Shown: in pieces, positions 1 to 64,000 of the stretch
How positions within the stretch are numbered: the stretch's first letter is position 1
Layout of the letters: each line of letters begins with the position of its first letter
Sequence record: QB031383.1
Source: a phage
Length of the DNA: 64,000 bases
Reading direction: 5' to 3' (one strand)
Made by a program: the position numbers and the translations under genes
The notes under the pieces: model-generated
Seen by the model: the letters and a program-made list of their open reading frames with translations, nothing else
Databases searched by the model: none
What the model was told of the DNA's origin: nothing

Positions 1-1
1 C

Positions 2-154
2 CCAGGTAAGCAACCTAATATGTGGTTGAAATCAGATAAAGAAGGGACCGAAGGAAAATTATGGTTGTATAAATGGGACGATTGGGTTAAAGTAGCTAAA
101 GAGTACGGTGTTTCACCATATATAAGAGATGCAGAAGAGGAGAATGAAGAATGA
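2..154 (+). CDS. 3' end of an upstream CDS running off the window start (hypothetical protein)
   Basis: Open frame from window edge to TGA at 152-154, overlapping the next ATG (ATGA); acidic C-terminus EEENEE. Confidence 0.4.
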   Translation, partial: PGKQPNMWLKSDKEGTEGKLWLYKWDDWVKVAKEYGVSPYIRDAEEENEE

Positions 155-1263
155 CAAGTCCATTTTTAAAAGCAGCTACTGGTGGTCAGAAGAAGCCTGA
201 AATGAGCGTATTTGCTGCAACAACAGATGCAAGTAAATCTGTATTCGCTCCAAGCGTGTTAGATGCCAGTCCTGTTTATGCACCAGCGGCACCGCAAGAA
301 GTTCCAGTTTTGCCTTCTATGACCCGACAAGAGATCGAAGAGATTGGGGCAGAGGCAGGAACAACCTTGCGTTCCTTGAATGCCGAGGTATTAAAACATC
401 AACGTAGTAATCAAGGCGATCAGATGAGTGAACGACTCACAGCTTTGATTAAACAGGCAAAACAACTTGATCCAAACTCTATTAAACAAAGCAAGGGTAT
501 TACTAAACTCATTAAAAAAGTTATGGGTATGAAAGAAGACCTGTTTGGGGAGTTTGATAATGTTAATAACCGTATTGAAGAGTTGGTAAAGAACCTTCAA
601 ATGGATATTCGCAAAGAAGAAGATTCCTTGGTATATCTTGAAAAGCTACATCAAGCTATTGGACAATATGCTGCAAGTTTGAACCGAGATATGCAGCTTC
701 TAACAGCAACCTATGAAAAAGAAGAACAAGCTTTGGCTGCTCTTCCAGAAGATGCAGTAGAACAGCGACAAGTGATCCGAGATACTTTGGATCTTCTGGA
801 GATTCGTATTGCAGATTTAAAAGCATTGCGCCTACTGTGTGTCCAAATGGGACCGCGTGTACAAGGTATGCAAAAAGTTTCTGCAAGCTTAATGCGATCT
901 GCGCGTAACATAGTAAATAATGTTATTCCTGCTTACTCTGCTAACTTCTCAATGTATATTGAGAGCTTACGTCAAATGAAAGCAGCAGAGACGCAGAATA
1001 ACGTTCTTGATGAATTTAACCTGGCAATTAAACTGGGTAGCGATCTTGCCACACAGAATCAGATCGAAGCAGCAGCACTGGCTAACCGTCAAGTGTTGGA
1101 TATTGAAACTCTGCGTCACGATCAGGAAAACTTGGTTAAGATGTTGGAAGAAACTAACCGCATCAATACGGAAGCCCGTGCTGCTCGTGTTGATTATATT
1201 AATGAAGTTCAATCTCTGGAAGACGGGATGGTAGCTGCTGTGAAACGAGGGCTTGGTAAATGA
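151..1263 (+). CDS. telA: TelA-like toxic anion resistance family protein
   Basis: 370 aa ORF, largely helical/coiled-coil composition resembling TelA/KlaA family; stop overlaps next start (ATGA); first gene of a Ter-like cluster. Confidence 0.55.
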   Translation: MTSPFLKAATGGQKKPEMSVFAATTDASKSVFAPSVLDASPVYAPAAPQEVPVLPSMTRQEIEEIGAEAGTTLRSLNAEVLKHQRSNQGDQMSERLTALIKQAKQLDPNSIKQSKGITKLIKKVMGMKEDLFGEFDNVNNRIEELVKNLQMDIRKEEDSLVYLEKLHQAIGQYAASLNRDMQLLTATYEKEEQALAALPEDAVEQRQVIRDTLDLLEIRIADLKALRLLCVQMGPRVQGMQKVSASLMRSARNIVNNVIPAYSANFSMYIESLRQMKAAETQNNVLDEFNLAIKLGSDLATQNQIEAAALANRQVLDIETLRHDQENLVKMLEETNRINTEARAARVDYINEVQSLEDGMVAAVKRGLGK

Positions 1264-1457
1264 GAATCCGTATCTATATAATTGATGAAGACATTGGTGT
1301 CCGTTATGATGACGAAAAACGATTCGCACCGATGGGAGGCATATATCCCCCAAGTGTTCTAGCAGTTTGTCGTGATTGTTATATTTATGAAGGTTGTCGT
1401 AACTTCCGTAAGTTCGAACTGCTTGCAGATATTGACTTCAATGAGGAGGAGGAGTAA
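1260..1457 (+). CDS. hypothetical protein (Cys-rich, acidic C-terminus)
   Basis: 65 aa ORF translationally coupled to the TelA-like gene (ATGA overlap); CxxC-containing. Confidence 0.45.
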   Translation: MRIRIYIIDEDIGVRYDDEKRFAPMGGIYPPSVLAVCRDCYIYEGCRNFRKFELLADIDFNEEEE

Positions 1458-1630
1458 TGAAAATATTACGAGTGAATATTGAAACTGCTTGGTGTGGATG
1501 CAATGAGGTTGTGGATATCGAAATTGAAGATGATATGTCTCAAGAGGATATAGAAGATCTTGCGCACGAAACCTTTCAGGATTATTGTAATTACGGGTTC
1601 CATATTTTAGAGGAGGAAGAAGATGTATAA
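1457..1630 (+). CDS. hypothetical small acidic protein
   Basis: 57 aa ORF not in the track (below 60 aa); ATG overlaps preceding stop (TAATG); ends in EEEEDV. Confidence 0.3.
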   Translation: MKILRVNIETAWCGCNEVVDIEIEDDMSQEDIEDLAHETFQDYCNYGFHILEEEEDV

Positions 1631-2021
1631 TCCAACAGGTATTCTTTTAAAACTTACAGTAACAGACCCTACTCTTTTCACCAAGTTAGCAAGTGGTGAA
1701 GTTTATGAAGTAATGAAAGATGATGACGGTTGGTGTTATCTTTGTGGCTACTTCCTCTGTGATGCAGAAGAGTTAGAATCCATTGTAACTAAAGGTTTTT
1801 ATGAAGAACCAGGGTTCCGTGTGGAAACTACGCAGAAACCTGATACCATTACGTTGACTCGACAAGAACTGATCACAATCATTGAAGATGCTTTTATTGA
1901 TGGCTGGAATACGCAAGATAATGACTGGGGTGGACCCGAAGCTTTTCTGGAACATCATAAAACTTATGGAGACTCTTGTGAAACCACTATAGCTCTTGAT
2001 AATCTGAAGGAGGGTTTGTAA
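1623..2021 (+). CDS. hypothetical protein
   Basis: 132 aa ORF, GGAGG RBS upstream, overlaps neighbours by a few nt as in a coupled operon. Confidence 0.5.
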   Translation: MYNPTGILLKLTVTDPTLFTKLASGEVYEVMKDDDGWCYLCGYFLCDAEELESIVTKGFYEEPGFRVETTQKPDTITLTRQELITIIEDAFIDGWNTQDNDWGGPEAFLEHHKTYGDSCETTIALDNLKEGL

Positions 2022-2584
2022 TGGGTTGTTTTAGCTTTTTGTGCAAAGAATCGGGCAAAGCTGCCCTTTCTACTTCTTTCGACGGATCACCTTGTTATCT
2101 CTTTCTTTTGAAGGACGGTGTTGTTATTGAAGAGATGTATGGCAACTATGATAGTTATGGTTGTGTTTTCTCTGGAAAGGAGGATGAAAACGGCGTTCGT
2201 GAACGGTTCGAATGGGCTATGGATTGGGGTAAGGTTTGTGATTTGATGCATTCCTCAAATCCAAGGGACGGTATCGCTATGGTGCTGGAAGAGTACTTTA
2301 CAGGTGAAATCCCTACAGAACAATCTGACGGAGATCCTAACCAAGGTTGGGGTGATGGTGAAGAAGATCCAGATTGTTTTTTCAGCACAGAAAAGAATAA
2401 GTTTAAACGTGTTGACAACCCTTATCACAAAGTGCATAATACTCTCATTGAAACAGAAGATGACAAGATGGAAATTGAAGAAGATGATCCTCTTGTAACA
2501 CTTCCTATAAGTGAGTTACAAAAGATCACTAAGGAAGCTTACGATTTGGGCTTCAAAATTGGTAGAGGAGGTATGCGTGTTTAG
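2021..2584 (+). CDS. hypothetical protein
   Basis: 187 aa ORF; GAAGGAGG RBS immediately upstream; no recognisable motifs. Confidence 0.5.
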   Translation: MGCFSFLCKESGKAALSTSFDGSPCYLFLLKDGVVIEEMYGNYDSYGCVFSGKEDENGVRERFEWAMDWGKVCDLMHSSNPRDGIAMVLEEYFTGEIPTEQSDGDPNQGWGDGEEDPDCFFSTEKNKFKRVDNPYHKVHNTLIETEDDKMEIEEDDPLVTLPISELQKITKEAYDLGFKIGRGGMRV

Positions 2585-2855
2585 ATTCAATATTCAAGAA
2601 GAAAAAAGTCAGGATTTACCTATTGCTTTCGAAGATCTTGACGTAGGGGCCACATTCATGTATTATGATGCCTATGAAGACGCAGGGTTGGATACCTACC
2701 GTAACTTGGTGTTCATTAAAAATTCCACAAACAGTGCGATTTGTATTAATGGATCACTAGCACAACGAGGCTATACTCATTGCATCCCACCAGATACAAA
2801 TATGGTGGAAGTAGATTTAGAAGTTACCAATATTACACTTAAGAAGGAGAAATAA
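2577..2855 (+). CDS. small protein, paralog A of a duplicated pair
   Basis: GTG start 7 nt after GGAGG; 92 aa; clear similarity to the 3877-4146 product (..DLDVG.TF.Y..A.DE.GLD.. / ..VE.LEVT.ITLK). Confidence 0.5.
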   Translation: MFRFNIQEEKSQDLPIAFEDLDVGATFMYYDAYEDAGLDTYRNLVFIKNSTNSAICINGSLAQRGYTHCIPPDTNMVEVDLEVTNITLKKEK

Positions 2856-2856
2856 T

Positions 2857-3651
2857 ATGTCCGAGAAAATCAGCCTGAAAAAACGTCAAGAAAACCTTGC
2901 TTTCTCTCTGAAAAAGAATAAGAACCTGAATGAAGGTAAGATTGTTCTTCGTGTAGCATGTGCTCTAGATATTTCTGGTAGTATGCATGGTCTATATTCT
3001 AGTGGGGTAGTGAGTGATTTTGTAGGTAAACTGCTTCCTTTTGGTATGCTGTTCGACGATAATCAACAAATTGATATGTGGGCCTTCAATACGAGTTCCC
3101 AAGAGCTTACTCCAGCAACAGCAGATGTTTACGATGACTATGTTGGTAAATGTATGCGTAATGTTCGTATCGGAGGTGGAACAAATTACGCCCCTGTAAT
3201 GGCGGATATCTACGATGAGTATTTTGGCACTGTTACTAAATATATTACCACTAAACAAGTGGTACAAGAGGAGGCTCCAAAGAAAGGCTTCTTTAATCGT
3301 CTGCTTGGTAAAACTGAAACAGTGTCTGTAGAGCGTGAAAAAGTTGTAGCTGTATCTGAACCAGGTGCTGACGTTACCCCTGGTGTTGTATTCTTCCAGA
3401 CGGATGGTGAGAATGGTGATCCTAGTGCTGTTCGTCGTCTTATCGAAGAGAATAAGAATAAACCTATTTATTGGTTCATGGTTGGCGTTGGTAATGAGAA
3501 GTTTGGCTTCCTGAAAGAACTGGCAAATGCTTATGATAATGTTGGTTTTATTGGCATTAAAGATTTAGACTTGACAGATTCAGAGCTTTATGACAAACTC
3601 TTATCTGAAGAGTTCGGAGAGTGGGTTGTTAAAGTAGGTGCTAAAAAATGA
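2857..3651 (+). CDS. vWA domain protein with TerD-like N-terminal start (TerF C-terminal-type vWA)
   Basis: MIDAS motifs present (DISGSM, GGGTNYAPVM, FFQTDGEN); N-terminus MSEKISLKK resembles the TerD-like gene at 4162. Confidence 0.6.
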   Translation: MSEKISLKKRQENLAFSLKKNKNLNEGKIVLRVACALDISGSMHGLYSSGVVSDFVGKLLPFGMLFDDNQQIDMWAFNTSSQELTPATADVYDDYVGKCMRNVRIGGGTNYAPVMADIYDEYFGTVTKYITTKQVVQEEAPKKGFFNRLLGKTETVSVEREKVVAVSEPGADVTPGVVFFQTDGENGDPSAVRRLIEENKNKPIYWFMVGVGNEKFGFLKELANAYDNVGFIGIKDLDLTDSELYDKLLSEEFGEWVVKVGAKK

Positions 3652-3896
3652 TCGACGAGCTTGCCTCTCAAGTCATAGAAAATTATTGGCGCGAGAGAGA
3701 AGCTTTCATTATGCGCAGTCTCAAAGAGTATTTCATTGGGACTGTGCGAATGGAAGATATTGTAAGTAGAGTAGAGATTCATGTATGGCCTGATTATGAA
3801 GAATGGGTTGACAAAGAAAATGAAAATGCTATAATTCTTCGTATATACAAACCGGAGATAACATTAGGAGGAAGAAGTGTTAAACTTCGAAATTGA
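3648..3896 (+). CDS. hypothetical protein
   Basis: 82 aa ORF, start overlaps upstream stop (ATGA). Confidence 0.45.
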   Translation: MIDELASQVIENYWREREAFIMRSLKEYFIGTVRMEDIVSRVEIHVWPDYEEWVDKENENAIILRIYKPEITLGGRSVKLRN

Positions 3897-4146
3897 TGAG
3901 CAAAAAGTAAATAAACGATGCCTTACCATTAAAGATTTGGATGTAGGAGATACTTTCGTCTATGAAAATGCATTTGACGAAAATGGTTTAGACCTTAGTG
4001 AAATCATTGTTTATTTAAAAGTAGATGATGGGGAAAATGATTATTCTGCTGTAGAACTAAACCATCATGCACAATTAGTATCAATCCAAAACACATCTAA
4101 GCTTTTGGAAGTAGAATTGACTGTAACTGGTATTACACTTAAATAA
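3877..4146 (+). CDS. small protein, paralog B of the duplicated pair
   Basis: GTG start after GGAGG; 89 aa; paralogous to 2577-2855. Confidence 0.5.
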   Translation: MLNFEIDEQKVNKRCLTIKDLDVGDTFVYENAFDENGLDLSEIIVYLKVDDGENDYSAVELNHHAQLVSIQNTSKLLEVELTVTGITLK

Positions 4147-4161
4147 TAGAGGAGACAAAAG

Positions 4162-4764
4162 ATGACTGATAAAATTTCCCTGAAAAAAGGCTCTAGCGAA
4201 AAAATTTCCCTGAAGAAAGTTGCTCCGGCTCTGAAAGAACTGCGCCTGGAATTCTCTTGGAAATCTGATTCTAAACTGGATCTGGATGTAAGTGCACTGG
4301 TTTGTCGTCACAATGCCGCTGGCAATCCTGAAATGCTGTCTGCACGTCATCTGGTTTGCTATGCTAACAAGTTTGATCCTGAACGTTCTACCTTCGCTGG
4401 TGACGATGTTCGTGATGGAACTGGCAGCATGGAGCAGATTGATATTACTCTGGCTAAAATCTCTCCTGATGCACAAGAGATTGCCTTTGTTCTGACCATT
4501 GATGATGATACAGGTCTGAAACGTTTTGGTCATGCTTCTGAAGGTATGCTTAAAATCTTCGACTCCGAGCGCAATGTGGAAATTCTGGATTTTGACTTCC
4601 TGGCTCCTGAAGTAGCTGGCAACACAATCTGCCACGTGGCTTCCTTGGTTCGTGAAGATGGGGAATGGAAGCTGAAAGCATATGGTGTAGGTAAAGCTGG
4701 TCTGGATATTTGTGATGTGGTGATGGCCTTCGGTGGTAAAAAAGAATGGTATGAATGTCCATAA
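4162..4764 (+). CDS. terD: TerD-domain stress response protein
   Basis: 200 aa; TerD-like features (N-terminal KISLKKG repeats, LDLDVSALV, GDD..DG acidic Ca-binding-type motifs); strong RBS GAGGAG. Confidence 0.65.
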   Translation: MTDKISLKKGSSEKISLKKVAPALKELRLEFSWKSDSKLDLDVSALVCRHNAAGNPEMLSARHLVCYANKFDPERSTFAGDDVRDGTGSMEQIDITLAKISPDAQEIAFVLTIDDDTGLKRFGHASEGMLKIFDSERNVEILDFDFLAPEVAGNTICHVASLVREDGEWKLKAYGVGKAGLDICDVVMAFGGKKEWYECP

Positions 4765-4782
4765 TAATTAACAAATGATTTT

Positions 4783-4806
4783 GAGGGGGAGAAATCCCCC
4801 TCTTGC
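4783..4806 (+). terminator. stem-loop GAGGGGGA-GAAA-TCCCCCTC after the TerD-like gene (weak U-tract)
   Basis: 8-bp GC-rich perfect stem read directly; T-tract downstream is short, so efficiency uncertain. Confidence 0.45.
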
Positions 4807-4831
4807 AATAAAGCCTCTATCGTGTTATACT
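4803..4831 (+). promoter_or_regulatory. sigma70-like promoter (TTGCAA-17-TATACT)
   Basis: -35 TTGCAA at 4803-4808, -10 TATACT at 4826-4831, upstream of the 4864 gene. Confidence 0.5.
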
Positions 4832-4863
4832 AGAAATTCGTTAACTTAAAAAGGAGGCAAAAT

Positions 4864-5385
4864 TTGCTGATAAAAAACTTTGTAACAGTTGCGTTACTAT
4901 CCTTAACTGCTTTTACATTTACACCTGTTGTGGCGAAAGCCGAAGCTGCAAACGTAAAAACCGCTAAAGTAGTTCACAAATGTACAAAGCAATATAATGA
5001 TAAAATTCTATTAGCTTGTGCAATTTACGCAGAAGGTCGAGGTCTGGGTAAAAAAGGAATGAATGCCGTTGGGAATGTGGTAATCAACAGACGAAATGAT
5101 ACCTACTTCCCTAACACAGTCAGAGGAGTCTTGTTCCAGAAAGGGCAATTCTCATATGCGAAAACTTTTAACGTAACAGAGAAAGATAAGTGGCAGGAAG
5201 CAAAAGCAATAGCGGAGCGTTTACTTTATTTAGAGAAACATTTTCCTGAATTGCGGTCTGTTTTAGATGTTACTAAAGGTGCCCTATACTTCAAGAAACG
5301 GAATATAAGGACAAACTGGGAACGTGATATGCGTCTTGTTTATCGAGATAAAGTGCATGGTTTCTATCTACCAAAGGGGAGTTAA
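4864..5385 (+). CDS. secreted cell wall hydrolase, SleB-like (Hydrolase_2 family); candidate endolysin
   Basis: TTG start after AAAGGAGG; N-terminal signal/SAR-like hydrophobic segment ending AKAEA; SleB-like motifs CAIYAEGRG, VVINRRND, VLFQKGQFSY. Confidence 0.6.
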   Translation: MLIKNFVTVALLSLTAFTFTPVVAKAEAANVKTAKVVHKCTKQYNDKILLACAIYAEGRGLGKKGMNAVGNVVINRRNDTYFPNTVRGVLFQKGQFSYAKTFNVTEKDKWQEAKAIAERLLYLEKHFPELRSVLDVTKGALYFKKRNIRTNWERDMRLVYRDKVHGFYLPKGS

Positions 5386-5386
5386 A

Positions 5387-5671
5387 ATGCAAGAAGATAA
5401 TACTGTTGTTGTAGCAAGTTACCTGGTTGTCGGTCTTACCGAAGAGGACGTATACTACACCCGTAAGCATTTGGAAGCATACGCTACTTTGTTTATGGAA
5501 GATGAAAAGGATGTAGATAAATATAGCATTGATATGATCAACGACAGTATTTATCCTTGTATGGTTCTTAAAGTAGATGCTGTGTTGTGGGAGCGTTTTG
5601 CAAGGACTCATGATGCTGTAGAATGCTCCGCAGTAATGTCTCAAAACAACATTTTAGGGGAGATTCATTGA
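5387..5671 (+). CDS. hypothetical protein
   Basis: ATG at 5387 preceded by AAGGGGAG; track ORF 5324-5671 trimmed to first start with an RBS. Confidence 0.45.
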   Translation: MQEDNTVVVASYLVVGLTEEDVYYTRKHLEAYATLFMEDEKDVDKYSIDMINDSIYPCMVLKVDAVLWERFARTHDAVECSAVMSQNNILGEIH

Positions 5672-5901
5672 TGGGAGAAGTCATTGAAGTCAATTTTCGC
5701 ACTAAACAGAAAGTGCAAAAATATGTCGTTATTAAAAACATTTGCGTTGTCTGCTTCAATACAGTAATATACGACTCACGACGCGGAGAAAACGAAAATG
5801 AACCTTACATTGAAATTTCTAAGAACAAAGGTCAATGTATTTGTAAGAACTGTGCAGTAGCTATTAAGGAGGTTGTAAATGAAAACGCTTGGGACCAATG
5901 A
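5671..5901 (+). CDS. hypothetical Zn-ribbon protein
   Basis: ATG at 5671 overlapping upstream stop; two CxxC pairs (CVVC, CICKNC). Confidence 0.4.
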   Translation: MGEVIEVNFRTKQKVQKYVVIKNICVVCFNTVIYDSRRGENENEPYIEISKNKGQCICKNCAVAIKEVVNENAWDQ

Positions 5902-6070
5902 AACTGGCGAAATCTCTCTTCAAGAAGTGACAAACGACAAGCTGATTAAACTACGGGATGTAGCTCGTGACCATCTCCAAGAATCTTTTAAAGAATATAT
6001 GGAAGCACGAGATCGTGTGATCCAGATTCAACAAGAAATGATTAAACGTGGGATTGTAGCTGACAGTTAA
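5879..6070 (+). CDS. hypothetical protein
   Basis: 63 aa ORF with GGAGG RBS. Confidence 0.4.
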   Translation: MKTLGTNETGEISLQEVTNDKLIKLRDVARDHLQESFKEYMEARDRVIQIQQEMIKRGIVADS

Positions 6071-6086
6071 TATAACGGAGGGGAGA

Positions 6087-6650
6087 ATGATTTATTATAT
6101 TACTCCCTATCTGACAGGAAATATCGGCAAGGCTATCAATGAAGCTATTGCCGTTCTTCCAGATGATAGTTGGGTGTGTTTAAGAGATACCGATACAATG
6201 TTCCTCCTACCTGATCAACCATCTATGCTTGAAGAGCTTGTTATGTCAAACCCGCCTTTTGATGTAATAGGTGCAACTTGTAACAGGTTAGGCAGTGGTT
6301 ATCAGCTTTTCTCTAACCAAATTAACGATGATCCAGATATTCTAAACCATATAGAATATGCTAAGATTGCAAGAGAATATCATAAAGTAAATGTTGAAGA
6401 AGTTCCTTTCGGAACACCTCTGGCAGGTTTCTTTTTGCTTTTTAGAAAATCATTGTGGAATGAAATTCCTTTCGAAGAAAAATCTATCCAATTCGACTTA
6501 ATTTTCTCTCGCGCTTTACATGAAAAAGGAAAGAGGTTAGGATTGATGCGGGGAATGTATCTGTTTCACATTTACAGATTAGGTCAAACAAATCCTCAAC
6601 GGTCTATACATCATTTATTACACTGTCATGATCACAGTAAAACTATTTAG
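6087..6650 (+). CDS. putative glycosyltransferase (GT-A-like)
   Basis: 187 aa; DxD-type motif in CLRDTDTMF; GGAGGGGAG RBS. Confidence 0.4.
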   Translation: MIYYITPYLTGNIGKAINEAIAVLPDDSWVCLRDTDTMFLLPDQPSMLEELVMSNPPFDVIGATCNRLGSGYQLFSNQINDDPDILNHIEYAKIAREYHKVNVEEVPFGTPLAGFFLLFRKSLWNEIPFEEKSIQFDLIFSRALHEKGKRLGLMRGMYLFHIYRLGQTNPQRSIHHLLHCHDHSKTI

Positions 6651-6658
6651 GAGAGAAA

Positions 6659-7342
6659 ATGGAAAATATTAAAATCGGAGTGGGTGTTATCACTGTAGGT
6701 GTCCGTCCGCTTAAAGACTACCTTGTAACAGATCCACGTGCAGATTTTCGAGTATTCAACGATCCAGATCGTAAAGGTGTAGCTTATGCCAGGAATGAAC
6801 TTATGCACCAGTTTTATGAAGAAGGTTATGATTATTGGTTTATTTTTGACGACGATTGCTACCCAGTCATGGAGGGATGGGAAACATATTTTGTAGATCA
6901 AGCTGTCTCTGGAGGATGGGATTTCTTTGGTATGCCGGAGTACTTCAAAGATAAAGTTGTTGGAAGCAAAGGAGAAGTTATTCTCTGGGAACTTGCAATG
7001 TGTCAATTTGCAATGTATTCTCGTGCCGTTGTTGAAAAGATGGGTTATTTCCGTCCTTACACTCACGGTTATGGTTTTGAAGATGCTGAATGGGGACACC
7101 GTTTACAAGCTGCTGGTTTGAATCATGGTATTCAGGCAACACCTTGTCCACTTCGTATCATGGCTTATATCCACCCAGACGATGTTTTTGGCAACAATCC
7201 TATGCCTTTTGCTAACCTGACAAAAGAAGAGAAAGAAGCTGCTATTGGGATTAACTGGGAAGAATATAAAGCATCTTTAGAGGATATTAAAAATGGGAAA
7301 ATCCGAATTTCCTATGAGGAGGCACTAGCACATGTCAAATAA
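6659..7342 (+). CDS. putative glycosyltransferase (GT-A fold, DXD motif)
   Basis: 227 aa; acidic DXD motif WFIFDDDCYP typical of nucleotide-sugar transferases. Confidence 0.5.
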   Translation: MENIKIGVGVITVGVRPLKDYLVTDPRADFRVFNDPDRKGVAYARNELMHQFYEEGYDYWFIFDDDCYPVMEGWETYFVDQAVSGGWDFFGMPEYFKDKVVGSKGEVILWELAMCQFAMYSRAVVEKMGYFRPYTHGYGFEDAEWGHRLQAAGLNHGIQATPCPLRIMAYIHPDDVFGNNPMPFANLTKEEKEAAIGINWEEYKASLEDIKNGKIRISYEEALAHVK

Positions 7343-8279
7343 AAAATGGTCTAAACTAAAAATTGATGCAAAACCTCACAGCGGTTGTGACTATCATCGT
7401 ATTGTTATACCATTTAACAACAATAATATTCAACCTAAGAAAGATGTTGTTGTGTTTAACCGTATCCACTCTAAAGGTGCAGAATACGTTTTATCTTTGA
7501 AACGCCAAGGTGTTAAGATTGTTGTAGACTTAGATGATTTTTACCAACTTAATCCAGAGCATTATTTGGCAAGTTTATACGAGTCAAACACTCATGCTAT
7601 TGTGGCTATGGTTAAGCTTGCTGATGTGGTTATTGTGACTACGGAATACTTGGCATATAAGATCCGTCACTTAAATAGGAATGTTGTTGTGATCCGAAAT
7701 GCACTTCCTTTTGATAGTGGACAATTCACTTTGTCAAATGATCGTTCATCCGGTACCCCTGTTGTATGGGCTGGCGGTGCTAGTCACGAACCCGATTTAC
7801 GACTAGTCTCTAATACTTTCGATGATGAACTTCTTACTATTGCGGGATATGAAGCATCGCAGAGCATCACGGGACAAGAGTGGATTAAGATTCGCAGAAA
7901 TTTACCAAATGCCAAATATAAAGCTGCTGTAAAAGATTTAGATAATTACATGAGTGTTTACGAAAGTCATGCTATTGCTATAGCTCCTTTGGTAGATAAT
8001 GATTTTAATAATTGCAAAAGTAATCTCAAAATCCTGGAAGCTGGGGCAAAAGGTATTCCGATTGTTTGTTCTAAGGTGTTACCTTATTTTAACCCTGTAG
8101 ATGCTCGTGCTGTTGCTTACGCAGAGAATAAAGCAGAATGGCATTACGAAATTGTTAAGCTTCTTCGCAATCCAAACTATCGGGAAGATCGTGGCTTGTT
8201 CTTGGCTGAACATGTTCGAACACATTATAATCTGGCAGATGCAAATGAGTTGCGACGCCAGGTTATTGAAAGTTTGTAG
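7332..8279 (+). CDS. glycosyltransferase-like protein, tandem paralog 1 (possible GT-B C-terminal motif)
   Basis: 315 aa; paralogous to 8287-9231 (CDYHRIVIPF / CDFHRVVLPY; SNLKILEAGAKGIPIVCS / SNLKILEAGAKGLPLICS). Confidence 0.45.
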   Translation: MSNKKWSKLKIDAKPHSGCDYHRIVIPFNNNNIQPKKDVVVFNRIHSKGAEYVLSLKRQGVKIVVDLDDFYQLNPEHYLASLYESNTHAIVAMVKLADVVIVTTEYLAYKIRHLNRNVVVIRNALPFDSGQFTLSNDRSSGTPVVWAGGASHEPDLRLVSNTFDDELLTIAGYEASQSITGQEWIKIRRNLPNAKYKAAVKDLDNYMSVYESHAIAIAPLVDNDFNNCKSNLKILEAGAKGIPIVCSKVLPYFNPVDARAVAYAENKAEWHYEIVKLLRNPNYREDRGLFLAEHVRTHYNLADANELRRQVIESL

Positions 8280-8286
8280 GTGAAGT

Positions 8287-9231
8287 ATGGGACAAATAAT
8301 TCTTGACAATCGTAACGGAATCAATTATAGTGTCTGCGATTTCCATAGGGTAGTGCTGCCTTACTCAAGGCAGTTCTCTTCACAACCTAAACACAACGTT
8401 TTCGTTTTTAACGGAGTGCCAACAAAAGGTAAAGAGGGCTTTTTAGCCCTTAAAAACCTAGGCTTTAAAATGGTTATGGATTTGGATGACTCTTTAGTTA
8501 TTCCAAAAGGACACATGTTAGAAGGTATTTTTGAATCAGGTATTCGTGAACATTTAAAATGGTTTTTAGAGCACAGTGATCTTGTTACAACTACGACACC
8601 TGCCTTGCAAGTTGAACTTTCACAATACAATGATAATGTGCACATAATCCCTAATGGACTTCCTTACGATGAAGGTCAATTTGTGTTGACCCGTGATCGC
8701 TACTCCAAAACTCCATTAGTCTGGGCTGGAAGTGAAACACATAAACAAGATTTGGCTATCTTGCCCGATTTTGGTAAAGATCTTACAATATGTGGTTTTC
8801 GTAGGGATTCTGAAGTTTTAAGTAGTCGTGAATGGTCTGTAATCAGGGAAAATGTAGCACCAACTTGTGTTTATGAAGGTGTAAGACCATATGCCAACTA
8901 CATGGAATCTTACGATGGTCATCAAATCAGTCTTGCGCCATTGATTGATAACGTGTTTAATAATGCAAAAAGCAATCTTAAAATTCTTGAGGCAGGTGCT
9001 AAGGGTTTACCTTTGATCTGTTCTCCTCGTGAGAATTATCATACACAAGAGTTTAAAGATCTGTTATTCTTTGCTGAAACACCTTCCGAGTGGAAAGATA
9101 TTACGGAATACTTATTAAGTGCTCCCGATGTTTGCATGGAGAAAGGATTAGCATTAGCTAAGTATGTCAGGACTCATTATCACATTGATGTGTTGAATGA
9201 GCGTCGTAGACTTTTATTTGAGGAGCTATAA
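8287..9231 (+). CDS. glycosyltransferase-like protein, tandem paralog 2
   Basis: 314 aa; same length and conserved blocks as 7332-8279. Confidence 0.45.
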   Translation: MGQIILDNRNGINYSVCDFHRVVLPYSRQFSSQPKHNVFVFNGVPTKGKEGFLALKNLGFKMVMDLDDSLVIPKGHMLEGIFESGIREHLKWFLEHSDLVTTTTPALQVELSQYNDNVHIIPNGLPYDEGQFVLTRDRYSKTPLVWAGSETHKQDLAILPDFGKDLTICGFRRDSEVLSSREWSVIRENVAPTCVYEGVRPYANYMESYDGHQISLAPLIDNVFNNAKSNLKILEAGAKGLPLICSPRENYHTQEFKDLLFFAETPSEWKDITEYLLSAPDVCMEKGLALAKYVRTHYHIDVLNERRRLLFEEL

Positions 9232-9509
9232 TGATTAACACTTTTGATTTTGAATACACCACTCGTAACGGGAAAGCTTTAGTCGTGGAGGTGGATTACT
9301 ATTATGAAGAGCCTAACCCGCTTTCTCGTGAAAGTGATTGGGATTACCACGGAGGGCTTTTAATTGACGGTATTCGTTTTTACGAAGGCTCTACAGAAGT
9401 TTTTGAAAAAGATTTAAATGTAACTGTAGCAGAAATTGCTTTCCAATTTAGAAAGCACATGGAAGAACTAGAAGCAGAATATATGATGGAGACTAACGAA
9501 CCATTTTAA
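9231..9509 (+). CDS. hypothetical protein
   Basis: 92 aa ORF, ATG overlaps upstream stop (TAATGA). Confidence 0.45.
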   Translation: MINTFDFEYTTRNGKALVVEVDYYYEEPNPLSRESDWDYHGGLLIDGIRFYEGSTEVFEKDLNVTVAEIAFQFRKHMEELEAEYMMETNEPF

Positions 9510-9521
9510 CAGGAGAACAAA

Positions 9522-11300
9522 GTGTCGCACATTATAACTAAATATGGATTTGATGTTGATCTTAGCAAGGAAGGGCATACAGGTTGTCCGCGCTGCATGA
9601 AAAATGGCAAGGATCGCTCTCGTAATAACCTGATGGTTTATGGATTAGATTCTAATGGAGAGCATAAAGGTGCTAAGTGCTTTGCGTGTGAATACACTAT
9701 TCCTAGCGTAGAATGGTTACGAGAAAATGGTGAAGTTTTAGAAGAAGAGGAGGAGATTGTGGGTTCGGAATTTAATAAACAGATTCATCGTAAAATTGTT
9801 CAAGAAACATCAACCAACCCACGTGGTTATCGAGGCATTAAAGAAAAAGTTTCATCTTTCTATGGTGTTCGTTATGAATACCGTCAGGAAGGGGATCAGA
9901 TGGTAGTAGAAAGTTGTTTATATCCAACTACCATCGGTAAAGAACTGGTTGGTTTTAAGCGTCGTATTCATCCTAAAGATTTCAGTAAACCTATTGGTCA
10001 AGTAGGTAAAGATGTAGATCTTTTTGGACAAATTCGTTTTGCAGACCGTTCTCATACTGTTGTAATTACAGGTGGTGAACACGATGCTCTGGCAGCTTAT
10101 CAGATGCTGTCTGAAAACTTGGACAACAAATATGAACTTCCAGCAGTAGTTAGTGGCACAACTGGTGAAACCAGTATGTATAAACAAGTTCAGGCACAAT
10201 ATCCTTTCTTTGAAAAATTTAAGAAGATTATTGTTTGCATGGACAATGACAAAGCGGGTAATGAGGCATTTGAAAATATTGTTAAGGTGCTGCCTCGTAA
10301 CAAAGTCTACCGTATGCAGATGGATCTTAAGGATGCTAATCAGTATCTGGAAGAAGGTCGTGCAAAAGATTTCGTAAAAGCTTTTTGGAGTGCTCGTCTA
10401 TACACCCCAGCAGGTGTTTATGCTTCTAATGTCTTGTATGAAGCTGCATTAGAATGCTTGGAATCCAAGATGATTACCTTGCCTCCTTTTATGCGTGTTG
10501 CTGCAAATATGCTGGGTGGTGGTTTAGTAGAGGAAGAGATTACAGTTATCCTGGCAAAGACCAGTATCGGTAAAACTTTGATGGTGAACGAGATCACCAA
10601 ACATATTATCGTTGCACACCCAGAACATACCCTCGGTATTCTGTCATTGGAAGCAACTTATAAGAAATATTCTCGTAACCTGTTGTCCTCTTTCCTGCAC
10701 ATTCCTCTGCACAGGAAAACACCGGAAGAGAAATTTCAAATCTTGGAAGAGAATAAAGAAAAAATCCTAGATTTTTACGAAAGAGAAGATGGATCACCAC
10801 GTTTTTATGTGTGTGATGATCGTGGAGCAGATGTGGAGTCTATCAAAGAAAAAGTTTTGGAGATGATCATCTATTTTGGAGTAACAATTCTTGTTATCGA
10901 CCCTTATTCTGATTTGCTTTCTGGTATGGATGTTCAAGCCCAGGAAGAGTTAGCAACATGGTTGAAGCGCATCATGAAAGAGTATGCTATAACTATTATC
11001 GTCATCTCACACGTTAAGAAATCGGCTAATGGTGGCAATGAACACTTAACAGAGGACGATGCAATGGGTAGTAGTTTCTTGGCTAAAGGTGCTGGTATTA
11101 CCTTGGCTTTGGAACGAGATAAAGCCGCTGAAGACCCTGTAGAACGAAATACAACTCATTGCTTTATCCTAAAAAACCGTGAGTTCTCGGAAACTGGTCC
11201 GGCAGGGCAGTTTTACTATGACATTAGAACTGCAACTCTGCATGACAAAGAACAGTATTTCAACAATCCTGCTAATTTGCCTACGGATAGCAACTATTAA
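9522..11300 (+). CDS. bifunctional DNA primase/helicase (T7 gp4-like)
   Basis: GTG start after GGAGAA; N-terminal Zn-ribbon (CPRCM...CFACEY), TOPRIM-like middle, C-terminal DnaB/RecA-like ATPase with Walker A AKTSIGKT. Confidence 0.8.
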   Translation: MSHIITKYGFDVDLSKEGHTGCPRCMKNGKDRSRNNLMVYGLDSNGEHKGAKCFACEYTIPSVEWLRENGEVLEEEEEIVGSEFNKQIHRKIVQETSTNPRGYRGIKEKVSSFYGVRYEYRQEGDQMVVESCLYPTTIGKELVGFKRRIHPKDFSKPIGQVGKDVDLFGQIRFADRSHTVVITGGEHDALAAYQMLSENLDNKYELPAVVSGTTGETSMYKQVQAQYPFFEKFKKIIVCMDNDKAGNEAFENIVKVLPRNKVYRMQMDLKDANQYLEEGRAKDFVKAFWSARLYTPAGVYASNVLYEAALECLESKMITLPPFMRVAANMLGGGLVEEEITVILAKTSIGKTLMVNEITKHIIVAHPEHTLGILSLEATYKKYSRNLLSSFLHIPLHRKTPEEKFQILEENKEKILDFYEREDGSPRFYVCDDRGADVESIKEKVLEMIIYFGVTILVIDPYSDLLSGMDVQAQEELATWLKRIMKEYAITIIVISHVKKSANGGNEHLTEDDAMGSSFLAKGAGITLALERDKAAEDPVERNTTHCFILKNREFSETGPAGQFYYDIRTATLHDKEQYFNNPANLPTDSNY

Positions 11301-11320
11301 GGGCTTCGGCCCTTTTATTA
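11299..11320 (+). terminator. rho-independent terminator GGGC-TTCG-GCCC + TTTTATT
   Basis: GC stem with TTCG tetraloop followed by T-run just after the primase-helicase stop. Confidence 0.7.
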
Positions 11321-11330
11321 AAAATACCTG

Positions 11331-11359
11331 TTGACAACTTTACGGAAGGGACTTATACT
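11331..11359 (+). promoter_or_regulatory. sigma70-like promoter (TTGACA-17-TATACT)
   Basis: -35 TTGACA at 11331-11336, -10 TATACT at 11354-11359; followed by RBS and ATG at 11393. Confidence 0.65.
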
Positions 11360-11392
11360 TGTCTCATCAACCAAACAAGAGGAGAAGTAAAA

Positions 11393-11824
11393 ATGCGTAT
11401 GACAATCGATCTGAATGCAAAAATTAAAGCTGCTGGTGCTCTGGGTGCTGGTGTTATTAAACACAAACAAGCGTTGGCATTTGCCATCCCACATATGATT
11501 GTTGAGGATCATCCTGAAGAGTTTGCTGTAAAAGTTGTTGAGAATAATGTCTCTGTTATTGAACATCTTCCAACTGGACGTTCTTACCGTGTTGTTTCTT
11601 CTAAAGGTTTCCGTTTCGATGTAAGCCCTTCTTTCACAAAAGGTGCTGGTCGTAGTAAAGTGGGTATTCTTTCTTACAAATATTATATCGATAAAGTTGC
11701 AGATGGTGTTGCATTCTGTCGTGTAAGTGAAGGTAAAGTAGATATCATCTTTAAAAATACCAAAAACATGGTTATTTCTGACGATGGTAAAGTTGACCTC
11801 ACTATTGAGTTCGCTAACAACTAA
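11393..11824 (+). CDS. hypothetical protein (own promoter, strong RBS)
   Basis: 143 aa ORF, AGAGGAGAAG RBS. Confidence 0.5.
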   Translation: MRMTIDLNAKIKAAGALGAGVIKHKQALAFAIPHMIVEDHPEEFAVKVVENNVSVIEHLPTGRSYRVVSSKGFRFDVSPSFTKGAGRSKVGILSYKYYIDKVADGVAFCRVSEGKVDIIFKNTKNMVISDDGKVDLTIEFANN

Positions 11825-11833
11825 GGAGGACTA

Positions 11834-12628
11834 TTGAGCAAGTTGAACACACTTGATCAATATTACACTAACCCCGCTTATGCGGGGTTCTTATGTGATA
11901 AGATCAAAGAAATTTTTGGAGAGGAAGCTAACTACGTAGAACCATCTGCGGGAGAAGGGGCTTTCTCTTCTTGTTTTAAAAACATAACTTCTTTTGATAT
12001 TGACCCTAAGTTTGAAGATTGTATTGAAGCAGATTTTTTAGCTCAATCTGTTGAGTCTGTTGGTAGTGTAACTGCTTTTGTCGGTAATCCTCCATTTGGA
12101 AAAAATGCTAGTCTTGCCATTAAATTCTTTAACCATTGTGCTGAAATGCTGGATAACGAAGGTGGTATTTGTTTTATCTTGCCTCGCACATTTCAAAAAA
12201 TCTTTTTTGCACACAAACTAAATCCCCATATGCATCTTTTTTACGAAGAAGAATGTCCAAAAGGATCTTTTATTCTTCATGGAGAACCTTGGGATGTTCC
12301 TTGTGTATTCCAGATATGGATTAAACGCAACGAGAAGCGTTCTCCCGTTGTTTTAGGAGAGAATCGACTATTCGTATTAGGTAACAGTAAAGACTACGAT
12401 ATAGCCGTTAGGAGAGCGGGAGCAAGTGCAGGTAAAGTGTTATCAGAAGAAGATTCTTTATCTGAAGCATCTACCTATTTTTTAAAAGCCTTGACTTCTG
12501 ATCTTAAAACGCGTATCATTGAGGCTTACCCGTTACTTAAAGCTGAAGCTAGTAAAACTGCGGGAGTAAGAAGTTTAAGTTTAAAAGAACTTCAGTGGGT
12601 TCTGGAGAACATTAGAAAGGAGGAATAG
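11834..12628 (+). CDS. DNA methyltransferase (probable N6-adenine class; motif I before motif IV)
   Basis: TTG start after AGGAGGA; SAM-binding motif I EPSAGEGAF and catalytic motif IV NPPFG. Confidence 0.6.
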   Translation: MSKLNTLDQYYTNPAYAGFLCDKIKEIFGEEANYVEPSAGEGAFSSCFKNITSFDIDPKFEDCIEADFLAQSVESVGSVTAFVGNPPFGKNASLAIKFFNHCAEMLDNEGGICFILPRTFQKIFFAHKLNPHMHLFYEEECPKGSFILHGEPWDVPCVFQIWIKRNEKRSPVVLGENRLFVLGNSKDYDIAVRRAGASAGKVLSEEDSLSEASTYFLKALTSDLKTRIIEAYPLLKAEASKTAGVRSLSLKELQWVLENIRKEE

Positions 12629-15225
12629 TGAGTAAGTTTACATGGGATATTGAAGCAAACGGATTGTTGAATAATGACACTATCGATTATTTAGCTAGTC
12701 CTTATCGTCTCAAAGACACATTTCAAATGCACTGTATTGTCTTAGAGAACCATGAAACAGGAGAAATAGTAGCTTTCCACGATGGCCCTAAATACATCTT
12801 TGATGGGCGTCCTTATGAAGAGTCAGATGGTAAATACACATATGTTCTTAAAGAGTATGTGGCGCAAGATTACACACATTTTCAACTAAAAGATTTCCCA
12901 GACTTTATTAATCATGAAGGTTATTTTAAAGATAAGCCTGAATATCTGGTTGAAATGGCTGTGGCTCACAACGGTATCAACTATGACTGGTTGGCTACAA
13001 AACTGTTTTATGGCTTAGATTACAGTGTTAAATATAATACGTGGGGCAAAAATAAGGTAAAACTTATTGACTCCTTGATTTTGAGTAAAGTGTTAAACCC
13101 AGATCGAAAGATTGAAGGCAAATCAGGACATAGCTTGGCAGCACTTTCTCGAAAGGCAGGGGGTGATGTAAAAATAGATTTCCGTAAAGAGATTCCAGAA
13201 GAAGATCGATTTAAGACTTTTGCTGCTGATATGCTTTATTACTGTATCTATGACAACAAAGCCAATACGAGCGTATATAATTACCTTATGGAAGAATGGG
13301 GTGATTATGATAAATGGGAAGGTCCATTTGAACTTGAACAACGTGTAGCAGACATTATTACACGCCAGGAACACCGTGGGTTTGCTTTTAACATGAAGCA
13401 AGCAGAAGAGAACCTTGCTTTTTTGGATGCAGAAATGGAGCGTCTTCGTTTACTCGTTGAGCCTATTTTGCCACCTAAACCAGCAACAAAAGGTTATCTT
13501 AAGGCTTTTATTCCACCTAAGTTGCAAATTAAAAAGAACTTAGAGCCAACTAACCATATGATCAATTTTGCTAAGAAACATGATGGTCATTTGGAAGAGA
13601 GGGATGGCGATTGGTGGTTAGTTATGTTGGGGAAAGAGTGGAAACTGCCAGTTGCAGCAGATGAGCCTCTATGTGATCCTAACATTCCTGCAACATTGAA
13701 CGATACAACCCATATTAAAAACTGGCTTGTAGGATTAGGTTGGGTACCGTCTGAATATAAAGATAAAGACTTGACTCTTAAATCTGGCACCAAGATTAAA
13801 AAGAGCGAGGAAGAACTTCAGAAAGGTATTCGAGCTTACGTTGAGCAAACTCTATCTTCTAATTTTTGTCAGGATCGTTGTGATCATCTGGAGTGCACAC
13901 CGGAAACCTTGGAAAGGAAGATTCAAGAGCGTATAGCAAAAGGTAAAGGTCGCGGTCTTAAAGTATTGACTAACCCGTGTTTTACCAAAGGTCAGGAAAA
14001 AGAAATTTGTCCTAACCTGCAAGCTTTGGGTGAGAAGTTTCCTTATGCTACACAGATTGTAGAATACTTAACGTATAAGCATCGTAGGAACTCTATTTTA
14101 GGTGGCGGTGCTGATTGGGAAGAAGATGAAGAAGATCAAGAATACGATAAAGGTTTCTTAGCCGCAGTAAGGGCTGATGGGCGTATTCCTACCCCAGCCG
14201 CTACATGTGATGCTGCAACCTCTCGTATGAAGCATAGATCTGTAGCTAATATTCCTCGTGTCACATCTTTGTTTGGATGGGAGATGCGTAACTTGTTTGG
14301 TGTAGAGGTTCCTAAATACTTCCAGATCGGCTACGACTTCGACTCTTTGGAAGCAAAAATTGAATCACACTACTGTTGGCGGTACGAGCCGGAGCCACAC
14401 GAATATTGTAACGCTCTGTTGTTAGAGAAACCTAACGATGTTCACACAATGATGGCAAAACGTATCACTGAAACTATTGGACGTAAATTTGAACGTAGTC
14501 CTGCTAAATCTGTTAAGTATGGTATTACCTATGGTGCACAAGCCGACAAGGTTGCTAAAACAATTGGTAGCGATAAGTTTACAGGTCAATTGGTGTTTGA
14601 TGCTTTCTGGGAAGCTGCATTCCCATTGGCGCGTCTTAAAGAACGTTTAAACGATTTTTGGGTTAAGACTGGTAAACAATATGTTTTGGGTATTGACGGT
14701 CGTAAGGTTCCTACTCGTTCTGCTCACGCGATTCTTAACTCTCTGTTCCAAAGTGGTGGGGTTATCTGTGCTAAACGTGCAATGGTTATTTATGACGACA
14801 TGATCGAAGAAGAAGGACTAAGTGTTGACTTCTTTAAAGATGACTGGAAGAATAAAGATTTCGTGCAACAAATGATTGCATATCACGATGAAGCCCAGCT
14901 TGAAGTTTCTCGTAACCTTGTAGAATTTAAATGGTTTTCACCTGAATCATTAGGTTGGAAGAAAGTAGACGATCCTGAAGAACAAAAGAAAATTGATAAA
15001 GAATGCCTTGCTAAAGTCGAAGAATGGAAGCATAATAAGGAAAAAGAGACAGGGCAAATTTGGGCTAACATTCATGAATCTCCCAAAGGTGGATGGTTTA
15101 CAGCCTATAGTCGGGCAGGTGAACTTGCTGCTTTAGCTGTTACTAAGGCTGGAGAATTTTACAATCTTAACGTTCAGCTTACTGCCGGATATGATGTGGG
15201 TAATTCCTGGGCCACATGTCACTAA
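12628..15225 (+). CDS. DNA polymerase, family A, with N-terminal 3'-5' exonuclease
   Basis: GTG start; Exo I motif WDIEANG; Pol I-type motifs: motif B-like KSVKYGITYGAQ, motif C AYHDEAQLEV. Confidence 0.85.
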   Translation: MSKFTWDIEANGLLNNDTIDYLASPYRLKDTFQMHCIVLENHETGEIVAFHDGPKYIFDGRPYEESDGKYTYVLKEYVAQDYTHFQLKDFPDFINHEGYFKDKPEYLVEMAVAHNGINYDWLATKLFYGLDYSVKYNTWGKNKVKLIDSLILSKVLNPDRKIEGKSGHSLAALSRKAGGDVKIDFRKEIPEEDRFKTFAADMLYYCIYDNKANTSVYNYLMEEWGDYDKWEGPFELEQRVADIITRQEHRGFAFNMKQAEENLAFLDAEMERLRLLVEPILPPKPATKGYLKAFIPPKLQIKKNLEPTNHMINFAKKHDGHLEERDGDWWLVMLGKEWKLPVAADEPLCDPNIPATLNDTTHIKNWLVGLGWVPSEYKDKDLTLKSGTKIKKSEEELQKGIRAYVEQTLSSNFCQDRCDHLECTPETLERKIQERIAKGKGRGLKVLTNPCFTKGQEKEICPNLQALGEKFPYATQIVEYLTYKHRRNSILGGGADWEEDEEDQEYDKGFLAAVRADGRIPTPAATCDAATSRMKHRSVANIPRVTSLFGWEMRNLFGVEVPKYFQIGYDFDSLEAKIESHYCWRYEPEPHEYCNALLLEKPNDVHTMMAKRITETIGRKFERSPAKSVKYGITYGAQADKVAKTIGSDKFTGQLVFDAFWEAAFPLARLKERLNDFWVKTGKQYVLGIDGRKVPTRSAHAILNSLFQSGGVICAKRAMVIYDDMIEEEGLSVDFFKDDWKNKDFVQQMIAYHDEAQLEVSRNLVEFKWFSPESLGWKKVDDPEEQKKIDKECLAKVEEWKHNKEKETGQIWANIHESPKGGWFTAYSRAGELAALAVTKAGEFYNLNVQLTAGYDVGNSWATCH

Positions 15226-15242
15226 TTAACTCATTGTTTTAT

Positions 15243-15263
15243 AAGGGGCTTCTGCCCCTTTAT
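15243..15263 (+). terminator. stem-loop AGGGGC-TTCT-GCCCCT after the DNA polymerase gene
   Basis: 6-bp GC stem followed by TTTAT; directly downstream of the stop. Confidence 0.5.
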
Positions 15264-15273
15264 AGGAGGAGAT

Positions 15274-15465
15274 ATGCATTACGATTTAGATTGTCTTGGT
15301 ATGCCTTACCTACCAGATGAATTTGAAGGTGAAGAAGAACGTGAATGGGACGATGGGGATATCCGTTGTTGGTCTTGTGGTAAAGATATGTCTTATGAAC
15401 AACATATGCACAATGATGGTTTCTGCATACATTGTTACAATGAAATTGATCTGGAGGAAGATTAA
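15274..15465 (+). CDS. hypothetical Zn-ribbon protein
   Basis: 63 aa, AGGAGGAG RBS; CWSCG...CIHCY. Confidence 0.4.
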   Translation: MHYDLDCLGMPYLPDEFEGEEEREWDDGDIRCWSCGKDMSYEQHMHNDGFCIHCYNEIDLEED

Positions 15466-15632
15466 TGGGAAATGGTATCATGATTTGCTATAAAATTGTG
15501 CGTATTGTCGGAGACGAAGTTACCACTCGGTATTTTATGATAGAGTCTCAAGCCGATGAGGTTTACAATGACTGGCTTGAAAAAGGTGGATACGATTTTG
15601 TATCTAAAGAAACTTTCCGTTTAGAAGTATAA
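15465..15632 (+). CDS. hypothetical small protein
   Basis: 55 aa ORF not in track; ATG overlaps upstream stop (TAATGG). Confidence 0.3.
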   Translation: MGNGIMICYKIVRIVGDEVTTRYFMIESQADEVYNDWLEKGGYDFVSKETFRLEV

Positions 15633-15642
15633 GGAGAAAACA

Positions 15643-15861
15643 ATGCGTAAATTAGTGAGCTTTAATGTTTCAATTCTTGTTGATGAACAAAATGAAGATG
15701 TTATTAAAGGTCTTGCAAATAAGATTGCAGGTGGAATGACGGAAGCTGAAGTGTGGGAAGAATGTGCTCGACTTTATGAGGAAGGTGTTATTGAGGTCTT
15801 GGGGGATGAGATTAATATGGACGATGTTGTAAAAGTAACTGTGGAGCGTATCAATGACTAA
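15643..15861 (+). CDS. hypothetical protein
   Basis: 72 aa ORF; AAGGAGAAAACA RBS. Confidence 0.45.
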   Translation: MRKLVSFNVSILVDEQNEDVIKGLANKIAGGMTEAEVWEECARLYEEGVIEVLGDEINMDDVVKVTVERIND

Positions 15862-16447
15862 ATCAAAACAAATCAATATTGCCAAAGAAATTCTTACCGT
15901 ATTAAAGATCGCTGATCCTAATTCTGTCTTGGCTGGCGGTGCTGTTCGTGATTGGCGTATTCTTGATATTGCTGGACGTGATCTGGATTTCTATACGTCC
16001 CTTCCTGCACATCGGACTGAAGAACAAATACAAGGATTAATTGCATCTGCTTTAATGGGAACCAATATTCGTAAACTAGGAAACAAAGAGGCTTCTGACA
16101 ATTATGAAGGTGTTACTGGTCTTAAACACGTTTTTGAGTTTGAACGTGATGGTCAGCTTTGCAACCTTATGATTATGGAACCAAGCGTAATGACAACCTT
16201 TCTAAATGAGTTCGATCTGTCCATCTGCCAGGCTGCATTTGATGGGAAGGATTGTTATTATTCTAAAGATTTTGAAACAACCTTGGAAACAGGGATCTGC
16301 TTCTTGCACAAAGACGTTAGAGAAGATGCCAAACACGTTATTAAAATTGCTACACGTTTCCCATATCTTCGTTTTGTGAAAGAGGTTAAGGTTCCACGTC
16401 CACCTCAAGTAGATACCAGATTGGAAGAAGATGATATTCCTTGGTAA
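15854..16447 (+). CDS. small nucleotidyltransferase with CCA-adding-enzyme-like head motif and acidic C-terminal tail
   Basis: 197 aa; Pol-beta NTase signature LAGGAVRD...DLDF as in tRNA nucleotidyltransferases; C-terminus EEDDIPW resembles SSB tips. Confidence 0.5.
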   Translation: MTKSKQINIAKEILTVLKIADPNSVLAGGAVRDWRILDIAGRDLDFYTSLPAHRTEEQIQGLIASALMGTNIRKLGNKEASDNYEGVTGLKHVFEFERDGQLCNLMIMEPSVMTTFLNEFDLSICQAAFDGKDCYYSKDFETTLETGICFLHKDVREDAKHVIKIATRFPYLRFVKEVKVPRPPQVDTRLEEDDIPW

Positions 16448-16454
16448 TTAAAGC

Positions 16455-16484
16455 TTGACAATATTAAACATTTTATGATAGGAT
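16455..16484 (+). promoter_or_regulatory. promoter-like element (TTGACA, -10-like TAGGAT) upstream of the 16493 gene
   Basis: TTGACA at 16455-16460; TATGA/TAGGAT block resembles the -10 region of the tRNA-array promoter motif. Confidence 0.4.
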
Positions 16485-16492
16485 AGCATTCA

Positions 16493-16885
16493 ATGACTGA
16501 ACGTTCTAAGATAGCTGTTGAAACTGTTTATGGAAACTATACCAGTTTGACACTAGTTGAGAAAAATGTTGTAGGTCTTGACAACTCTTTTTATTTTCAA
16601 ATTTTGGTTATTCAAGGTGGAAACAAGAAGCTAACTGCTCGTGTTGAAAAATCTGAAATAATTGAAACCACTGTTACAAACAAAGAATTCATTTCACTGC
16701 AAGATACAATCCGAAACGTTATAGACGAAGAAGGCAAAGCTGCCACAATTAAACTCGGAGGTTTCCCAGTGCAAATAGTTCATTTTCCTAATGGTGAAAT
16801 TGGAGTTGGAATAGGTAAAGGTAAATACCTGTTAGAGCAAGATGATATGGAAAGACTCCGTTCTTTCTGTGCAAAATTAATGTAA
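16493..16885 (+). CDS. hypothetical protein
   Basis: 130 aa ORF; start lies very close to the predicted promoter (short or no leader). Confidence 0.45.
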   Translation: MTERSKIAVETVYGNYTSLTLVEKNVVGLDNSFYFQILVIQGGNKKLTARVEKSEIIETTVTNKEFISLQDTIRNVIDEEGKAATIKLGGFPVQIVHFPNGEIGVGIGKGKYLLEQDDMERLRSFCAKLM

Positions 16886-16901
16886 TGTAGAGGAGATAAT
16901 A

Positions 16902-17789
16902 ATGTCCGTAATTAATACTGAAACTGATCGTAAAGGCAAAACCGTAACTTATGCAACTGGTATCGTAGACTACGTTAAACTGGATAAATTCGCTGAACCT
17001 AAAACTTTTCATTGGGAAGGAAAAACGATTGTTTCAACTCACCGAGCTTCTCTTGTTCTGAAAGAGAAAGGTGCTAAACCAGATGAGAAAGGTGTTTGGA
17101 TTTCTCTTGGTGACATTGAACTGAAAGAAGGTTATGAAAACCTGCAAGTCAAAGAAGGTGATAATTGGATCACTATTGAAAAAGGTGTAGAAGTAAGTAT
17201 TGATATTGATCGCGTTGATAATAAAGGCGGTAAAACTTACTACAATACTAAAAAATCTCGTATTACAGTATTGTCTACCGATGGTGTTCAGAAGTCTAAC
17301 AAATCTTCTGGCAATAAAGGTTCCAACGATGCTGCTCCTAAGCAATCCTATAAAAAACGTGATACTGTAGGTCTGGAAACTGGTCACGCAGTAAATGGTG
17401 CACTGGAACTGATTCGTAATGGTGTTAAAGGCGATGCTTTCGATATCGCTGGGGTTGTTCAATCTGCAACTGTCACGCTGAAATCGGAAATTGCTGAATC
17501 TCGTGGCGTTGATATTAATGATTATGATCTTGGGGCATCTGTTGGTCACGCTATTCTTAATGCTTGTAAAGACCATACCATTAAGACTGTATCTGTAGAA
17601 GATCTGATTGACTCTGCTCGTAAAGTTCTAGCTCTGTCTGATAAAGTTGCTGCTGCCATTCGTGGTTCCGCAGAACAACCTAAGAAAGAAGAGAAGAAAG
17701 AAGTTAAAAAGCCTGAACCACAACCAGAACCAACTCCAAGCAATCAAGAAGAACCTCCAATGGACTTCGATGATGATATTCCATTCTGA
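16902..17789 (+). CDS. ssb: single-stranded DNA-binding protein
   Basis: 295 aa; C-terminal acidic tip MDFDDDIPF identical in style to bacterial/phage SSB tails; GGAGA RBS. Confidence 0.6.
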   Translation: MSVINTETDRKGKTVTYATGIVDYVKLDKFAEPKTFHWEGKTIVSTHRASLVLKEKGAKPDEKGVWISLGDIELKEGYENLQVKEGDNWITIEKGVEVSIDIDRVDNKGGKTYYNTKKSRITVLSTDGVQKSNKSSGNKGSNDAAPKQSYKKRDTVGLETGHAVNGALELIRNGVKGDAFDIAGVVQSATVTLKSEIAESRGVDINDYDLGASVGHAILNACKDHTIKTVSVEDLIDSARKVLALSDKVAAAIRGSAEQPKKEEKKEVKKPEPQPEPTPSNQEEPPMDFDDDIPF

Positions 17790-17825
17790 TCTTATTGATT
17801 TATAAAGAGTTTTTATAAAAGAAAA

Positions 17826-17852
17826 GGGAACCTTTGCGGGTTCCCTTTTTTA
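17826..17852. terminator. bidirectional rho-independent terminator between convergent plus and minus gene blocks
   Basis: GGGAACC-TTTGCG-GGTTCCC stem-loop flanked by A-run upstream and T-run downstream. Confidence 0.75.
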
Positions 17853-20528
17853 TTAGTCGTAATATTTCAAACCTGTAATGAACTTCGATCCCCAATCCGC
17901 ACTTGCGGCGGTGAACGTCAACATCCAAGTTGTAGCTGTACCAGTGAAGACCTCTCGTTGCACAGTACCATCAGTGTGGTAAATGTCCACGCCAGTATGT
18001 CCATTCTTAGGAATAGTGAAGGTAACAGCACTGGTAGTGTCTCGTGCATAAGAACAAACAAATGGTGTCCCCGCCCAAACTGGATTTGTCATATCACCCA
18101 TCTCAAGCTGTGGAACCCAAGCAATAAGACCTGCCGTACCATCTCCTGCGAAAGTGTCTGATCCACTTGCATTCAAAGCTATAATCTCATAGGTTATAGA
18201 TGCTTGTTTGGCAACTGTCACTTTGTGTAGAATTACACGATACCAACCGTTCCCCATATCGATTATGTTTGCATCTGCACCTGTAAATGTTCCAGCTACA
18301 AGATCATAAGTCCCTTCGTTAATCTCATCTCCTGAAGTCAATTTGAGTTTCACTTTAGTGATCCCGTCTGGCTTCAAGAATACGGATGCCGCCCAGTGCT
18401 TACCTGCTGTAATATCAGAAGCTGTATTCACTGCTGATAAAATATGTTGTCCTGAAGTTGTAGAAGGTGTTAACTTGTAAGTGTTAGCCGTAGTTCCAAC
18501 CGGAGAGTTGATTGTTGATGCTGTGACTGTCAAGTTCGTCTTCAACCACGGGGAAGCTGTTGTCAAGTTATTGTTGATAAAGATATGTGTACGGTTGGCT
18601 GCTACAACACGTCTACCTTGTGGAGTTGTACCAACATATTCTAAAGGTGCTACGGGAGCAGAACTCTCTGTAGGTACAAGGATATCTCCAGAAGCCCTGG
18701 CATAACGGTTACTCCTGTTGACCTTTACATCCGCCGGAATAGTTTCTTGCGTCAAATCATAGTCCATCACAATGACCACAGCATTCACTGTGAGATAAGA
18801 ACTATCTTCGGCAGTTACCACACCTTGATAAGTTGCTCTACAACCGATACGACAACCTCCATCAGCAACCGCTGTAATAACGCCTGTAACGGGGTCAACT
18901 GTTGCTACCGTAGGGTCATTAGAGAAATACTCAACAACCATACCAGGTAAGCTTGCTGCTCCTGTTGGCGTTATTTCTGCTACCATTGTTTGTGTTGTTC
19001 CTACATCCATCGCAGATAAGCTAGGAGTGTAAACGCTCAATGTTGAAGCATATCCTCCAGAGGTATCTGATAAAGTTGTTCCTTCAGCGTTTAAGGCTGT
19101 CATACCTGCATCAAAACCACCTTCTGCATGGAAAGTCATTAAACCAGTAGATGATATTGTCATGTTTGCAGGGGCAGAAGAAGTGTATTTAATATTGAAA
19201 AGTTTACCTCCTTCTGGGCTAACAGAATGTGTCAACTGTTTAGTTCCACCTACAATACAAATTCCTAAAGAATCTGTAGTTAAGCCAGTTGCCAGAATAT
19301 CACCCGTAATCACGGAGCTTGCTATTGGTGTGAATTTATTATAGTTTAGACCACTATTGAACAGATACGAGGCTTTCCCATCTTTCCAAATACCGGAATA
19401 ATACATATCCCCGTTATAAACGAAAAAGGTTCCTTGATAACCTAATTGGTTAGTAATATCCATATTCAGCGTATGAACGCTTGTGAGCTTGTTTATATCC
19501 CAGGAACCCACTCCTTCAGGTTTAACTGGTTTTCCCACTTGGAGTGGATCTCCGCTCGCAGAATCATACCCCAAACCTAAGTTTGCAGTGTAGTTCTTAC
19601 CAATAGCCCACAAGGAATTGTTGATCCCAACGAAAAAAGAGTGGCGGCTTGGTGGAAATTTCCATGTTGAGAAACCTGCTGCAAAGGTATCCAGTTTAGT
19701 GTAGGTTGTTTCTGTATTAGACCTGACATATAAGTAGTTTACCGTGCCCGTACCACCGGAGGTATCTCCTACAACTATTGTCTGGGAAACTGTATTGATG
19801 TAATCTTTGACATACACTGTTTCAGTAGTGGATATCGTGGCATTGACAAAAGCGGTTGTTGTGTTATTATTACCTGCTAAACCTTTACTAGCTCCACAAA
19901 CACGCAAGGTTCCCACATTGTTGACATAAGAGCATTGGTTGTAACCTGCATCAAAAGCAACTGCTGAACTTGTTATCTGACGAGGAGTAGAAACTTCGTT
20001 AGTAGTGCTTGCACCTAAACTACCTACTGTGTTTTGACCCGATCCATAAAGAACACCACTATTCATTAACCAGAGAGTATTGTTATACCCTCCTTTAACC
20101 TCTTTAAGATTGGCTAAAGAAATAGTCCCTGTTATTACAGATGGAAAGCTGGTCCAAGTAGTTACACATGCATCCGTACCACCTGCTGCTATAGATCCTA
20201 CCAACCCTGCTGTCAATCCTGAATATTGCCATCCCCCACTGTTAGTTTTAATAACAAAACAACGATCTGCGGTAAACACATCCGCTACTACAGTAGAAGC
20301 TAAGTGGAAATTATTGAATCGTGCACTACGAGTTCCATCTGCAATCTCACCAAAGAGGTTTGCGCCTTGAGTAAACAATCTACCATCATTAAGCAAAATT
20401 GCCAAACTGCTGTTAGAATTACCAGCGTTATCTGGGTAATCTAAAGTAATTACTTTTTTAACAATACCTGCTGGCAGAGGAACGACACCAGTGCTGGTCA
20501 TAATAGTAAATATTGGAATTGGAAACAT
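17853..20528 (-). CDS. tail fiber / receptor-binding protein
   Basis: 891 aa, Gly/Thr/Ser/Asn-rich, last gene of the late operon; AGGGTTTAA RBS then ATG. Confidence 0.55.
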   Translation of the reverse strand: MFPIPIFTIMTSTGVVPLPAGIVKKVITLDYPDNAGNSNSSLAILLNDGRLFTQGANLFGEIADGTRSARFNNFHLASTVVADVFTADRCFVIKTNSGGWQYSGLTAGLVGSIAAGGTDACVTTWTSFPSVITGTISLANLKEVKGGYNNTLWLMNSGVLYGSGQNTVGSLGASTTNEVSTPRQITSSAVAFDAGYNQCSYVNNVGTLRVCGASKGLAGNNNTTTAFVNATISTTETVYVKDYINTVSQTIVVGDTSGGTGTVNYLYVRSNTETTYTKLDTFAAGFSTWKFPPSRHSFFVGINNSLWAIGKNYTANLGLGYDSASGDPLQVGKPVKPEGVGSWDINKLTSVHTLNMDITNQLGYQGTFFVYNGDMYYSGIWKDGKASYLFNSGLNYNKFTPIASSVITGDILATGLTTDSLGICIVGGTKQLTHSVSPEGGKLFNIKYTSSAPANMTISSTGLMTFHAEGGFDAGMTALNAEGTTLSDTSGGYASTLSVYTPSLSAMDVGTTQTMVAEITPTGAASLPGMVVEYFSNDPTVATVDPVTGVITAVADGGCRIGCRATYQGVVTAEDSSYLTVNAVVIVMDYDLTQETIPADVKVNRSNRYARASGDILVPTESSAPVAPLEYVGTTPQGRRVVAANRTHIFINNNLTTASPWLKTNLTVTASTINSPVGTTANTYKLTPSTTSGQHILSAVNTASDITAGKHWAASVFLKPDGITKVKLKLTSGDEINEGTYDLVAGTFTGADANIIDMGNGWYRVILHKVTVAKQASITYEIIALNASGSDTFAGDGTAGLIAWVPQLEMGDMTNPVWAGTPFVCSYARDTTSAVTFTIPKNGHTGVDIYHTDGTVQREVFTGTATTWMLTFTAASADWGSKFITGLKYYD

Positions 20529-20540
20529 TTAAACCCTCCA

Positions 20541-20566
20541 TAAAAAGAAAGCCCCTTTCGGGGCTT
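20541..20566 (-). terminator. rho-independent terminator (AAGCCCC-GAAA-GGGGCTT + T-run on minus strand)
   Basis: Perfect 7-bp stem read directly; U-run follows on the transcribed (minus) strand. Confidence 0.65.
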
Positions 20567-20569
20567 CTG

Positions 20570-22594
20570 TTATCGTGTTACAACAACCATGTCCACGATA
20601 TTACCCACACCAGGATACGTTAATTGCAAAATTGTTACTGCGTTAGCAGTAGTTGCTATTTCTGTATCATTCAGTGCTCCATAAGACGCATCTAGTGTAA
20701 CCGTGTGTCCCGTTGTATCTTGAATCAAATAAATCATTGCTGAAAATGCTTTAGGTTTTGTAGATCCAGTGACACCAGGCCATGCTCCAACTGTCAGAGC
20801 GTCAGTTACTGTAACAACATACATATTGGAAGTTCCAGAAGGAGTCCAAGATGCTCCAGAGTTGGCAGTAGTTGTTTCAAGTTCCATGAAACCTGCTGTA
20901 ACTTTAGTTGGTGTTATAGCTTCTGTAGGATCTGATCCTGATATTTCGATCCAGTTCCCATCAGAACGACCATACGTCAAGCCGTCTTGAGGTGCTTCTG
21001 GTATACTAGGAAGAGTTCCTATAAGTGTCCACGTAGAAGAATCTGTTTTCTTGAACACTGCTCCAGTGGTAGTATTGAAGGCGTAATCATTGATAACACC
21101 ATCTCCTGCAACTGGATTAGTTGTTGCTACAAACCACTGTGCGCCGTCCTTACCGTTGGTCCCATCTGTACCGTTGGTTCCGTTTGTTCCAGGATCACCC
21201 TTATCTCCTTTATCCCCTTTTTCACCTTTGTCGCCTTTAATACTTCCCATGTCAACAAAAGATGCGGAATTGGTGTCTTGATCGTAGGTATAGATGTAAA
21301 GATTACTAGTATCTTCAGTTAAGTAGGCATCACCATAGTTATTATAAACAGGGAGAGCTTCACTGTTCGGAACATGACCTTTAGCTGTAATTGATGTTCC
21401 TCCAAGACTGCCAACATTCATCCATTCTGTAGCATCTTGAACCCAAACATACAAATCATTATTAATTTTATATGCATCACCTACTTCTCCAGTAGGAGGA
21501 AGTTCAGCTTCACTGTTCAGAACCCCGATAATCTCTAAGCCTGATCCTGTTGCACCCACTGGTCCTTGTGGACCTAGTTCACCTTGTGGACCTCGCTCTC
21601 CTTGATCACCCTTGTCTCCTTTTGGACCTTTAAGTGAGGCAATAAAATCTACTTCTGTCCCTTCATTACCAGCATCCAGCCAACTTTGATATGCAGATTT
21701 CCCTTCATCTCCATCTGTTCCATCAAGACCGTCTTTACCTGCCTCACCTTGTGGACCTTGAGGACCAACAATATTACCCATGTTGACCCAAGCTGTCCCA
21801 TTAGAGACATAAAGATTACCATTGATAGAATAAGCTTGGCTTACGTTTTCAGAGTTAGGTTGTGGTAAGTTACTTGTAGAAGGTAAATCCCCACGATAAT
21901 CAAAACCGTTGGCGTTAACACCAGGTGCTCCCTGTGGCCCTGTAGGACCAACATCACCTTTATCACCTTTTATAGAGGTAAGAAAGTCATAAACAGATCC
22001 TGTATTACCATCTGCCAACCATACCTCATAAGCTGATTTCCCTTCTGGTCCAAGAGAAGAAATAAGTTTCCAAACAGAACCATCCCAAGCATAGATTACA
22101 TCGCCTACGATATAACCGTCCCCTGCAACGTTACCTGTAGATGGTAGCTCACTAGTGCTTGCTAATGATCCTTTAATATTAAGTTGAGCACCAGTATCTC
22201 CTTTCAAAGAAGCAAGCCATTGTGCTTCTGTTCCAACAAAACCATTATCAAGTGCGATCTGATAAGCTGATTTACCAGCTTCAGGTATTGTTTCCGACAG
22301 ATCATCGATCTGTTGCTGCACTGCCGTAAACTTGGCATTGATAATTGCTATATCATCAGCGGTCCCAACATTTTGCCATGCAAGGGAAGAAATACCACCT
22401 GTGGTGGCTGGTGTAGAGTTTGCTGGAACTACTTTAGGAAAAGTTCCTTTCCATTGGTAATAATTCCCTTCTGCTGCTAACAGCAAAACTTCACGGGAAT
22501 TACGTAATGTAAAACCTGCCTCAAAGCTGCGACGTTTTCGATAAGTAGCTTCTACCAGATCGGCTATCGCACTATTAGGTCTTGTTAAATTCAT
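20570..22594 (-). CDS. tail fiber protein with collagen-like Gly-X-Y repeats
   Basis: 674 aa; runs GDKGDVGPTGPQGAPG, GPKGDKGDQGERGPQGELGPQGPVG, KGDKGEKGDKGDKGDPGTNGTNGTDG; three ~30-aa GKSAY..L..G....F..S[IL]KG repeats. Confidence 0.7.
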   Translation of the reverse strand: MNLTRPNSAIADLVEATYRKRRSFEAGFTLRNSREVLLLAAEGNYYQWKGTFPKVVPANSTPATTGGISSLAWQNVGTADDIAIINAKFTAVQQQIDDLSETIPEAGKSAYQIALDNGFVGTEAQWLASLKGDTGAQLNIKGSLASTSELPSTGNVAGDGYIVGDVIYAWDGSVWKLISSLGPEGKSAYEVWLADGNTGSVYDFLTSIKGDKGDVGPTGPQGAPGVNANGFDYRGDLPSTSNLPQPNSENVSQAYSINGNLYVSNGTAWVNMGNIVGPQGPQGEAGKDGLDGTDGDEGKSAYQSWLDAGNEGTEVDFIASLKGPKGDKGDQGERGPQGELGPQGPVGATGSGLEIIGVLNSEAELPPTGEVGDAYKINNDLYVWVQDATEWMNVGSLGGTSITAKGHVPNSEALPVYNNYGDAYLTEDTSNLYIYTYDQDTNSASFVDMGSIKGDKGEKGDKGDKGDPGTNGTNGTDGTNGKDGAQWFVATTNPVAGDGVINDYAFNTTTGAVFKKTDSSTWTLIGTLPSIPEAPQDGLTYGRSDGNWIEISGSDPTEAITPTKVTAGFMELETTTANSGASWTPSGTSNMYVVTVTDALTVGAWPGVTGSTKPKAFSAMIYLIQDTTGHTVTLDASYGALNDTEIATTANAVTILQLTYPGVGNIVDMVVVTR
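21170..22280 (-). repeat. coding repeat region: collagen-like GXY tracts interleaved with GKSAYQ-type repeats
   Basis: Repeats visible in the translation; opposite-strand track ORF 21090-21281 (SPLSPLSPFSPLSPL) is their shadow. Confidence 0.65.
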
Positions 22595-22630
22595 TTATCT
22601 CTCCTATCATTAGACCATTCTATTGGAAGA

Positions 22631-22649
22631 AGAGGGGGAATCCCCCTCT
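22631..22649 (-). other. GC-rich hairpin AGAGGGGGA-A-TCCCCCTCT between two tail fiber genes
   Basis: Near-perfect palindrome; same GAGGGGGA/TCCCCCTC arms as the hairpin at 4783; no clear U-run. Confidence 0.4.
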
Positions 22650-22655
22650 ATTCCA

Positions 22656-25600
22656 TTAGGTTGTTGGCACATCTACTACTGGCGTTGGGCGAATAACCGC
22701 AGTATTACCTACAGAAACATTACTGGAATCATTAGGTATGGTTTTAATTCTAACTCCAGCACTTGTAGGCGTTACAATTGGATCTGCAATGTCTATTTTA
22801 ACTGGGTTAGTCCACGTATCATTATCTTGATAAGGTGCACGAGTAATAACTGTGTCCAAATCTGCTCCACCTACGCCAGCACCAGGAATACGGATACGTG
22901 TCCCTGCTGACAGAGGGTAATGATACAACCAAGAAGCATTTGTTGCTGTCCCGTTAGGAGTCAAGTTCTGTGTCAGGAAGGTATCTCCTGCCTGTGTAGC
23001 TCGAATACCGAAAGCTGGGATATCTGGAATATATGCCCCACTTGTTGTTACAAGGAAGAACGTATTATCCGCCTTGACTATCATATCACCTTTGTCAAAC
23101 TCTTTCCCTGTTGGGAAATGCATTCCATCAATGTTTCGACTAGGATTAGGCTCTAAGTAATAAACTTTGCCCGTTGTCCCTACAATAGCTCCAATACCAC
23201 CTGCGATATTGGTATACATATTAGCTTCAACATTACAGTTGACACGATGAATATCCGAGTAACGGCAACGGCTCCACTGTGGACGACCAGTAACCATCGT
23301 CTTGCCATCTGGGTAACAGTTTACGTTAACCATTTCAAGAACAGATTTTTCTCTACGGAAGAATCCATCATAAAATGTCCCTGGACCAGATTCAGGTTGA
23401 CCAACACAATCGAAGATATTACAGGTGATGTTAGACATTGAAAGCCAAGAAGCTATACCGAACAACTGCAATGCAGCGCAACGAATATTTTCAAAGCTAA
23501 CTCTGTTTTCATAACCTGGCCCAGCGGAAACTCCCGCAAAAACACGCCCAGTTTTGGTGTGAATGTTACGAACAGAATAGTTAAAACATGGATTTGAAGG
23601 TCTGCCCTGTGCCGGAACTACCGGATTACCCTCTTCATCCAGAACTGCGTTAGTTCCCCACTCCAAATAAATCATACGGATATTACTTGCAAGTGTGCTA
23701 CCGTCTGTTTTAGGCTCTCCATAAACACCGTCAATCGTAAAATCTTTACTTCCGTACATTACAACTGCGCCAGTTGCCAAACCTGTCCCAACAGATACAG
23801 TCTGATCTGGATCGCCATGAATGTTTTCGATAGAGATATTACGACCAACTTCTACGTGGACAATCTGACGACAACGTTTTGCAAAAACGTTACGAATTGT
23901 AATATTCTTGCAATATTGATCATCAGGGATTCCGTAACCATATGGTCCTTTACCAGCTACACCGATACCGATACCCCAGTTGGACAGAGGAATAGGAGCG
24001 TTAGTCCCATCGATATTAGACAGGTAAATATTCTCAATCACACAACCATCGTCATAATGTTTATTGATGACGTTCAGTTCTATTGCATCACCTTGCATGT
24101 CCATGAAGGTAAGGTTACGGAAGACACCACGTGTTACTGGTTCCCCTGTTCCTTGTTGAAGGATGCCATACAACCCGTTTTTAAAAGTACAGTTATCAAT
24201 TTCAAAAGTACCTGATATTGGGTTGCCTTGGAATACCAAGCTACCAACTTGACCTGCGCGAGGAGCACCGTCCCACAAACAATCGAACATGCGCACAGCA
24301 CCACCCCAATACATAACACGAGAGTTACGGAAAGTTGTGCCTTCTACTGTAGCATTTTGCACACGATAGTCGCGTTGACCACGGAACACACCCCCACGCA
24401 AAGTGATACCTTGAATATCAAAAGAGCTTGTCGTGAAAGTCATATCGCAACCGTAAGCATCGAGAATCTTGCTTTTCGAAGCTTTTGCTGCTAACAGTGC
24501 CGCTTGGAAAGCTGCTTCTGGTGTGGTATAGGTAGTTGTATTGTTAGCAAATTCGGACAAGTAGACAACATCGAATAAATCGTTGTATGTTCCACCACGA
24601 GGGGTTAACAGTCCTTCTGTATTAGTCAGAACCCATGCATTTGGACCTAATCCTCCGCTCGTCTCCAAGGTATCGGAAGCCAAAATACTTTTTGGTAAAC
24701 TTCCAGCCCAACGATAACGACCAGCGCCACGTCCAATCGTCTGATTTTTAGCTGTCAGAGTTACATTATTACCAAAGCTTGTAGGCAAATGAACAAACTG
24801 TCCACGCTCAACAGCCAGTGCAGAAAGGTCTACAGATCCTCCAGAATAAGTCATTACTCCAGAAACAGACAAGGATGTTAAAGTGCCTGTAATGTTAGGA
24901 GGTAATGTGTAGGAAGACTGCGCTACCGGATCATACAGAGCTTTAATCCCTGTTAACGATTGACCTGCTGTTGCGTAAGCCACCTCATCATCTAACAAAC
25001 CATACTTACGAGCAATAGTTTGCAGAGGGACTTTATCCATGCTTTCTGTTAGTTCTTCCGTTTTTGTTTCTAAACTAACAAGACGGTTCTCTAGATTAGG
25101 ATCTGTATCTGCTGAAGCTACGATTTTACCAATATAAGCAAAAAGCTTGTTTGGTAGTCCTGTTGCAGGATCGTGTCCCAAAGGTTCAGATAAGATGATC
25201 TTACTATCTTCTATACGGAAAGCTTCCCCCAGAACCTGAATAACACCATTGATCGTAACAATAGCACTATCAAAGATGTAAGGAGGACTAATTACTGTTT
25301 CATAACCCGTTGCACCAGAGTATACCCACGGGGTGACTTCTGTTGCTAATTGTTCTGTTTTCAGTCCCCACAATACCCAGTTGTTATCTCCTACTGGAGT
25401 CCCTTGCATAGGGATTGGGTTAACCAATGTAGCGTTAGGGGCATAGTAATAACCGCTCAATACTCCATTCTGGAAATAACGAAGTTGGTTAAAAACTGTT
25501 TCGTTTGTGCCTTGCGCCCAATCCAATGGGCTTTTAAAGAAAAAGTTGTCAACAAGGGCTTTTCTCAGGGTTGGTATCAACCCTGATTCTGTTTCAATAC

Positions 25601-25709
25601 TCTCTGTAGCACTTCCATTAATAACATCATGGAGTTGGTTAGATGAGAAAATAACCAGGTCTACGCCCTGTTCGAGAGACGTTGCTGGATATGTTGGGAA
25701 TGTTGCCAT
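22656..25709 (-). CDS. tailspike-like protein with probable right-handed beta-helix (depolymerase-type) domain
   Basis: 1017 aa; central region with periodic N/G/I/V-rich repeats typical of parallel beta-helix tailspikes. Confidence 0.5.
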   Translation of the reverse strand: MATFPTYPATSLEQGVDLVIFSSNQLHDVINGSATESIETESGLIPTLRKALVDNFFFKSPLDWAQGTNETVFNQLRYFQNGVLSGYYYAPNATLVNPIPMQGTPVGDNNWVLWGLKTEQLATEVTPWVYSGATGYETVISPPYIFDSAIVTINGVIQVLGEAFRIEDSKIILSEPLGHDPATGLPNKLFAYIGKIVASADTDPNLENRLVSLETKTEELTESMDKVPLQTIARKYGLLDDEVAYATAGQSLTGIKALYDPVAQSSYTLPPNITGTLTSLSVSGVMTYSGGSVDLSALAVERGQFVHLPTSFGNNVTLTAKNQTIGRGAGRYRWAGSLPKSILASDTLETSGGLGPNAWVLTNTEGLLTPRGGTYNDLFDVVYLSEFANNTTTYTTPEAAFQAALLAAKASKSKILDAYGCDMTFTTSSFDIQGITLRGGVFRGQRDYRVQNATVEGTTFRNSRVMYWGGAVRMFDCLWDGAPRAGQVGSLVFQGNPISGTFEIDNCTFKNGLYGILQQGTGEPVTRGVFRNLTFMDMQGDAIELNVINKHYDDGCVIENIYLSNIDGTNAPIPLSNWGIGIGVAGKGPYGYGIPDDQYCKNITIRNVFAKRCRQIVHVEVGRNISIENIHGDPDQTVSVGTGLATGAVVMYGSKDFTIDGVYGEPKTDGSTLASNIRMIYLEWGTNAVLDEEGNPVVPAQGRPSNPCFNYSVRNIHTKTGRVFAGVSAGPGYENRVSFENIRCAALQLFGIASWLSMSNITCNIFDCVGQPESGPGTFYDGFFRREKSVLEMVNVNCYPDGKTMVTGRPQWSRCRYSDIHRVNCNVEANMYTNIAGGIGAIVGTTGKVYYLEPNPSRNIDGMHFPTGKEFDKGDMIVKADNTFFLVTTSGAYIPDIPAFGIRATQAGDTFLTQNLTPNGTATNASWLYHYPLSAGTRIRIPGAGVGGADLDTVITRAPYQDNDTWTNPVKIDIADPIVTPTSAGVRIKTIPNDSSNVSVGNTAVIRPTPVVDVPTT

Positions 25710-25712
25710 TAA

Positions 25713-26048
25713 TTACCCCTTATTCTGTGTACGTTTAACTATGTCATCTAGCATCATTTGGATAGTCGCATTCTTGAGGTCCATAATCTTTTCAATTTTT
25801 TGCTCAAGGGTGTTATTATTTGCCATTAATGTAGAGTTAATTTGATTTAGCATCTGGGTAAGTTCGGCTTTAGTTGCATAAGTTGATTCAACAAAGACCA
25901 ACTTCTTCTCTAGCTCTCGACTTTTCTCCTCCATTTCCTCAAGATCAGAGCCGAATTTATCCATTTTTTGTTTGAAAAAGAACCAGATGACTCCGATTAA
26001 AGGGATTATTGCATCCTTTGCAAGTCCCCATGCTTCTTGAAATTCCAT
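25713..26048 (-). CDS. small protein with N-terminal hydrophobic segment and coiled coil
   Basis: 111 aa; hydrophobic stretch IIPLIGVIWFFF followed by charged helical region. Confidence 0.4.
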   Translation of the reverse strand: MEFQEAWGLAKDAIIPLIGVIWFFFKQKMDKFGSDLEEMEEKSRELEKKLVFVESTYATKAELTQMLNQINSTLMANNNTLEQKIEKIMDLKNATIQMMLDDIVKRTQNKG

Positions 26049-26057
26049 AGTGATCCC

Positions 26058-26603
26058 TTATTCTGTCGGTAATGTAGGCCAATCTATAGCGTAAGGATAG
26101 TCTTTTTGAAGCGGAACACGATTTAGTTTAACTACATAAACTTGAAGATTTTTAAGATAAGCTAATTCGTCTTCAGTAGCCATTTCTAAATCTTTAGCAT
26201 ACTGTAAAGGTGTTATAAGTGCTACCGCTGTTTCTTGTAAAGAGCGAATTTTTGCACTAGCTTGTGTCATCAACTCTTCACGGGAATACTCTTTATCCTT
26301 AAGAGTTAAGGTTTCTAAATCCAGAACCTTGTTCCTAATATCCTCAAAAGTATCTATATTAAAATCTACTTGTGCTATAGAAAGATCTTCAGGGCAAAGT
26401 AGTGTAGGATCAGTATTCCAAAACACAATACGATTTTGATCATCAAAAACGACTTTCATTTTATCGTTATTGAATTCTGTGCTACGTAAATCATACCAGT
26501 CGTAACCTTGATCGCAACGAAGAAAAAGAATGTTCTCTGCTTCTACCAATTCTTTTAGTTCAGGGTCTTCAGGAATATATTTTTTAAAGTTTGTAAATAT
26601 CAT
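26058..26603 (-). CDS. hypothetical protein (tail fiber assembly region)
   Basis: 181 aa ORF in the structural operon. Confidence 0.4.
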   Translation of the reverse strand: MIFTNFKKYIPEDPELKELVEAENILFLRCDQGYDWYDLRSTEFNNDKMKVVFDDQNRIVFWNTDPTLLCPEDLSIAQVDFNIDTFEDIRNKVLDLETLTLKDKEYSREELMTQASAKIRSLQETAVALITPLQYAKDLEMATEDELAYLKNLQVYVVKLNRVPLQKDYPYAIDWPTLPTE

Positions 26604-27665
26604 TTAGCCTCCAATATCGTACCAGTTTCCGTTAACGTTGCGCTGGAGGCGTTTGAAGTAAACCCCACCGATGTTATCCGCAGAGCTACGTCCTGTTTCC
26701 TGTACGATAATACCAGAAAGAACATAACCAGAAGAACAGATATAAGTCCAAGAAACCTCGTTCCCTGGTGGATAATACACACCTTGGCTAGTATAACGAA
26801 TATCTCTTACAAAGGTTCCGTTAGCATAGTTGTAGTTATTTGTAATCTGACTTTGATGATTACTTTCTACATTGTTTATACGAGAAGAGAGGTTGTTGTT
26901 AACATTATTCAAGTTGTTTTGAACAGTGTTAATATTCGTCTGCAATGTGTTCTGAAGGGAAGTCAAACGAGAGTTCAGATAATCTAAACGAACTAAAGCA
27001 TTTCCGTTAGAAGTATCTTGTCCACTGTTCGATCTTGGATTATCTATTAGAACATAACCTGCATCATATAAACGAACACCTGCCGATACACTACCTGTGC
27101 TAGGATTTCTACGATAGATGTAAAGCTGACCTCCGCTTTGATACTCGGCAGAAATCTCACCATTTGTTTGTCCTGCAAAGTTTTTGAAGAACAGTGTTGC
27201 AGGATCTGTTGTGGAAGTACCGTTAACATAAACATCGCCACCATAAATAGCACCACCCGCATCACGTTTTACCAACACGTTTGGTGTTACTGTTGAACTA
27301 GTAGCATCTGTAATGTTTGCTGACAAGTGATTATGACTGTTATCTTGAACTTGGATAGATAAAGTAACTTCTTTGTTACCGTTCCAAGTGGCCTCACCAG
27401 TAGCATCACCTGCCACTGTAATCTTAGTTCCCACTAAAGGCAAGTAGGTATTAGGTAAAGTTGGAAGAAAATCATCCACCAAATAGCGAATCCATAAACC
27501 GATATTATTAAGAATCCAGTTCATTTCTTCGCAAGTCATGATTTGACCATAATCCATACCAACTGTGCGGATGGTTTCTTTAGGTCTAATTTTGTTTGTG
27601 TTTAAAGTTCCTGGGAGCGTTACAGTTTGTGTAGCCCAGTCAGGATAATATATTGGCTTCGCCAT
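26604..27665 (-). CDS. tail fiber-like protein
   Basis: 353 aa; N/Q-rich coiled segment (NTLQTNINTVQNNLNNVNNNL) and Gly/Ser/Thr-rich C-terminus. Confidence 0.45.
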   Translation of the reverse strand: MAKPIYYPDWATQTVTLPGTLNTNKIRPKETIRTVGMDYGQIMTCEEMNWILNNIGLWIRYLVDDFLPTLPNTYLPLVGTKITVAGDATGEATWNGNKEVTLSIQVQDNSHNHLSANITDATSSTVTPNVLVKRDAGGAIYGGDVYVNGTSTTDPATLFFKNFAGQTNGEISAEYQSGGQLYIYRRNPSTGSVSAGVRLYDAGYVLIDNPRSNSGQDTSNGNALVRLDYLNSRLTSLQNTLQTNINTVQNNLNNVNNNLSSRINNVESNHQSQITNNYNYANGTFVRDIRYTSQGVYYPPGNEVSWTYICSSGYVLSGIIVQETGRSSADNIGGVYFKRLQRNVNGNWYDIGG

Positions 27666-27674
27666 TTAAACTCC

Positions 27675-28304
27675 TTAATCTATTTGCTTGAGAAGCGTAC
27701 ACATGCGTCCTGTTTCATCCCCAGTAGATTCCATGTACAGGGAACCTAAACCACCAATACCATGAGGCGGTTTGGTAGCATAATAAGAACTAAAACCAAA
27801 AGCTGATCCTGCTTTTGCTCCAAGACGGTAGCTACTAATAATAGGGAAAACACTTAGCAACTGCTCTAAAGCTTGATCAGATTGAAGACACAGGTTGTAG
27901 AAAAACACATCAAAGGTTTTATTCAAACCTACGTAAGTATTAAGCGTTTCACGCTCTGTTCCTGTGAAACGGGCGAAGATATCAATTATGTCACCACGAG
28001 TCCCCGACGAGGCTACGCGGTAAGCCCTGATTTTTAATATTGTTCTATACTCTTCATCATCAGAGCCATTACGTTCGATCCCCATTTCTTCCCCTAGAAT
28101 ATCTAGGTATTTGCCTGTGGCTGTAGAGATCAAGCGGTGTTTAGCAAGATAGATCATTGCCTGATCTATCTTTTGCTTTTCACTGGATACGATGTAGAGG
28201 AGCTTGACAATGTTAGGAGAAGATTTAAAATCTTCAATCAGAAGGTTTTTAACATCTTCATTGATACTGGCCCAAGTTGTTACATGGTCAACACTCACTG
28301 CCAT
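27675..28304 (-). CDS. baseplate/tail protein
   Basis: 209 aa ORF adjacent to baseplate J-like gene. Confidence 0.4.
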   Translation of the reverse strand: MAVSVDHVTTWASINEDVKNLLIEDFKSSPNIVKLLYIVSSEKQKIDQAMIYLAKHRLISTATGKYLDILGEEMGIERNGSDDEEYRTILKIRAYRVASSGTRGDIIDIFARFTGTERETLNTYVGLNKTFDVFFYNLCLQSDQALEQLLSVFPIISSYRLGAKAGSAFGFSSYYATKPPHGIGGLGSLYMESTGDETGRMCTLLKQID

Positions 28305-28306
28305 TT

Positions 28307-29794
28307 TTACACTCCATACTCGTAAGAAATGTTATCAAGGTCAAAAGAAGGGACAACATTATAAGCAGGAATTATATTATTCTCTGTATATTTACTGTCA
28401 TCCTCAGTATTAAGTTTAACATAAACACGAAGAGAAGTCAAGCGTCCAAAAGCAAGTGCTGCATAAATAACACCTTTGATTTGATCGTTCGTTACTGAAG
28501 AACCTAACTCAAAGTAAGCTTGCAGGTTTTGTAAAGCTTCTACGATGTTTTGTTTTTCTGTTCCACTTAAAGTTGTTCCGTTGACAGTTTGATAAACAAG
28601 TTTTACGGAATACATAGCAGAAGCACCAGGAGAGAAGCGAATAATTTCTTGTCCTCCATCTTCTGTTGTAACTGTTATGTTAGTTGTTCCGTGTGTCAAA
28701 GTGTTGATTGGTTTGGTTTTATAGATAACATTTGCAATTTCTTCTGCACTGCCACCATAAACTATAGTCTGGAAAGTCATAGCTGGAGCATGTTCTTGAT
28801 CATGTAATGTAGGGTTATCATAAATCTTCACCTTAGTAACACCATCTGTAAGTAGCAGGGCTTTCACAATAGCTGCTCGTGTCCCTGCGTTAGCTTCATC
28901 AACGTTGTCATTGAAACGAGAGCGGAATTCTGCGTCTGTCTCAACATCCCGACCAGGAGAAAATGAATAAAAGTTACCACTGTCAAGATAACCTGTAAAG
29001 GTAGAAGATATCCCTGTAATAGACTCCACACCAACAGGATTGTATCCTTTCTCTGCTGCAACTACTGGAATTTCACTCCATTTGGTTCCAACTGGAACAC
29101 TGGCATAAAATTTGATAGGAGTTACTAGTCCCACTGGAGTATCGCTGGTTAAAGAAGTAAAACCAATTGATAAGTTACCTGAATCAGAAAATACAAGACT
29201 ACGATCAGCTTCTGTTAAATTCGCCTTGATAAAAGTTTCAAGATCGGTTATAAATGTAGAAGAACCAGGTGCAAGTGTTTTACTGTTTAGTCCTCCATCC
29301 ACCGCACTTTGTGCATAAAAAGTAATATTTGGAACACCTGTAGCAGTTGCATTAGCACGAGAGATTTGATAAGCTGCAATCTTAGCATTCAACATAGTTG
29401 GTGTGCTAACATAGTAATTCATATCACTATCAGAGTTGAAGTAAATATCCGTGCCTAACTCATAAGTCCAAGCTGCTTTGTTATTACTCTTAACATAGGC
29501 ATAACCTGTACTTGCTGCTGCCCCTGCTCGATAGAAACCGCGTTTAGAAAAGATTTCGTCAAGATAAATACCTTCTGCACCATCCAGTGTTTGAGTATTA
29601 TAAACACCTTGCATACCTTCCCACAATGTGTAATCTGTGTATGCAATTATTCTAAACAGTTGTCCGATCACAGTATCTTCCGAAGTGGCTGCATCTGCAC
29701 CAAATGTGTTTTTTACTGCTGTCATATAATTGTTTAGAACATCGTCAAAAGTCGGGATTACAAATCCCGCATCTGTCAAACCATATTCGTCCAT
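28307..29794 (-). CDS. baseplate protein (J-like)
   Basis: 495 aa; position and N-terminus typical of baseplate J-family proteins (similarity judged by eye only). Confidence 0.45.
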   Translation of the reverse strand: MDEYGLTDAGFVIPTFDDVLNNYMTAVKNTFGADAATSEDTVIGQLFRIIAYTDYTLWEGMQGVYNTQTLDGAEGIYLDEIFSKRGFYRAGAAASTGYAYVKSNNKAAWTYELGTDIYFNSDSDMNYYVSTPTMLNAKIAAYQISRANATATGVPNITFYAQSAVDGGLNSKTLAPGSSTFITDLETFIKANLTEADRSLVFSDSGNLSIGFTSLTSDTPVGLVTPIKFYASVPVGTKWSEIPVVAAEKGYNPVGVESITGISSTFTGYLDSGNFYSFSPGRDVETDAEFRSRFNDNVDEANAGTRAAIVKALLLTDGVTKVKIYDNPTLHDQEHAPAMTFQTIVYGGSAEEIANVIYKTKPINTLTHGTTNITVTTEDGGQEIIRFSPGASAMYSVKLVYQTVNGTTLSGTEKQNIVEALQNLQAYFELGSSVTNDQIKGVIYAALAFGRLTSLRVYVKLNTEDDSKYTENNIIPAYNVVPSFDLDNISYEYGV

Positions 29795-30036
29795 TAGTCA
29801 TCCTCTTTGGTAGATTGTGATCTGCCCCAACGTAAATCAATAAGATTTTTCATGAGGCGAGAAGGGGTTATCATGAAAACAAAAGCCCAACCCATCCATT
29901 CAGGAATTTCTTTTTCTATTCCTAAAAAGATAAACATGCCTGTCATAACAGACATGCCTACAGCGTTCCAAACTTTAGTAGAACTAACCTTATTCTCAGG
30001 ATATGTACAAAACATCCCACGTAAAAATTTTTTCAT
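29794..30036 (-). CDS. small membrane protein (two predicted TM segments)
   Basis: 80 aa; hydrophobic stretches VMTGMFIFLGI and WMGWAFVFMI; charged C-terminus. Confidence 0.4.
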   Translation of the reverse strand: MKKFLRGMFCTYPENKVSSTKVWNAVGMSVMTGMFIFLGIEKEIPEWMGWAFVFMITPSRLMKNLIDLRWGRSQSTKEDD

Positions 30037-30038
30037 AG

Positions 30039-31634
30039 TTACACCGAAGGTGCATAAACACCGTTAAAGTTAATTGAAATACCGGAAGATTGTAGGTTAG
30101 CAGGAGTAATTAGCAAATCTTTAAGTGTAACAACCACCCAAGGGTTATTGTCCGCTTTATCACAATAAACTCTTGTCACTGTGTCAGACGGAGCATTCAC
30201 AGATACACTTGCTACAGTCATTGATCCATCATTGGAAGCGTAGTATGTAGCAGACGGCATTGACCTGGTGCGCCCATGTGTTATCTCGACGGCCCCAGGT
30301 TTGATAACAGAAACAGAGATATTATTACTCATCCATGCTGGGGGAACAGCACCGGATATAGGAGGTCTTCCATAACGGATCTCACCTGTGGTAGTATTAA
30401 CAAGGAAAGAAACGTCAGCATACGCAGTAATTTTTAATGTGAATGCATTTCCAACTTTAAGCGGCTCCGCGTAAGCTCTAACCCCTGTTAGAGATGTAAC
30501 CCTATCGACACCAGCGGTAGCATAGAACCAGTTTTCTGCATTGTCTGCAATTTCTACAGAAAAATACTCCTCGGAATCAGCAACAACTAACTTATGAGCA
30601 TTGGATATTTTCCATTCACTGTTTGTGTCTTTAGATAAAAGAACCCATTTAGCTTTATCATTACTGTATTTAATAGTACCAGCGACTAATTTTGATCTTG
30701 TCCAAGGCGGGGCAAAATTTGAATATTGCGCTAAATCGGTTGAGGTTTTATTACTCGCCCCTCCTTTGACTATAGACCATAACCCCCTAGCACCTTCTCG
30801 CCCCATCGTATTGTAACCACGTTGTGTATAATGGACGCCTCCATCGTAAGTGCCAATATTGCCATCACCTTTTAAAAATGAAGGACAACCATCAAATACT
30901 GTCACAGCCTCAGTTTTGTTATTACAAACCCATCTTTGTGCATTTTGAATAGCAGCCCATGATTCTTCCGTTCGGTTCCCAGGGCAACCAACGGTAAAAT
31001 TACCAAATAAATCAAAATTAATATCGGCTTTCAGGTCATCTATCAAAGCTATAAAGCGATCTCTATAAGCATTGTATGTGGTTCCTGATGACATATCCGT
31101 CTCACCCTGATGGAACAATACGTATGTTTTACCGACAGTCAGACCAGCGGCAACCATTGCCTGTTTAGCTGCTACTACAGCGTCCACCAACAGCGAGTAA
31201 TATGTTGTCCCTTTTGATAGCTGTGTTATCGACGTTGCGCCACGGCCACAATGAACAACAACAGAACCTCTCCCACTAAGAGCATACCATTCGTTAGTAA
31301 AAGCGCCCCATGCATGACCAGAAGATGCAACTCCAGAAGAACTTACAATAGCTTGTATGATTGGTTTTATTGTCTTATCCCCAAAGTCATACATACGAGA
31401 CATGGGGGAGGCTGCTGGAAAACCTGAAACATCTCCAGACAACACAGCCTCACCTGCGCTATTGGATTGCCCGTAAGTGACAAACACGTCATATACAACA
31501 TCTTGTATTAAACCTTGATCCTTTAGAAGAGATTTGACAGATGTTTTAACCGTTTGTGAAGGTTGCTCCACAATTAAGTAATCTGTATCAGCCACTTTCG
31601 TGGCTGTTGGTAATGCAGAAATAGTCTTGGACAT
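30039..31634 (-). CDS. tail fiber/tailspike with SGNH-hydrolase (sialate-O-acetylesterase-like) domain
   Basis: 531 aa; SGNH block I VTYGQSNSAGE and block V DGGVHYT; N-terminus resembles tail-fiber attachment region. Confidence 0.5.
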   Translation of the reverse strand: MSKTISALPTATKVADTDYLIVEQPSQTVKTSVKSLLKDQGLIQDVVYDVFVTYGQSNSAGEAVLSGDVSGFPAASPMSRMYDFGDKTIKPIIQAIVSSSGVASSGHAWGAFTNEWYALSGRGSVVVHCGRGATSITQLSKGTTYYSLLVDAVVAAKQAMVAAGLTVGKTYVLFHQGETDMSSGTTYNAYRDRFIALIDDLKADINFDLFGNFTVGCPGNRTEESWAAIQNAQRWVCNNKTEAVTVFDGCPSFLKGDGNIGTYDGGVHYTQRGYNTMGREGARGLWSIVKGGASNKTSTDLAQYSNFAPPWTRSKLVAGTIKYSNDKAKWVLLSKDTNSEWKISNAHKLVVADSEEYFSVEIADNAENWFYATAGVDRVTSLTGVRAYAEPLKVGNAFTLKITAYADVSFLVNTTTGEIRYGRPPISGAVPPAWMSNNISVSVIKPGAVEITHGRTRSMPSATYYASNDGSMTVASVSVNAPSDTVTRVYCDKADNNPWVVVTLKDLLITPANLQSSGISINFNGVYAPSV

Positions 31635-31643
31635 TGGGACTCC

Positions 31644-33806
31644 TTAATCATAATATTTTTGAAGTGTAACAATACTCTCACCAGATAGGGTAAGAATATC
31701 TTCGTTGCTTAGAGTAACTAGTTGTTGTTGGGTTGGGGCATCCCCATTCCAAACCGTATCTTGTAAATAAACGTTCAAAGGCACGTTACCCATATAGAAA
31801 ACTTGGGATTGAGAATTAACTACCGTGATGGAATCGTGCATTATTTGAGGATAGGCCCATATATATTGTGTAAGTCCATTGAACTTATTGGCGTTCAACA
31901 CTATGTTACCTATAATCATCTTCCAAAGATATGTGCGGTAGTTTGATTCAGGATCAAAGCCATACAAAGGTGCAAGAGTAGCATCTGGAACAAAACCTGA
32001 AAGGTAGTGAATATCAGAATATTCAAAGCCTAATTTTTCATGTGGTATGGTAATTGCATCAAATGCTTTCATCATTTTACCTTCCAGAAGCCAGTCGTAA
32101 CACTCTGAACAATAAAAATCAAAAGTTTCAGGAATGTAGTAATCAGACGGAAAGTTAACTTTCTCCATCAAACCGTTGCCGATAATTGATGGTAAGAACG
32201 GAAGCAATGTTACTTTAGCTCCAGGATAAGTTGCTCTGGTGTCTGTTGCAAACTTTGTAACTCTTAACCCTAGTTTACGAGACAAAAATGCATAATATTC
32301 GTCAAATGGTGTTCCTGTTTTATAATTATCTATTGTTCCTGCATCTTGTGCAAATAAGCCTGTTTCTGTATTGAATGCTAGTTTGGTAGTGTAATCATAT
32401 ATACAAGGCATTTTACTTGCTGTATTATACCACCACCAAGGTTCACCAATTTGAATGACGACTGGAATATTGTTAGCTTGAGAAATAGATGCTATTTTGT
32501 TAATAACATTTTGCAAATATTCCATACCTTCATCAATTGTTGGAGATAACACATAACTAGGCGGCTCATAACCTGTTGCTGCAAGAGCATCGTTCCAATC
32601 ATGTTGAACCCATTCTACAGGACAAACTGTGCTCATCAACTCAAAACTCAAAGAGTTCATTATTGTGTAGCCATTTTCATTAGCTATAGAATGGAAACTG
32701 TTAAGCCAAGCTTCTGTAGCCGGATTCAGGAAAACAGATCTATTTAAAGCCCAAGATGTTCCGTTCCATGAGAACTCATAATAGTGAGACATTCCGTTGT
32801 AATGGTTAATCATTCCACGATAACCTAGTGCATATGTATTATAAATAACTCTCTCTGGAGTCAGGTTATACATATCATCATAAGATGTGCACATGCGAAT
32901 ATCATGTTCAGGCTGGACAAGGTTGCTGACTTTCATCATACTATAACCAGAGGTAGGTTCAAGAAGAGTGAAAGTAAACCAAGCCTCTTGACTGTCAATA
33001 GGTACAACCTCTTCTATTTCTTCATACCTTGCTGTAATCAAAGAGAAGAAAATATTATCTACAGCACTCATATCCAAAGGAATATCATTATTAGGGCCAG
33101 AAAAGATATTACCAAAATCTAACTTGATTGTAGCTGTTTTACCATCTTCTGAAATATCCGAAGCGTAGAATCCTAAACTGACATAATGAACACTTTTATC
33201 CAGGAGAGTTACAGTCAAAGTCGGCACCAAAGGTTCTTCTTTAAAACCTGGCATGTTTTGACTAATTTCCATTTTAAACCAAAGTTTCTCTGAACTTAAA
33301 TCTGTGTGGGGCAAATACCCAACACCTTTATGGTCATATTTGTCAACTGTGCTCCAGATAACCCCTGCCAAACCTGCTGTTGTTCTGTTTACAAATCTTG
33401 CAGTAAAAGAGTCTCCATGAGATACAATAGAACAACTTTCCGTTGCTTGAGAATCTATTGTCCAATACATAGGAGAGAACATTTTAACGTCTTTTGTAGT
33501 CCAAGTTATTGGAGTGGTATTTTCTTGGATAGTAGTTATAATACAATTGATGGTTGTTTCAACCATCATATTATTTTGACTAATCCCTGAAACTTGGAGG
33601 GAGAAGTTAAGATCTATTGAGTTCTTTGGTCGTTCAAATACTTCAACCACAATGGTAGCAGAATCAGCATCATCAGGGAACACAAGTGTTCCCGATTTTG
33701 CTATATAATCTCTACCAGCGACTGCTGTTCCATCAACAGTCGTGTAGTTAAATGAACTCGCATTTACTCTCTTGTCTCGCGTGACAGTAAATATAGCTTG
33801 TTTCAT
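31644..33806 (-). CDS. large tail-associated protein
   Basis: 720 aa ORF in tail fiber block. Confidence 0.45.
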   Translation of the reverse strand: MKQAIFTVTRDKRVNASSFNYTTVDGTAVAGRDYIAKSGTLVFPDDADSATIVVEVFERPKNSIDLNFSLQVSGISQNNMMVETTINCIITTIQENTTPITWTTKDVKMFSPMYWTIDSQATESCSIVSHGDSFTARFVNRTTAGLAGVIWSTVDKYDHKGVGYLPHTDLSSEKLWFKMEISQNMPGFKEEPLVPTLTVTLLDKSVHYVSLGFYASDISEDGKTATIKLDFGNIFSGPNNDIPLDMSAVDNIFFSLITARYEEIEEVVPIDSQEAWFTFTLLEPTSGYSMMKVSNLVQPEHDIRMCTSYDDMYNLTPERVIYNTYALGYRGMINHYNGMSHYYEFSWNGTSWALNRSVFLNPATEAWLNSFHSIANENGYTIMNSLSFELMSTVCPVEWVQHDWNDALAATGYEPPSYVLSPTIDEGMEYLQNVINKIASISQANNIPVVIQIGEPWWWYNTASKMPCIYDYTTKLAFNTETGLFAQDAGTIDNYKTGTPFDEYYAFLSRKLGLRVTKFATDTRATYPGAKVTLLPFLPSIIGNGLMEKVNFPSDYYIPETFDFYCSECYDWLLEGKMMKAFDAITIPHEKLGFEYSDIHYLSGFVPDATLAPLYGFDPESNYRTYLWKMIIGNIVLNANKFNGLTQYIWAYPQIMHDSITVVNSQSQVFYMGNVPLNVYLQDTVWNGDAPTQQQLVTLSNEDILTLSGESIVTLQKYYD

Positions 33807-33814
33807 TTTACCCC

Positions 33815-36691
33815 TTACTCGGTAACGTCCACACTAATGTTTGCCATTGTCAAAACAGTAAGTGCAGGAATATTGCTCGAATCCAAAACAGGTAATGCAT
33901 TTTGGGGATTAAGTTTTTTGTATAAGGCATACAACCCAAAACCACGTAACAACTCTCCAGCGTGGAAGCCAAAGAAGACTCCGTTATCACTGTCTGGTCT
34001 AGGAGCAGCACTCCAACAACCATTCATAACGTGATTAGGACCAAGAACAATATAATTTTCCTGAATAAGTTCAAAACAGCGATCTGCTACTATTTTAATG
34101 TTAGGAATTTCTGAATCATATCCAGCCATCCCCATTATAGCACATCCCGCCATAAAGAGCGCAGACATGTGACTTGTAAAGTCATCTACAGGCGCAGCCA
34201 CTTCTCCATTGGGATAAAATATTGTTGGTGTTCTTCCTTCGTTGTTGTCTTGGAACCACTTCAGATAGTTGATCCAGTTTTTACAAACTGTTAAAAGTTT
34301 TTCAGGAACTTCTGCTCCTCGTTGTTTCAGTTCGTATACTGTATGACACGCACAGAAGAATGCTCGTGCTTCATAACCATCCCAAGCTTTATCGTTCCAA
34401 TGATACATTGTGAACTCATTCTTGTTTCCGTATTTATGAGCATCCCAACGATCCCAAACATAAGCTTGTGCCATTGGCCCAGGCATCACAGGGGCAAACT
34501 TATTATAAAACCACATTTGTGAATCATATAAAAAGTCTATACTGTTGTTCATACGAACCCAGTCAATATCTCTCCCTTTAAAACAATATAAGGATGGGTA
34601 TTGATAACCTGGGTAAGGAATACCACGCCAACCATCATATAATGCTGTATTAGGATCGCTGATATTGGAAAATGGAATGATTCCTGGAGTATAATTCAAA
34701 CTATCAAGTTTGTAGTCCAGTATCGTACAATCTCCAAGTTTTGCTGTATAAGGCTTTTCAGATGAAACTGTAACCCTGAAGTACATTGTGTAATCATCGC
34801 CAGTGGCTGAAGAATACAAAGATGGGATATCGTTAACGCAATAAAAGTCGATTGCCCCTGTCAAACCATTTGTAGGTTCAGAATCCAATGCAATGTTAAT
34901 CTGATCAACAGCAGTCAGGTTTATTGACGAAGGTTTTGTCTCTGTGTCATTGTGATTAGGTTGCCAAGTACTTAATTTGAAATCAGCAGGACTTAAAGCT
35001 TTAGTAACCCATGCAGAATTTGTTTTTTCTAACATGGCCCACCATCTCCAACCTGCGGAATCCGTAATAGTGATGTTAAAATCATCTGCGTATGAACGAT
35101 ATGTAATAGATTTTAAATTGGTTGTTTTAGTTGGTGTTAACCAAAATCCAATAGTAAAACCACCATCTGAATCCATATTGGCAGAAACTATCTGATCACT
35201 ATTTGTCCCAGCAATACCAGTTGCATATTTATATTGTATCACAGTATTGCTTCCCCAGTCAACAATGATTCTAGGTTCAGCAATAATATATACACCACCT
35301 CCAGGAGGTTCAGTGCGCATAAAACTGGATAAAGGTATATCCATCTTAGTCATATTAGCTGCACCAAGAGGTAAGCCACAACGATATGTCACTGTGTCTG
35401 TTTCACTCTTAGTCTTGCTTAATTCTAACTCTGGACGGAAAAGAACACCTTCCCCTGCATCATCTACACCTTGAAACTCAATACGCAGTTTTGAATTCTG
35501 ATCCACTCTGAACCAAACTGCCTGTTGTTCTAGAGTTGTTTGTGCTGCAACATCTTGGCGAATTACTGTGTATCCTAACTCGTCACGAGAATATTTAGGT
35601 ATTGCTGTAGATGGGTATGAGTAATCATATGAGATACCATCTGTAAAAGGAATTATTGCTGTCGTAGATCTACGGAAGAATTTATCAAACATATCGATGT
35701 TTGAGTAGTCTTGACACAACAATAAAGAAGATTGCCAGCAAAGCCAGTATTTTCTCTCTCCTGTGATCTGATACATCAAGTAGTTTGCATCACACCACCA
35801 CGTTTCAGCATCGGAAGCATTATCTTGATAACCTAACTCTACCGGAACGTTTACAGGACGGTTATGCCACATCTCATTACGTTTAAGTAGATACCCACCG
35901 TGTTCTACAGGGTTGCATGTAGCGTAGTTGAATTTATAGTCACCGTTCACAGAAGCGTTTTTAAGTTGCACTGTTCCATATTCTGCAAAGCTATGACCAG
36001 TAGATAAAATGTTACCATCCCAGTCAACTTTACGTCCTAGACGATCTATAATCCATTCAACGTCCCACTGATCTCCATATTCTTTCCAGTTGGTTGAACC
36101 ATCTGGGTTAGTTGCATACACTGTTGCGTTAACAGAGTTCCAACCAAGATTACCATTGAAAGCAAACCAAGCTTTATCTAAGTATTCTCCCCAGTGTGGC
36201 GCACCTTTAGGAATAACAGTCCTTCCGTTAATCCAAGTCATCATGCTACCTTTGAACCCACCGTGCGTAGGATACCCATCATCTGTGAGAGGGTAGTGTG
36301 CTAAACGTGGTTCTTTACCATTGATGATCCAGTTGGGACGATACTTAGCTGGAGGATCAGGAATAGGTTGGCCCCCGAAGAAGTGATCTATATAGGCTTG
36401 CCAATACTTCTCGGCAGATTCAAGATATTTTTTATCCCCTGTAGCCAAATATGCATAAGCAAAACCAGTGATAAGCACAGATTGACCTTCGGTAGTAGCG
36501 TCACCGTTTGGTTGCCCTTCCTGCGCTGTCCAGTTAATAAAGTGTCTGTTGTTCGCCAATACGTTTTGTGGGTTGATAATGTAATGCTGAACCGTAGGAT
36601 CTATGGTAAGCCCAGTATTTCTTTCCAAAAACTGAACCAACCCTTCAATCAACTGAAACGTGTTGTCAATATTGTGCTTAACTCTTGACAT
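33815..36691 (-). CDS. large tail-associated protein, possibly glycoside-hydrolase-like
   Basis: 958 aa; Trp/Tyr-rich segments suggestive of an alpha/alpha-toroid carbohydrate-active fold (weak). Confidence 0.4.
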   Translation of the reverse strand: MSRVKHNIDNTFQLIEGLVQFLERNTGLTIDPTVQHYIINPQNVLANNRHFINWTAQEGQPNGDATTEGQSVLITGFAYAYLATGDKKYLESAEKYWQAYIDHFFGGQPIPDPPAKYRPNWIINGKEPRLAHYPLTDDGYPTHGGFKGSMMTWINGRTVIPKGAPHWGEYLDKAWFAFNGNLGWNSVNATVYATNPDGSTNWKEYGDQWDVEWIIDRLGRKVDWDGNILSTGHSFAEYGTVQLKNASVNGDYKFNYATCNPVEHGGYLLKRNEMWHNRPVNVPVELGYQDNASDAETWWCDANYLMYQITGERKYWLCWQSSLLLCQDYSNIDMFDKFFRRSTTAIIPFTDGISYDYSYPSTAIPKYSRDELGYTVIRQDVAAQTTLEQQAVWFRVDQNSKLRIEFQGVDDAGEGVLFRPELELSKTKSETDTVTYRCGLPLGAANMTKMDIPLSSFMRTEPPGGGVYIIAEPRIIVDWGSNTVIQYKYATGIAGTNSDQIVSANMDSDGGFTIGFWLTPTKTTNLKSITYRSYADDFNITITDSAGWRWWAMLEKTNSAWVTKALSPADFKLSTWQPNHNDTETKPSSINLTAVDQINIALDSEPTNGLTGAIDFYCVNDIPSLYSSATGDDYTMYFRVTVSSEKPYTAKLGDCTILDYKLDSLNYTPGIIPFSNISDPNTALYDGWRGIPYPGYQYPSLYCFKGRDIDWVRMNNSIDFLYDSQMWFYNKFAPVMPGPMAQAYVWDRWDAHKYGNKNEFTMYHWNDKAWDGYEARAFFCACHTVYELKQRGAEVPEKLLTVCKNWINYLKWFQDNNEGRTPTIFYPNGEVAAPVDDFTSHMSALFMAGCAIMGMAGYDSEIPNIKIVADRCFELIQENYIVLGPNHVMNGCWSAAPRPDSDNGVFFGFHAGELLRGFGLYALYKKLNPQNALPVLDSSNIPALTVLTMANISVDVTE

Positions 36692-37164
36692 TAAATAACT
36701 CCTGCTAAAACTAAGCTACCTGTCCAAGTTGCACCATTATCATAACTGATAAACTCAAAAGTGTCTGTTGCACCTTGACGATAACTTAAAACTGGGGAAC
36801 GACCAAAACTCCATTTTACAGAAGAAGGCCATACGACTTTATTTGCACCACTTCCTTGACGCAAAGCTAAAGTAAAGTTTAAAACTGCATTTGTTGCTAC
36901 TGGAATATTAGTAAAACTAATTGTGCACGTTGCAGAAGATAAAGTTGCTGAAAAATATTCTGCTGAACTAATATCTAATGCCAGGGTGCTAGTTACTGTT
37001 CCCCGTGCATTCAAACGGTTTCTAGTTACTCCTGCACCACTCAACAGCACTTTCAAAGAAGTTTTCTTTGTTATTCCAGCCTGATCTGTTACAAAGAAAT
37101 CTGTATCAGACACAGAGGTTGTTTGTGTAAGATCAGAAACTTTGATCGTAGTTAAATCTGCCAT
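36691..37164 (-). CDS. hypothetical structural protein
   Basis: 157 aa ORF, stop/start overlap with neighbours. Confidence 0.4.
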   Translation of the reverse strand: MADLTTIKVSDLTQTTSVSDTDFFVTDQAGITKKTSLKVLLSGAGVTRNRLNARGTVTSTLALDISSAEYFSATLSSATCTISFTNIPVATNAVLNFTLALRQGSGANKVVWPSSVKWSFGRSPVLSYRQGATDTFEFISYDNGATWTGSLVLAGVI

Positions 37165-37790
37165 TACTCTTCTACTCCTGTCATAGCTGTTATACCGAAA
37201 TTATTGTTTGTAGCTAATGCATCACCTTTTTCGTTAACCATGATTCTTTCCACTGCTGACTCTGTAGACCATTCATTCCACCAAGTAGAGTAGGTATCAC
37301 GTGGCAAACCAACAAAGTTGATAAAGCGATAAAGTCTATTCGAATTCTCAACAATACTGTAAGCTTCGCAAGTGATCGCTGCATTGTCTTCACCAGCTTC
37401 AGGGTAAATAAACTCTTCAGAAGGTTGAGTATTGAATATAGATGTTACTGTATCTGCTCCAACTGTGACCATAACTGTCATTGAGTAATAACGTTGGTCC
37501 ATGTCATAAGCAGATTTATAACTGTTTATTGTATCAATGTAAACGTTTTTGGCAATCTCTGCTAAAAATATTCTGTCTACAATATCTTTCTTTCTGGCAA
37601 CACCAATAATCTCTTGTAAGTAAGGAACACCGAAGTTAGTATTTAAAAACCACTCCCCACGATACGTGTTCAGAGTTATCCCAAGAGTTTGTGCTGCAAT
37701 TTCTGTTCTGGTTGTGGTGAGGACCAAATCCCCATCATCCATGATGAGGTCGTTGTTTGGCCCAAGTTTTAAGTCAAAAGGGATTCCCAT
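37164..37790 (-). CDS. baseplate protein
   Basis: 208 aa; block GEWFLNTNFGVPY resembles conserved baseplate-protein motifs. Confidence 0.45.
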   Translation of the reverse strand: MGIPFDLKLGPNNDLIMDDGDLVLTTTRTEIAAQTLGITLNTYRGEWFLNTNFGVPYLQEIIGVARKKDIVDRIFLAEIAKNVYIDTINSYKSAYDMDQRYYSMTVMVTVGADTVTSIFNTQPSEEFIYPEAGEDNAAITCEAYSIVENSNRLYRFINFVGLPRDTYSTWWNEWSTESAVERIMVNEKGDALATNNNFGITAMTGVEE

Positions 37791-37791
37791 G

Positions 37792-38526
37792 TTAGGCTCC
37801 TGTTGGTTTTAAGGACTCGGCACTTGAGTTACCGCTCTGAATGTTACGAACCGTGTGCGTGTGAGTATGGAATCCGATGCCATTGCCATCTGTCATCAAA
37901 CCGTTCTGATCTATTTTAAGACCATTGATATCTGCTACGCCGCCTTTGAAAGTTAAATTACCACCTTTTAGATCCAAAGTCCCTGTGCCATCTGTAATAG
38001 TAATACCGGAGGTAGTAATGTCTATTTTCATCCCTTGACTATTCCATATTGAAATATTACCTGTAGGGTCGAAAGAAGCGTACGTGTTTTTGTTATTAGA
38101 AATAACTACCTTTTCAGAATCTACAGCTTCTGTTGAATCTGTTCCTGTAGCTATTTTGGGAATAAAACAAATAGGGTATAATCCACAAGGCTGCATAAAA
38201 GTAGATGATGAAGAGGTTTCTCCACTAGTTTGCAGTGCATTAGAAGGATCTCTTTCAGAAAATATAACAGTTCCTAAATCGCCAGCTTTAATAGGGAATG
38301 AGATTCTTCCTGTCCCACCCCCATTAACCATAAAAGGAACATCTTCAAAAGTAGGATAATCTATTTCATCTTCACTAGATCGTGTGTTTTTAACAATAGA
38401 TTCTAAAGTGACAGTTTTAGCACCATAATTAACGCCAGTCACACGGACTGGCAGGGCTGTATGGACTTCTGCTAATTGTTCTGTCATTAAGCCACGCATT
38501 GCTGTGACAAAATTCAATGCATCCAT
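37792..38526 (-). CDS. baseplate spike/hub protein (gpV-like)
   Basis: 244 aa; N-terminal OB-fold-like region (LPVRVTGVNYGAKTVTLES...IKAGDLGTVIFSERD) as in baseplate assembly protein V. Confidence 0.5.
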   Translation of the reverse strand: MDALNFVTAMRGLMTEQLAEVHTALPVRVTGVNYGAKTVTLESIVKNTRSSEDEIDYPTFEDVPFMVNGGGTGRISFPIKAGDLGTVIFSERDPSNALQTSGETSSSSTFMQPCGLYPICFIPKIATGTDSTEAVDSEKVVISNNKNTYASFDPTGNISIWNSQGMKIDITTSGITITDGTGTLDLKGGNLTFKGGVADINGLKIDQNGLMTDGNGIGFHTHTHTVRNIQSGNSSAESLKPTGA

Positions 38527-39536
38527 TATTTCTCCTTAGTCATTATTTCAGACACGGATACACATTCCACTTCAGTAACCCACTCTTTACCTTCTTTATC
38601 TCCGTTGTGAGAAACAGAAACTACTTTAAATGGACCATCATAATCTCGGCTTTTTAACCAGATTGTTTTTTCTGGTAATATTGCACCATTCATTTGGCAT
38701 TTGAATTTAACACCATCTGTAGGTTTCTTTGCCTTCTTAGAAGACTTGGTAACTTTTTTAGTAGGTTTTATATCGTTGTGGAATGGTTCTGGACTTCCTA
38801 TCAGACCAGTTTCAGGGCTAATATAGGCGCTACGTGCACTAGACATTTGTGAACGAGGAGTGACATAAACAGATCCATCTTGTATTGACACATTGTGATC
38901 AATACTTTTACAAATATGTTCTAGGTAATGTGAAGTGTTTCCACACATAGCTGTTGCTGAAGATAAGGTTTGATCATTATCTACATGTATATTACCTTCT
39001 GTAGTTCCTAAATCCTTTACCAAATCTGTCACAACACGTTTGATTTTAGTTCCTTTAGGATAACTGCGGCTTGTTCTTGCTTCTGCAATGTTAATACCAC
39101 CATCCAAACAGTGTAAAGTGGTTTTCCTGTCTACCGAGTCAAAAGTATCACTAACCCACTGGATAGTTCCTTTGAAGATCATAACCAACTCTTCACCTTC
39201 GTATCCTACCGCTAAAGCAACAGCCAAGTTATTTCGGATACCACGGTTTATATAGTTAACAGTATCATCTGAAAGGTTATAAACTACAATCTCTGCTTGG
39301 TTAGGATCTTTGTTATTATCTTTCTTAATACTGAAGGTTATTTGATGGTCTTGCAACAAATACAAATTAGAAGAGGATTTTTCTGTTGTCCCTAACTTGG
39401 TATCCAAATCTACTGTAGATTTAAATGCCGAGTTCTTAGTTCTCTTCTGTATTGTGTTTGTGGCAGAACCAATTAATAATTTGTATGCCCTGTTTAAATT
39501 AGGGGCAGGAGCTTTTGTATACTCTCTTTCTGCCAT
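38526..39536 (-). CDS. baseplate/tail protein
   Basis: 336 aa ORF, translationally coupled. Confidence 0.4.
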   Translation of the reverse strand: MAEREYTKAPAPNLNRAYKLLIGSATNTIQKRTKNSAFKSTVDLDTKLGTTEKSSSNLYLLQDHQITFSIKKDNNKDPNQAEIVVYNLSDDTVNYINRGIRNNLAVALAVGYEGEELVMIFKGTIQWVSDTFDSVDRKTTLHCLDGGINIAEARTSRSYPKGTKIKRVVTDLVKDLGTTEGNIHVDNDQTLSSATAMCGNTSHYLEHICKSIDHNVSIQDGSVYVTPRSQMSSARSAYISPETGLIGSPEPFHNDIKPTKKVTKSSKKAKKPTDGVKFKCQMNGAILPEKTIWLKSRDYDGPFKVVSVSHNGDKEGKEWVTEVECVSVSEIMTKEK

Positions 39537-39545
39537 ATTATCTCC

Positions 39546-39959
39546 TTACGCCTGATTAGGTTTGTTATCAATATAAACCAATACAAAACGTTTATCTCGA
39601 CCTGTAGTTGTATACCCAGGACGACCATTAATCTTAACTGTATCTACTATATACAATTGACCATCTGGTACACTTTCAAGATATTTATAAGGTTTAAGAA
39701 GATCTAAACCATTTGTAACTTTGAAACTTATACTCGGATCATCTCCAGATAATCCCATTTGACATTGCCAAGATTCGTCCCTAGTGTTCCACCTTAAACG
39801 AATGTCATAATCAACTCCATCCAATGTAACTGTATATGTTTGATCAGGGTACTCTTCAGTTTTCAGATACCATGCAAAATAAGTAGAATGGTCCTCCAGA
39901 TAAACTGCACTGTAGCCAGTATTACTTGTAGACCTTGTTGTTTTAGAATAAGTTGTCAC
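39546..39959 (-). CDS. hypothetical tail protein
   Basis: 137 aa ORF with GGAGA RBS. Confidence 0.4.
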   Translation of the reverse strand: MTTYSKTTRSTSNTGYSAVYLEDHSTYFAWYLKTEEYPDQTYTVTLDGVDYDIRLRWNTRDESWQCQMGLSGDDPSISFKVTNGLDLLKPYKYLESVPDGQLYIVDTVKINGRPGYTTTGRDKRFVLVYIDNKPNQA

Positions 39960-39961
39960 TA

Positions 39962-40663
39962 TTAACCTCCATTGTTTGTTGGGGTATTAGTAGCTTCAGC
40001 AGTTCTTACTGTAATATCTGACTTAGGACCATTAGAAGCAACTTGACCTTTCACATCACCACCAGTTGACTTATTTGGTGCTGTTTTTACAGCAATAGCG
40101 TTAGTAGTGGCCTTAGAAACGAGACGGATTTGTTCAAACTCTAAATCAAATTGCATAGCAAATTCAGATTTATAATCATACGAATAACCTTTGAGAATAA
40201 CATTTTCAAAAGTTCTGTGTTCTGTCAAAAGAACTATTGGTTGTCTTGACTCAAATATTTGATCTAGATACTCTATTGCTTGAGAAATCCTAGCCCCATT
40301 TACACCTGCACTGTATAATTGATCTCGCATAAGCCGAATTGGTGTTTCGGTAATTATACCTGAAAGTTTAAATCTGTTGTTTTTTATTTGAACGTGGTCA
40401 CTTACATCCGATCCTGATTCTACTGGAAAACTTGTAACATCTGCCTCACGAGTTACACCTATTTCAGGGACTGAATCGAAAGTAATTGCTTTAAAGTTTT
40501 GAATGTATTGATCACTTGAACTATTATAAACACTTGCTAAAATGCAGAAACCATTATCACCCTTTACAGTAGATGCCGAGGTATTTTTATTCTCGGTAGA
40601 GTTGATTTCCTGTTCTGCCTTATAGACGGCTCTCACCGACTGTTGTGGAGTCATTGCTGCCAT
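39962..40663 (-). CDS. tail protein downstream of the tape measure gene
   Basis: 233 aa ORF; GAGG RBS. Confidence 0.4.
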   Translation of the reverse strand: MAAMTPQQSVRAVYKAEQEINSTENKNTSASTVKGDNGFCILASVYNSSSDQYIQNFKAITFDSVPEIGVTREADVTSFPVESGSDVSDHVQIKNNRFKLSGIITETPIRLMRDQLYSAGVNGARISQAIEYLDQIFESRQPIVLLTEHRTFENVILKGYSYDYKSEFAMQFDLEFEQIRLVSKATTNAIAVKTAPNKSTGGDVKGQVASNGPKSDITVRTAEATNTPTNNGG

Positions 40664-40721
40664 GATAACCTCGTAGTAATGATAATGCCAAAAGGAAGAT
40701 GCAAGATCTTCCCATATTGAT

Positions 40722-40752
40722 TATTGTAACACATATAGAAACTTCGTGTCAA
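40722..40752 (-). promoter_or_regulatory. sigma70-like promoter on the minus strand (TTGACA ~18 nt TTACAAT)
   Basis: Read on the reverse complement immediately downstream of the tape-measure terminator. Confidence 0.45.
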
Positions 40753-40756
40753 GGGA

Positions 40757-40784
40757 AACGAAAAAACCCCGCCGAAGCGAGGTA
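40757..40784 (-). terminator. rho-independent terminator after the tape measure gene
   Basis: Minus strand CCUCGC-UUCG-GCGGGG (one G-U pair) followed by UUUUUU. Confidence 0.65.
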
Positions 40785-40789
40785 TTTTA

Positions 40790-42778
40790 TTAACCACCAG
40801 TGTTAGATTGTCCACTTAGAGTTGAAAGAGACAAACGTTGGAAAATGCTATTTCCGCTATTTTGAATTCTTGCATCAAGAATATTTCCAAACTCGGAAGA
40901 AGGACTGATCGTAACTTTGATAAGATCACTTGGTATTGCTACCGTATTCTCAACAACAGGTTGATTACGAGCCAAACTTACGTTAGGTGTATAGGCTGAT
41001 TCACGTAAATCTTCAAGAGGATTACCAAATCCAAAAGCACGTGTCCTTGTTTGTTCTCCTCTCCACATACGACCAATATCTTGTGTATCAATACCTGTTA
41101 AATTGTACAACCAATCTGCTACAGGATTGCTGTCTCCACTTTGCGTTGCCTCGTATGCTTTTTGTGCCATAGATTTATTAGGATCTGTGTTGTCTCCGAA
41201 TGTATCTGGGAATGTTTCTTTAAGCCAATTGGTAAAAGATCCGAAACCATCTCCCAATTCTTTAGCAAAACCTCCTAATTGAACTGTTGTCTTACCGAGT
41301 TCTTCACCTAAATCTTTGGCAAACTGATCTAGCACTTTAACGTTATCCAACCAAGAATCATCTTTAGGTAACGCTTTCACAAAACCCTCTAAGAAGTGGT
41401 TCTGCATACCTTGACCTACAAGCTGAACTGTTGCAGCAAAACGAGTAAACTCCTTAGAAGCATCTATTTGTTCCTGAGTTAATGTTGCACCTGTTCTTTG
41501 AAGCATTTTCAATACTTCATTGTATCCTTCGCCGTTTTTACTAAACATTCGTTGGTAGTGCATAAGGTCGTCACCAAGGTTTTCAAGAAGTCGCCCGATT
41601 TGAGCAGAGTTCATACCTCGACGTTCACCTTCATTAACAGTAGCCTGAATAAAAGCTAAAGGATCGTTCTGTAAAGGTTTAAGCTGTTCTGGATTCCATC
41701 CAAACAAGTTCATAATGTCATTTATGCCATTATCACCGCCTTTCCACTTCCCTTCTTTCTCATTCCATTTTGAGGCTAAAACTGTATTACCAAGACGTTC
41801 ACGAACGTCTTTAATATTATCTATTGACTTAATAATATTTGCAGAGTCTACACCGTTCTGTTCACCCCAAGCTGTCATTGCCAAAATAGCGTTGGCGTTT
41901 GTCTGAACGTTTTCAGCACCACGACTTACAAGTTTAATTCTTTCGTTAGTATTCATCAACGTGTTACCAACTACAGAACCACCTGCAAACAGCCCAGCAC
42001 CTATTAAAGAGGATGCAATCATGCGTGGATTAAGACCTGCTGCACCTTCTTTTAATTGTCCATATCGACGATCACGATCACGTTTTTGTTGAGCTAATTC
42101 ACGCTTACGGTTGCGTTCTATATCTCTAAGTTCACGATTTCGCATACGTATACGCATTTTAGCTTCTGCTTCTAGCTCTCTACGAATACGGCGACGACCG
42201 CGAACCTCGTCTTCTATTTCAGCATTCTTTTCACGATGAGATCTGCGTAAAGCATCCAACTGGTGAGCAAGAGCTTGGTTCATACGTTGAAGAGTTATTT
42301 CACCCTTTTTGTATTGCTCTACAGCTTTACCCATAACGTCCCTAGCTTCTTGCATAGCCCCAGGACTGGCTTTACTAAACGCTCTTGCTCTGTAGTTAAA
42401 GTTCTGCAAACGAAGATTACCTAAATCTTCCCTACGTGCTGCTGCTTTAGCTTCGCGTTCAGCAGCTTTACGAGCTTTTTCTTCTTCTCTTCCTTGCGGG
42501 GTTTTAGGAGTTCTAGGTCTGCCAGATCCGCCTACAGGAGCACCCGCTCCAGCGGGAGTAGGTGCTCGCATAGGTTTTTGACTTTGAGTTTGAGCTTTCT
42601 TAAGTTCACGCTCAATCTCTTTCATTTGTTGTCTAAACTTGGTCATGTTCATAGTGGGTTGCATTTTATTTGCAAACTTCTGAACACTCAACACGGCATC
42701 TTTTGCTTCCTTGAGACTGTTCTTGTCCACCTTAAACGTAACCACGTTACTAATTTTGGAGGCGTTAATTTCTAACAA
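40790..42778 (-). CDS. tail tape measure protein
   Basis: 662 aa; N-terminal highly charged coiled-coil, hydrophobic Gly-rich segment, downstream of chaperone pair. Confidence 0.7.
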   Translation of the reverse strand: MLEINASKISNVVTFKVDKNSLKEAKDAVLSVQKFANKMQPTMNMTKFRQQMKEIERELKKAQTQSQKPMRAPTPAGAGAPVGGSGRPRTPKTPQGREEEKARKAAEREAKAAARREDLGNLRLQNFNYRARAFSKASPGAMQEARDVMGKAVEQYKKGEITLQRMNQALAHQLDALRRSHREKNAEIEDEVRGRRRIRRELEAEAKMRIRMRNRELRDIERNRKRELAQQKRDRDRRYGQLKEGAAGLNPRMIASSLIGAGLFAGGSVVGNTLMNTNERIKLVSRGAENVQTNANAILAMTAWGEQNGVDSANIIKSIDNIKDVRERLGNTVLASKWNEKEGKWKGGDNGINDIMNLFGWNPEQLKPLQNDPLAFIQATVNEGERRGMNSAQIGRLLENLGDDLMHYQRMFSKNGEGYNEVLKMLQRTGATLTQEQIDASKEFTRFAATVQLVGQGMQNHFLEGFVKALPKDDSWLDNVKVLDQFAKDLGEELGKTTVQLGGFAKELGDGFGSFTNWLKETFPDTFGDNTDPNKSMAQKAYEATQSGDSNPVADWLYNLTGIDTQDIGRMWRGEQTRTRAFGFGNPLEDLRESAYTPNVSLARNQPVVENTVAIPSDLIKVTISPSSEFGNILDARIQNSGNSIFQRLSLSTLSGQSNTGG

Positions 42779-42798
42779 AGTATGTTCCTCGTGTTGGA

Positions 42799-43017
42799 TT
42801 AAACAAGTTTCTTAAACAAATCTGACATTTTATTTGTCTGGTTTTGATGTTTTCTCTTTATTGAAGTGTCTTTAACATACATGGCTTCAACATACTCTTC
42901 GTATGTTAAATACTCATATAGTTTTAAAAGATAATCTACACCGTAGTTATCCAATGTTTTCAGTGTTTCCGAGGTATCTTTAACGACTTTGCAAAGAATA
43001 ACCTCATACCACTTCAA
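42799..43017 (-). CDS. frameshift extension (T-like part) of the tail assembly chaperone
   Basis: ORF is in the -1 frame relative to 43065-43547 and is open back to the slippery site at 43128-43134. Confidence 0.5.
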   Translation of the reverse strand: MKWYEVILCKVVKDTSETLKTLDNYGVDYLLKLYEYLTYEEYVEAMYVKDTSIKRKHQNQTNKMSDLFKKLV

Positions 43018-43064
43018 AGTAAGGGTTTTCGTTGCTGTGTCGATAGCATGTTCAATCGCAGGTG

Positions 43065-43547
43065 TTAATTTGCTGCTAAACTCGTCATCGCCTGAAGCTG
43101 TGTGAACAGTTTTCCGAAACCTCGTTTGAAAAAAGGGCCGTAGTTTACCTCCAGAACTTTAGCAGTAAGATCTAACACTAGTTCTGGGTGAGCCATAAAT
43201 AATTCATCAAAATTTTCTGCAACGTTATAACCGTCTTGAGTATAAACCTCATCTAAAATTTTACGCAAAAAGACAGTTAAATTCTTTTCTTCCAAACCTG
43301 CAAAAAGTTGGATTAGTGCCATAGCAATACGTGACTCAAGGTCTTCGTCTGCGGACATTGTTGCTGTGCTATACATAGTCATAGGAACAACCAGAACACT
43401 ACCCAATTCTGGAATCCTGTCAAACACTTTAGATGGACTCCACTTCATAATACGGAAAGTAACAGATCTGTTTCCATCTAACGGAATCTCAACTACTTCT
43501 TCTGGTCGAGCATATTTTTGAATTGTGTTATCTTGTTCTTGTGACAT
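43065..43547 (-). CDS. tail assembly chaperone (G-like)
   Basis: 160 aa ORF immediately upstream of the tape measure gene; contains slippery heptamer near its 3' end. Confidence 0.5.
   Translation of the reverse strand: MSQEQDNTIQKYARPEEVVEIPLDGNRSVTFRIMKWSPSKVFDRIPELGSVLVVPMTMYSTATMSADEDLESRIAMALIQLFAGLEEKNLTVFLRKILDEVYTQDGYNVAENFDELFMAHPELVLDLTAKVLEVNYGPFFKRGFGKLFTQLQAMTSLAAN
43128..43134 (-). other. -1 programmed ribosomal frameshift slippery site U_UUU_UUC
   Basis: Minus-strand codons CCU UUU UUC; the -1 frame from here reads without stops into the 42799-43017 ORF. Confidence 0.55.
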
Positions 43548-43561
43548 ATTTTCCTCTCTAA

Positions 43562-43586
43562 TGATAAAAAGGGCATTTCTGCCCTT
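43562..43586 (-). terminator. rho-independent terminator after the tail tube gene
   Basis: Minus strand AAGGGCA-GAAA-UGCCCUU followed by UUUUUAU. Confidence 0.7.
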
Positions 43587-43592
43587 TATTTA

Positions 43593-44072
43593 TTATTGAA
43601 TTGTCAGAGCAGAGATTGAGTTAAGGGTGCTCAAACCTACACCAACTTCATTACGCAGAAGGCTTGCATCTTTAAGACCAATAACCCATTGGTTCTCTGT
43701 AATCATTTCGCCAATAGTATCTTCAGGCTGACTTTGAATCCATCCAATCGTGCTAATGTAATAGCCACGTGGGTCTTCCAAGTAAACGCTGAATGCTACT
43801 TGACGAGTAGAATACATTGTTTGTGCATATGTTGCAAGTACTTCGTTAGCTGGAGATGTGCGTTGCAAAGACATTGTGAGTGTTCCCAAGCGGTTACGAC
43901 TCAAAGCTAGTGAAACGTCTCCATCAGTCCCTGAATAAGGGTTGATAATATCGTTAGATTTAGCAATAACGATTTTAGTATCAGCCGCAAAACCCCACGG
44001 TTCCCAACCACCTAATGAAAGGATAACTTGAGATGGGTCGTAGGCCATTACGCCAGTAAGCATTTTATCCAT
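43593..44072 (-). CDS. tail tube protein
   Basis: 159 aa ORF directly downstream of the sheath-like gene, followed by a strong terminator. Confidence 0.5.
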   Translation of the reverse strand: MDKMLTGVMAYDPSQVILSLGGWEPWGFAADTKIVIAKSNDIINPYSGTDGDVSLALSRNRLGTLTMSLQRTSPANEVLATYAQTMYSTRQVAFSVYLEDPRGYYISTIGWIQSQPEDTIGEMITENQWVIGLKDASLLRNEVGVGLSTLNSISALTIQ

Positions 44073-44118
44073 TATAGATCCTCTTTATTTTGATAACGGG
44101 GGCTTAACCCCCGCCGTA

Positions 44119-45492
44119 TTAGTTTGCAGTACGGTTAGTCAGGACGTTGACCTGAACTTTAACGTAATGGAAGAAGCCAGCGTAAACATATTCAATCTTC
44201 ATCCCATCGACCAGACGAGCATTGATTTGCGCATCAGTCATATCGGCACGAGAAGGAATATAAACAATAGGTTTCAGATCGACACGCAAACCAGTCTCTT
44301 CAGAAGTAACAACTTCATTAGCGATGGAACCGTTGAGGATACCTACTTGGATCGGGTTAGCCAGAACAGCTTGTCGAATCAAAGCCAGACCGTTTGAAGT
44401 AGCACGAACACCGCCACCCAGCATAGACTGTTGTTTAAACAGTGTAAACAGTGATTCTTCTGTGCGAGCTTTAAACCACAAAGCATGAACAACATAGTCA
44501 ACAAAGAAACCGCTAACCATCAATCCATCACGATAGAACAGAGTTCCATGCTCTTTACGATAGATGTTACCGTTCTGTTGAACAATATTGTTTTCCGAAG
44601 TCTGATCCAGTTTCTCGATCTCTACACCTACCAGTGTTTTACCGTGAAGAGTAGTTAAACCAGGTTGACGAGAACAGATTGCACCAACAACTGCTGCTTC
44701 TGGGAATACAGAATCTGCATCGGTCATCCACAAAGCAAAGCAAGTGTTATTATAACCGAGGTCATTCAGTCGTTCCAGAACGTTATCTTCTGCTTTCGTT
44801 TTAATTCCAGGTTCAGAGCTAGAGAAGAAGTAAACTTTATCATTCTCTTCTACCCATGCAGCCAAAGCTAGAACATCTTCTGTTTCATGGGAATCTGAAA
44901 GGGTCCAGAACCAGCTACTATCAATATCATGCAGAGCAGCAATATCTTCCGTAATAGCATTAGCATAGACAGTTTCTTGAGTGAAACCTGTGCTGTCAAT
45001 AGAACCAAACTTACCTTCTACTGGAGTGAAAGTCATTGCAGCGCCGTTGTTAGCTACTGTAAACAGTGGGCCATAAACGAGATCTGCATTGATCATTTCA
45101 GTCAGACCAACTACAATCTCTTGTGCAGTTGCAGTGTCATCAGCAATGAATTTAAATTCTTTTTTCTTGGTACCATTTTTGATGGTAATTGTGTAAGTTG
45201 CACTATCTTCTACGATTGGAGTTAGAGTAAAGTTTGTAACTTCACGCTTACCAACCATAACTTGATCTGGTGGGAACAAACCGTTGAACAGTTTGACTGC
45301 CATAATATACGCTGGATCATTTAATCCATAACCTGCTTCCAAAAGTGCATCGGAAGAAGAGTAATATTGAATCGCTTCGCCAGTTACGTTCTGACCTGTA
45401 AGGATCAGGGGAATATCGAACTGGGTTTCACGAATTGATGTAGCACCATACAGTAAAGTTACGGTTGCTACCTTTTCACGAAAAGTTGCCAT
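44119..45492 (-). CDS. tail sheath protein
   Basis: 457 aa; size and position (before tube, chaperones, tape measure) as in contractile tails. Confidence 0.55.
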   Translation of the reverse strand: MATFREKVATVTLLYGATSIRETQFDIPLILTGQNVTGEAIQYYSSSDALLEAGYGLNDPAYIMAVKLFNGLFPPDQVMVGKREVTNFTLTPIVEDSATYTITIKNGTKKKEFKFIADDTATAQEIVVGLTEMINADLVYGPLFTVANNGAAMTFTPVEGKFGSIDSTGFTQETVYANAITEDIAALHDIDSSWFWTLSDSHETEDVLALAAWVEENDKVYFFSSSEPGIKTKAEDNVLERLNDLGYNNTCFALWMTDADSVFPEAAVVGAICSRQPGLTTLHGKTLVGVEIEKLDQTSENNIVQQNGNIYRKEHGTLFYRDGLMVSGFFVDYVVHALWFKARTEESLFTLFKQQSMLGGGVRATSNGLALIRQAVLANPIQVGILNGSIANEVVTSEETGLRVDLKPIVYIPSRADMTDAQINARLVDGMKIEYVYAGFFHYVKVQVNVLTNRTAN

Positions 45493-45526
45493 TTATGCTC
45501 CTGTTAGAAACTTAATTCCAATGAGT

Positions 45527-46186
45527 TTATTCGGTAGGGTTGTTAAATAATGATCCATTTTGATTAACTGACGAGTATTCGCCTGGAACCAAAGTAATTG
45601 CATAAACCCTGTTTAGAATTAAATCTAAAGGGATAGGATCATTGTAACTATCTCTGAATGAACGGATGTGCATGTTGATTGCTTCTATTGGTGTAGTAGC
45701 AATATCTTCAATACTCATACGAGTGTTGAACGTCATAACCATACGCGCTCTTAATTCAGTCTTATCTCCGTCTACAATCGTATTGGCTTGAGCTATATTA
45801 GAGGCTCCTAAAAAACCAAGACCTTTAGAATAGAGATGTTTGTATTTTAATTCCTCTGCACCACGGAGAGCAGCCAGAACATAGCTCATCAAAGTGGTAG
45901 GTCTTCCACGATAGGCTACAAGTTCAATCTCGTAGGTATTATCCATCTCGTAGGAATACATATCATTTTGAATAGAGCTTCGGTAAGACCAACCTCCAGA
46001 ATCGCTGGAAGTGATAATACGTAGTGCTAGGTAAGGAGTATCCGGTTTAATGAATGGCTTATCCATAACATAGACTGGCAACCCCACTAATTCTTGAAGG
46101 AAGCCACCTATATTTAAGTAGATGGCATTTTCGTATGCTTCTATTTGTTGGTAAATATTAGCCAAAGTTTCCTCCTTCTGTTCCAT
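45527..46186 (-). CDS. structural protein (head-tail joining region)
   Basis: 219 aa ORF; overlaps upstream gene by 29 nt. Confidence 0.4.
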   Translation of the reverse strand: MEQKEETLANIYQQIEAYENAIYLNIGGFLQELVGLPVYVMDKPFIKPDTPYLALRIITSSDSGGWSYRSSIQNDMYSYEMDNTYEIELVAYRGRPTTLMSYVLAALRGAEELKYKHLYSKGLGFLGASNIAQANTIVDGDKTELRARMVMTFNTRMSIEDIATTPIEAINMHIRSFRDSYNDPIPLDLILNRVYAITLVPGEYSSVNQNGSLFNNPTE

Positions 46187-46607
46187 AAGACCAGGAGTTG
46201 TTTTGATCGTCTAATATCGCAACACAGTGATGATGGACTAAGAAAGATGTTCTGGTCCAATCTTTAAGGGAATAAACAGAATACCATTTACCATCTATCA
46301 ATATCTGATCTGATAACTGTTCTGTTCCTTGTTGTAACCCCTTCATTTCTGTTTTAGTCCAGAAACTATATTGAGCCTTAGATCTGTAACCTTCAGGTAG
46401 TGCATTCAGTGTTTTACCAGATATCGGTTGTAAGCTTGCCGCTTCAATAGTAAATGGTTCATATTCTACACTACTTTCTAAGTTAGCAATAACTGAACCA
46501 ACTGCCTCTTTGTAGACTCGTCTACGACCTTGGTATTCAGTTAGATCAAGGAGAGTAAATTGATCTAGTAACACTTGTATCTCCTTTTTAGTATACATCA
46601 AAAACAA
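46158..46607 (-). CDS. head-tail connector/completion protein
   Basis: 149 aa ORF in the head-tail joining block. Confidence 0.4.
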   Translation of the reverse strand: MFLMYTKKEIQVLLDQFTLLDLTEYQGRRRVYKEAVGSVIANLESSVEYEPFTIEAASLQPISGKTLNALPEGYRSKAQYSFWTKTEMKGLQQGTEQLSDQILIDGKWYSVYSLKDWTRTSFLVHHHCVAILDDQNNSWSYGTEGGNFG

Positions 46608-46619
46608 AGTTTATGCAAG

Positions 46620-47108
46620 TTATTTTTTAGACTTGCTTTTTGTGATTTTTGTTTCGATTGCATTTATCATATATGCCGTATCTATTAAGATATGATTAGA
46701 ATAGTTGCCTTTATCTTGTCGTATCTTAATTGTCACAGGAGATAAAGGACGATAACGTTGCATTGCAATCGCTTGAGCTATTCCTTCTCTAGAGGCTCTC
46801 GCTATAGGCTCAAAAACAGCCAACCCAACATTGTTCATTAGGTAATTTGCAAAAACCTGCTTCATCTTTTTAGCGATATTGTTCTGTGAGATAACAGCAC
46901 CATCTGTTATAAAAGGGCGAGCAGGTATGTTGTTTGTTTCATTACCATATTGTTGAATAGCTGCTATTGCAGGAATAGTGAGATCTGATTCAGGATGCCT
47001 TTTGTTTGTTAAAAAACCAGCTTCGATTTGAACTTGTTCAAGATCCATCATCTTTTTGATAATGGTTTCCCAATCTGTATCGTCACCTGGTAAGATCTCA
47101 CTTTCCAT
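46620..47108 (-). CDS. head-tail connector/completion protein
   Basis: 162 aa ORF. Confidence 0.4.
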   Translation of the reverse strand: MESEILPGDDTDWETIIKKMMDLEQVQIEAGFLTNKRHPESDLTIPAIAAIQQYGNETNNIPARPFITDGAVISQNNIAKKMKQVFANYLMNNVGLAVFEPIARASREGIAQAIAMQRYRPLSPVTIKIRQDKGNYSNHILIDTAYMINAIETKITKSKSKK

Positions 47109-47656
47109 TATTTGTCCCTACGATAAAAAGAAACAGGTCCGTAATTTCGCAAATAATTAACGTTGCGGGTATTACGATCAACACTTGCAACATTACCAAG
47201 ACCATTCACAGAGTTAGGATCGCTGTTTACTCGATCAATCTCACGAGCATCAACACCGCCAATAAGAACTTTACTGGTTGCTCCTCGTCCTGCCGTGCAC
47301 CCAGGAATGACCATAAGACCATTTAAATAGTTATGATAGATATCTTCCCACGGAGACTTATAAGTTACTTGACCGTTGTTAAATTTAACTTCAACTTCGA
47401 CTTCACCCATCTTTTCTCTGCGGGACATAGCTCCTCCTGTTTGAGTACTGTTGTTAAGAACATCGTTGTTCCATAGATACTCTAAAACAGAAATCAAGCT
47501 GTTCCACAATACTGCACACTTATCCTTATCTTCATTCCCTATAATATCAATCCAAGTTTGGATGATCTGAATCAGCATTGCATCTGGCAATACTTCTTGA
47601 GAAGGGTTATAAACAAGAATTCGGATCAGTGGTGCCAACTCTACCGCATTCAGCAT
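47108..47656 (-). CDS. head completion protein
   Basis: 182 aa ORF, start/stop overlap. Confidence 0.4.
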   Translation of the reverse strand: MLNAVELAPLIRILVYNPSQEVLPDAMLIQIIQTWIDIIGNEDKDKCAVLWNSLISVLEYLWNNDVLNNSTQTGGAMSRREKMGEVEVEVKFNNGQVTYKSPWEDIYHNYLNGLMVIPGCTAGRGATSKVLIGGVDAREIDRVNSDPNSVNGLGNVASVDRNTRNVNYLRNYGPVSFYRRDK

Positions 47657-47665
47657 AAGCCCACC

Positions 47666-48010
47666 TTATTTTTTACGAAGGGAACGTTTTTTAGCTGGAG
47701 TGTCTACCGCTTCTACTTTTAAAACTTCTTCTTTGATTTTTACAGGTGCATAGTCTTCGTAACTTACAAGATAGTAACCCATGTGTTCTTCACTTGCAAA
47801 AGGATGCACAAGAATACCTGTTTCTTCTCTCAAACGCGTGAGGAAGTGAATGAAGTTTCCACCTAATGCAATACGACCATCTTTCAGATAGAAAGACATT
47901 GGTGGCGCAGATACTAATGTTTTATCAGCATCGATCAGTGGTGAAAGCGATTCAAAATCACGAATCATTTCGTGATAACTAAAGTAACGTTTCAATTCTG
48001 GGTTTGACAT
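47666..48010 (-). CDS. hypothetical structural protein
   Basis: Start chosen at ATG 48010 (GAGGAG RBS); the longer track ORF to 48064 would overlap the capsid terminator hairpin. Confidence 0.4.
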   Translation of the reverse strand: MSNPELKRYFSYHEMIRDFESLSPLIDADKTLVSAPPMSFYLKDGRIALGGNFIHFLTRLREETGILVHPFASEEHMGYYLVSYEDYAPVKIKEEVLKVEAVDTPAKKRSLRKK

Positions 48011-48040
48011 ATCAATCTCCTCGTTGTAAACTCTTATTGT

Positions 48041-48074
48041 AAACAGAAAAGGCTCGCCCATCACGGACGAGCCT
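48041..48074 (-). terminator. rho-independent terminator after the major capsid gene
   Basis: Minus strand GGCUCG...CGAGCC stem followed by UUUUCUGUUU. Confidence 0.6.
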
Positions 48075-48094
48075 CTAATCTTAACAGAGTTCTA

Positions 48095-49096
48095 TTAAGC
48101 CGTAGTCAGTTTAACTACCAGTTCTGGACGGGTGTTAACTGCGAGCAGAGAGAATTCAGACTGAAGCTGAATAGTGCGGTGCTGGCTGATCATGAAGGTA
48201 TACAGTTCACGAGCCTGGGTGTTAGCCAGTTCTGGAGTATCCGCAGGAGCGTAGTGCGCCTGGAACATACCTTCGATACCCATAGGCAGAACATATGCTT
48301 CACCAGCAGGGATGTTACCGTGGATATCTTCAATGTAAGTTACACCGTTCCATTCGAACACCTGAACATCCATGTTACCGCTAAGGCGGTCACGCAGAAG
48401 GTTAGGAGTTCCCTGGAAATACTGATATGCCTGGCGAACAAATGGAGAGTTAACCAGAGATGCGAAAAATTCACGAGAACACAGAGCTACGATACGAGTA
48501 GCGGTAGAGCCATCTTGTTTAGTATCGATGATGTAAGCACGAGCTTCTTTCTCGATAGTGGCTGCTGGAGAAACAGTGGTAGAAGCAAAGTCTACAGCAA
48601 CAGATTTCTGGGTAGCACCCCATTCGGTATACCAGTTGTATGCAGAGTTAGCTGCACCACCTACGCCGTTATAGGCACGACCCATAACTGCTTCTGCAAA
48701 GATTTTCTCTTTGGTTTTTGCTACGTCACGCAGAATCTGGGACATATAGCGGTTAACAACTTCAGCGTCTGTGCGCAGAGAGTCATTGATTCCTGCCATT
48801 GCAAAGCTACGGAAAGATTGAATATCTTGAGCTTTGATGTTTTTATCCAGAGGGAAGAACGGAATGCGGAACGCTTTCAGTTCTGGATTTTTCATGCTCA
48901 GGAAGTTACGCTCACCACCACGCTCACGAGCGGAGATCAGAGCATCTTCAGCTTTTTCTTTACCGATTTCAATAGCGGTAGTTGAATGATAGTCAACACT
49001 GAACAGATTCAGGCTGGCAATCAGTGTATCAGGGGAATCCTGAAGTTCGATCATAGGGCTGAAATCTACAACCTGATCTAAAATTACTGCTGGCAT
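48095..49096 (-). CDS. major capsid protein (lambda gpE-like family)
   Basis: 333 aa; C-terminal NTQAR block and length match the E-type capsid family; preceded by a small decoration-like gene. Confidence 0.6.
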   Translation of the reverse strand: MPAVILDQVVDFSPMIELQDSPDTLIASLNLFSVDYHSTTAIEIGKEKAEDALISARERGGERNFLSMKNPELKAFRIPFFPLDKNIKAQDIQSFRSFAMAGINDSLRTDAEVVNRYMSQILRDVAKTKEKIFAEAVMGRAYNGVGGAANSAYNWYTEWGATQKSVAVDFASTTVSPAATIEKEARAYIIDTKQDGSTATRIVALCSREFFASLVNSPFVRQAYQYFQGTPNLLRDRLSGNMDVQVFEWNGVTYIEDIHGNIPAGEAYVLPMGIEGMFQAHYAPADTPELANTQARELYTFMISQHRTIQLQSEFSLLAVNTRPELVVKLTTA

Positions 49097-49117
49097 TATA
49101 TTAATCTCCTATTAAAA

Positions 49118-49516
49118 TTAAGAAGTGAAAACGACTTTTTCGGTCAGTTTCAGATCATGTGTTTCCAGTGCTGCTACGCCAGCGTCATCTACCAGGGAGC
49201 CATCTTTGTAGTATACTGCAAAGCGGTTCAGAGTAAGATCACGTACGCCAACAACTGCGGTGAAAGTGTCACCTACTGCTACATCGTCAATACCGAACAG
49301 AGCATCAGTCCAAATCAGAACTTTAGCAGCGTCGGCAGCTTCAGCTTTAGCAGCTTCAGTGTTGTCAGCTTTCAGGATAGAACCAATTTTCATGGTTGCT
49401 GTTTTAACCAGGTTAACTTCACGCACACAGTGTCCAAGGTCAGAGCTAAACACTCCACCCAGAACCAGGTGTCCGAATTCCTGGCGAGAGTTAGATAAAG
49501 TAATTCCTTTAGCCAT
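49118..49516 (-). CDS. head decoration-like protein
   Basis: 132 aa, Ala/Val/Asp-rich, immediately upstream of the capsid gene. Confidence 0.4.
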   Translation of the reverse strand: MAKGITLSNSRQEFGHLVLGGVFSSDLGHCVREVNLVKTATMKIGSILKADNTEAAKAEAADAAKVLIWTDALFGIDDVAVGDTFTAVVGVRDLTLNRFAVYYKDGSLVDDAGVAALETHDLKLTEKVVFTS

Positions 49517-49535
49517 TTAATTTAATCTCCTAAGA

Positions 49536-50651
49536 TTATTGTTTCTGGGCTTTTTTAAGTTCAGCAGCTTTCTGACTAATCAGTTCAGAAGAAGATTTAG
49601 CTACAGGTTGAGTATTGATCACGTCAACACCACGTTCTGTTCCAAATTCTTTCTTAACTGCGTCCACTTCTGCACGTGCTTTTTCGAATGCTTTGACGAT
49701 AGTTTCAGCGATATCTTTATTGTCTACCAGATATTTAACGAGAGCTTCAACTTTGTCTTCTTCTACGAAAGAATAGGATTTAACAACAGTTGTATATTCT
49801 TCTTCGATACGAGCTTGTTCAGCTTTACGAAGTTCTTCTGCTTCCTGTTCTGCCTTAGCGATTTTTTCCTGTGCTTCAAGTTCTGCGGCTGCACGTGCAT
49901 CTGCGGCTGCTTTTTCTACAGCTTCAGCGATCTGTGCTTTCATCAGTTCTTGGAATTCAGCAGATTTCAGGAATTCTTCTTTGTTGATATTTTCCAAAGG
50001 GGTTTCTCCTTTATTGATTCCAGTTGTGTTTGCAGATTTATCACCTGCGGGGTTAGCCTCTGCATCCACAGAGTTTGTATTAGCTTTAGCGTGAGCTTTC
50101 ACTAAATAATCTTTAACTTGACTTTGTTTCAAGGAACTCTTAACGAGATTACTCAAAGCATCGTCTAAAACGTCCTCAAAGAAATCAATGGAGATCATTA
50201 CATCACCATCAACAACTTGATAATCAGTAACACGAACAACAGGTTTAGCAACCTCTTCAACTTCAACATTCAGTCCGTCAACTTTAAAGCCAACAGAGAA
50301 CATACCGTTATCTGAACAGAAAATTGCAACGTTCGCATCGAAGTCAGCATCAATAACGTAAACCCAATCCCAACCAGCTTCAAATTTTTCACGCACTTTT
50401 TCAGAAATGCGATCCATCACTTGTTGAATATAGCTTTTACGTAACTCTGTAACATCTTCTCCCATTTTAGTGAGAGCTTCTAACTTTTCAAAAGTTATGT
50501 CTGGAGATCCGTCTGACTTAAATAAAAGGGGGGTATTATAACCAGATGCCGCTCCACCTTGAAAATCAAAAGTGTAAGCAATATGAGCACCTAGTGACTC
50601 TTCCGTAGCTTTTCCTGAAAAGTCTACGTTAGTTAAATATGTATTTGCCAC
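49536..50651 (-). CDS. head scaffolding protein
   Basis: 371 aa; long Ala/Glu/Lys-rich coiled-coil (AAELEAQEKIAKAEQEAEELRKAEQ). Confidence 0.5.
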   Translation of the reverse strand: MANTYLTNVDFSGKATEESLGAHIAYTFDFQGGAASGYNTPLLFKSDGSPDITFEKLEALTKMGEDVTELRKSYIQQVMDRISEKVREKFEAGWDWVYVIDADFDANVAIFCSDNGMFSVGFKVDGLNVEVEEVAKPVVRVTDYQVVDGDVMISIDFFEDVLDDALSNLVKSSLKQSQVKDYLVKAHAKANTNSVDAEANPAGDKSANTTGINKGETPLENINKEEFLKSAEFQELMKAQIAEAVEKAAADARAAAELEAQEKIAKAEQEAEELRKAEQARIEEEYTTVVKSYSFVEEDKVEALVKYLVDNKDIAETIVKAFEKARAEVDAVKKEFGTERGVDVINTQPVAKSSSELISQKAAELKKAQKQ

Positions 50652-50653
50652 GA

Positions 50654-51133
50654 TTAGTCCTTCTTGACTTTAACGCCCATTGCGCCTATACTCAAACCTT
50701 TAAGAACGCCGTCTTTACGAGCTTGATATAATTCAGGGTCGTTGAATTGGATTTTAACGAGGGGAGTTCCTTCCACAACGAGTTCGTCACCAATGTAACA
50801 ATCGACTTCATTTACCCAAGCTTTAATTGGAGCAAACTTATCGGTGTTCTTCATGTGACCAAGATTACCACTAATGTTGGTAATATTCTCATTGAAGTTG
50901 TCAACCATCTTCCTGATTTCCAAATCAGACATGCGCTCTCCGTGGAGATCGTCTTCTTCAGGTGGACAATACAAGACCTCAATAACCTGCATCTTTTCTT
51001 CATCAAATTTATTTTGTTTGACTAGAGTTTCAGGTTTTTGAGATGGTATAGAATCTTGTTGGGATTCAGAATTCTCTTTAAAACCAGCGAAGGTTTTGAA
51101 GAGTTCCCACAGTGTATCTTTATTGAGTTCCAT
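50654..51133 (-). CDS. head assembly protein (possible prohead protease)
   Basis: 159 aa ORF between portal and scaffold genes; own promoter-like element upstream. Confidence 0.35.
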   Translation of the reverse strand: MELNKDTLWELFKTFAGFKENSESQQDSIPSQKPETLVKQNKFDEEKMQVIEVLYCPPEEDDLHGERMSDLEIRKMVDNFNENITNISGNLGHMKNTDKFAPIKAWVNEVDCYIGDELVVEGTPLVKIQFNDPELYQARKDGVLKGLSIGAMGVKVKKD

Positions 51134-51169
51134 TTGAAACCTCTTAAAAACAGATATCCCATAAATCTT

Positions 51170-51198
51170 AGTCTACAGGATATTTGTTGTTTTGTCAA
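51170..51198 (-). promoter_or_regulatory. promoter-like element (CTATTGACAA motif, -10-like TAGACT)
   Basis: Third minus-strand copy of the aCTATTGACAa motif, between the portal and 51133 genes. Confidence 0.45.
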
Positions 51199-51226
51199 TA
51201 GAAAAATTAAAAAATATTAAATATTT

Positions 51227-52792
51227 TTAATTCGACAGGTTTTGTGCTGAAGGATCTAAAGCAGAAACAGTATCAGACGTTCCAGTTCCCGCTGTAGCTA
51301 AACCATCTCCTGATCGTGAAGTTTTGTCAGGCATATAGTTATCCATGAATTCAAAGAATTTCTCTTTATTGGCAACAATATCGTCAGGGATGCGATATTC
51401 AAAACCAATTTTTTCAAGGAACTCGTTAATAACTTCTGGGGTTAAAGGTATTGCACCAGAGGCTACCAACTGCTGAATAGCTTTAGCATTTACTTCAATA
51501 TCAGGATCACCCATTTCACCACTGACAAACTTAGGCATATCTTCATCAGAAAGGAAGATATTGTTTAGTCGTAGTGTTTGAGGGATCAGTTGAGAGTTTA
51601 TAGCTTCTACAACAATATCTACATCTCGCTCAATAAAATGAGACAATAGTGTTTGTTTGTTGTCAGAAAGCGCAAAACTTCCTGCATCACCATCACCCAT
51701 AATCAACACACCCGCACCAAAGCGGTTATAAATATCTAGCTTGCGTTGTTTGATTAGTGCTTGAGTGTCAAACTGTTTACCCGTGCCATCAACACCTTGG
51801 AATACAAGATCGTATTGACGCATCACTGTGCCTTCATAAACGTCTGAAGGCAATACCATGTAGGCTTGTTCACCAGAGTGTAGGTTAGCGATGTTGGCTT
51901 GGAGAACTCGAAGAGATTGTGCTTCATCCCCAGCAGGATCTAAAGATGCCCTGTTTAGAATGTCACTTGGAACCTTAAGAACTGGCATACCGCCTAAATC
52001 TTTAGATACCCCAATAACCTCAAATTCCTGAATAAGAGATTTTTCACGCCAGCTACGATATACAGCTAACAGCGGACTAACTCCTAATGGGTTATTCTCT
52101 GTAATGTTGCTACCAACAAATAAAACTTTACTGAAAGGAATTTCTTTAATACCCGTTTCTAAAGTTGTATTACCTGGAGCTAACATCGTATTGGTGATAT
52201 TCTGGTTAACAGATAGAATAGAACGTCCGTCTGCCGAATATGTAAAAGGTTGAGCCATGTGAAGAGTATCTTGTGGTCTAAAAGCCAGTTTGGTCAATCG
52301 CCAATACCCAAAGTAAGGACTTTTAGGATCTTCATCCAACTCATAAACTTTCTCTGCGAATGCAAAACCATATTGCTTATATGTCAAAAGTGATCTAACA
52401 TATTGACGTAGAGGGGCTTGCATATTGCGCAACATGTAATCAATAAACTTAGCAGCTTTTCTTGACTTTGCCGAGTTTACATTGTATTTTATCTTGAAAT
52501 CAAAGAATGCTCTATCTACAAAGATATATGTAGCGTCAAGAGCAGTAGCTACATCAGGGTCTTCACCCATCTCTTTAAAAGTGCGAATACATTCTGGGAA
52601 ACGAGTCTCATAGGGTTGCATGAAATTCGTAAATGCTTTGATTGAGTTTAATCCGATCGTTCCTATTTCAGGTGACAGGAGTAACGTTTTCTCTTTCTCT
52701 GCCTCTTTTGTTGGAGAGAGAGCAGCTTTATTTGCAGCACCTTTGTCCCAGTATTCTGACTTTTTAGTGTACGTTCTTTTTCCTGTTGACAC
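51227..52792 (-). CDS. portal protein
   Basis: 521 aa; GTG start after GGAGGA; immediately downstream of the terminase large subunit. Confidence 0.65.
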   Translation of the reverse strand: MSTGKRTYTKKSEYWDKGAANKAALSPTKEAEKEKTLLLSPEIGTIGLNSIKAFTNFMQPYETRFPECIRTFKEMGEDPDVATALDATYIFVDRAFFDFKIKYNVNSAKSRKAAKFIDYMLRNMQAPLRQYVRSLLTYKQYGFAFAEKVYELDEDPKSPYFGYWRLTKLAFRPQDTLHMAQPFTYSADGRSILSVNQNITNTMLAPGNTTLETGIKEIPFSKVLFVGSNITENNPLGVSPLLAVYRSWREKSLIQEFEVIGVSKDLGGMPVLKVPSDILNRASLDPAGDEAQSLRVLQANIANLHSGEQAYMVLPSDVYEGTVMRQYDLVFQGVDGTGKQFDTQALIKQRKLDIYNRFGAGVLIMGDGDAGSFALSDNKQTLLSHFIERDVDIVVEAINSQLIPQTLRLNNIFLSDEDMPKFVSGEMGDPDIEVNAKAIQQLVASGAIPLTPEVINEFLEKIGFEYRIPDDIVANKEKFFEFMDNYMPDKTSRSGDGLATAGTGTSDTVSALDPSAQNLSN

Positions 52793-52861
52793 TTGTTCCT
52801 CCAGTCAGGTATAAAATCGTTAAGGCAAGGCTGTATTATATACAACCTCACCTATCTAGTT

Positions 52862-52890
52862 ATAATACACTTTAAAGTGACTTTTGTCAA
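52862..52890 (-). promoter_or_regulatory. sigma70-like promoter (TTGACA-17-TATTAT) upstream of portal
   Basis: Read on the reverse complement in the terminase-portal intergenic region. Confidence 0.55.
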
Positions 52891-52893
52891 CAA

Positions 52894-54969
52894 TTATCTT
52901 TTACGGACACTATACGGTTGGTGAAATCCGCTGTTCATTCTACTGTATCCTGTAGGAGCATTTGTTGTTGTAGGGATAGCTACTGCCTTGAAAGTATTCT
53001 CTTTTGACAGAGTATTAAAACAAGAGGCAGCAGCATCGGGAATGTCATCTTTAATAGTGGCTGTAGATCTTTCACCATTGAAAGATTCCAATTCTTTATA
53101 AAAGTGGGTTAAAGTTTCCACATTAGGGAAAGAATCTTCAACAATATAAACAAAACCGTTTTGACACGCACTACTAAAAGGCATAAAACGCTGAAGCTTT
53201 TTCTTGTTGCCTGGCATAGCATCTGGTTTAACAACAAAACCTTCCAGAATAAGTTTCTTTGCAGACTCTGTATATTCTATTGTCCCAGCACCAGATGGGT
53301 CTTTAGGAAGAACTACTGTAACTTCTGGTCCATCGATCTTACATTGATTTAGAATCAGGTTATCCCTTTCCCCAGGTAGTCTTCGAAACCTTCCAAAAAT
53401 TTTACTTTTCTCATCCACAGCATCATAATCATAGTCGCCAAAGATGTAGATATTACCATCTTGGTCTTTACCCATTTTGACAGATGTTGTATAGTCTGGA
53501 TAACGGTAAGTTTCTGTAGGAACTGAAACAGCTTTATCCCATGCTCGCATTAGTTTAAGATTGTTAGGAACATCTTTATAAGATATTTTATGTAACCATT
53601 CACGTTGAAAGAAAGATTCTTTCTGAATACGTGCAAACCAACAACCGTCCAGAAGCTGTGCTCTTTTAATCGCTGTTTGTGATTTAAGCTGTGCTAAGTA
53701 ATTAGGGTTAAGCCTAATGAGTTCTGGGTTATCAAATATTGTCCCACCAATAAATACGAAAGTTTGTGGTTCAATAACAACTGTCTCCCCTGTATTAGGG
53801 TTTTCCATGAAACAGTTTTCTGGATATTTTTCTTTCAGTTCTTCAGGTGTGTCAGCAAAAACAGGTTCATCGTTAACAATGATGAAATATTTTTGTTTAC
53901 CACACATATCTTCTCTAGGATAACCACCCTCATCAAGATAAGGTAACACCCAATTCAAAACCCAACTATCTGCGTCAGGGTTACATGTGCACAACATGAA
54001 ACTTGTTTCTGACTCTGAACGCATACGTCCCAGAAGATAGAGCATTTCATATTGTGTGAAGTGGGTTAACTCGTCAAAACCTACCATTGAATACTGTGTA
54101 CCCTGATGGTTTGTTTCTGCTGTTACGTTATCATTTTCCAAATGGTCAAATTTGAGGGTTCCACCACCAGTGGCTTCAAAAATGATATCCATTGTACTTT
54201 CTTTTACGTGCGGTTGTAAAGGAAGATACAAACGTTTTGCTTCTGTAAACAGACCACCTGGTTTACGGTGAGCAGTGGTGTTCTTACGGAAAAGTATTCC
54301 ACCAAACAAAGGGTCTTTGTAGGCGTATTTTAAAGCTTTCAGCAATAGCAGACGAGACTTGCCGCTATTCCCAGTAACGAAGCAGTGATCGCCACGTCTA
54401 AAGACAATATAGCTGCTTGGAGTCTCAAAACAATATTTCTTATCATCTGTTGAAATAACCTCGTGTATTTTTAAGTAAGTGCTCTTTTTACCAGGTATGT
54501 TAAAAGGAACACGTTTACCGAATGGATTTTCTACATAACCTTGCAGGGGTTTTCCTATTTGCTGTAATGCAATAAGATCTCCTACAAGAATCTCGAAATG
54601 TTTCTTTGATTTCTTTTTCTTATAGAATACAAAACGGTGTTCCATACTAAGTTCTTGGAACAATCCTACACCATTTGTTATTCTGTATAGGTTATCTCCA
54701 TTTAAATCGTATTCTACAAAATAAGGTGTTACCAATTCTAAACGCTTATTCTTAGGATTGTATTGGTAAATATCCTCTCCAGAATATTCACTAATCTGTC
54801 TCCAACCATCTTTTGTAAGATATTCTGTTTCAGCAGAAACACATCCAGCGGCACCACCATAAATCATAACTTCTGGCATTAAATCCATTGCAAGAGTCTG
54901 TTTACCTGGTTGAGCCTTTACTTCAATATCTACTCCAGCTAAACTACCTGCTGCCTTTTTCTTTGCCAC
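52894..54969 (-). CDS. terminase large subunit interrupted by a mini-intein
   Basis: 691 aa; Walker A split as GGAAG | intein | SGKS; Walker B VGFDELTHF; the intein-free size (~532 aa) is typical. Confidence 0.8.
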   Translation of the reverse strand: MAKKKAAGSLAGVDIEVKAQPGKQTLAMDLMPEVMIYGGAAGCVSAETEYLTKDGWRQISEYSGEDIYQYNPKNKRLELVTPYFVEYDLNGDNLYRITNGVGLFQELSMEHRFVFYKKKKSKKHFEILVGDLIALQQIGKPLQGYVENPFGKRVPFNIPGKKSTYLKIHEVISTDDKKYCFETPSSYIVFRRGDHCFVTGNSGKSRLLLLKALKYAYKDPLFGGILFRKNTTAHRKPGGLFTEAKRLYLPLQPHVKESTMDIIFEATGGGTLKFDHLENDNVTAETNHQGTQYSMVGFDELTHFTQYEMLYLLGRMRSESETSFMLCTCNPDADSWVLNWVLPYLDEGGYPREDMCGKQKYFIIVNDEPVFADTPEELKEKYPENCFMENPNTGETVVIEPQTFVFIGGTIFDNPELIRLNPNYLAQLKSQTAIKRAQLLDGCWFARIQKESFFQREWLHKISYKDVPNNLKLMRAWDKAVSVPTETYRYPDYTTSVKMGKDQDGNIYIFGDYDYDAVDEKSKIFGRFRRLPGERDNLILNQCKIDGPEVTVVLPKDPSGAGTIEYTESAKKLILEGFVVKPDAMPGNKKKLQRFMPFSSACQNGFVYIVEDSFPNVETLTHFYKELESFNGERSTATIKDDIPDAAASCFNTLSKENTFKAVAIPTTTNAPTGYSRMNSGFHQPYSVRKR
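54367..54843 (-). other. mini-intein (~159 aa) inserted in the terminase Walker A motif
   Basis: Begins with Cys (CVSAETEYLTKDG), has block B-like TxxH (SMEHRF), ends ...FVTGN followed by Ser; no homing endonuclease domain. Confidence 0.6.
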
Positions 54970-54978
54970 ATTCCCTCC

Positions 54979-55323
54979 TTATTCAGCAATAATACCTTTT
55001 TCTTGCAGTGTTTTAATATATGTTTGTAAACCTAGAACCTTTCGTCTATCTTGCTCCCAAAGAGCATTGTTTTGAGTTTGGTTGTTAACAACTTCAGATC
55101 TACTAACCCCTTTTGCAATTTGATTTTTAGTGTATGGCACAGGTGTCGATACTTTATCCATCAAGTCCGAATCTGGACCTTTAACCTTTTCTATGGCTAC
55201 AGCCTTACACTCATCAATAAGAACTGGGGAAACTTTTGTTGATGATGAACAACCCGTCATCATTAGGGGCAAAGCAAGACATACTGCCAGAATTAGTTTT
55301 TGCATAATTCGTTGTATCCTCAT
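54979..55323 (-). CDS. o-spanin (outer-membrane lipoprotein, Rz1-like)
   Basis: Signal peptide with lipobox LMMTGC; embedded out of frame in the 3' part of the i-spanin gene. Confidence 0.55.
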   Translation of the reverse strand: MRIQRIMQKLILAVCLALPLMMTGCSSSTKVSPVLIDECKAVAIEKVKGPDSDLMDKVSTPVPYTKNQIAKGVSRSEVVNNQTQNNALWEQDRRKVLGLQTYIKTLQEKGIIAE

Positions 55324-55606
55324 TGATCGTTTGTTTCTTCTTCTCTAAATCTGCTTTTAATTGTGCATTGTTTTTAGACAAGTTGTTTATTTGAGTATTT
55401 AATAATGCTCTTTCTTCATCCGCTCTTTTTTGAAGAACATCGAAATCTTGTTTTGCTTTTGCTTGGGCTGCTTGATATACTTGCGTTTGATAGGCAACAC
55501 CATCTTTGTAGCCAGACTCACGTATCTTGTTATAAGCAAACATTCCGGCAAGAATAAGAACAACAATTAAAACAAAACTTAATACAGTTTTAGTCTTTAG
55601 ATTCAT
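55214..55606 (-). CDS. i-spanin (Rz-like)
   Basis: 130 aa; N-terminal TM helix (VLSFVLIVVLILAGMF) followed by coiled-coil periplasmic domain. Confidence 0.55.
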   Translation of the reverse strand: MNLKTKTVLSFVLIVVLILAGMFAYNKIRESGYKDGVAYQTQVYQAAQAKAKQDFDVLQKRADEERALLNTQINNLSKNNAQLKADLEKKKQTINEDTTNYAKTNSGSMSCFAPNDDGLFIINKSFPSSY

Positions 55607-55650
55607 TATCTTCTACTTCCTCATAAAATTTTATTTTAGGAAGAGAAGGG

Positions 55651-55821
55651 GCGTTGTTAACTATCTTCTTCACTTCCATTGGTTGAGCCTCCGCTAGGAT
55701 CTCTTCCCAAGTCTTCTCTGTCATCATAAAGTTCTTCCTCCAAGTTCCAAACCCGTGTGTAATCATTCTTTTTATCTTTATGATAAGAAGAACGGTTAAA
55801 ATCATTTTTAACTACAAAATT
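55651..55821 (-). CDS. hypothetical small protein (alternative overlapping frame 55590-55805 also possible)
   Basis: 56 aa ORF with GAGGAGG RBS; the overlapping 71-aa frame also has a GGAGGAAG RBS, so the true frame is unresolved. Confidence 0.3.
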
Positions 55822-55881
55822 GCGCATATTTTATCCTCCTCATATCTGATCTTATCACAAAATGATATACAATTGCAAGCA

Positions 55882-55918
55882 TTAAAAATAAAAAAGCCCC
55901 TAACCTTTCGGAGAGGGG
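55882..55918 (-). terminator. rho-independent terminator after the 55968-56264 gene
   Basis: Minus strand CCCCUCUCC-GAAA-GGUUAGGGG followed by a long U-run. Confidence 0.6.
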
Positions 55919-55967
55919 TGTTAAAAATAACAAGGAGGAGGGGCAAAGCCCCAAGAGAGGAGAGGGA

Positions 55968-56264
55968 TTAGATTACGATCTTTTTAGGAACGTCATCTGT
56001 ATTCTGCACGGCAGGGGTTTCTTCTTCCATAGCTTCATAATGTTCTTCTAACCATTCTTCTACTTGCTCTTTAATAGCTTTAGCTGCTTGGAAGCGGAGA
56101 GGTTTTGCTGCATCCTTATCATTAACAAGTTCAACAATATATCGCATAGCTTCTAAATAATGCTCTGCAAATAATTCTTTTACACTTGCTTGCGCCGCAT
56201 CCATTGCGTAGATCTGTTGCATTTCGGCTGTTGGTCTTCCACGACCACGTTTTAGTTTAGGCAT
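55968..56264 (-). CDS. hypothetical protein
   Basis: 98 aa; AGGAGGATTT RBS; basic N-terminus KLKRGRGRP. Confidence 0.45.
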   Translation of the reverse strand: MPKLKRGRGRPTAEMQQIYAMDAAQASVKELFAEHYLEAMRYIVELVNDKDAAKPLRFQAAKAIKEQVEEWLEEHYEAMEEETPAVQNTDDVPKKIVI

Positions 56265-56329
56265 AATAAAATCCTCCTAAACTTTATCTTAACATATAAA
56301 AAATAATAAGTCAAGTTTTATTCAATAGA

Positions 56330-56356
56330 TAGCAAAAAGCCTCCAATAAGGAGGCT
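56330..56356 (-). terminator. rho-independent terminator at the downstream end of the tRNA array
   Basis: Minus strand AGCCUCC-UUAUU-GGAGGCU followed by UUUUUGCU. Confidence 0.7.
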
Positions 56357-56471
56357 AATAAATACTGTTAATTTGAAATGCTTTATTATAATTGTGCGTT
56401 AAGGAGTCGCACCCCTCCATCTTAGAAGGAACCAGGCAAGGTCTTCAAAGATACCGCTGGCAAGCGATATT

Positions 56472-56550
56472 TGGAGGCGGGAATCGGATTTGAACCGATG
56501 ATCTCCAGCATATGAAACTGGCGAGGACGACCAGACTCCTCTATCCCGCT
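56472..56550 (-). tRNA. tRNA-Met (anticodon CAT)
   Basis: Hand-folded cloverleaf: T-arm ATCGG-TTCAAAT-CCGAT, anticodon loop TTCATAT, CCA encoded; 1-72 position appears mismatched (A/C). Confidence 0.55.
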
Positions 56551-56552
56551 AT

Positions 56553-56627
56553 TATGTATCCCGTGCTGGATTCGAACCAGCATCACAATAAGCTGTGGAA
56601 CTCTTATCCTGTAAGTCTAACGGGAAA
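56553..56627 (-). ncRNA. tRNA-like element, anticodon arm not resolvable (possible pseudo-tRNA)
   Basis: Canonical T-arm GCTGG-TTCGAAT-CCAGC and 6-bp acceptor, packed between two tRNAs, but no standard D/anticodon arms. Confidence 0.3.
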
Positions 56628-56628
56628 C

Positions 56629-56702
56629 TGGTTGTTTCGACAAGAATCGAACTTGTGTCTCACGATTATCAGTCGTGGGTTCTACCATTGAACTACGAAA
56701 CA
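56629..56702 (-). tRNA. tRNA-Ile (anticodon GAT)
   Basis: Acceptor TGTTTCG/CGAAACA, D-arm GTTC-AATGGTA-GAAC, anticodon stem CACGA/TCGTG with loop CTGATAA, T-loop TTCGATT, CCA encoded. Confidence 0.7.
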
Positions 56703-56708
56703 TTTGAT

Positions 56709-56785
56709 TGGTCGGAATTGCAGGATTCGAACCTGCGACCCTACGCTCCCAAAGCGTATGCTCTACCAAACTGAGCTAAATTCCG
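56709..56785 (-). tRNA. tRNA-Pro (anticodon TGG)
   Basis: Acceptor CGGAATT/AATTCCG, D-arm GCTC-AGTTTGGTA-GAGC, anticodon loop TTTGGGA, T-arm GCAGG-TTCGAAT-CCTGC, CCA encoded. Confidence 0.75.
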
Positions 56786-56790
56786 TTATA

Positions 56791-56866
56791 TGGCTGGTCT
56801 GTCTGGATTTGAACCAAACCTACGACAGTCAAAGTGTCGTGTGCTACCGGACTACACTACAAACCA
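56791..56866 (-). tRNA. tRNA-Gln (anticodon TTG)
   Basis: Acceptor with U1-A72, anticodon stem CGACA/TGTCG with loop CTTTGAC, T-loop TTCAAAT, discriminator G, CCA encoded. Confidence 0.7.
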
Positions 56867-56964
56867 ATAAATCATTTAATGAAGGGCAACCAGAAGAGGT
56901 GTGAGAGAAGGAGAAAACCATGAGTAAAAGAGAAAGTTTTCTGGCAACCCTTTATTAAATAATT

Positions 56965-57038
56965 TGGAGCGTTCTACGAGGATCGAACTCGTGCCGCCGA
57001 CTTGGAAGGACGGAATGCTACCGCTACACCAAGAACGC
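56965..57038 (-). tRNA. tRNA-Gly (anticodon TCC)
   Basis: Acceptor GCGTTCT/AGAACGC, anticodon loop CTTCCAA, T-arm ACGAG-TTCGATC-CTCGT, discriminator U, CCA encoded. Confidence 0.6.
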
Positions 57039-57049
57039 CCTACATCTTT

Positions 57050-57079
57050 ACTATACTACATTTTACTATTGGTTGTCAA
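57050..57079 (-). promoter_or_regulatory. promoter-like element (aCTATTGACAa, -10-like TATAGT) directly upstream of tRNA-Gly
   Basis: Minus strand TTGACA-18-TATAGT; one of four copies of the same -35-containing motif. Confidence 0.5.
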
Positions 57080-57352
57080 TAGTTTTATTGAGCGGGACAG
57101 TGACGAGTATCCCATTGGGTGACTAGCCCTACGTTCGGTAAGCTAACTTAAAATAATACAAAACCAAAGTCAAATATTATTCTTCGTTGCTGTCGATGGG
57201 AGAGCCGCTTCTTCTTTTGCCCCATCCAACCCTACTCCGGTCAAGTTTCAGGTAACTCTTTTTGTGATCAACACAATACTAAGAACACTGTCTTTCGAGC
57301 AGACCTTGTGCACAGGATACGACGATCAATCACAGTGCTCTTAATGTTGTGT

Positions 57353-57427
57353 TGGTGCTCCCACTCTGAATCGAACAGAGATCCACGGATTACAAAACCG
57401 TTGTAATAGCCATTATACTATAGGAGC
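57353..57427 (-). tRNA. tRNA-Thr (anticodon TGT)
   Basis: Acceptor GCTCCTA/TGGGAGC (one G-U), anticodon loop TTTGTAA, T-arm CTCTG-TTCGATT-CAGAG, CCA encoded. Confidence 0.6.
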
Positions 57428-57433
57428 AAAGCT

Positions 57434-57511
57434 GGGACTCGGCAGGATTCGATACCTGCAATTCCAGAAGCCTCTTGGCGACTGGGGGGTTTACCTTAAC
57501 TCTACAAGTCC
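57434..57511 (-). ncRNA. tRNA-like element with 8-nt T-loop and no recognisable anticodon arm (possible pseudo-tRNA)
   Basis: 7-bp acceptor GGACTTG/CGAGTCC and T-arm GCAGG-TATCGAAT-CCTGC; internal region forms a long imperfect hairpin instead. Confidence 0.3.
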
Positions 57512-57518
57512 ATAATTC

Positions 57519-57604
57519 TGGCGATGAGTATAGGATTTGAACCTATATCGTTCTTTCGAACACGGATTAACAGTCCGCCGCTTAAACCATTCAGCCAACT
57601 CATC
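57519..57604 (-). tRNA. tRNA-Asn (anticodon GTT) with an unusually long variable arm
   Basis: Perfect acceptor GATGAGT/ACTCATC, Asn-type anticodon arm GCGGA-CTGTTAA-TCCGT, discriminator G, CCA encoded; 15-nt variable region GTTC-GAAA-GAAC. Confidence 0.55.
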
Positions 57605-57610
57605 TTAATT

Positions 57611-57698
57611 TGGTGGTGAGTGATGGAGTCGAACCACCCGAATCGCAATGATAACAGATTTACAGTCTGCCCCGCTACCCCTACGGAATTAACTCACC
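57611..57698 (-). tRNA. tRNA-Tyr (anticodon GTA), type II
   Basis: Acceptor GGTGAGT/ACTCACC, anticodon arm GCAGA-CTGTAAA-TCTGT, long variable arm, T-loop TTCGACT, CCA encoded. Confidence 0.65.
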
Positions 57699-57828
57699 TA
57701 AATACTAATATTTAAATTCTTTTTAAAATAGCCAGTGTTCACACCACTAACTATGAGTTATCGGTAAAGTGGTTACCGCCACTTGCCGAAGATTTACTCT
57801 GCTAAAGTAAGCTATATTAAAAAGAACT

Positions 57829-57914
57829 TGGCGGTAGATGTAGGACTCGAACCTACACGCCGTTTCCGACTACAGTTTAGCAAACTGTCGTGGCTACCAT
57901 TTCACCAATCTACC
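57829..57914 (-). tRNA. tRNA-Ser (anticodon GCT), type II
   Basis: Acceptor GGTAGAT/ATCTACC, anticodon stem ACAGT/ACTGT with loop TTGCTAA, long variable arm, T-arm GTAGG-TTCGAGT-CCTAC, CCA encoded. Confidence 0.7.
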
Positions 57915-57918
57915 AATC

Positions 57919-58009
57919 TGGCGGAAGGAGGGAGAGTCGAACTCCCAAGGCTCTTTCAAGCTCGGCGGTTTTCAAGACCGTTTTCGTCGCCACGTCGATT
58001 TGCCCTTCC
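57919..58009 (-). tRNA. tRNA-Ser (anticodon TGA), type II
   Basis: Acceptor GGAAGGG/TCCTTCC, anticodon loop CTTGAAA, long variable arm, T-arm GGGAG-TTCGACT-CTCCC, CCA encoded; D-arm atypical. Confidence 0.55.
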
Positions 58010-58018
58010 ATACTTATA

Positions 58019-58047
58019 ATCTAACATAAAATAATGTTAGTTGTCAA
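58019..58047 (-). promoter_or_regulatory. promoter-like element (aCTATTGACAa, -10-like TTAGAT) upstream of tRNA-Ser
   Basis: Minus strand TTGACA-17-TTAGAT; shares the TATG-TTAG block with the 58605 copy. Confidence 0.5.
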
Positions 58048-58243
58048 TAGTTTTTTAAAACATTTTACCATGAATGGTGACTCCACCAACCCCCGTTCTC
58101 AACGAACGGTGCTCTTCGAGCATTTATGTCTTCTAATATAACCGTGGCCTTTGTTTATAATGTCTGACATACTTGCCTCATTCTCTGCCACCATGATCAG
58201 TAGTGGGTTCAAATCACTTGAGCTAATTCATGTTAAAATGTTC

Positions 58244-58318
58244 TGGTGTCTTTACAAGGAATCGAACCTTGACTAAGAGTTTAGAAGACTCCTGTGCTAT
58301 CCATTACACCATAAAGAC
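58244..58318 (-). tRNA. tRNA-Arg (anticodon TCT)
   Basis: Acceptor GTCTTTA/TAAAGAC, D-arm GTGT-AATGGATA-GCAC, anticodon loop CTTCTAA, T-arm CAAGG-TTCGATT-CCTTG, CCA encoded. Confidence 0.7.
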
Positions 58319-58320
58319 GT

Positions 58321-58395
58321 TGGTGGCCCTGGCTGGTTTCGATCCAGCTACCTATCGGTTATGAGCCGACAGCTCTCCCATTGAGCTACAGGGCC
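58321..58395 (-). tRNA. tRNA with CAT anticodon (Met or lysidine-type Ile2)
   Basis: Acceptor GGCCCTG/CAGGGCC, D-arm GCTC-AATGGGA-GAGC, anticodon loop CTCATAA, non-canonical T-loop ATCGAAA, CCA encoded. Confidence 0.6.
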
Positions 58396-58604
58396 ATAAA
58401 TGTGGTAACAGAGACGCTGACGATTGTAGAGAACCGCTACATTCTCTAAGACCAAGCCCAACTTTCAGCGTAAAAGTTCTTGAGCCGAGACTATTCCTTT
58501 TCCTCTTTGGTAGCTAACCTCTGAAGAAGTAGTCTCTAACACTACCGCAGTGCAAGCCCCTCTTAACAAAAGTCAACGACCCTGTTACCACACTTGATGA
58601 ACGT

Positions 58605-58633
58605 ATCCTAACATATGAAGGATACGTTTGTCA
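58605..58633 (-). promoter_or_regulatory. promoter-like element (aCTATTGACAa, -10-like TTAGGA) at the upstream end of the tRNA array
   Basis: Minus strand TTGACA-17-TTAGGA; would transcribe the structured spacer and the tRNAs. Confidence 0.45.
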
Positions 58634-58641
58634 ATAGTTAT

Positions 58642-58890
58642 TTAAGCATATTCTGCTACTTCTTCACTATCTTTCTTTTCCAGAAGAGCAACAACCAAAG
58701 CTTCTGCGTTAAAAGTATTAATTTCAAGATCCATCTCTCGCATCAGAGCCAAGAAATCAATAACTTTAACATCTTTAGTGATTACAATAGAAGTTGTACC
58801 ATTGTTTTCAGATGTGTATTTTTCTGGATGGAAAAGAAAAACTGCATTGCCGTTACCATCTTCAAACACGTGTTTTTCTAATAGAGACAT
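58642..58890 (-). CDS. hypothetical protein
   Basis: Start set at the internal ATG preceded by AGGAGGAAC (82 aa) rather than the longer track ORF. Confidence 0.4.
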   Translation of the reverse strand: MSLLEKHVFEDGNGNAVFLFHPEKYTSENNGTTSIVITKDVKVIDFLALMREMDLEINTFNAEALVVALLEKKDSEEVAEYA

Positions 58891-58898
58891 TGTTCCTC

Positions 58899-59150
58899 CT
58901 AATCTGTTAGTTGTTCGTCCTCTACCAAGTTTGACACGAGAACGTCTGTTATACATTGATGCTGATAAACCCTTTCGGGACTATCATCAAAAGCCAAACC
59001 TGTGCAAATAGAACAGAGGTCTGATTCCTTGATGACTCCATTTTTATCACGTCTGGAGTGGTTTGTCAAATGCCTATTACAAGCACGGCACCTAAAATAA
59101 AAGCTATTTTGCATATATCCTTCGAACCCCAAATGGGGAGTGATCGGCAT
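58899..59150 (-). CDS. hypothetical Zn-finger protein
   Basis: 83 aa; CRACN...CSIC cysteine pairs. Confidence 0.4.
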   Translation of the reverse strand: MPITPHLGFEGYMQNSFYFRCRACNRHLTNHSRRDKNGVIKESDLCSICTGLAFDDSPERVYQHQCITDVLVSNLVEDEQLTD

Positions 59151-59187
59151 CTCCTCACTTCTAGTTTAGCACGAAGGATATCTTAAG

Positions 59188-59373
59188 TCAACTAGGAATA
59201 ATTTTATCCTTTTTGGTTTCATAACCAGTCCAATCTAAATCCTCCCAGCCTTCATCATCGTCTAACACATTGTCATCATCATAAGATGCAATGTTATAAA
59301 TAGAACGTGGATTACAAGACATACAATCTTTAATAGGCACATGATGCCATTTGCACGGATTCTCGCTAATCAT
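59188..59373 (-). CDS. hypothetical small acidic protein
   Basis: 61 aa; GGAGGTG RBS; first gene of the leftward unit leaving the divergent region. Confidence 0.45.
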   Translation of the reverse strand: MISENPCKWHHVPIKDCMSCNPRSIYNIASYDDDNVLDDDEGWEDLDWTGYETKKDKIIPS

Positions 59374-59405
59374 TGCACACCTCCATTCTTGTTAAGATGT
59401 TCCGT

Positions 59406-59434
59406 ACTGTACTTCATACTGATCTATAGATCAA
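59406..59434 (-). promoter_or_regulatory. leftward promoter candidate (TTGATC-17-TACAGT) in the divergent control region
   Basis: Read on the reverse complement; spacer contains the palindrome GATCTATAGATC. Confidence 0.45.
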
Positions 59435-59781
59435 GTATTATTTATAATAATTTATTATTTTATTTTTAATTGATAGAAGTTGATCTGTACGTACCAGTTC
59501 TGATACACTGTACCTGTTTGTTAGATCTAATAATTATTTATTATTAATATTTAATAATTATTAATCTAGTACGGAGTACAGTACTTGAGTACAGAGTACT
59601 ACATCAACAACCTAAAACCTTAACTCGCTGCGCTCGTTAATAGATTTCTAGGGTAGCATACTTCGAACACAAAAGTCAAGAGTTTTATTAAAAATTATTT
59701 TCTGTGTGCAAAAACCTTGCTTAAACAGGTAGCAATAGTATAGCCTATAACATAAGCTTCATAAGAGGCTCGTAGAGCAAG

Positions 59782-59810
59782 TTTACTTACTAGGTAAGGT
59801 GATTTATCAT
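59782..59810 (+). promoter_or_regulatory. rightward promoter candidate (TTTACT-17-TATCAT)
   Basis: Upstream of the first plus-strand small gene (RBS AGGAGG, ATG 59855). Confidence 0.35.
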
Positions 59811-59854
59811 CTTATATATAAAAAGTGAGTCAGAGACGCGTTTAGGAGGCTAGA

Positions 59855-60178
59855 ATGAGATTTACAAGACAAGAGGTAGTTGTGCTGGACGAAGCAATGA
59901 CAATGATCGTCTTTTACTATGAGGATATCTTCTGTGCAGCATATCATTTAAATGACATTCAGATTGAATGGCAGCAGATAGCATTCCTGTTGGACAAGAG
60001 TAATCATTTGGATGGCTTTGAGTATTTGGAGTGGGATGGTGCAAAGGAAGTTAAAATTGTAGGGTTAAATCACGATCAGATTGTTGACATGCAATGTAAG
60101 TTGTGTCATTATCAGTTCTCAAACAAAGTCAAACTCGAAAGGCAATTGGAGGTGGTTAAAGATGATAGCACTAATTAG
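59855..60178 (+). CDS. hypothetical protein
   Basis: 107 aa ORF with TAGGAGG RBS. Confidence 0.45.
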   Translation: MRFTRQEVVVLDEAMTMIVFYYEDIFCAAYHLNDIQIEWQQIAFLLDKSNHLDGFEYLEWDGAKEVKIVGLNHDQIVDMQCKLCHYQFSNKVKLERQLEVVKDDSTN

Positions 60179-60274
60179 TGAGAATCCAGTCCTGACAACA
60201 ATTGTTCTGATTTTTGCCATGTGTGTGGTTCACGATATTCTGGTAAGTTATTTTGACAACAAAGGAGGTAAGAA

Positions 60275-60469
60275 ATGAAAGACGTTATTCAAATGGTATT
60301 CCGTGTAACTCTAGATGGTATACACGTTGTTAAAGGCACACAGAACTACACAGAAGCGAAAGAATACTTCTTAGAGTGGATTGATACACTGAAGACACAA
60401 GATGTGTCCTACAGCCGTGTTACGCTTACTGGCGACCATACCCCAATCATGGAGTACGTAAAGAAATGA
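60275..60469 (+). CDS. hypothetical protein
   Basis: 64 aa; AAAGGAGG RBS. Confidence 0.4.
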   Translation: MKDVIQMVFRVTLDGIHVVKGTQNYTEAKEYFLEWIDTLKTQDVSYSRVTLTGDHTPIMEYVKK

Positions 60470-60705
60470 GCAACTATCCAATTACAGGCGTAACCTATTC
60501 TTGTGTATCAAAAGGTGGTTTATATACAGTAGTGGAATTTCCAAAACCTGCCGGAATATCTAAAGTGTTTGATCCTGTGGTTATCTATGAAGATCTTAGA
60601 ACAGGTCAACGTTACTGGAGATTTGTGAATGACTTTTTAGATCGTATGGAGGTAGTAAGTGGCGAAAACACCGAAGAAGTTATCAAAGCCAAAGAACGTT
60701 ACTAA
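60466..60705 (+). CDS. hypothetical protein
   Basis: 79 aa; ATG overlaps upstream stop (ATGA). Confidence 0.4.
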   Translation: MSNYPITGVTYSCVSKGGLYTVVEFPKPAGISKVFDPVVIYEDLRTGQRYWRFVNDFLDRMEVVSGENTEEVIKAKERY

Positions 60706-61012
60706 GAAACCGAAAAACGAGGTTCTCAAAGTAGCTAAATCAGTTCCTAAGAAAGATAAATTTGATACGGAGGCATTCGTCTTTGACACACCAATCGAGA
60801 AGATTGAAGAAGCGTTGCAACGTCTTGAGGAGCAGGAGGCAGATCCAATGGCTGAACCACTCACGGCAGACCAAATTTATTGGTGGGGAATATGGACTTT
60901 GCAACTGCCAGAAGCAAAAAGAAGAGGAATGACTTCAGTTCCTACTTGTGCAAAAGAAGCGGCTGTGTTAGGTTTGTATGAGAAATCTAAAAAGAGGAGC
61001 AAAAAGAAATGA
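60659..61012 (+). CDS. hypothetical lysine-rich protein
   Basis: GTG start after GGAGG; KKxK-rich N- and C-termini (possible nucleic-acid binding). Confidence 0.4.
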   Translation: MAKTPKKLSKPKNVTKKPKNEVLKVAKSVPKKDKFDTEAFVFDTPIEKIEEALQRLEEQEADPMAEPLTADQIYWWGIWTLQLPEAKRRGMTSVPTCAKEAAVLGLYEKSKKRSKKK

Positions 61013-61290
61013 TCAAGACTTTTCTGAAGTGTGTAAAAGCAACAGATAATGAGTGGTACTCTGGATTATTCACTGCTGGCAAGAAATACGAGATCCTCAA
61101 CGGGACAGGCAAGAAGTTTTCTCTCGTTGTAAACGATGAAGGCACGAAGCAAATGGTATTTGCTGAAAGTTCTGTTTATGGTATTTTTGAAGTAGTGCAA
61201 GAAGGCTCTCCAATGATTCTGGAGTATCATGGCACTAATAAACCATATACTGCTATGGATGTTATCAACAACAAGAGGAATGCAAAATGA
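61009..61290 (+). CDS. hypothetical protein
   Basis: 93 aa; overlapping start/stop. Confidence 0.45.
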   Translation: MIKTFLKCVKATDNEWYSGLFTAGKKYEILNGTGKKFSLVVNDEGTKQMVFAESSVYGIFEVVQEGSPMILEYHGTNKPYTAMDVINNKRNAK

Positions 61291-61469
61291 TTTTACTATA
61301 TTCCGGTAAGGCAAAATACATGCAAGGTGTTAAACGTGTAGAGGTTACTAAGACAGTAACAATCGGGAAATCTTTTATCGTTTATTATTTCCTTGTTAAT
61401 GGGAAGGAGTATGCTGTAGCAAAGACCTTGGTTGATAAGGGTAAAACGTGGAAAGTGGAGGCACTATGA
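61287..61469 (+). CDS. hypothetical protein
   Basis: 60 aa; coupled to neighbours. Confidence 0.35.
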   Translation: MILLYSGKAKYMQGVKRVEVTKTVTIGKSFIVYYFLVNGKEYAVAKTLVDKGKTWKVEAL

Positions 61470-61672
61470 TCCCTATAGCTGGGTGGGTGGTATTGGCAAC
61501 ACTTAATGGGAATGTTACTGTGGAGACTAAAACCATCTTCAAAGCACCAGAAGATTGCTATAACTCCTTGGTAACTTGGCCTCGTGATGAGGATGATAAG
61601 TCAGAGTATCAGTGTTTTTACATTGAGGGTAATCCTGTAGAATTTGAGGTTAAAGTGAAGGAGGAAAAATGA
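61448..61672 (+). CDS. hypothetical protein
   Basis: 74 aa; GGAGG RBS. Confidence 0.4.
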   Translation: MESGGTMIPIAGWVVLATLNGNVTVETKTIFKAPEDCYNSLVTWPRDEDDKSEYQCFYIEGNPVEFEVKVKEEK

Positions 61673-62139
61673 GAATTAAAGTAACTAAAGCTTACGATGA
61701 TAACCCGAAGTTTATCTCTTTGAATAAGAGTTATGGTGTAGAAAACGGCGATGAGTTCGAGGTTATCGATCTTTTTGAGGATCACGGGTATATTGTCAAA
61801 GCCCCAATCACAGAGCAGGCTATTATCATCTTACGCACAGAGGCTGTTGAGGTAGGTTCTGATGAGCCTCAATATGACAGCCCATACATGACAGAGTGGA
61901 TCGTAGCTGTGGATGTTGGAGGTATGGTTTCTGTACTGGAAGCTCCTAATCTCCATCCTGGTTTTACAGAGAACGGTAAGACAGCTTTGGATTATGGGTT
62001 GCCAGAAGATGTTGAGAATACACCGCCAGGTATGTACCGTTGGATTTGCTCTTTCCATGAAGAGAAGGATTGGGAATCAGGACTTGTTGATGATTGGCAT
62101 TTTGAAGTGGAAAGTTCTTTTTTGATCATGCCAGCTTAA
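61669..62139 (+). CDS. hypothetical protein
   Basis: 156 aa; AAGGAGGAAAA RBS. Confidence 0.45.
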   Translation: MRIKVTKAYDDNPKFISLNKSYGVENGDEFEVIDLFEDHGYIVKAPITEQAIIILRTEAVEVGSDEPQYDSPYMTEWIVAVDVGGMVSVLEAPNLHPGFTENGKTALDYGLPEDVENTPPGMYRWICSFHEEKDWESGLVDDWHFEVESSFLIMPA

Positions 62140-62149
62140 AGGAGGTTAT

Positions 62150-62494
62150 ATGAAAGTTTGGATAGATGATATGCGGAACCCAGCCGACTATGGACAGGAA
62201 GATGCAATTTGGTTTAAAACGTCACAAGAAGCTATGGCCTTTCTCAATGATCCTGCTAAACTGTATCGAAGAGTAACCGAGTGGTCTTTTGACAATGATT
62301 TAGGTATGGAGTCAGACCAAGATGGGTATGATGTTTTCCTGCACCTGGAAGAACTTCTGGCGTTTGGTAAACCTTGCTTTGGTTCACCTACCATTTTCGT
62401 GCATACTTCTAATCCCGCCGCTGGGGATAAATTCATGCTTGCAAAAGAATCCATGCAGCGTTATGGTATTAAAATGATTCGTGTGCACTACTAA
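62150..62494 (+). CDS. hypothetical protein
   Basis: 114 aa; AAGGAGG RBS. Confidence 0.45.
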   Translation: MKVWIDDMRNPADYGQEDAIWFKTSQEAMAFLNDPAKLYRRVTEWSFDNDLGMESDQDGYDVFLHLEELLAFGKPCFGSPTIFVHTSNPAAGDKFMLAKESMQRYGIKMIRVHY

Positions 62495-62653
62495 GGAGAG
62501 AACATGCATCATTCGGTTTGGTCGGAACAAGAAGAGGACGAAGGTTACTTTATCTACAGAGAAGAAGAGGATTGGCCCGACACAAGCAATGATCTTTTAC
62601 TTCCAGATACTAGTTTTTTCGAGGATAATTTAAGAGAGGAGGATTAGGAAACA

Positions 62654-63010
62654 ATGAGTGGTATTGAAAACAACATTTGTTACCAACCTCTTACCTGGAT
62701 GGGTGAGGGTCATTATGCGCAACGTGTTATCGTCTGTGCTGCAAATAAGTATATTTTGAATAATGGTGAAGAATTAATTATTCCTTGTGTTCGACATGCA
62801 AATCCTGTACTATATGCACAGTTAAACGTGTTGAAAGAAGCAGGTGTAATCAACAAAACTTTGTGCACACCAGATAATCAAGGCTTTATCGATCAGTATT
62901 ACAATTGGTGGAGTCGTGCGGATGCTTACATCATCGCGGAAAATGCTGACCAGATCGACCATGAGCGTAATGGTCACGACCATGAATTATTTAGCGAGGG
63001 ATTATACTAA
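62654..63010 (+). CDS. hypothetical protein
   Basis: 118 aa; GAGAGGAGGA RBS; several Cys/His. Confidence 0.45.
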   Translation: MSGIENNICYQPLTWMGEGHYAQRVIVCAANKYILNNGEELIIPCVRHANPVLYAQLNVLKEAGVINKTLCTPDNQGFIDQYYNWWSRADAYIIAENADQIDHERNGHDHELFSEGLY

Positions 63011-63561
63011 TGTTTATTACAAGCGATTTGCATTTTATGCATAAACGTATTCGAGAGTTTGCTCCTGAATATCGTCCGTGGGAAGATATGGACCACATGA
63101 CAGAAGCCTTGATCGAAGCATGGAACAAATGTGCTACTACTCCTGGTGTTAAGATGTGGCATTTGGGCGACTTCTGTTTCGGAACTGAAGAAGATACCCG
63201 TAAAATTGCTTCCCGTCTCCAAGGAGATATCACCTACTGTGTTGGGAACCATGACTACAGCAAACACCGAGAAGTGCTTGCAGAGTATGGAGAAGTGGTG
63301 TATTATGACGAAGTGAAATATCAGAAGCTGTTCTTCGTCTTAAGCCATTACCCTATGGCCTCCTGGAATAAACAAGGTCGTGGATCAATCATGCTACACG
63401 GGCATTCCCACGGATCTTTCCCTGATGAAGCTTATGGTAAAATGTTAGATGTGGGTTGGGATGCACACGGAAAAATCTTGCATTTTGATGAGATAATTTC
63501 TATGATGAGTAAACGAGATATCGTGACTGTAGACCATCACAAAATAATCAAAGGAGAGTAA
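63010..63561 (+). CDS. metallophosphoesterase (calcineurin-like phosphatase family)
   Basis: 183 aa; ordered metal-binding motifs DLHF.H, GDFCFG, GNHD, HGHSHG. Confidence 0.65.
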   Translation: MFITSDLHFMHKRIREFAPEYRPWEDMDHMTEALIEAWNKCATTPGVKMWHLGDFCFGTEEDTRKIASRLQGDITYCVGNHDYSKHREVLAEYGEVVYYDEVKYQKLFFVLSHYPMASWNKQGRGSIMLHGHSHGSFPDEAYGKMLDVGWDAHGKILHFDEIISMMSKRDIVTVDHHKIIKGE

Positions 63562-63562
63562 T

Positions 63563-64000
63563 GTGGCTAAATTTAATTGCGACGATTTGGTTGAAAAAGG
63601 TTTAGTTCATAAGAAAACATATAAAGAAGGAGAGTATTCTGGTCTATCTGTTCTTAAGTATAAGAACAAAGTTTTCTGGGATAACTTATGGAGCATTGAT
63701 TCTCGTCTTCTAGAATGTCGAGGAATCGTTGTTGATGCGGATGACAATGTTGTTATTTGGCCTTTCACTAAGATTTTTAATCGTTTTGAGAATGGCACAG
63801 ACCTACCAGAGGATGAATTTGTAGATGTGGTTCGTAAAGTAAATGGTTTTATGGCCTCTGTGGGTGTATATAAAGGTCAACTTATTGTATCGACAACAGG
63901 AAGCCTTGAATCAGATTTTGCAAGTATTGCAAAGAATCGTATTGTTTCAGAGTGTGATGACATAGAACATTTCATCAAATGGACAGAGAGTGCAAAAGCA
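63563..64000 (+). CDS. RNA ligase, T4 Rnl1-like (N-terminal part; continues beyond window)
   Basis: GTG start after AAGGAGAG; LECRGI block and motif I-like lysine KVNG (T4 Rnl1 has KEDG), STTGS block; open to the window end. Confidence 0.55.
   Translation, partial: MAKFNCDDLVEKGLVHKKTYKEGEYSGLSVLKYKNKVFWDNLWSIDSRLLECRGIVVDADDNVVIWPFTKIFNRFENGTDLPEDEFVDVVRKVNGFMASVGVYKGQLIVSTTGSLESDFASIAKNRIVSECDDIEHFIKWTESAKA

Follow-up and report, generated by a model that had tools for sequence, protein, structure and literature searches.

Bacterial Ter loci, such as terZABCDEF of the IncHI2 plasmid R478 and E. coli O157 and the extended loci of Anantharaman et al. 2012, give resistance to phages, pore-forming colicins and membrane-active compounds. 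[quoted passage not shown] Clusters of terC, terF-type vWA, terD and telA are likewise present in the lytic Klebsiella phage phiKp34 (PMC8386662) and Pseudomonas phages phiPsa374/phiPsa315 (PMC9796965). Phage Ter modules have thus been described in at least three papers, although the function of Ter during infection was stated to be unknown (PMC9796965), and no experiments on any phage Ter gene were found in the literature.

The locus considered here lies at the start of a 64,000-nucleotide stretch of phage DNA (QB031383.1, hereafter the window) that belongs to Phapecoctavirus, with ~99% identity to phAPEC8, vB_Ec-G1 and others. The phage is a phAPEC8-like E. coli myovirus, lytic, with a genome of about 150 kb. 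The locus resembles the systems of Iyer et al. in its gene families, including the PRTase and HAD enzymes, and in its virulent tailed carrier. Unlike them, it is not carried by a jumbo phage, its Ter genes are spread over ~10 kb and broken up by unrelated or genus-restricted small ORFs, a Macro protein is also encoded, and its phrog_11278 gene is duplicated. The same four Ter families are clustered in phiKp34 and phiPsa374/phiPsa315, but their proteins are only 20-25% identical to those described here, and their clusters are contiguous, with TerC between vWA and TerD (TelA-x-vWA-TerC-TerD in phiPsa315, by Pfam), whereas here TerC lies ~2.2 kb upstream of TelA.

With the bacterial loci the phage shares TelA, TerD, TerC, a vWA-TerF-like protein and a Ter-associated PRTase, although this is of the PRTase_3 type, rather than PRTase_1 or PRTase_2. 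The phage has no TerB and no TerZ, TerA or TerE paralogs, one TerD in place of five or six, and no ATPgrasp_Ter, C-C_Bond_Lyase, StiP or TRSP; its vWA protein stands alone instead of being fused to TerD, and has a longer insert with a MinD-like motif. A Ter-associated vWA protein also occurs in the TerY-P triad defence system (vWA TerY, PP2C phosphatase and Ser/Thr kinase), but there is neither kinase nor PP2C phosphatase here, and none of the ten proteins encoded at 151-4764 matched a PADLOC defence model.

Gene content and extent of the locus

From their sequences, the genes can be identified with near certainty. TelA (E 3.2e-33, 115.7 bits versus a cut-off of 30, profile positions 13-327 of 332), the vWA-TerF-like protein (1.6e-37, 130.1 versus 29.4) and TerD (3.2e-28, 98.9 versus 25.3) all matched Pfam far above the curated cut-offs, so that the profile searches suggested by the initial annotation bear out its report of these three families on a phage. 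The genes were already known as such, since GenBank records label them TelA-like, VWA, TerD or stress protein. They are tightly packed, neighbours overlapping by 1-20 nt or being separated by no more than 15 nt, with no credible minus-strand genes beneath the ORFs of 151-4764 (Table 1). The same annotation counted eleven coupled genes; there are ten, the eleventh ORF being the tail of a SprT-like gene that begins before the window. The full gene in the near-identical phage SF1-1 (L001 5606-6154), whose end corresponds to window position 154, matches Pfam SprT-like at 8.7e-9, and the tail in the window matches the SprT homolog of phage 05F01 (tblastn).

Table 1. Features of the locus, in window coordinates
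Feature	Position	Strand	Remarks
SprT-like metallopeptidase gene, 3' end	1..154	+	Cut by window start; 4-nt overlap with TelA start
TelA-family protein, 370 aa	151..1263	+	Pfam TelA; phrog_5890
ORF2, 65 aa	1260..1457	+	phrog_24000; only in Phapecoctavirus among genomes compared
ORF3, 57 aa, small, acidic, DUF7167-like	1457..1630	+	phrog_1997 (6.7e-26)
ORF4, 132 aa	1623..2021	+	phrog_14200, residues 67-132 only
ORF5, 187 aa	2021..2584	+	N-terminal ~135 aa: widespread, highly conserved phage family
ORF6, 92 aa, first phrog_11278 copy	2577..2855	+	GTG start; phrog_11278 (4.8e-50)
Stand-alone vWA-TerF-like protein, 264 aa	2857..3651	+	Pfam PF10138; intact MIDAS
KKGFFNRLLGK codons (vWA residues 142-152)	3280..3312	+	Amphipathic; resembles E. 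coli MinD membrane-targeting sequence
ORF8, 82 aa, between vWA and TerD	3648..3896	+	phrog_22387; only in Phapecoctavirus among genomes compared
Sigma-70 consensus promoter-like site	3808..3835	+	TTGACA, 16 nt, TGcTATAAT; 12/12 matches, extended -10
ORF9, 89 aa, second, divergent phrog_11278 copy	3877..4146	+	phrog_11278 (7e-45)
TerD-domain protein, 200 aa	4162..4764	+	Pfam TerD
GC-rich 8-bp hairpin	4783..4802	+	GAGGGGGA/UCCCCCUC; 19 nt past TerD stop
Promoter-like site	4803-4831		Directly after hairpin
SleB/CwlJ-type cell-wall hydrolase	4864..5385	+	Pfam Hydrolase_2 (1.3e-17); not a Ter family

Of the phage's Ter system, only the downstream half falls within the window. The upstream genes are known only from the near-identical genomes vB_Ec-G1 (99.3% identity, full coverage) and SF1-1, where the same-strand block continues for ~17 kb further upstream and includes SprT, TerC (3e-40), Macro, PRTase_3/ComF-like (2e-41) and HAD-like hydrolase genes, the last immediately ahead of TelA. 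The Ter genes therefore form a larger system than first described, sitting mid-block amid nucleotide-metabolism and replication genes, and the "compact version" seen at the front of the early region was an artefact of the window edge.

In TelA, the domain itself occupies residues 59-361 and is preceded by a variable, low-complexity tail of ~58 aa with a shared P-x-Y-A-P motif (alignment); the protein matches phrog_5890, "tellurite resistance", at 1.5e-139, and has relatives in 223 phage records (tblastn). The MIDAS strings quoted earlier for the vWA protein are all present (DISGS at residues 38-42, GGGTNYAP at 106-113 and QTDGEN at 181-186). The site is made up of D38-x-S40-x-S42 (nt 2968-2982), T109 (nt 3181-3183) and D183 (nt 3403-3405), and among 24 diverse homologs D38, S42, T109 and D183 are invariant, with S40 conserved in at least 90%.

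Two details are new. The first is a G-phi-phi-x-x-[LFMI]-phi-G motif in 44 of 62 vWA homologs, within an otherwise variable insert of 46-83 aa, that is not found in the fused bacterial TerF proteins. Through its resemblance to the membrane-targeting sequence of E. coli MinD, KGFLKRLFGG (PMC5471200), it may bind membranes, although its hydrophobic moment is modest (0.24 versus 0.27 for MinD). The second concerns TerD, a Ca2+-binding protein whose site residues have been listed (PMC8779313). The phage protein aligns with Klebsiella TerD (2KXT) at 1.5e-15 and only 60 bits. Ca1 residues 40/41/42/78/79/89 correspond to D40, L41, D42, D81, D82 and E91, while Ca2 is partly lost (D88 to M90, G82 to R84), so that phage TerD keeps one of its two Ca2+ sites, Ca1, with Ca2 degraded.

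The core of TelA, vWA, TerC and TerD recurs in unrelated phage lineages, namely Stephanstirmvirinae, Otagovirus phiPsa315 and Caulobacter phage CcrSC, whose TelA-vWA-TerC-TerD operon was confirmed here; a Neobacillus prophage has TerD-vWA-TerC without TelA. Across a subfamily the Ter module has been kept while TelA diverged to 41% identity, implying that lytic phages are under selection to retain it.

Small ORFs between the Ter genes

Are the remaining genes undescribed components of the system, as initially proposed? That is largely unsupported: most of them are unrelated or genus-confined and do not belong to the machinery. A position held across the subfamily is seen for ORF6 and for the C-terminal half of ORF4 alone. 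The vWA gene is immediately preceded by ORF6 (listed from 2511, but with its true start at GTG 2577, behind a GAGGAGG ribosome-binding site) in each of the three Stephanstirmvirinae genera examined, with syntenic matches in muut and 05F01. ORF6 has only seven homolog clusters, those with a named source being Escherichia phages, and its AF2 model is unusable (pLDDT 48). The C-terminal module of ORF4, ~65 aa, is kept directly after TelA across Stephanstirmvirinae, with matches adjoining TelA at 61% identity in 05F01 and 47% in muut (tblastn). The N-terminal half corresponds to a 195-bp insertion that is not always present: SF1-1 carries a short, 67-aa form, and some records match 96% of the query in two pieces.

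ORF5 is not Ter-specific, because its large family occurs in phage replication modules without any Ter gene. ORF3, which scores slightly below the cut-off for Pfam DUF7167 (7.5e-5, 23.2 versus 24.4 bits) and is absent from the sister-genus Ter clusters (tblastn), is a member of a general phage small-protein family that is not tied to Ter. The Ter clusters of the sister genera contain nothing corresponding to ORF2, ORF8 or ORF9. Neither ORF2 nor ORF8 matched Pfam, and tblastn with ORF2 found nothing in muut, 05F01, phiPsa315 or CcrSC; in muut and 05F01, TerD directly follows the vWA gene, without ORF8. ORF9 is 33-37% identical to ORF6 (alignments), and of the genomes compared only those of Phapecoctavirus have this duplication, the sister genera being single-copy. 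Inside ORF8, upstream of ORF9 and TerD, is the sole perfect sigma-70 match in the window, although at least one such match arises in 8 of 100 shuffles.

Possible roles during infection

What might such a module do for a lytic phage? Our tentative reading, by analogy with the bacterial systems, is that it acts at the envelope, linked to the membrane and dependent on metal, either to exclude superinfecting phages or to maintain the membrane. Judging from gene order, the Ter genes would be transcribed along with the nucleotide-metabolism and replication genes, ahead of the late genes. TerC would insert into the inner membrane, and TelA, the vWA protein and TerD would assemble on its cytoplasmic face in a divalent-cation-dependent manner, the vWA protein joining via its MIDAS site and MinD-like amphipathic motif. 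The complex might then keep the membrane of the infected cell intact and energised, and superinfecting phages or pore-formers might thereby be excluded until programmed lysis. In bacteria, TerC is required to tolerate polymyxin B and cetylpyridinium chloride (PMC9933665). On the other side stand the degraded Ca2 site of TerD and the absence of the TerB, TerZ, TerA, Ter ATP-grasp and C-C lyase proteins that full bacterial loci carry. As a whole, gene identity and role combined, this best explanation seems to us evenly poised between right and wrong; the proposed role by itself is somewhat less likely than not.

The initial annotation read the cluster as serving host takeover or anti-defence; in anti-defence it would shield the infected cell from host abortive-infection effectors that permeabilise or depolarise the inner membrane. 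Bacterial Ter resistance to pore-forming colicins and the tolerance of membrane-active agents conferred by TerC are in keeping with this. So is the adjacency of the Ter core to Prs and NAMPT genes in phiPsa315 and the Neobacillus prophage, the phiPsa315 Macro protein beside NAMPT being 42% identical to that of Phapecoctavirus. Prs and NAMPT are NAD-salvage genes known as counter-defence. However, neither is present in the window or its sequenced flanks, their adjacency to Ter genes in accessory regions may be coincidence, and no known anti-defence family was matched; anti-defence is an unlikely reading.

Distinctly unlikely is a role in metal handling, with TerC exporting Mn2+, Zn2+ or Ca2+ under regulation by TerD, vWA and TelA, either to tune metal levels for the phage's enzymes or to supply metal to one that is secreted. 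Manganese export and zinc resistance have both been connected with the TerC family (PMC8779313, PMC12054061), TerD binds Ca2+ and MIDAS is a metal site, but in Klebsiella TerC was dispensable for metal-stress resistance (PMC9933665), and no Mn riboswitch was found ahead of the phage terC. A candidate for the secreted enzyme is the cell-wall hydrolase, whose N-terminus, MLIKNFVTVALLSLTAFTFTPVVAKA/EA, reads as a signal-peptide-like segment and whose gene follows the Ter cluster in all three genera (directly past TerD in Phapecoctavirus and 05F01, after one extra gene in muut). Against this, SleB/CwlJ-type hydrolases are not known to require metal.

The order of Ter cluster and hydrolase, common to Phapecoctavirus, Justusliebigvirus and 05F01, and the signal-peptide or signal-anchor-like hydrolase N-terminus could also fit a sensor of membrane state or superinfection by which hydrolase release is held back or permitted. 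Such a part in lysis timing is improbable, since the phiPsa315 and CcrSC Ter cores are not beside a lysin, and the hydrolase gene is set apart from TerD by a hairpin and a promoter-like site of its own. The hairpin (RNA fold of 4755-4870, -29.4 kcal/mol, z -3.35) is the probable 3' boundary of the unit; as it has no clear U-tract, termination there is only what we infer.

Database labels such as moron, auxiliary or "tellurite resistance" would make the genes passengers, acquired from a host as a tellurite-resistance cassette and idle in the lytic cycle. This is highly improbable: the genes remain undamaged and in conserved order across a subfamily whose proteins are down to 41-60% identity, TerD scores only 60 bits against its Klebsiella counterpart, the vWA protein has its nearest relatives in other phage contigs and not in host ter operons, and lytic phages of unrelated lineages have the same core.

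Genomic setting of the Ter genes

The first 6 kb of the window matched 132 phage records, 65 of which covered at least 80% of the 6-kb query at 95-99.4% identity, including phAPEC8, vB_Ec-G1, PNJ1809-36, ESCO37 and tuntematon. On the strength of these matches, the window is assigned by sequence to Phapecoctavirus (subfamily Stephanstirmvirinae), and is part of a lytic E. coli myovirus of ~150 kb. GC skew gives a gene orientation on the plus strand for positions 1-18000 and on the minus strand from ~18000 to 60000. The Ter region, 151-4764, is filled by ten closely packed plus-strand ORFs (see table). The initial annotation had counted eleven; the extra one is a truncated SprT-like gene from upstream, only the tail of which falls inside the window. 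ORF6, which had been listed from 2511, starts at a GTG at 2577 with a GAGGAGG ribosome-binding site in front.

Features of the window
Feature	Coordinates	Strand	Match or remark
TelA	151-1263	+	Pfam PF05816, 3.2e-33; 115.7 bits against a cut-off of 30, near full-length
TelA N-terminal tail	151-325	+	Residues 1-58; low complexity, repeated DAS-x-(S/P)-V-(F/Y)-AP units
ORF2	1260-1457	+	
ORF3	1457-1630	+	
ORF4	1623-2021	+	132 aa
ORF4, N-terminal half	1623-1820	+	195-bp presence/absence polymorphism among Phapecoctaviruses
ORF5	2021-2584	+	
ORF6	2577-2855	+	phrog_11278
vWA-TerF-like	2857-3651	+	Pfam PF10138, 1.6e-37
MinD-like motif of vWA	3280-3312	+	KKGFFNRLLGK, residues 142-152
ORF8	3648-3896	+	
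Candidate promoter	3808-3835		TTGACA, 16 nt, TGcTATAAT (extended -10)
ORF9	3877-4146	+	Second phrog_11278 copy
TerD	4162-4764	+	Pfam PF02342, 3.2e-28
GC hairpin	4783-4802		z -3.35
Promoter-like site	4803-4831		
SleB/CwlJ-type cell-wall hydrolase	4864-5385	+	Hydrolase_2, 1.3e-17; TTG start
Glycosyltransferase genes, four in a row	6087-9231		Last two are paralogs, 315 and 314 aa
Ten-tRNA-gene cluster	56472-58395	-	Met x2, Ile, Pro, Gln, Gly, Thr, Asn, Ser, Arg

Two near-identical genomes, Shigella phage SF1-1 and vB_Ec-G1 (the latter 99.3% identical to the window at full coverage), provide the sequence upstream of window position 1, where the same-strand block runs on. The beginning of this block is a divergent intergenic region lying ~17 kb before TelA. 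In both genomes its genes run in the order NrdD, NrdG, two small ORFs, a HAD-like hydrolase, a PRTase_3/ComF-like protein, a Macro-domain protein, a small membrane protein, TerC, four ORFs without an assigned function, SprT, and then TelA. Downstream of the Ter genes come glycosyltransferases, primase/helicase and DNA polymerase. The Ter genes occupy the middle of this long block, alongside genes for nucleotide metabolism and replication. Because the block continues upstream in both genomes, the description from the window of a compact cluster opening the early region reflects the position of the window edge, and only half of the Ter system is visible there.

The other half reaches past the window and comprises TerC, PRTase_3, the HAD-like hydrolase and Macro. 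TerC (PF03741, 3e-40) lies ~2.2 kb upstream of TelA in SF1-1, in a region that is 99% identical, and the terC gene is also found in vB_Ec-G1 and in Justusliebigvirus muut. The phosphoribosyltransferase upstream in SF1-1 matches PF15610 (PRTase_3, ComF-like) at 2.2e-41. The HAD-like gene matches PF00702 at only 0.0012 (19.7 bits, under the cut-off of 26.4), and its "hydrolase" label comes via phrog_14393. Pfam matches were 7.3e-5 for the Macro-domain protein and 8.7e-9 for SprT. Mn riboswitches are common before bacterial terC genes, but a search of 20 kb of vB_Ec-G1 for one before the phage terC gave no Rfam family match at E up to 1.

The Ter genes of Phapecoctavirus are already known and represent no new kind of object, since they are annotated in existing records and Ter clusters in phages have been described (PMC7824862, PMC8386662, PMC9796965). 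GenBank labels in the genus include TelA-like or tellurite resistance, VWA domain protein, and TerD, general stress or stress protein; TerC is annotated in phAPEC8 itself. In the closest GenBank record, that of vB_Ec-G1, the vWA-TerF-like gene (our locus L013, 9857-10651; window 2857-3651) carries the name "RNA-binding protein", which is probably a mis-annotation.

Core proteins and their relatives

The domain assignments made from the sequence alone held up: the TelA, vWA and TerD matches all lie far above the curated Pfam cut-offs. By domain content, the region belongs to the Ter-system core or "functional hub": TelA, TerD, a TerF-type vWA and, outside the window, TerC are all present. Beyond the subfamily this core is contiguous, as in Caulobacter phage CcrSC (TelA-vWA-TerC-TerD) and Pseudomonas phage phiPsa315 (TelA-x-vWA-TerC-TerD). 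Klebsiella phage 05F01 has a DUF475/TerC-like protein upstream. Iyer et al. (PMC7824862) list as Ter-system components PRTase and HAD "signal biosynthesis" proteins, TerD, TerC, TelA and TerF-type vWA, and call the phage version "relatively complete"; the Phapecoctavirus component list matches both, with the HAD-like hydrolase as its candidate HAD member. The extended arm of Anantharaman and Aravind, for biosynthesis of a nucleoside-like metabolite, is, as judged by Pfam, partly present. PRTase_3 is there, the HAD-like gene is a candidate for the HAD phosphoesterase, and the ATP-grasp, lyase and TerB are absent: ATPgrasp_Ter, C-C_Bond_Lyase, TRSP, StiP/PRTase_1 and TerB had no match among the 10 window and 17 upstream ORFs. 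By contrast, all of these families except TerB are present in a bacterial Ter locus (found via weaker vWA matches), which encodes a C-C lyase, StiP, PRTase_2 plus TRSP, TerC, five stand-alone TerD proteins, a fused TerD-vWA protein of the TerF type, ATPgrasp_Ter and TelA.

Two other systems were considered and rejected. The classical terZABCDEF operon combines several TerD paralogs (TerZ, A, D, E and F) with TerB and TerC, and its effects are resistance to tellurite and colicins and inhibition of phages; the phage region has a single TerD gene, lacks TerB, and its vWA is not fused to TerD. For the TerY-P triad, in which a vWA (TerY) goes with a PP2C phosphatase and a Ser/Thr kinase, there was no PADLOC match in the ten proteins and no kinase or PP2C match in Pfam. 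Since PADLOC and NCBIfam scans of the ten proteins gave no meaningful match, the cluster cannot be placed under any defence system already catalogued, TerY-P included.

Where did the module come from? The nearest relatives of the vWA are almost all from metagenomic contigs, many of them 120-150 kb and phage-like. The closest named bacterial relative, from Neobacillus vireti (38% identity), itself lies in a prophage, in the order TerD-vWA-TerC followed by Prs-like and NAMPT genes. Against enterobacterial TerD, the phage TerD scores only 60 bits. On these relationships the module is an old, phage-adapted lineage, and its source is not a recent capture from the host ter island.

The Ter core also adjoins NAD-salvage genes in other loci: Prs with NAMPT in phiPsa315 (L004, 726-5318) and in the Neobacillus prophage (L010, 7404-11928), and NadM in CcrSC (L006, from 18549 to the locus end at 19026, where the gene is cut). 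The Macro protein beside NAMPT in phiPsa315 is 42% identical to that of Phapecoctavirus. The window and its sequenced flanks contain neither NAMPT nor Prs. The adjacency may reflect a functional link or only a shared placement in accessory regions.

The MIDAS motifs (DxSxS...T...D) of the vWA that had been picked out in the initial annotation lie at residues 38-42, 106-113 and 181-186. An alignment of 24 diverse homologs shows no variation at D38, S42, T109 or D183, and at least 90% conservation of S40. Such conservation indicates that the predicted metal site is intact and under selection. The stretch from Thr109 to Asp183 measures 77 residues. Most phage-type homologs have 46-83 there, and bacterial TerD-vWA fusion proteins ~40. 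KKGFFNRLLGK is the sole conserved motif of this otherwise variable insert, and the corresponding pattern, G-phi-phi-x-x-[LFMI]-phi-G, occurs in 44 of 62 vWA homologs but is missing from the fused bacterial TerF proteins. The motif resembles the membrane-targeting sequence of E. coli MinD, KGFLKRLFGG (PMC5471200), with a similar hydrophobic moment (0.24 vs 0.27), and predicts peripheral membrane binding. This would agree with the proposal that TelA and TerF-type vWA act beneath the membrane (PMC7824862), and makes membrane tethering of the phage-type vWA a testable prediction.

Of the three proteins, only TerD has solved relatives by PDB sequence search; TelA and the vWA gave zero matches. The phage TerD aligns to Klebsiella TerD (2KXT) at 1.5e-15. 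Of the Ca2+-binding residues listed in PMC8779313, all six positions of the Ca1 site are kept (D40, L41, D42, D81, D82 and E91), whereas the Ca2 site is partly lost, with Asp88 replaced by M90 and Gly82 by Arg84. Provisionally, then, the phage TerD appears to retain the Ca1 site only; the Ca2 assignment is provisional because the loop alignment contains a one-residue gap. The N-terminal tail of TelA is variable in the alignment apart from a short conserved P-x-Y-A-P motif, which is common to phage TelA proteins of unrelated lineages and may be a short linear interaction motif.

Possible roles of the phage Ter module

What does the module do for the phage? Sequence comparison establishes its domain content, the conserved metal-site residues, the occurrence of the core across unrelated lytic phages, and the presence of TerC and the enzymes upstream. 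Its function during infection is stated as unknown (PMC9796965), and a literature search found no experiments on phage Ter genes, including those of phAPEC8. From what is known of these families, the inner membrane would hold TerC, with TelA, vWA and TerD as a cation-dependent assembly beneath it. On the most likely reading, this assembly would preserve membrane integrity and block incoming phage DNA or pore-formers, the role that Iyer et al. (PMC7824862) proposed for phage Ter systems.

Several other roles can be envisaged. Counter-defence against membrane-acting abortive infection is possible, if improbable, and metal handling by the module is somewhat more doubtful still. Control of lysis timing is distinctly unlikely. 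That these are passenger genes is very improbable, since the module is conserved.

A more elaborate reading would make the phage-type Ter system a distinct, self-sufficient variant, in which the stand-alone vWA is tethered to the inner membrane by the MinD-like motif in its phage-specific insert and works with TelA, TerD and TerC as a counter-defence to neutralise membrane-permeabilising abortive-infection effectors or rival phages, while the upstream PRTase_3, HAD and Macro proteins make or destroy a nucleotide-derived signal. That all of this should hold together is a long shot. If it did, phage anti-defence or exclusion would gain a new class of device, and Ter systems a first handle on their mechanism. 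The module keeps some residual value for the question of Ter-system function in phages and bacteria, and the reduced core of TelA, vWA, TerD and TerC in lytic phages would provide a simple genetic system for testing the Ter/TelA mode of action.

Intervening genes, signals and neighbours

The initial annotation had suggested that the unassigned ORFs might be undescribed components of the system. The window proteins were mapped by tblastn onto muut, 05F01 (a distant subfamily member), phiPsa315 and CcrSC. Within the subfamily, TelA (79% and 41% identity in muut and 05F01, respectively), vWA (67% and 60%) and TerD (81% and 49%) are all in place, as are the SleB-type hydrolase, one phrog_11278 gene that immediately precedes vWA, and the ORF4 C-terminus (~65 residues), which immediately follows TelA. 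No counterparts of ORF2, ORF3, ORF8 or ORF9 were found in the other Ter clusters compared. ORF8 and ORF9 separate vWA from TerD, two genes that adjoin each other in the sister genera. ORF5 is shared, among the four compared phages, only with Justusliebigvirus. It belongs to a family of 314 homologs in which the N-terminal domain (~135 aa) shows striking conservation, and in marine phage contigs it is found among replication genes without Ter genes. ORF5 was therefore rejected as a Ter component and is considered an independent gene. The mapping and the ORF5 contexts thus reduce the suggestion to ORF6 and the C-terminal module of ORF4, which their synteny weakly supports as plausible Ter accessories.

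Only seven homolog clusters exist for phrog_11278, and those with a source name come from Escherichia phages. Its AF2 model (pLDDT 48, from a 7-sequence alignment) was too poor for a fold search. ORF4 is full-length in vB_Ec-G1, as in the window, and is reduced in SF1-1 to a 67-aa C-terminal module. In ZCKP1 and others, the 6-kb query aligns in two pieces with 96% coverage, consistent with the same deletion.

The candidate promoter inside ORF8, ahead of ORF9 and TerD, is the sole perfect sigma-70 consensus in the 64-kb window. It is treated as a lead only, because 8 of 100 shuffled sequences contained at least one such site. It lies within the ORF8-ORF9 insertion, which among the genomes compared is found only in Phapecoctavirus. 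The stable GC hairpin after the TerD stop, with a promoter-like site directly behind it, suggests a unit boundary ahead of the hydrolase gene. The hydrolase has a signal-peptide-like N-terminus (…PVVAKA/EA). In three genera it comes after the Ter gene cluster, and its place is in the replication-gene block and not in a lysis cassette. The glycosyltransferases just downstream may serve in DNA or cell-envelope modification.

Follow-up and report, generated by a model that had tools for sequence, protein, structure and literature searches.

The two small genes at positions 2577–2855 and 3877–4146 of the window (the whole stretch of 64,000 nucleotides of phage DNA that was analysed) are the products of an old duplication of a single gene, hereafter named S. 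The gene was copied alone and not as part of a two-gene cassette, as had been proposed in the original prediction. The explanation that best fits the locus as a whole combines this old duplication, a separate S2-TerD unit and a role of the S proteins as accessories of a phage vWA/TerD module, and we consider it probable, though far from certain. Taken by itself, the locus is unremarkable, being an old duplication of one gene in a genus of phages that is well covered by sequencing, and the overall gain is a modest annotation of a previously uncharacterised phage protein family.

The window DNA was 99% identical to Phapecoctavirus genomes; its source is a Phapecoctavirus, i.e. a phAPEC8-like E. 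coli myovirus. Positions 2577–4764 form the distal end of the known Ter-like cluster of this genus, annotated in the order TerC, SprT-like, TelA, and then S1, vWA, the 82-aa gene, S2 and TerD. The genes described here are all located on the plus strand. The TelA-like gene (151–1263; PF05816, 115.7 bits; phrog_5890, 'tellurite resistance') is an upstream member of the cluster, and the TerC gene of related phages lies ~2–3 kb further upstream of TelA, outside the window. A 187-aa gene (2021–2584; phrog_14928) overlaps the start of S1 with its last 8 nt. S1 (2577–2855; 92 aa, pI 4.4) adjoins the vWA gene (2857–3651; 264 aa) directly on the upstream side, its TAA stop codon being located 1 nt before the ATG of vWA and the vWA ribosome-binding site (AAGGAG) falling inside the last S1 codons. 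An 82-aa gene (3648–3896; phrog_22387), specific to Phapecoctavirus-like phages, is placed between vWA and S2 (3877–4146; 89 aa, pI 4.3), which lies directly upstream of the strongly codon-adapted TerD gene (4162–4764; 200 aa). The 82-aa gene was considered as a degenerate S copy and as a piece of the 187-aa gene, and both possibilities were rejected (nothing by BLASTP in either case, and an hhalign probability of 0.2% for S); BLASTP likewise revealed no relation to vWA or TerD. The 187-aa gene is itself related neither to S nor to the 82-aa gene, and there is no third copy of S in the window. S1, S2 and the 82-aa and 187-aa proteins had no match in Pfam, NCBIfam or PADLOC, and no match with E ≤ 0.01 to known anti-phage defence systems was obtained in PADLOC-DB for any of the products from TelA to TerD (TelA, 187-aa, S1, vWA, 82-aa, S2 and TerD).

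The paralogy of the two small proteins, which had been anticipated, was confirmed by an end-to-end alignment of S1 and S2 (34% identity, E 2e-14), with the common blocks DLDVG(A/D)TF and (V/L)EV(D/E)L(E/T)VT(N/G)ITLK. Both proteins match phrog_11278 over the full length (4.2e-51 for S1 and 7e-45 for S2) and belong to one small, phage-restricted family of acidic proteins of about 87–93 aa. The PHROG 11278 entry carries neither function nor context annotation, and the linkage to vWA and TerD and the predicted fold are added by this analysis. Both genes are initiated by GTG, as had also been stated, with the start codon 5–6 nt past a GGAGG sequence; the relatives of S start with ATG, and GTG initiation is thus not a family trait. 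The AF2 model of S1 superposes on the BFVD model of the phAPEC8 S2 with a TM-score of 0.81–0.83. An SH3-like small beta-barrel is the predicted fold. Known small barrels of this kind with which the prediction may be compared are the C-terminal domain of ribosomal protein L2, FeoA, the C-terminal domain of DtxR/IdeR, KOW and Tudor. A G-L-D loop (residues G37-L38-D39) is near-invariant in the family.

Searching 5.8 billion proteins for S yielded 22 clusters, and a profile search among 1.84 billion representatives gave 20 matches, 17 of them with a length of 87–93 aa; the other three are a 55-aa entry whose match is confined to the C-terminal third of the profile (P0022), a 54-aa N-terminal fragment (P0020) and a 1191-aa FN3-repeat protein (P0096), which was rejected as a false positive. 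Neither search revealed an S-like protein in bacteria, and a tblastn search of isolated phages with the divergent member P0092 returned nothing. S is known only from Stephanstirmvirinae-like phages and metagenomic relatives; it is present in 127 phage records, as against 210 for the vWA-TerF-like protein. The Citrobacter phage Tr1 lacks it, as do all Ter clusters of more distant phages and of bacteria. Identities between the window and phage phiWec190 were 53% for S1, 43% for S2, 73% for vWA and 90.5% for TerD.

The downstream genes encode what had been expected from the sequence, i.e. a vWA protein after S1 and a TerD-domain protein after S2. The former is of the vWA-TerF-like type (PF10138, 130.1 bits against a curated cut-off of 29.4 bits), the match being split into two stretches by a long insertion. 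Its MIDAS motif is intact, with residues D38-x-S40-x-S42, T109 and D183 invariant in 32 homologs, and its AF2 model (pLDDT 89.5) shows alternating beta and alpha elements that matched integrin I-domains, BON1 (copine) and RGLG vWA domains in Foldseek (E about 1e-5). The TerD protein matches PF02342 (98.9 bits, curated cut-off 25.3 bits) with its residues 5–179 at profile positions 3–177, and aligns to the solved structures 2kxt (E 1.5e-15, residues 5–183) and 3ibz (E 2.9e-14). Across 10 phage TerDs, residues G80, D82, V83, R84, D85, G86, D40, D42 and T112-I113-D114 do not vary; the acidic ones among them would correspond to the putative Ca2+ sites. The folds of vWA and TerD are unrelated, and the likeness between the two proteins is limited to about 22 N-terminal residues, both in pairwise alignment and by hhalign of the family profiles.

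This common N-terminus had been correctly recognised, the products opening with MSEKISLKK and MTDKISLKKGSSEKISLKK, both of which contain KISLKK; of the likeness sought over the first ~40 aa, only those 22 residues or so were similar. In vWA the element ISLKKRQENLAFSLKK (residues 5–20; 2869–2916) lies outside the Pfam vWA model, whose match begins at residue 31, and a helix is predicted by AF2 for residues 7–20. In TerD the double motif ISLKKGSSEKISLKK (residues 5–19; 4174–4218) is located inside the TerD domain and aligns with VSLSKGG--NVSLSK of Klebsiella TerD and with TerD profile positions 3–48. When the 191 window ORFs of at least 60 aa were scanned with the pattern [ILVM]xLxK-x3-8-[ILVMF]xLxK, only two contained it, exactly vWA and TerD, which indicates that the double motif is not due to chance. 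The "hSLxK...hSLxK" N-terminus is an old element intrinsic to each family. Among 32 vWA-TerF-like proteins, some of them bacterial, residues L7, K9, L18 and K20 of vWA vary little or not at all, and in TerD-vWA fusions the hSLxK double motif occupies the linker. Furthermore, both N-termini are kept in phages phi92 and 05F01, with one S gene each, and in Tr1, with none.

Tandem copying of a cassette formed by the small gene and its downstream neighbour, with the downstream copies later diverging into vWA and TerD but keeping the N-terminus, would account for the paralogy of S1 and S2 and for the position of each S gene just 5' of a gene opening with (S/T)(E/D)KISLKK. It would also account for an 83-nt stretch present at both junctions (70% identity, E 3e-6), which spans the 3' end of S, the ribosome-binding site and the 5' end of the downstream gene. 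However, this nucleotide likeness is limited to the conserved residues and the ribosome-binding site, and the KISLKK-type N-termini consist of similar amino acids with different codons; even the identical SEKISLKK octapeptides are encoded differently at 5 of their 8 positions, serine switches between TCC and AGC among them. Bacterial homologs of each family already have the motif, and both proteins retain it in phages that have a single S gene or lack S. The alpha/beta MIDAS domain of vWA and the TerD protein, which aligns with solved TerD structures, have unrelated folds, and the strict tandem layout is broken by the unrelated 82-aa gene. The cassette duplication is already refuted, and we give it practically no credence. 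What stood of the proposed pairing of a small with a large gene is the paralogy of S1 and S2 and their tight linkage to Ter-family genes; the copying of the pair did not.

The position of S varies among related phages. In all the contexts that were read, S occupies the site in front of vWA, the one separating vWA from TerD, or both, sometimes with two genes in tandem in the second one, and some relatives have none. The order S-vWA-TerD is found in phi92 and in the Klebsiella phage 05F01, whereas S lies only between vWA and TerD in L010, L011, L012, L018 and L019 (vWA-S-TerD). S-TerD is present in L009, and vWA-S-S-TerD in L013 and L015, the same S-S-TerD end being found in L014. The arrangement of the window (S-vWA-82aa-S-TerD) is shared by L004, L006 and L016, and part of it (vWA-82aa-S-TerD) is seen in L017, a contig starting just before vWA; Tr1 has no S. 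The gap between S and the start of the downstream gene is 1–15 nt in the window and up to about 35 nt in relatives. Unrelated small genes hold the same slots in other phages, namely the 82-aa gene and a family named X. The latter comprises small genes that neighbour vWA in L007 and L008, two more distant loci; these genes were tried as S homologs and rejected (hmmsearch --max, E > 0.3).

The S duplication is older than the split between Phapecoctavirus and Justusliebigvirus. In a neighbour-joining tree based on about 90 aligned positions, S1 grouped with the S gene of phi92 at 91% bootstrap, with S2 excluded, whereas S1 and S2 were sisters in only 15% of replicates and therefore failed as closest relatives; this places the duplication long ago. 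The two tandem S copies were likewise sisters in only 4%. A recent, Phapecoctavirus-specific copying of S1 alone, inserted between vWA and TerD either together with the 82-aa gene or next to it and followed by very fast divergence of S2, would make the deep position of S2 a long-branch artefact. The S genes do evolve fast, the deep nodes of the tree are weak (67% for the S2 clade and 55% for S1+Kp), both slots are filled only in Phapecoctavirus among isolated phages, and the 72-nt vWA-TerD spacer of phi92 is clean. No remnant of S2 or of the 82-aa gene was found in that spacer, and therefore the indel is not polarisable from sequence. Nevertheless, the 91% clade leaves S2 outside, two Phapecoctavirus lineages share only 43% identity in S2 itself, and several metagenomic relatives have S only in front of TerD, or two non-sister S genes there. 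In addition, 05F01 and L019 carry an orthologous gene upstream of the module and have S on opposite sides of vWA, which fits a duplication followed by reciprocal loss. A recent copy is thus improbable in our judgement, and the old duplication of S is the preferred reading.

S2 and TerD would form a transcription unit of their own. A consensus sigma-70 promoter with an extended −10 element (TTGACA-16-TATAAT, TGnTATAAT; 12/12 match) is predicted at 3808–3835 on the plus strand, carried in the 3' part of the 82-aa gene and ending 41 nt upstream of the S2 start. Three lineages have the same hexamers and TG, although their 82-aa proteins share only about 60% identity. Promoter-like sites occur at the same place, between vWA and TerD, in phi92 and Tr1, and a promoter is annotated there in FBKp34. 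Just past TerD, a GC-rich hairpin (GAGGGGGA-GAAA-TCCCCCTC; 4783–4802, plus strand) is predicted within a 66-nt stretch (4765–4830) with a folding energy of −18.5 kcal/mol (z −3.1). The hairpin was not called by a consensus terminator scan because it lacks a T-run, but it is likely to mark the end of the transcription unit, and the predicted promoter and hairpin would frame S2-TerD as a separate unit. Leucine is encoded by CTG in 17 of 19 cases in TerD and in 0 of 12 in S2, whose GC content (0.311) is the lowest in the cluster. The unit may be an early one read by the host RNA polymerase and producing much TerD and little S2, as suggested by the contrast between TerD, with its adapted codons, and S2, which starts with GTG and is not codon-adapted. 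This separate and putatively strongly expressed unit is a testable lead. Another sigma-70-like site (TTGACA-17-CATAAT; 2412–2440, plus strand, 11/12 match), located 137 nt upstream of S1, is kept in phi92 and phiWec190; whether it works as a promoter is uncertain, since it lies in a conserved coding stretch.

The S proteins most likely serve the phage vWA/TerD module as accessories that are made in small amounts and can be dispensed with. The absence of S from Tr1 and from more distant Ter clusters indicates that the module does not need it, and the lack of S in Tr1 makes an obligatory chaperone role unlikely. S1 and S2 might instead be functionally untied to vWA and TerD, i.e. fast-evolving accessory ORFs inherited in permissive junctions within a block of syntenic early genes. 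The family is limited to one phage subfamily and metagenomic relatives, it is missing from Tr1 and has no match in Pfam, NCBIfam or PADLOC, and its slots are also occupied by unrelated small genes, so that the conserved linkage could reflect vertical inheritance within a single subfamily. On the other hand, S always touches vWA and/or TerD in the contexts read although its slot and copy number vary, it is coupled to the downstream start (1–35 nt), and S2 lies, together with TerD, between the predicted promoter and hairpin. The two slots are used in the same way by the unrelated X family, which suggests that they are functionally meaningful. We regard an unlinked role as fairly improbable and favour the accessory one, in which the S proteins may be fast-evolving adaptors or regulators that bind vWA and/or TerD and tune the Ter-like module. 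The G-L-D loop offered to the MIDAS site of vWA is a candidate contact, and the module itself would be active at the membrane, in excluding superinfecting phages or in handling stress, as proposed for such clusters. A more specific reading takes the double N-terminal motif as a common interaction handle and the SH3-like S proteins as co-translationally coupled adaptors, S1 for vWA and S2 for TerD, recognising either this handle or the vWA MIDAS face. We hold it to be a long shot; if true, it would point to a step of assembly or regulation in Ter systems that has so far gone unrecognised. The N-terminal motif common to the TerD and vWA-TerF-like families is a second testable lead.

Ter systems (TerD, TerC, TelA and TerF-type vWA) are widespread, with links to resistance against phages, colicins and tellurite, and to our knowledge their mechanism has not been solved. 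Compared with the bacterial terZABCDEF system, the window TerD aligns to the Klebsiella TerD structure (2kxt), and the window vWA is of the type found at the C-terminus of TerF, with an hxLxK double motif preceding it as in TerF-type fusions. TerF combines a TerD domain with a C-terminal vWA, whereas these are separate genes in the window, and no bacterial counterpart of S1 and S2 turned up in the two protein searches. The window vWA also matches the vWA domains of BON1 and RGLG by model and profile, and several vWA homologs have a Pfam Copine match. Copines and RGLG/BON1 pair a Ca2+-binding beta-sandwich with a MIDAS vWA, which may be regarded as analogous to TerD plus vWA; they are, however, eukaryotic single-chain proteins in which the small partner is absent, and the C2 domains of copines have no sequence relation to TerD.

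Phage-borne sets of TerC, TerF-vWA, TerD and TelA have already been described, and a role of these abbreviated clusters in superinfection exclusion or stress tolerance has been proposed (PMC7824862; PMC8386662). Those of jumbo and other large phages and of the Klebsiella phage phiKp34 share their four Ter-family components, arranged in a single rightward block, with the window, and a promoter is annotated (FBKp34) or predicted (window) between vWA and TerD. The S family is unmentioned in these descriptions, whereas in the phages studied here vWA and TerD are interspersed with one or two S genes. Even between close relatives S may be doubled, moved or lost, and a family seen only beside phage vWA and TerD offers a concrete handle in the tractable E. 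coli phages phAPEC8 and phi92. In phiKp34/FBKp34, an unrelated X protein and two TerD genes are present instead.

Over its first 6 kb, the window showed 98–99% identity to many Phapecoctavirus genomes (e.g. phAPEC8, SKA64 and vB_Ec-G1), which are E. coli myoviruses of roughly 150 kb belonging to the Stephanstirmvirinae. The rightward block annotated in these relatives encodes a TerC-family membrane protein, a SprT-like protein, TelA, several small ORFs, a vWA-TerF-like protein (hereafter vWA), TerD and a SleB-like hydrolase. Pfam matches in the window were TelA (151–1263, plus strand), vWA-TerF-like (2857–3651, plus strand), TerD (4162–4764, plus strand) and Hydrolase_2 (4864–5385). Sets of TerC, TerF-type vWA, TerD and TelA have previously been described on phages, and stress tolerance or exclusion of rival phages has been proposed as their role (PMC7824862; PMC8386662). 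Phage phi92 has an additional 200-aa gene (gp171, 6288–6890 of its locus) between TerD and the hydrolase; the Phapecoctavirus arrangement has no annotated counterpart at that position, and L007, a locus from a more distant phage, has a 207-aa gene there.

Two small genes, S1 (2577–2855) and S2 (3877–4146), precede vWA and TerD, respectively. The original prediction that they are paralogs was confirmed by full-length alignment (34% identity, E 2e-14), and both match phrog_11278; the AF2 model of S1 and the BFVD model of phAPEC8 S2 gave TM values of 0.81–0.83. Both start with GTG, 5–6 nt past GGAGG, a start that is not a trait of the S family, since relatives use ATG. The similar N-termini reported for the downstream products were also found (MSEKISLKKRQENLAFSLKK in vWA and MTDKISLKKGSSEKISLKK in TerD). 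When the 191 ORFs of the window were scanned with a regular expression describing the double motif, 2 matched, exactly vWA and TerD, and therefore the observation is real.

The explanation proposed for it, duplication of a cassette formed by the small gene and its downstream gene, was rejected: S alone was duplicated. vWA and TerD are not homologous genes, as BLASTP and profile-profile comparison revealed a common part of only ~22 N-terminal residues (hhalign probability 44%, E 2.3e-4, 22 columns, all at the N-terminus). The model of vWA has the usual alpha/beta architecture of a MIDAS domain, with matches to integrin I-domains, BON1 and RGLG, and the TerD protein can be aligned to TerD structures solved for Klebsiella and Streptomyces. 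Nor do the two pairs lie in tandem. An 82-aa gene (3648–3896), overlooked originally, separates vWA from S2 and is unrelated to S, vWA, TerD or the 187-aa gene (2021–2584) overlapping the S1 start. The octapeptide SEKISLKK is identical in vWA (residues 2–9) and TerD (residues 12–19), but 5 of its 8 codons differ (serine codons change between TCC and AGC), indicating that no recent DNA exchange took place between these genes. The sole DNA similarity between the two junctions (83 nt, 70% identical) runs from the conserved C-terminus of S through the ribosome-binding site into the conserved N-terminus of the next product, and is explained by coding constraint. The case is thereby reduced to an old duplication, within a known phage cluster, of a Ter-linked gene for a small uncharacterised protein; new anatomy comes from the range and predicted fold of the S family, a probable transcription unit and a motif found family-wide.

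This motif is intrinsic to each family. A double hSLxK element is common to the vWA-TerF-like and TerD families at the profile level (window 2869–2916 and 4174–4218; alignments A4 and A6). In TerD it falls within the Pfam domain, and its counterpart in Klebsiella TerD is VSLSKGG-NVSLSK, in the N-terminal part of the solved structure, which forms the opening strands of the beta-sandwich. In vWA the Pfam match begins only at residue 31 and so excludes the element, and 32 homologs, bacterial proteins included, show little or no variation at L7, K9, L18 and K20. TerD-vWA fusion proteins carry the same element in the linker, sometimes doubled (P0081, P0084). The motif is independent of S, since both N-termini are retained in phi92 and Klebsiella phage 05F01, with one S gene, and in Citrobacter phage Tr1, with none. 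Residues 7–20 of vWA are helical in the AF2 prediction; the alternating hydrophobic pattern would suit a hairpin as well, and the resemblance between vWA and TerD may reflect either homology or convergence. Further along vWA, residues 125–169 (window 3237–3365) are predicted to form a long inserted beta-hairpin, in which the motif GF(F/L)xKLFGK is nearly invariant (G144, F145, G151); this insertion breaks the Pfam match in two and is far shorter in homologs of 232–234 aa (e.g. P0063, P0064 and P0068).

The S family is tiny and restricted to phages, with 22 clusters among 5.8 billion proteins. Its profile had 20 matches among 1.84 billion representatives, 17 of them of 87–93 aa; the others included a 55-aa entry whose match was confined to the profile's C-terminal third, a 54-aa N-terminal fragment and an FN3 protein discarded as a false positive. 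S was present in 127 isolated-phage records, versus 210 with a vWA-TerF-like gene, and adjoined vWA and/or TerD in all readable contexts. The order is S-vWA-TerD in phi92 and 05F01, vWA-S-TerD in five related loci (L010, L011, L012, L018 and L019), vWA-S-S-TerD in L013 and L015 (S-S-TerD at the end visible in L014), and S-vWA-82aa-S-TerD in the window, L004, L006 and L016; L017, a contig beginning just before vWA, reads vWA-82aa-S-TerD, and L009, beginning at S, reads S-TerD. 05F01 and L019 share an orthologous gene upstream of the module (55% identity) and carry S on opposite sides of vWA. Tr1 (vWA-TerD at 2501–3969 of its locus), also a member of the Stephanstirmvirinae, lacks S altogether; its vWA is 67% identical to that of the window and is preceded by a 53-aa ORF instead.

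In a neighbour-joining tree (100 bootstraps, ~90 alignment columns), the S1 clade, which includes phi92 S, obtained 91% support, the 05F01-type clade 100% and the S2 clade 67%; S1 and S2 were sisters in 15% of replicates and the two tandem copies of L015 in 4%. The tree thus supports S paralogs older than the split between Phapecoctavirus and Justusliebigvirus, and these data fit a history in which one gene was duplicated long ago and its copies were then lost differentially. Recent insertion of S with very fast divergence would be compatible with so short an alignment and with the lack of an S2 remnant in phi92, and is in our opinion quite improbable. S evolves faster than the neighbouring genes: identity between the window and phiWec190 is 53% for S1, 43% for S2, 73% for vWA and 90.5% for TerD. 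Among the positions conserved in S are F4, L21, G24, F27, G37-L38-D39 and N58, together with the V-x-L-x-V strand at the C-terminus. AF2 models S as a confident small barrel of five strands and one helix (pLDDT 84.6), and the neighbours found in BFVD are small proteins of phages, themselves uncharacterised; both S1 (pI 4.4) and S2 (pI 4.3) are acidic.

Regarding expression, a predicted sigma-70 promoter with perfect consensus and extended -10 (TTGACA-16-TGnTATAAT; 3808–3835, plus strand) is located within the 82-aa gene and precedes the S2 start by 41 nt. It scores 12/12 in three divergent Phapecoctavirus-like lineages with 82-aa proteins only ~60% identical; its spacing is unaffected by a nearby 3-nt indel and it is kept although the encoded amino acids differ. 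Promoter-like sites also occur directly upstream of TerD in phi92 and Tr1 (FBKp34 has an annotated promoter there) and upstream of the S-TerD or X-TerD pair in L015 and L008, X being another small-protein family. A GC-rich hairpin follows TerD (4783–4802; z -3.1 for the containing 66-nt stretch). Codon adaptation suggests very high expression of TerD (CTG in 17/19 Leu codons, CGT/CGC in 8/8 Arg codons, GC 0.444). The genes directly beside it show no such adaptation: S2, GTG-initiated and with a GC of 0.311, has CTG in 0/12 Leu codons, S1 in 0/7, and the window's glycosyltransferase genes in 1–3 of 11–36. The S stop and the downstream start are separated by 1–15 nt in the window and by up to ~35 nt in relatives, and in S proteins preceding vWA the K-E-K tail encodes the vWA ribosome-binding site. 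S2-TerD would then be an early unit driven by the host polymerase, yielding abundant TerD and little S2. Another promoter-like sequence (TTGACG-17-TATTAT; 2638–2666, plus strand; 10/12, and 11/12 in L016), also present in phi92, coincides with the conserved DLDVG...MYY block of S1 and could be an internal vWA promoter or a coincidence of coding constraint.

Most likely, S serves the phage vWA/TerD pair as an accessory that is lineage-specific and dispensable, and a substoichiometric adaptor or regulator seems more likely than the folding chaperone also considered originally; we infer this from its strict linkage despite relocation, translational coupling, low predicted expression, fast evolution and absence from Tr1. 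The vWA MIDAS site is intact (D38, S40, S42, T109, D183), and the near-invariant GLD loop of S might provide it with an acidic ligand. The main alternative, in which S would be a small ORF with no tie to the pair, inherited where the junction permits it, draws on the filling of the same slots by unrelated small genes (the 82-aa gene and X); nevertheless, X occupies two slots in parallel with S (the one preceding vWA in L007 and FBKp34, the one separating vWA from TerD in L008), which hints that the slots matter, and we regard this alternative as unlikely. X is a small acidic family of more distant phages (110–116 aa; L007:3653–3985, L008:4744–5094, L021:2648–2980) unrelated to S, for which it looks like a non-homologous replacement. 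The L008 member is 27–30% identical to the other two (L007/L008 E 5e-10), and the L007 and FBKp34 members share 88%.

A genuine tandem gene duplication is present in the same window: two adjacent GT1-type glycosyltransferase genes (7332–8279 and 8287–9231, plus strand) are tandem paralogs with 41% identity (E 9e-78). The window also contains a cluster of 10 tRNA genes (56472–58395, minus strand): Met (two), Ile, Pro, Gln, Gly, Thr, Asn, Ser and Arg(tct).

Follow-up and report, generated by a model that had tools for sequence, protein, structure and literature searches.

The gene at positions 4864–5385 (forward strand) of the window, as the whole 64,000-nucleotide stretch of record QB031383.1 is called here, encodes a small murein hydrolase of the SleB/CwlJ type. 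We consider it, at a probability of roughly 0.6, to be an exported accessory wall-degrading enzyme, probably a lytic transglycosylase, and not the sole endolysin of its phage. The window makes up about 42% of a Phapecoctavirus genome of roughly 150 kb and is 99.5% identical to phage Mt1B1_P17. A preliminary description of this DNA had proposed a possibly holin-independent, SAR-endolysin-like lysis system; the presence of a second, cytoplasmic lysozyme in the close relatives and a signal that looks cleavable speak against this, and what emerges is an ordinary set of dispersed lysis genes with an extra secreted hydrolase.

The hydrolase gene is already known and annotated in E. coli phages of the phAPEC8 type. 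The same gene, 98–99% identical in DNA and protein, is present in phAPEC8 (JX561091 and NC_020079), where it is named putative cell wall hydrolase SleB, and in Phapecoctavirus and Justusliebigvirus orthologues including gp170 of phi92; the corresponding RefSeq genes are named endolysin. Nothing of substance differs between these orthologues, and only the labels vary, from hypothetical protein and cell wall hydrolase to spore cortex-lytic enzyme and endolysin. The neighbouring genes are also shared, with TerD-like genes upstream and three small open reading frames followed by four glycosyltransferase genes downstream. Its place is in the replication/early arm, as had been proposed, and the spanin genes are a long way off.

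The open reading frame has its boundaries at exactly 4864 and 5385 and contains 173 codons from a TTG start, giving a precursor of 19.8 kDa. In a profile search it matches the Pfam family Hydrolase_2 (Cell Wall Hydrolase) with an E-value of 1.3e-17 and a score of 64.6 bits, above the gathering cut-off of 27 bits. The match spans residues 62–168 and covers profile positions 3–100 of 100. The protein also matches PHROG 938, which is labelled endolysin; this name, given in RefSeq as well, runs counter to an accessory role. The sequence matches the SleB structures 4F55 and 4FET, with about 25% identity to SleB. The AF2 model has a pLDDT of 89.9 overall and of more than 90 over residues 27–173, the N-terminal part being of low pLDDT. 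When this model was compared with the PDB using Foldseek, 4F55 and 4FET, both catalytic domains of SleB, were the sole fold matches, with a probability of 1.0 and TM-scores of 0.72–0.75 on the target. The catalytic glutamate is predicted to be Glu57 (codon GAA, positions 5032–5034), which aligns with the first Glu of the YGESRGE motif of SleB. By chain numbering, its counterparts are E157 in Bacillus cereus SleB and E151 in Bacillus anthracis SleB. This assignment was made from the HMMER alignment and the chain numbering and is backed by two publications: a catalytic Glu is essential for SleB and likewise for a SleB-like T6SS effector (PMC12331253, PMC11148199), by which E. coli is lysed from the periplasm in a Glu-dependent manner (PMC11148199). 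In alignments of 71 and 75 homologues, Glu57 is one of just two invariant residues. The preliminary identification of a SleB-type hydrolase is thus borne out by Pfam match, predicted fold and catalytic Glu.

The phage hydrolase resembles the spore-cortex lytic enzymes SleB and CwlJ of Bacillus in the fold of its catalytic domain, in its catalytic Glu and in the motifs Y-x-E-x-R-G, N-R and Q-F, and its chemistry is probably that of a lytic transglycosylase. It differs from SleB in being a single-domain protein, like CwlJ, in its low identity and in being exported to a Gram-negative periplasm. Neither the Pfam search nor the AF2 model revealed a second domain or an N-terminal peptidoglycan-binding domain, and no more than 30 residues separate the catalytic domain from the predicted cleavage site. 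The E. coli host, furthermore, does not have a cortex containing muramic-delta-lactam, and the substrate must therefore be ordinary murein. Given the missing peptidoglycan-binding domain and a host without cortex, the protein is a SleB-fold enzyme and not a SleB orthologue. The predicted mature enzyme (residues 27–173, positions 4942–5382) has a computed mass of 17.0 kDa for 147 amino acids and a computed pI of 9.9; it contains two cysteines, C40 and C52.

The N-terminus, previously called signal/SAR-like, does contain a hydrophobic export signal, and it looks like an ordinary cleavable Sec signal peptide rather than a SAR anchor. By sequence rules and conservation, the predicted signal peptide consists of residues 1–26 (MLIKNFVTVALLSLTAFTFTPVVAKA, followed by EA; positions 4864–4941). 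It contains K4, a hydrophobic core free of Gly, P21 at position −6 and an A-K-A cleavage site preceding a Glu. The hydrophobic stretch is 19 residues long, with 37% Ala, Ser or Thr and a peak Kyte-Doolittle value of 1.67 over 19 residues. Position −1 is Ala in all 14 close relatives and position −3 is small in 12 of these 14 as aligned, the remaining two being in an alternative register; the residues between −3 and −1 vary while the small residues at −3 and −1 are kept. The predicted cleavage site is followed, ahead of the catalytic domain, by about 20 residues (ANVKTAKVVHKC and onward) that are well conserved. The signal-peptide features recur in most family members that are more distant, and the homologues of rV5-type phages and of T5 have short textbook signal peptides, that of T5 sleB being MKAAWLLVAALTFSFSSQA, followed by Ser. 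For the CB7 homologue a signal peptide has been reported, together with toxicity when expressed in E. coli (PMC7344957). Export as a lipoprotein was ruled out, there being no Cys at +1, and so was Tat export, the twin-arginine motif being absent.

Upstream of the gene, directly after a TerD-like gene, is a GC-rich stem-loop (GAGGGGG-AGAAAT-CCCCCTC, positions 4783–4802, forward strand) with a calculated dG of −17.2 kcal/mol and a z-score of −3.1. It is kept, with stem-preserving changes, in Justusliebigvirus Paula and in phage PsgM04F. A terminator scan did not call this hairpin, and it was rejected as a canonical intrinsic terminator for want of a T-run; it may be a transcript boundary or stabiliser. 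Immediately following it, at 4803–4831 on the forward strand, a promoter scan found a sigma-70-type candidate, consisting of TTGCAA, a 17-nt spacer and a TG-extended TATACT, with nine of 12 matches and the TG preceding the −10 element. The −35 and the TGnTA..T −10 elements are kept in relatives whose protein is 67–75% identical, with a spacer that varies. Promoter-like sites in the region are not enriched over shuffled sequences (59 found, 47.6 ± 7.2 expected), so the case for this promoter rests on its conservation and is graded weak. A strong Shine-Dalgarno sequence can be read at 4850–4857 (AAAGGAGG, forward strand), 6 nt upstream of the TTG start, and AGGAGG and the TTG are both conserved in Paula and PsgM04F. 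In the rV5-type phages the SleB-type gene stands between a canonical terminator upstream and rIIA-rIIB downstream. In our window, the 94-amino acid open reading frame downstream encodes a soluble protein of PHROG 16257, which has no assigned function.

The hydrolase had been taken for the only recognisable peptidoglycan hydrolase. This holds within the window, while near-identical complete genomes carry a lysozyme of family PF00959. In the close relatives this T4 e-type lysozyme, of 166 amino acids, is encoded in the part of the genome outside the window, about 75 kb from the SleB-type gene and in a non-structural region. It contains the motifs MLRVDEG, YQD and WT, with the Glu14/Asp23/Thr29 triad, is free of a transmembrane domain (TMD) and is 47% identical to T4-like e genes. 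At an identity of at least 95%, 65 phage records, at the level of Phapecoctavirus, contain the lysozyme and 65 the SleB-type gene; among the 60 accessions listed, 55 are common to both. The SleB protein closest to that of our window (99.4%) is from ECO340P1, where the lysozyme is annotated 'E: endolysin' and is located 76 kb from the SleB-type gene. From relatives of about 99% identity, the source phage is expected to contain the lysozyme too. Because the lysozyme of the close relatives is encoded outside the window, the readings 'only hydrolase' and 'holin-independent' are both artefacts of the window. A separate endolysin is thus found in the close relatives, alongside a hydrolase signal peptide that is predicted to be ordinary. 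Among 20 structural proteins encoded in the window, no further peptidoglycan-hydrolase or tail-associated lysin domain was found. As a point counter to the accessory role, the T4-type lysozyme could in principle, with no tail-associated muralytic domain found, serve at infection, leaving the SleB-type enzyme as the main lysin.

The two-component spanin of the Rz/Rz1 type is encoded at 54979–55606 on the reverse strand, in an overlapped architecture. The i-spanin (55214–55606, 130 amino acids; PHROG 4297 'Rz-like spanin', E-value 3.4e-35) has an N-terminal TMD formed by residues 7–25 and a coiled-coil periplasmic domain. The o-spanin (54979–55323, 114 amino acids; PHROG 1267 'Rz-like spanin', E-value 8.7e-21) is a lipoprotein with the lipobox LMMTG-C; its gene shares 110 nt with the 3' end of that for the i-spanin. 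The spanin group of phi92 and phAPEC8 has been catalogued (PMC6139136). The pair adjoins the terminase gene, and its distance from the hydrolase gene, earlier estimated at about 50 kb, is 49.6 kb. There is no cassette of adjacent holin, endolysin and spanin genes: in Mt1B1_P17 the SleB-type gene is located at 43.8 kb, the spanin genes at 92.7–93.3 kb and the lysozyme gene at 118.9 kb.

The earlier statement that no canonical holin lies beside either the hydrolase or the spanin genes agrees with this dispersal; its two holin candidates fared differently. The first (29794–30036, reverse strand) is a real open reading frame for 80 amino acids, located within the baseplate gene block and matching PHROG 1322 'membrane protein' (E-value 2.5e-27). 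Its two hydrophobic segments and charged C-terminus give it a holin-like class II topology, and a role as a holin is plausible from this layout; it matches no holin family. The second, a supposed small membrane protein at 55590–55821, was rejected, with six stop codons in that frame. The real, conserved gene at this site (55657–55827, reverse strand) encodes a charged soluble protein of 56 amino acids, which matches PHROG 15229 (E-value 6e-38) via its Mt1B1_P17 counterpart; an alternative open reading frame for 71 amino acids (55590–55805) matches nothing. Many small membrane proteins emerged when the window and the Mt1B1_P17 genome were scanned for hydropathy, and a PHROG scan of 10 of these found no holin family. 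The gene at the right edge of the window, labelled 'hol-like chemotaxis', was rejected as a holin gene, its product being soluble and of the coiled-coil type.

In large virulent myophages it is usual for the lysis genes to be scattered. In T4, the genes e, t and rz/rz1 lie apart, and the present phage shares with T4 this scattering, with the e-type lysozyme gene away from holin and spanin genes. The two differ in that no T-type holin was recognised here and that T4 does not have a secreted SleB-type enzyme.

Secreted SleB-type enzymes are also encoded by less closely related phages. The homologues of Vequintavirinae (CB7_83, CR3_087 and those of rV5 and PVP-SE1) and T5 sleB share with our protein a signal peptide, a single Hydrolase_2 domain and a location in the early or replication region, despite an identity of only 31–37%. 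These phages likewise have a separate endolysin of another family and spanins encoded elsewhere, in the rV5 group beside the terminase gene. The SleB-type gene heads the rIIA-rIIB block in Vequintavirus and Henunavirus and is followed by a gene for a protein with two TMDs in Certrevirus and Henunavirus; neither of these adjoins the gene in our window. T5 sleB is located in the early region, among annotated early promoters, and the holin-endolysin cassette of T5 is well established. In CB7, PVP-SE1, BME3, Septuagintavirus and iGC_PHA_EC001 a secreted SleB-like enzyme is paired with another endolysin, and T5-like Salmonella phages encode an M15C peptidase adjoining the holin as well as a distant SleB gene (PMC11180984). 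In Pakpunavirus, the sole Hydrolase_2 protein seen is an 'endolysin' with an N-terminal TMD that looks uncleaved. Throughout Stephanstirmvirinae and Vequintavirinae the SleB-type gene is kept, and it is the second enzyme that differs. Published work already describes the two-enzyme layout for Phapecoctavirus and for the rV5-, PVP-SE1- and T5-like phages; no experimental work on the SleB-type proteins of Phapecoctavirus, phi92 or T5 was found in the literature.

The hydrolase can also be compared with Lys44 of oenophage fOg44, P1 Lyz and phage 21 R, with which it shares an N-terminal hydrophobic export signal and membrane crossing without a holin. Each of those proteins is the only endolysin that its phage has, and is restrained in its activity as long as the membrane remains energised. 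In our case there is a second lysozyme, a cytoplasmic one; the signal looks like one that is cleaved, and a control mechanism is not evident. A cleavable Sec signal on a muralytic enzyme, as in Lys44, is what sequence rules and conservation predict for the hydrolase. SAR endolysins are characterised by a TMD of weak hydrophobicity that is rich in Gly, Ala and Ser and has no signal-peptidase site, and the hydrolase does not show this pattern.

In the model that we favour, the hydrolase gene would probably be transcribed by the host RNA polymerase as a unit of its own in the replication/early arm, from the conserved sigma-70-like promoter behind the stem-loop, and translation would initiate at the conserved, weak TTG codon. 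The precursor would pass through SecYEG and be cleaved by signal peptidase I after Ala26 (AKA-EA). The basic mature enzyme of 17 kDa would then fold in the periplasm, where C40 and C52 may form a disulfide, and use Glu57 to cut MurNAc-GlcNAc bonds of the sacculus. The principal lysis route would consist of the cytoplasmic T4 e-type lysozyme, a holin, of which none was recognised, and the Rz/Rz1-type spanin pair.

The strongest alternative, which we regard as possible but unlikely, is that the SleB-type enzyme is the principal endolysin, exported by Sec without a holin like Lys44, and that the T4-type lysozyme is otherwise employed, for instance in wall penetration at infection. The endolysin labels of PHROG and RefSeq agree with this, as do the retention of the SleB-type gene across both subfamilies with a variable second enzyme, the failure to recognise a holin anywhere in the Mt1B1_P17 genome, the absence of a tail lysin domain from the 20 structural proteins, the toxicity of the CB7 homologue in E. 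coli (PMC7344957) and the anchored-looking Pakpunavirus protein annotated 'endolysin'. Against it, a full-length T4 e orthologue with its triad intact co-occurs in the close relatives (55 of the 60 accessions listed) and is encoded in a non-structural region, and the T5-like phages encode a secreted SleB enzyme of this kind as well as an endolysin next to the holin. Early or middle export without obvious control would, moreover, risk premature lysis, and a conventional pathway of three steps is implied by the presence of spanins. It is less probable still that the enzyme is an early periplasmic remodelling factor, involved not in terminal lysis but in lysis timing or inhibition, cell enlargement or superinfection exclusion. 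T4 Sp, an early-made periplasmic superinfection-exclusion protein, provides a precedent, and the promoter-like element of the gene in the early/replication arm, the position of its homologues at the head of the rIIA-rIIB block in Vequintavirus and Henunavirus, the early promoters around T5 sleB and a conserved non-ATG start, which fits low dosage, all point this way. In Zymomonas, a Gram-negative bacterium, a SleB homologue has a housekeeping function in remodelling (bioRxiv 10.64898/2026.07.21.739787). Gene position is, however, a mere proxy for timing, the toxicity of the CB7 homologue and the lysis caused by the SleB-like effector equally suit a lytic role, and in Phapecoctavirus no evident partner or immunity protein adjoins the gene, the 94-amino acid product downstream being soluble.

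A SAR anchor, from which a tethered, inactive enzyme would be freed by a pinholin or an energy poison when the membrane potential collapses, is improbable. The hydrophobic stretch is fairly long, with the composition and hydropathy given above, and signal peptides predicted on lysins of phages with Gram-negative hosts have often been interpreted as SAR domains (PMC8223927); but its core contains no Gly, a Pro is present at −6, the A-x-A site before Glu is kept in relatives despite changing surroundings, and a conserved segment starting with ANVKTAKVVHKC separates the site from the catalytic domain. The hydrophobic segment also contains no Cys for disulfide caging of the P1 Lyz type, and short textbook signal peptides are present in the rV5-type and T5 homologues. 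That the protein is a virion-associated lysin piercing the wall at infection has a negligible probability: no muralytic domain was found in the 20 structural proteins, which leaves room for a virion lysin, if there is one, but a Sec signal peptide takes the protein away from the cytoplasm, the site of virion assembly, and the gene is outside the structural block. All 26 virion proteins of CB7 identified by mass spectrometry map to gene region 1 except CB7_55, and the region-2 homologue CB7_83 was undetected (PMC7344957).

Among virulent phages that infect Gram-negative bacteria and are unrelated to one another (phAPEC8/phi92-, rV5/PVP-SE1- and T5-like phages and Pakpunavirus), the secreted SleB-type enzymes with a single domain may constitute a conserved class, mostly accompanied by another endolysin and encoded in early or replication regions. 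Their true role could then be to act on the sacculus early and independently of a holin, in lysis timing, back-up lysis or superinfection exclusion, rather than in terminal lysis; we put this forward tentatively and think it doubtful as it stands. Many coliphages that are candidates for therapy carry two wall-degrading enzymes, and the databases call the secreted SleB-type one 'endolysin' without evidence. To know which of the two is responsible for lysis, and what part the exported one plays, matters for the choice of enzybiotics and for understanding lysis timing; the question is a modest one of annotation and does not concern a new kind of system. In phage SKA64 the lysozyme is annotated as an aminomutase, and the second enzyme has been overlooked in at least one paper.

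The hydrolase gene (4864-5385, plus strand), located exactly in the preliminary description, is a real gene encoding a precursor of 173 residues, with a TTG start codon 6 nt downstream of AAAGGAGG. The protein has the defining features of the Pfam domain Hydrolase_2 ('Cell Wall Hydrolase', the SleB/CwlJ domain), which it matches at 64.6 bits (cut-off 27), and it also matches PHROG 938. When the PDB was searched by sequence, SleB catalytic domains were the only matches. The AlphaFold2 model, calculated with 75 homologues, has a mean pLDDT of 89.9, low values being confined to the first 30 or so residues, and Foldseek retrieved only PDB entries 4F55 and 4FET with it (probability 1.0, TM-scores 0.72-0.75). 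Glu57 (codon 5032-5034) is aligned with the first glutamate of the SleB motif YGESRGE, which by chain numbering is residue E157 of the B. cereus protein and E151 of the B. anthracis protein. Only one other residue is, like Glu57, invariant in alignments of 71 and 75 sequences. A catalytic glutamate is indispensable both in SleB and in a T6SS effector of SleB fold, which lyses E. coli from the periplasm (PMC12331253, PMC11148199). Domain score, PDB sequence matches, fold and aligned glutamate bear out the SleB-type identity first proposed, and the enzyme is predicted from sequence and model to be probably active. Orthology to Bacillus SleB was rejected, as a PG-binding domain is missing from the phage protein and a cortex substrate from the host. 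The gene is orthologous to phi92 gp170 and to the gene already annotated as 'putative cell wall hydrolase SleB' in phAPEC8, and is not new at the level of sequence or annotation.

The amino-terminus, MLIKNFVTVALLSLTAFTFTPVVAKA/EAANVK (the slash marks the predicted cleavage site), has the three-part layout of a signal peptide, with a lysine in the n-region, a glycine-free hydrophobic core, proline at -6, alanine at -3 and -1 and glutamate at +1. Conservation is the stronger argument. Across 14 homologues of Stephanstirmvirinae type (61-88% identical), little changes in the hydrophobic core or in the amino-terminus of the mature protein (ANVKTAKVVHKC), and the c-region occurs as VVAKA, VVAQA, VIGIA, VTATA, IMVHA, VTAYA and other variants. 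Despite this variation, position -1 is alanine in all 14, while position -3 is small in 12 as aligned, the other two being in an alternative register. A varying c-region with retained -1 and -3 residues is the pattern expected under selection for cleavage by signal peptidase I. Among more distant homologues, textbook signal peptides are present in an rV5-type protein (MKIKIFAIILSAFLSLPVVA/AP) and in the T5 SleB (MKAAWLLVAALTFSFSSQA/S), and inspection of 71 family members showed them in most; one has been reported for the homologue of Pectobacterium phage CB7, which was reportedly toxic when expressed in E. coli (data not shown in that source; PMC7344957). The predicted mature protein (147 residues, 17.0 kDa, pI 9.9) contains exactly two cysteines, C40 and C52, kept as far as the rV5 and Henunavirus types (H-x-C ... 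L-A-C-x-x-Y-x-E), which would fit a periplasmic disulfide. Layout and conservation lead us to read the amino-terminus as a predicted ordinary, cleaved Sec signal peptide, so that of the 'signal/SAR-like' segment described earlier the first half is retained; identification as a signal-arrest-release (SAR) endolysin failed on sequence criteria. In Pakpunavirus PAK_P4, a Hydrolase_2 protein of 186 residues annotated 'endolysin' (2824-3384 of its locus) has an amino-terminal hydrophobic segment, METLEALVLSILLAFIGMFLDMEY..., without a positive n-region or obvious cleavage site; this segment resembles a signal anchor or SAR domain more closely than the amino-terminus of our protein does.

Across 2.5 kb around the hydrolase gene, the window shares 99.5% identity with Escherichia phage Mt1B1_P17 (NC_052662.1) and about 99% with dozens of further phAPEC8-like phages (Phapecoctavirus, Stephanstirmvirinae). 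These genomes measure about 145-156 kb, so the window represents about 42% of one genome. The SleB-type enzyme had been called the only recognisable peptidoglycan hydrolase; this holds within the window, where none of 20 structural proteins examined yielded a muralytic domain, but not for the genome type, since Mt1B1_P17 encodes a T4 e-type 'Phage lysozyme' (PF00959, 166 residues) at 118,858-119,358. This protein contains the Glu-Asp-Thr triad of T4 lysozyme, lacks a hydrophobic amino-terminus and shares 47% identity, along its entire length, with the e gene products of T4-like phages. Lysozyme genes at least 95% identical occur in 65 phage records, and SleB-type genes at least 95% identical also in 65; among the 60 matches listed for each, 55 accessions are common to both, and several of the remaining listed accessions turn up in the other searches. 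Phage ECO340P1, which has the closest SleB-type protein (99.4% identity), carries its lysozyme, annotated 'E: endolysin', 76 kb away from the SleB-type gene. The two-enzyme layout has been published for Septuagintavirus, and for Phapecoctavirus iGC_PHA_EC001 (PMC10793346), BME3 and PVP-SE1 (PMC12210895), CB7 and Vequintavirinae (PMC7344957) and T5-like Salmonella phages (PMC11180984). SKA64 was stated to possess a single endolysin, the Hydrolase_2 protein (PMC10282059), probably because its T4 e-type lysozyme gene (OM362897.1, 30692-31192) is annotated 'tyrosine 2,3-aminomutase'.

The overlapping spanin pair was confirmed: the i-spanin (55214-55606, minus strand) has a transmembrane segment at residues 7-25 and the o-spanin (54979-55323, minus strand) a lipobox, LMMTG/C, their genes overlap by 110 nt and the pair matches PHROGs 4297 and 1267. 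The phAPEC8 and phi92 pair has been catalogued (PMC6139136). The genes adjoin the large terminase gene, as they do in rV5, PVP-SE1 and CB7 (PMC7344957). Of the two small membrane proteins put forward as holins, that at 55590-55821 is interrupted by six stops, and the conserved gene there (55657-55827, minus strand) encodes a charged, soluble protein of 56 residues. The other (29794-30036, minus strand; PHROG 1322, 'membrane protein') is a real protein of 80 residues inside the baseplate block, with two hydrophobic segments and a charged carboxy-terminus; its predicted class-II-holin-like topology makes it at most a candidate holin. A hydropathy scan of the Mt1B1_P17 genome revealed many small membrane proteins, and none of the ten tested matches a holin family or lies beside the lysozyme gene. 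A gene truncated at the window end (PHROG 18076; about 63699-64000, plus strand) has relatives labelled 'hol-like chemotaxis', but its product is an acidic coiled-coil protein, soluble and lacking a transmembrane segment, so 'hol-like' should not be taken as 'holin'. Dispersed lysis genes are normal in large virulent myophages, T4 being the textbook case.

A gap of 99 nt separates the SleB-type gene from the upstream TerD-like gene. It contains a stable stem-loop (4783-4802; dG -17.2 kcal/mol, z = -3.1) lacking a T-run and, directly after it, a promoter candidate (4803-4831; TTGCAA, 17 nt, TG-extended TATACT). Justusliebigvirus Paula and phage PsgM04F retain the stem-loop, both hexamers, the SD sequence and the TTG start, with a varying spacer; overall, the promoter scan gave no enrichment over shuffles, and these putative elements are suggestive only. 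The Vequintavirus homologue is preceded by a canonical terminator, has a GTG start and overlaps the start of rIIA-rIIB, and the T5 SleB gene lies among annotated early promoters. Together, this context points to independent, probably early or middle, transcription and weak translation. In rV5-type phages, as seen in Vequintavirus Pr121LW (2995-5474 of its locus) and Henunavirus pEp_SNUABM_01 (2498-5245 of its locus), the gene for the secreted SleB-like protein lies immediately before rIIA-rIIB and overlaps it, an arrangement absent beside our gene. The Henunavirus order is SleB, a two-TMD protein of 76 residues, rIIA, rIIB; the Certrevirus SleB gene is overlapped by that of a two-TMD 'class II holin candidate' (PMC7344957). 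The rV5-type arrangement hints at a link with lysis-timing control.

We favour, with a probability of about 0.6, an accessory wall enzyme, made at a low level, Sec-exported and cleaved, over a sole endolysin. The precursor would be exported via Sec and cut after Ala26, and the basic 17-kDa enzyme would use Glu57 to attack the sacculus and, like SleB, would probably be a lytic transglycosylase. The holin-endolysin pair of T5 is well established. The accessory role is argued by the intact T4 e-type lysozyme and spanin pair, by T5-like phages, where a secreted SleB-kind enzyme accompanies a holin-adjacent endolysin (PMC11180984), and by rV5-type lineages, where according to the literature the SleB-type enzyme is conserved and the second enzyme swapped between families. 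In its predicted mode of export it resembles Sec-exported endolysins, any part in lysis being putative.

Neither a tail lysin nor a holin was found among the proteins examined, which leaves some room for the SleB-type enzyme as main, holin-independent endolysin, the T4-type lysozyme having another task; we consider this unlikely, and attach a similarly low probability to a distinct early periplasmic role hidden in this enzyme family. A non-lytic early role in remodelling or exclusion is rated lower still, and SAR tethering appears very improbable. Both the export signal and the virion proteome of CB7 (PMC7344957) speak against association with the virion, and its probability is close to nil. 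Taken as a whole, the earlier observation is confirmed in part and its interpretation supported in part.

The window comprises a partial replication/early arm on the plus strand (tellurite-resistance/TerD-like genes, glycosyltransferases, primase-helicase, DNA polymerase) and a complete structural block on the minus strand, ending in the terminase and spanin genes. The tellurite-resistance-type cluster upstream of the hydrolase (151-4764, plus strand) encodes a 'tellurite resistance' protein of 370 residues (PHROG 5890), a 264-residue protein with a vWA-like DxSGSM motif and a TerD-like 'general stress protein' of 200 residues; in Mt1B1_P17, a TerC-like membrane protein immediately precedes the position matching the window start. 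Two tail-block proteins (30039-31634 and 31644-33806, minus strand) are notable for domains that are carbohydrate-active or unusual. A SASA sialate-O-acetylesterase domain occurs in one of them; the second, of 720 residues, has Calx-beta plus 'non-contractile tail sheath' amino-terminal and TIM-barrel domains in what is a contractile-tailed phage. This phage group has multiple receptor-binding proteins, and an 891-residue tail protein (17853-20528, minus strand) that combines a Big_2 domain with RCC1-like beta-propeller repeats probably belongs to them. Where the structural block ends with the spanin and terminase genes, and before the next early region, ARAGORN locates a cluster of ten tRNA genes (56472-58395, minus strand; two Met, Ile, Pro, Gln, Gly, Thr, Asn, Ser and Arg); the Mt1B1_P17 annotation has 11 features here, two of them marked as pseudo-tRNAs. 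The coordinate offset to Mt1B1_P17 shifts by about 1.2 kb from the hydrolase to the spanins (window about 17800-55600), so at least one indel separates the otherwise near-identical sequences; Mt1B1_P17 has an additional 'endonuclease' gene (56853-57260) and tail-protein sizes unlike those of the window.
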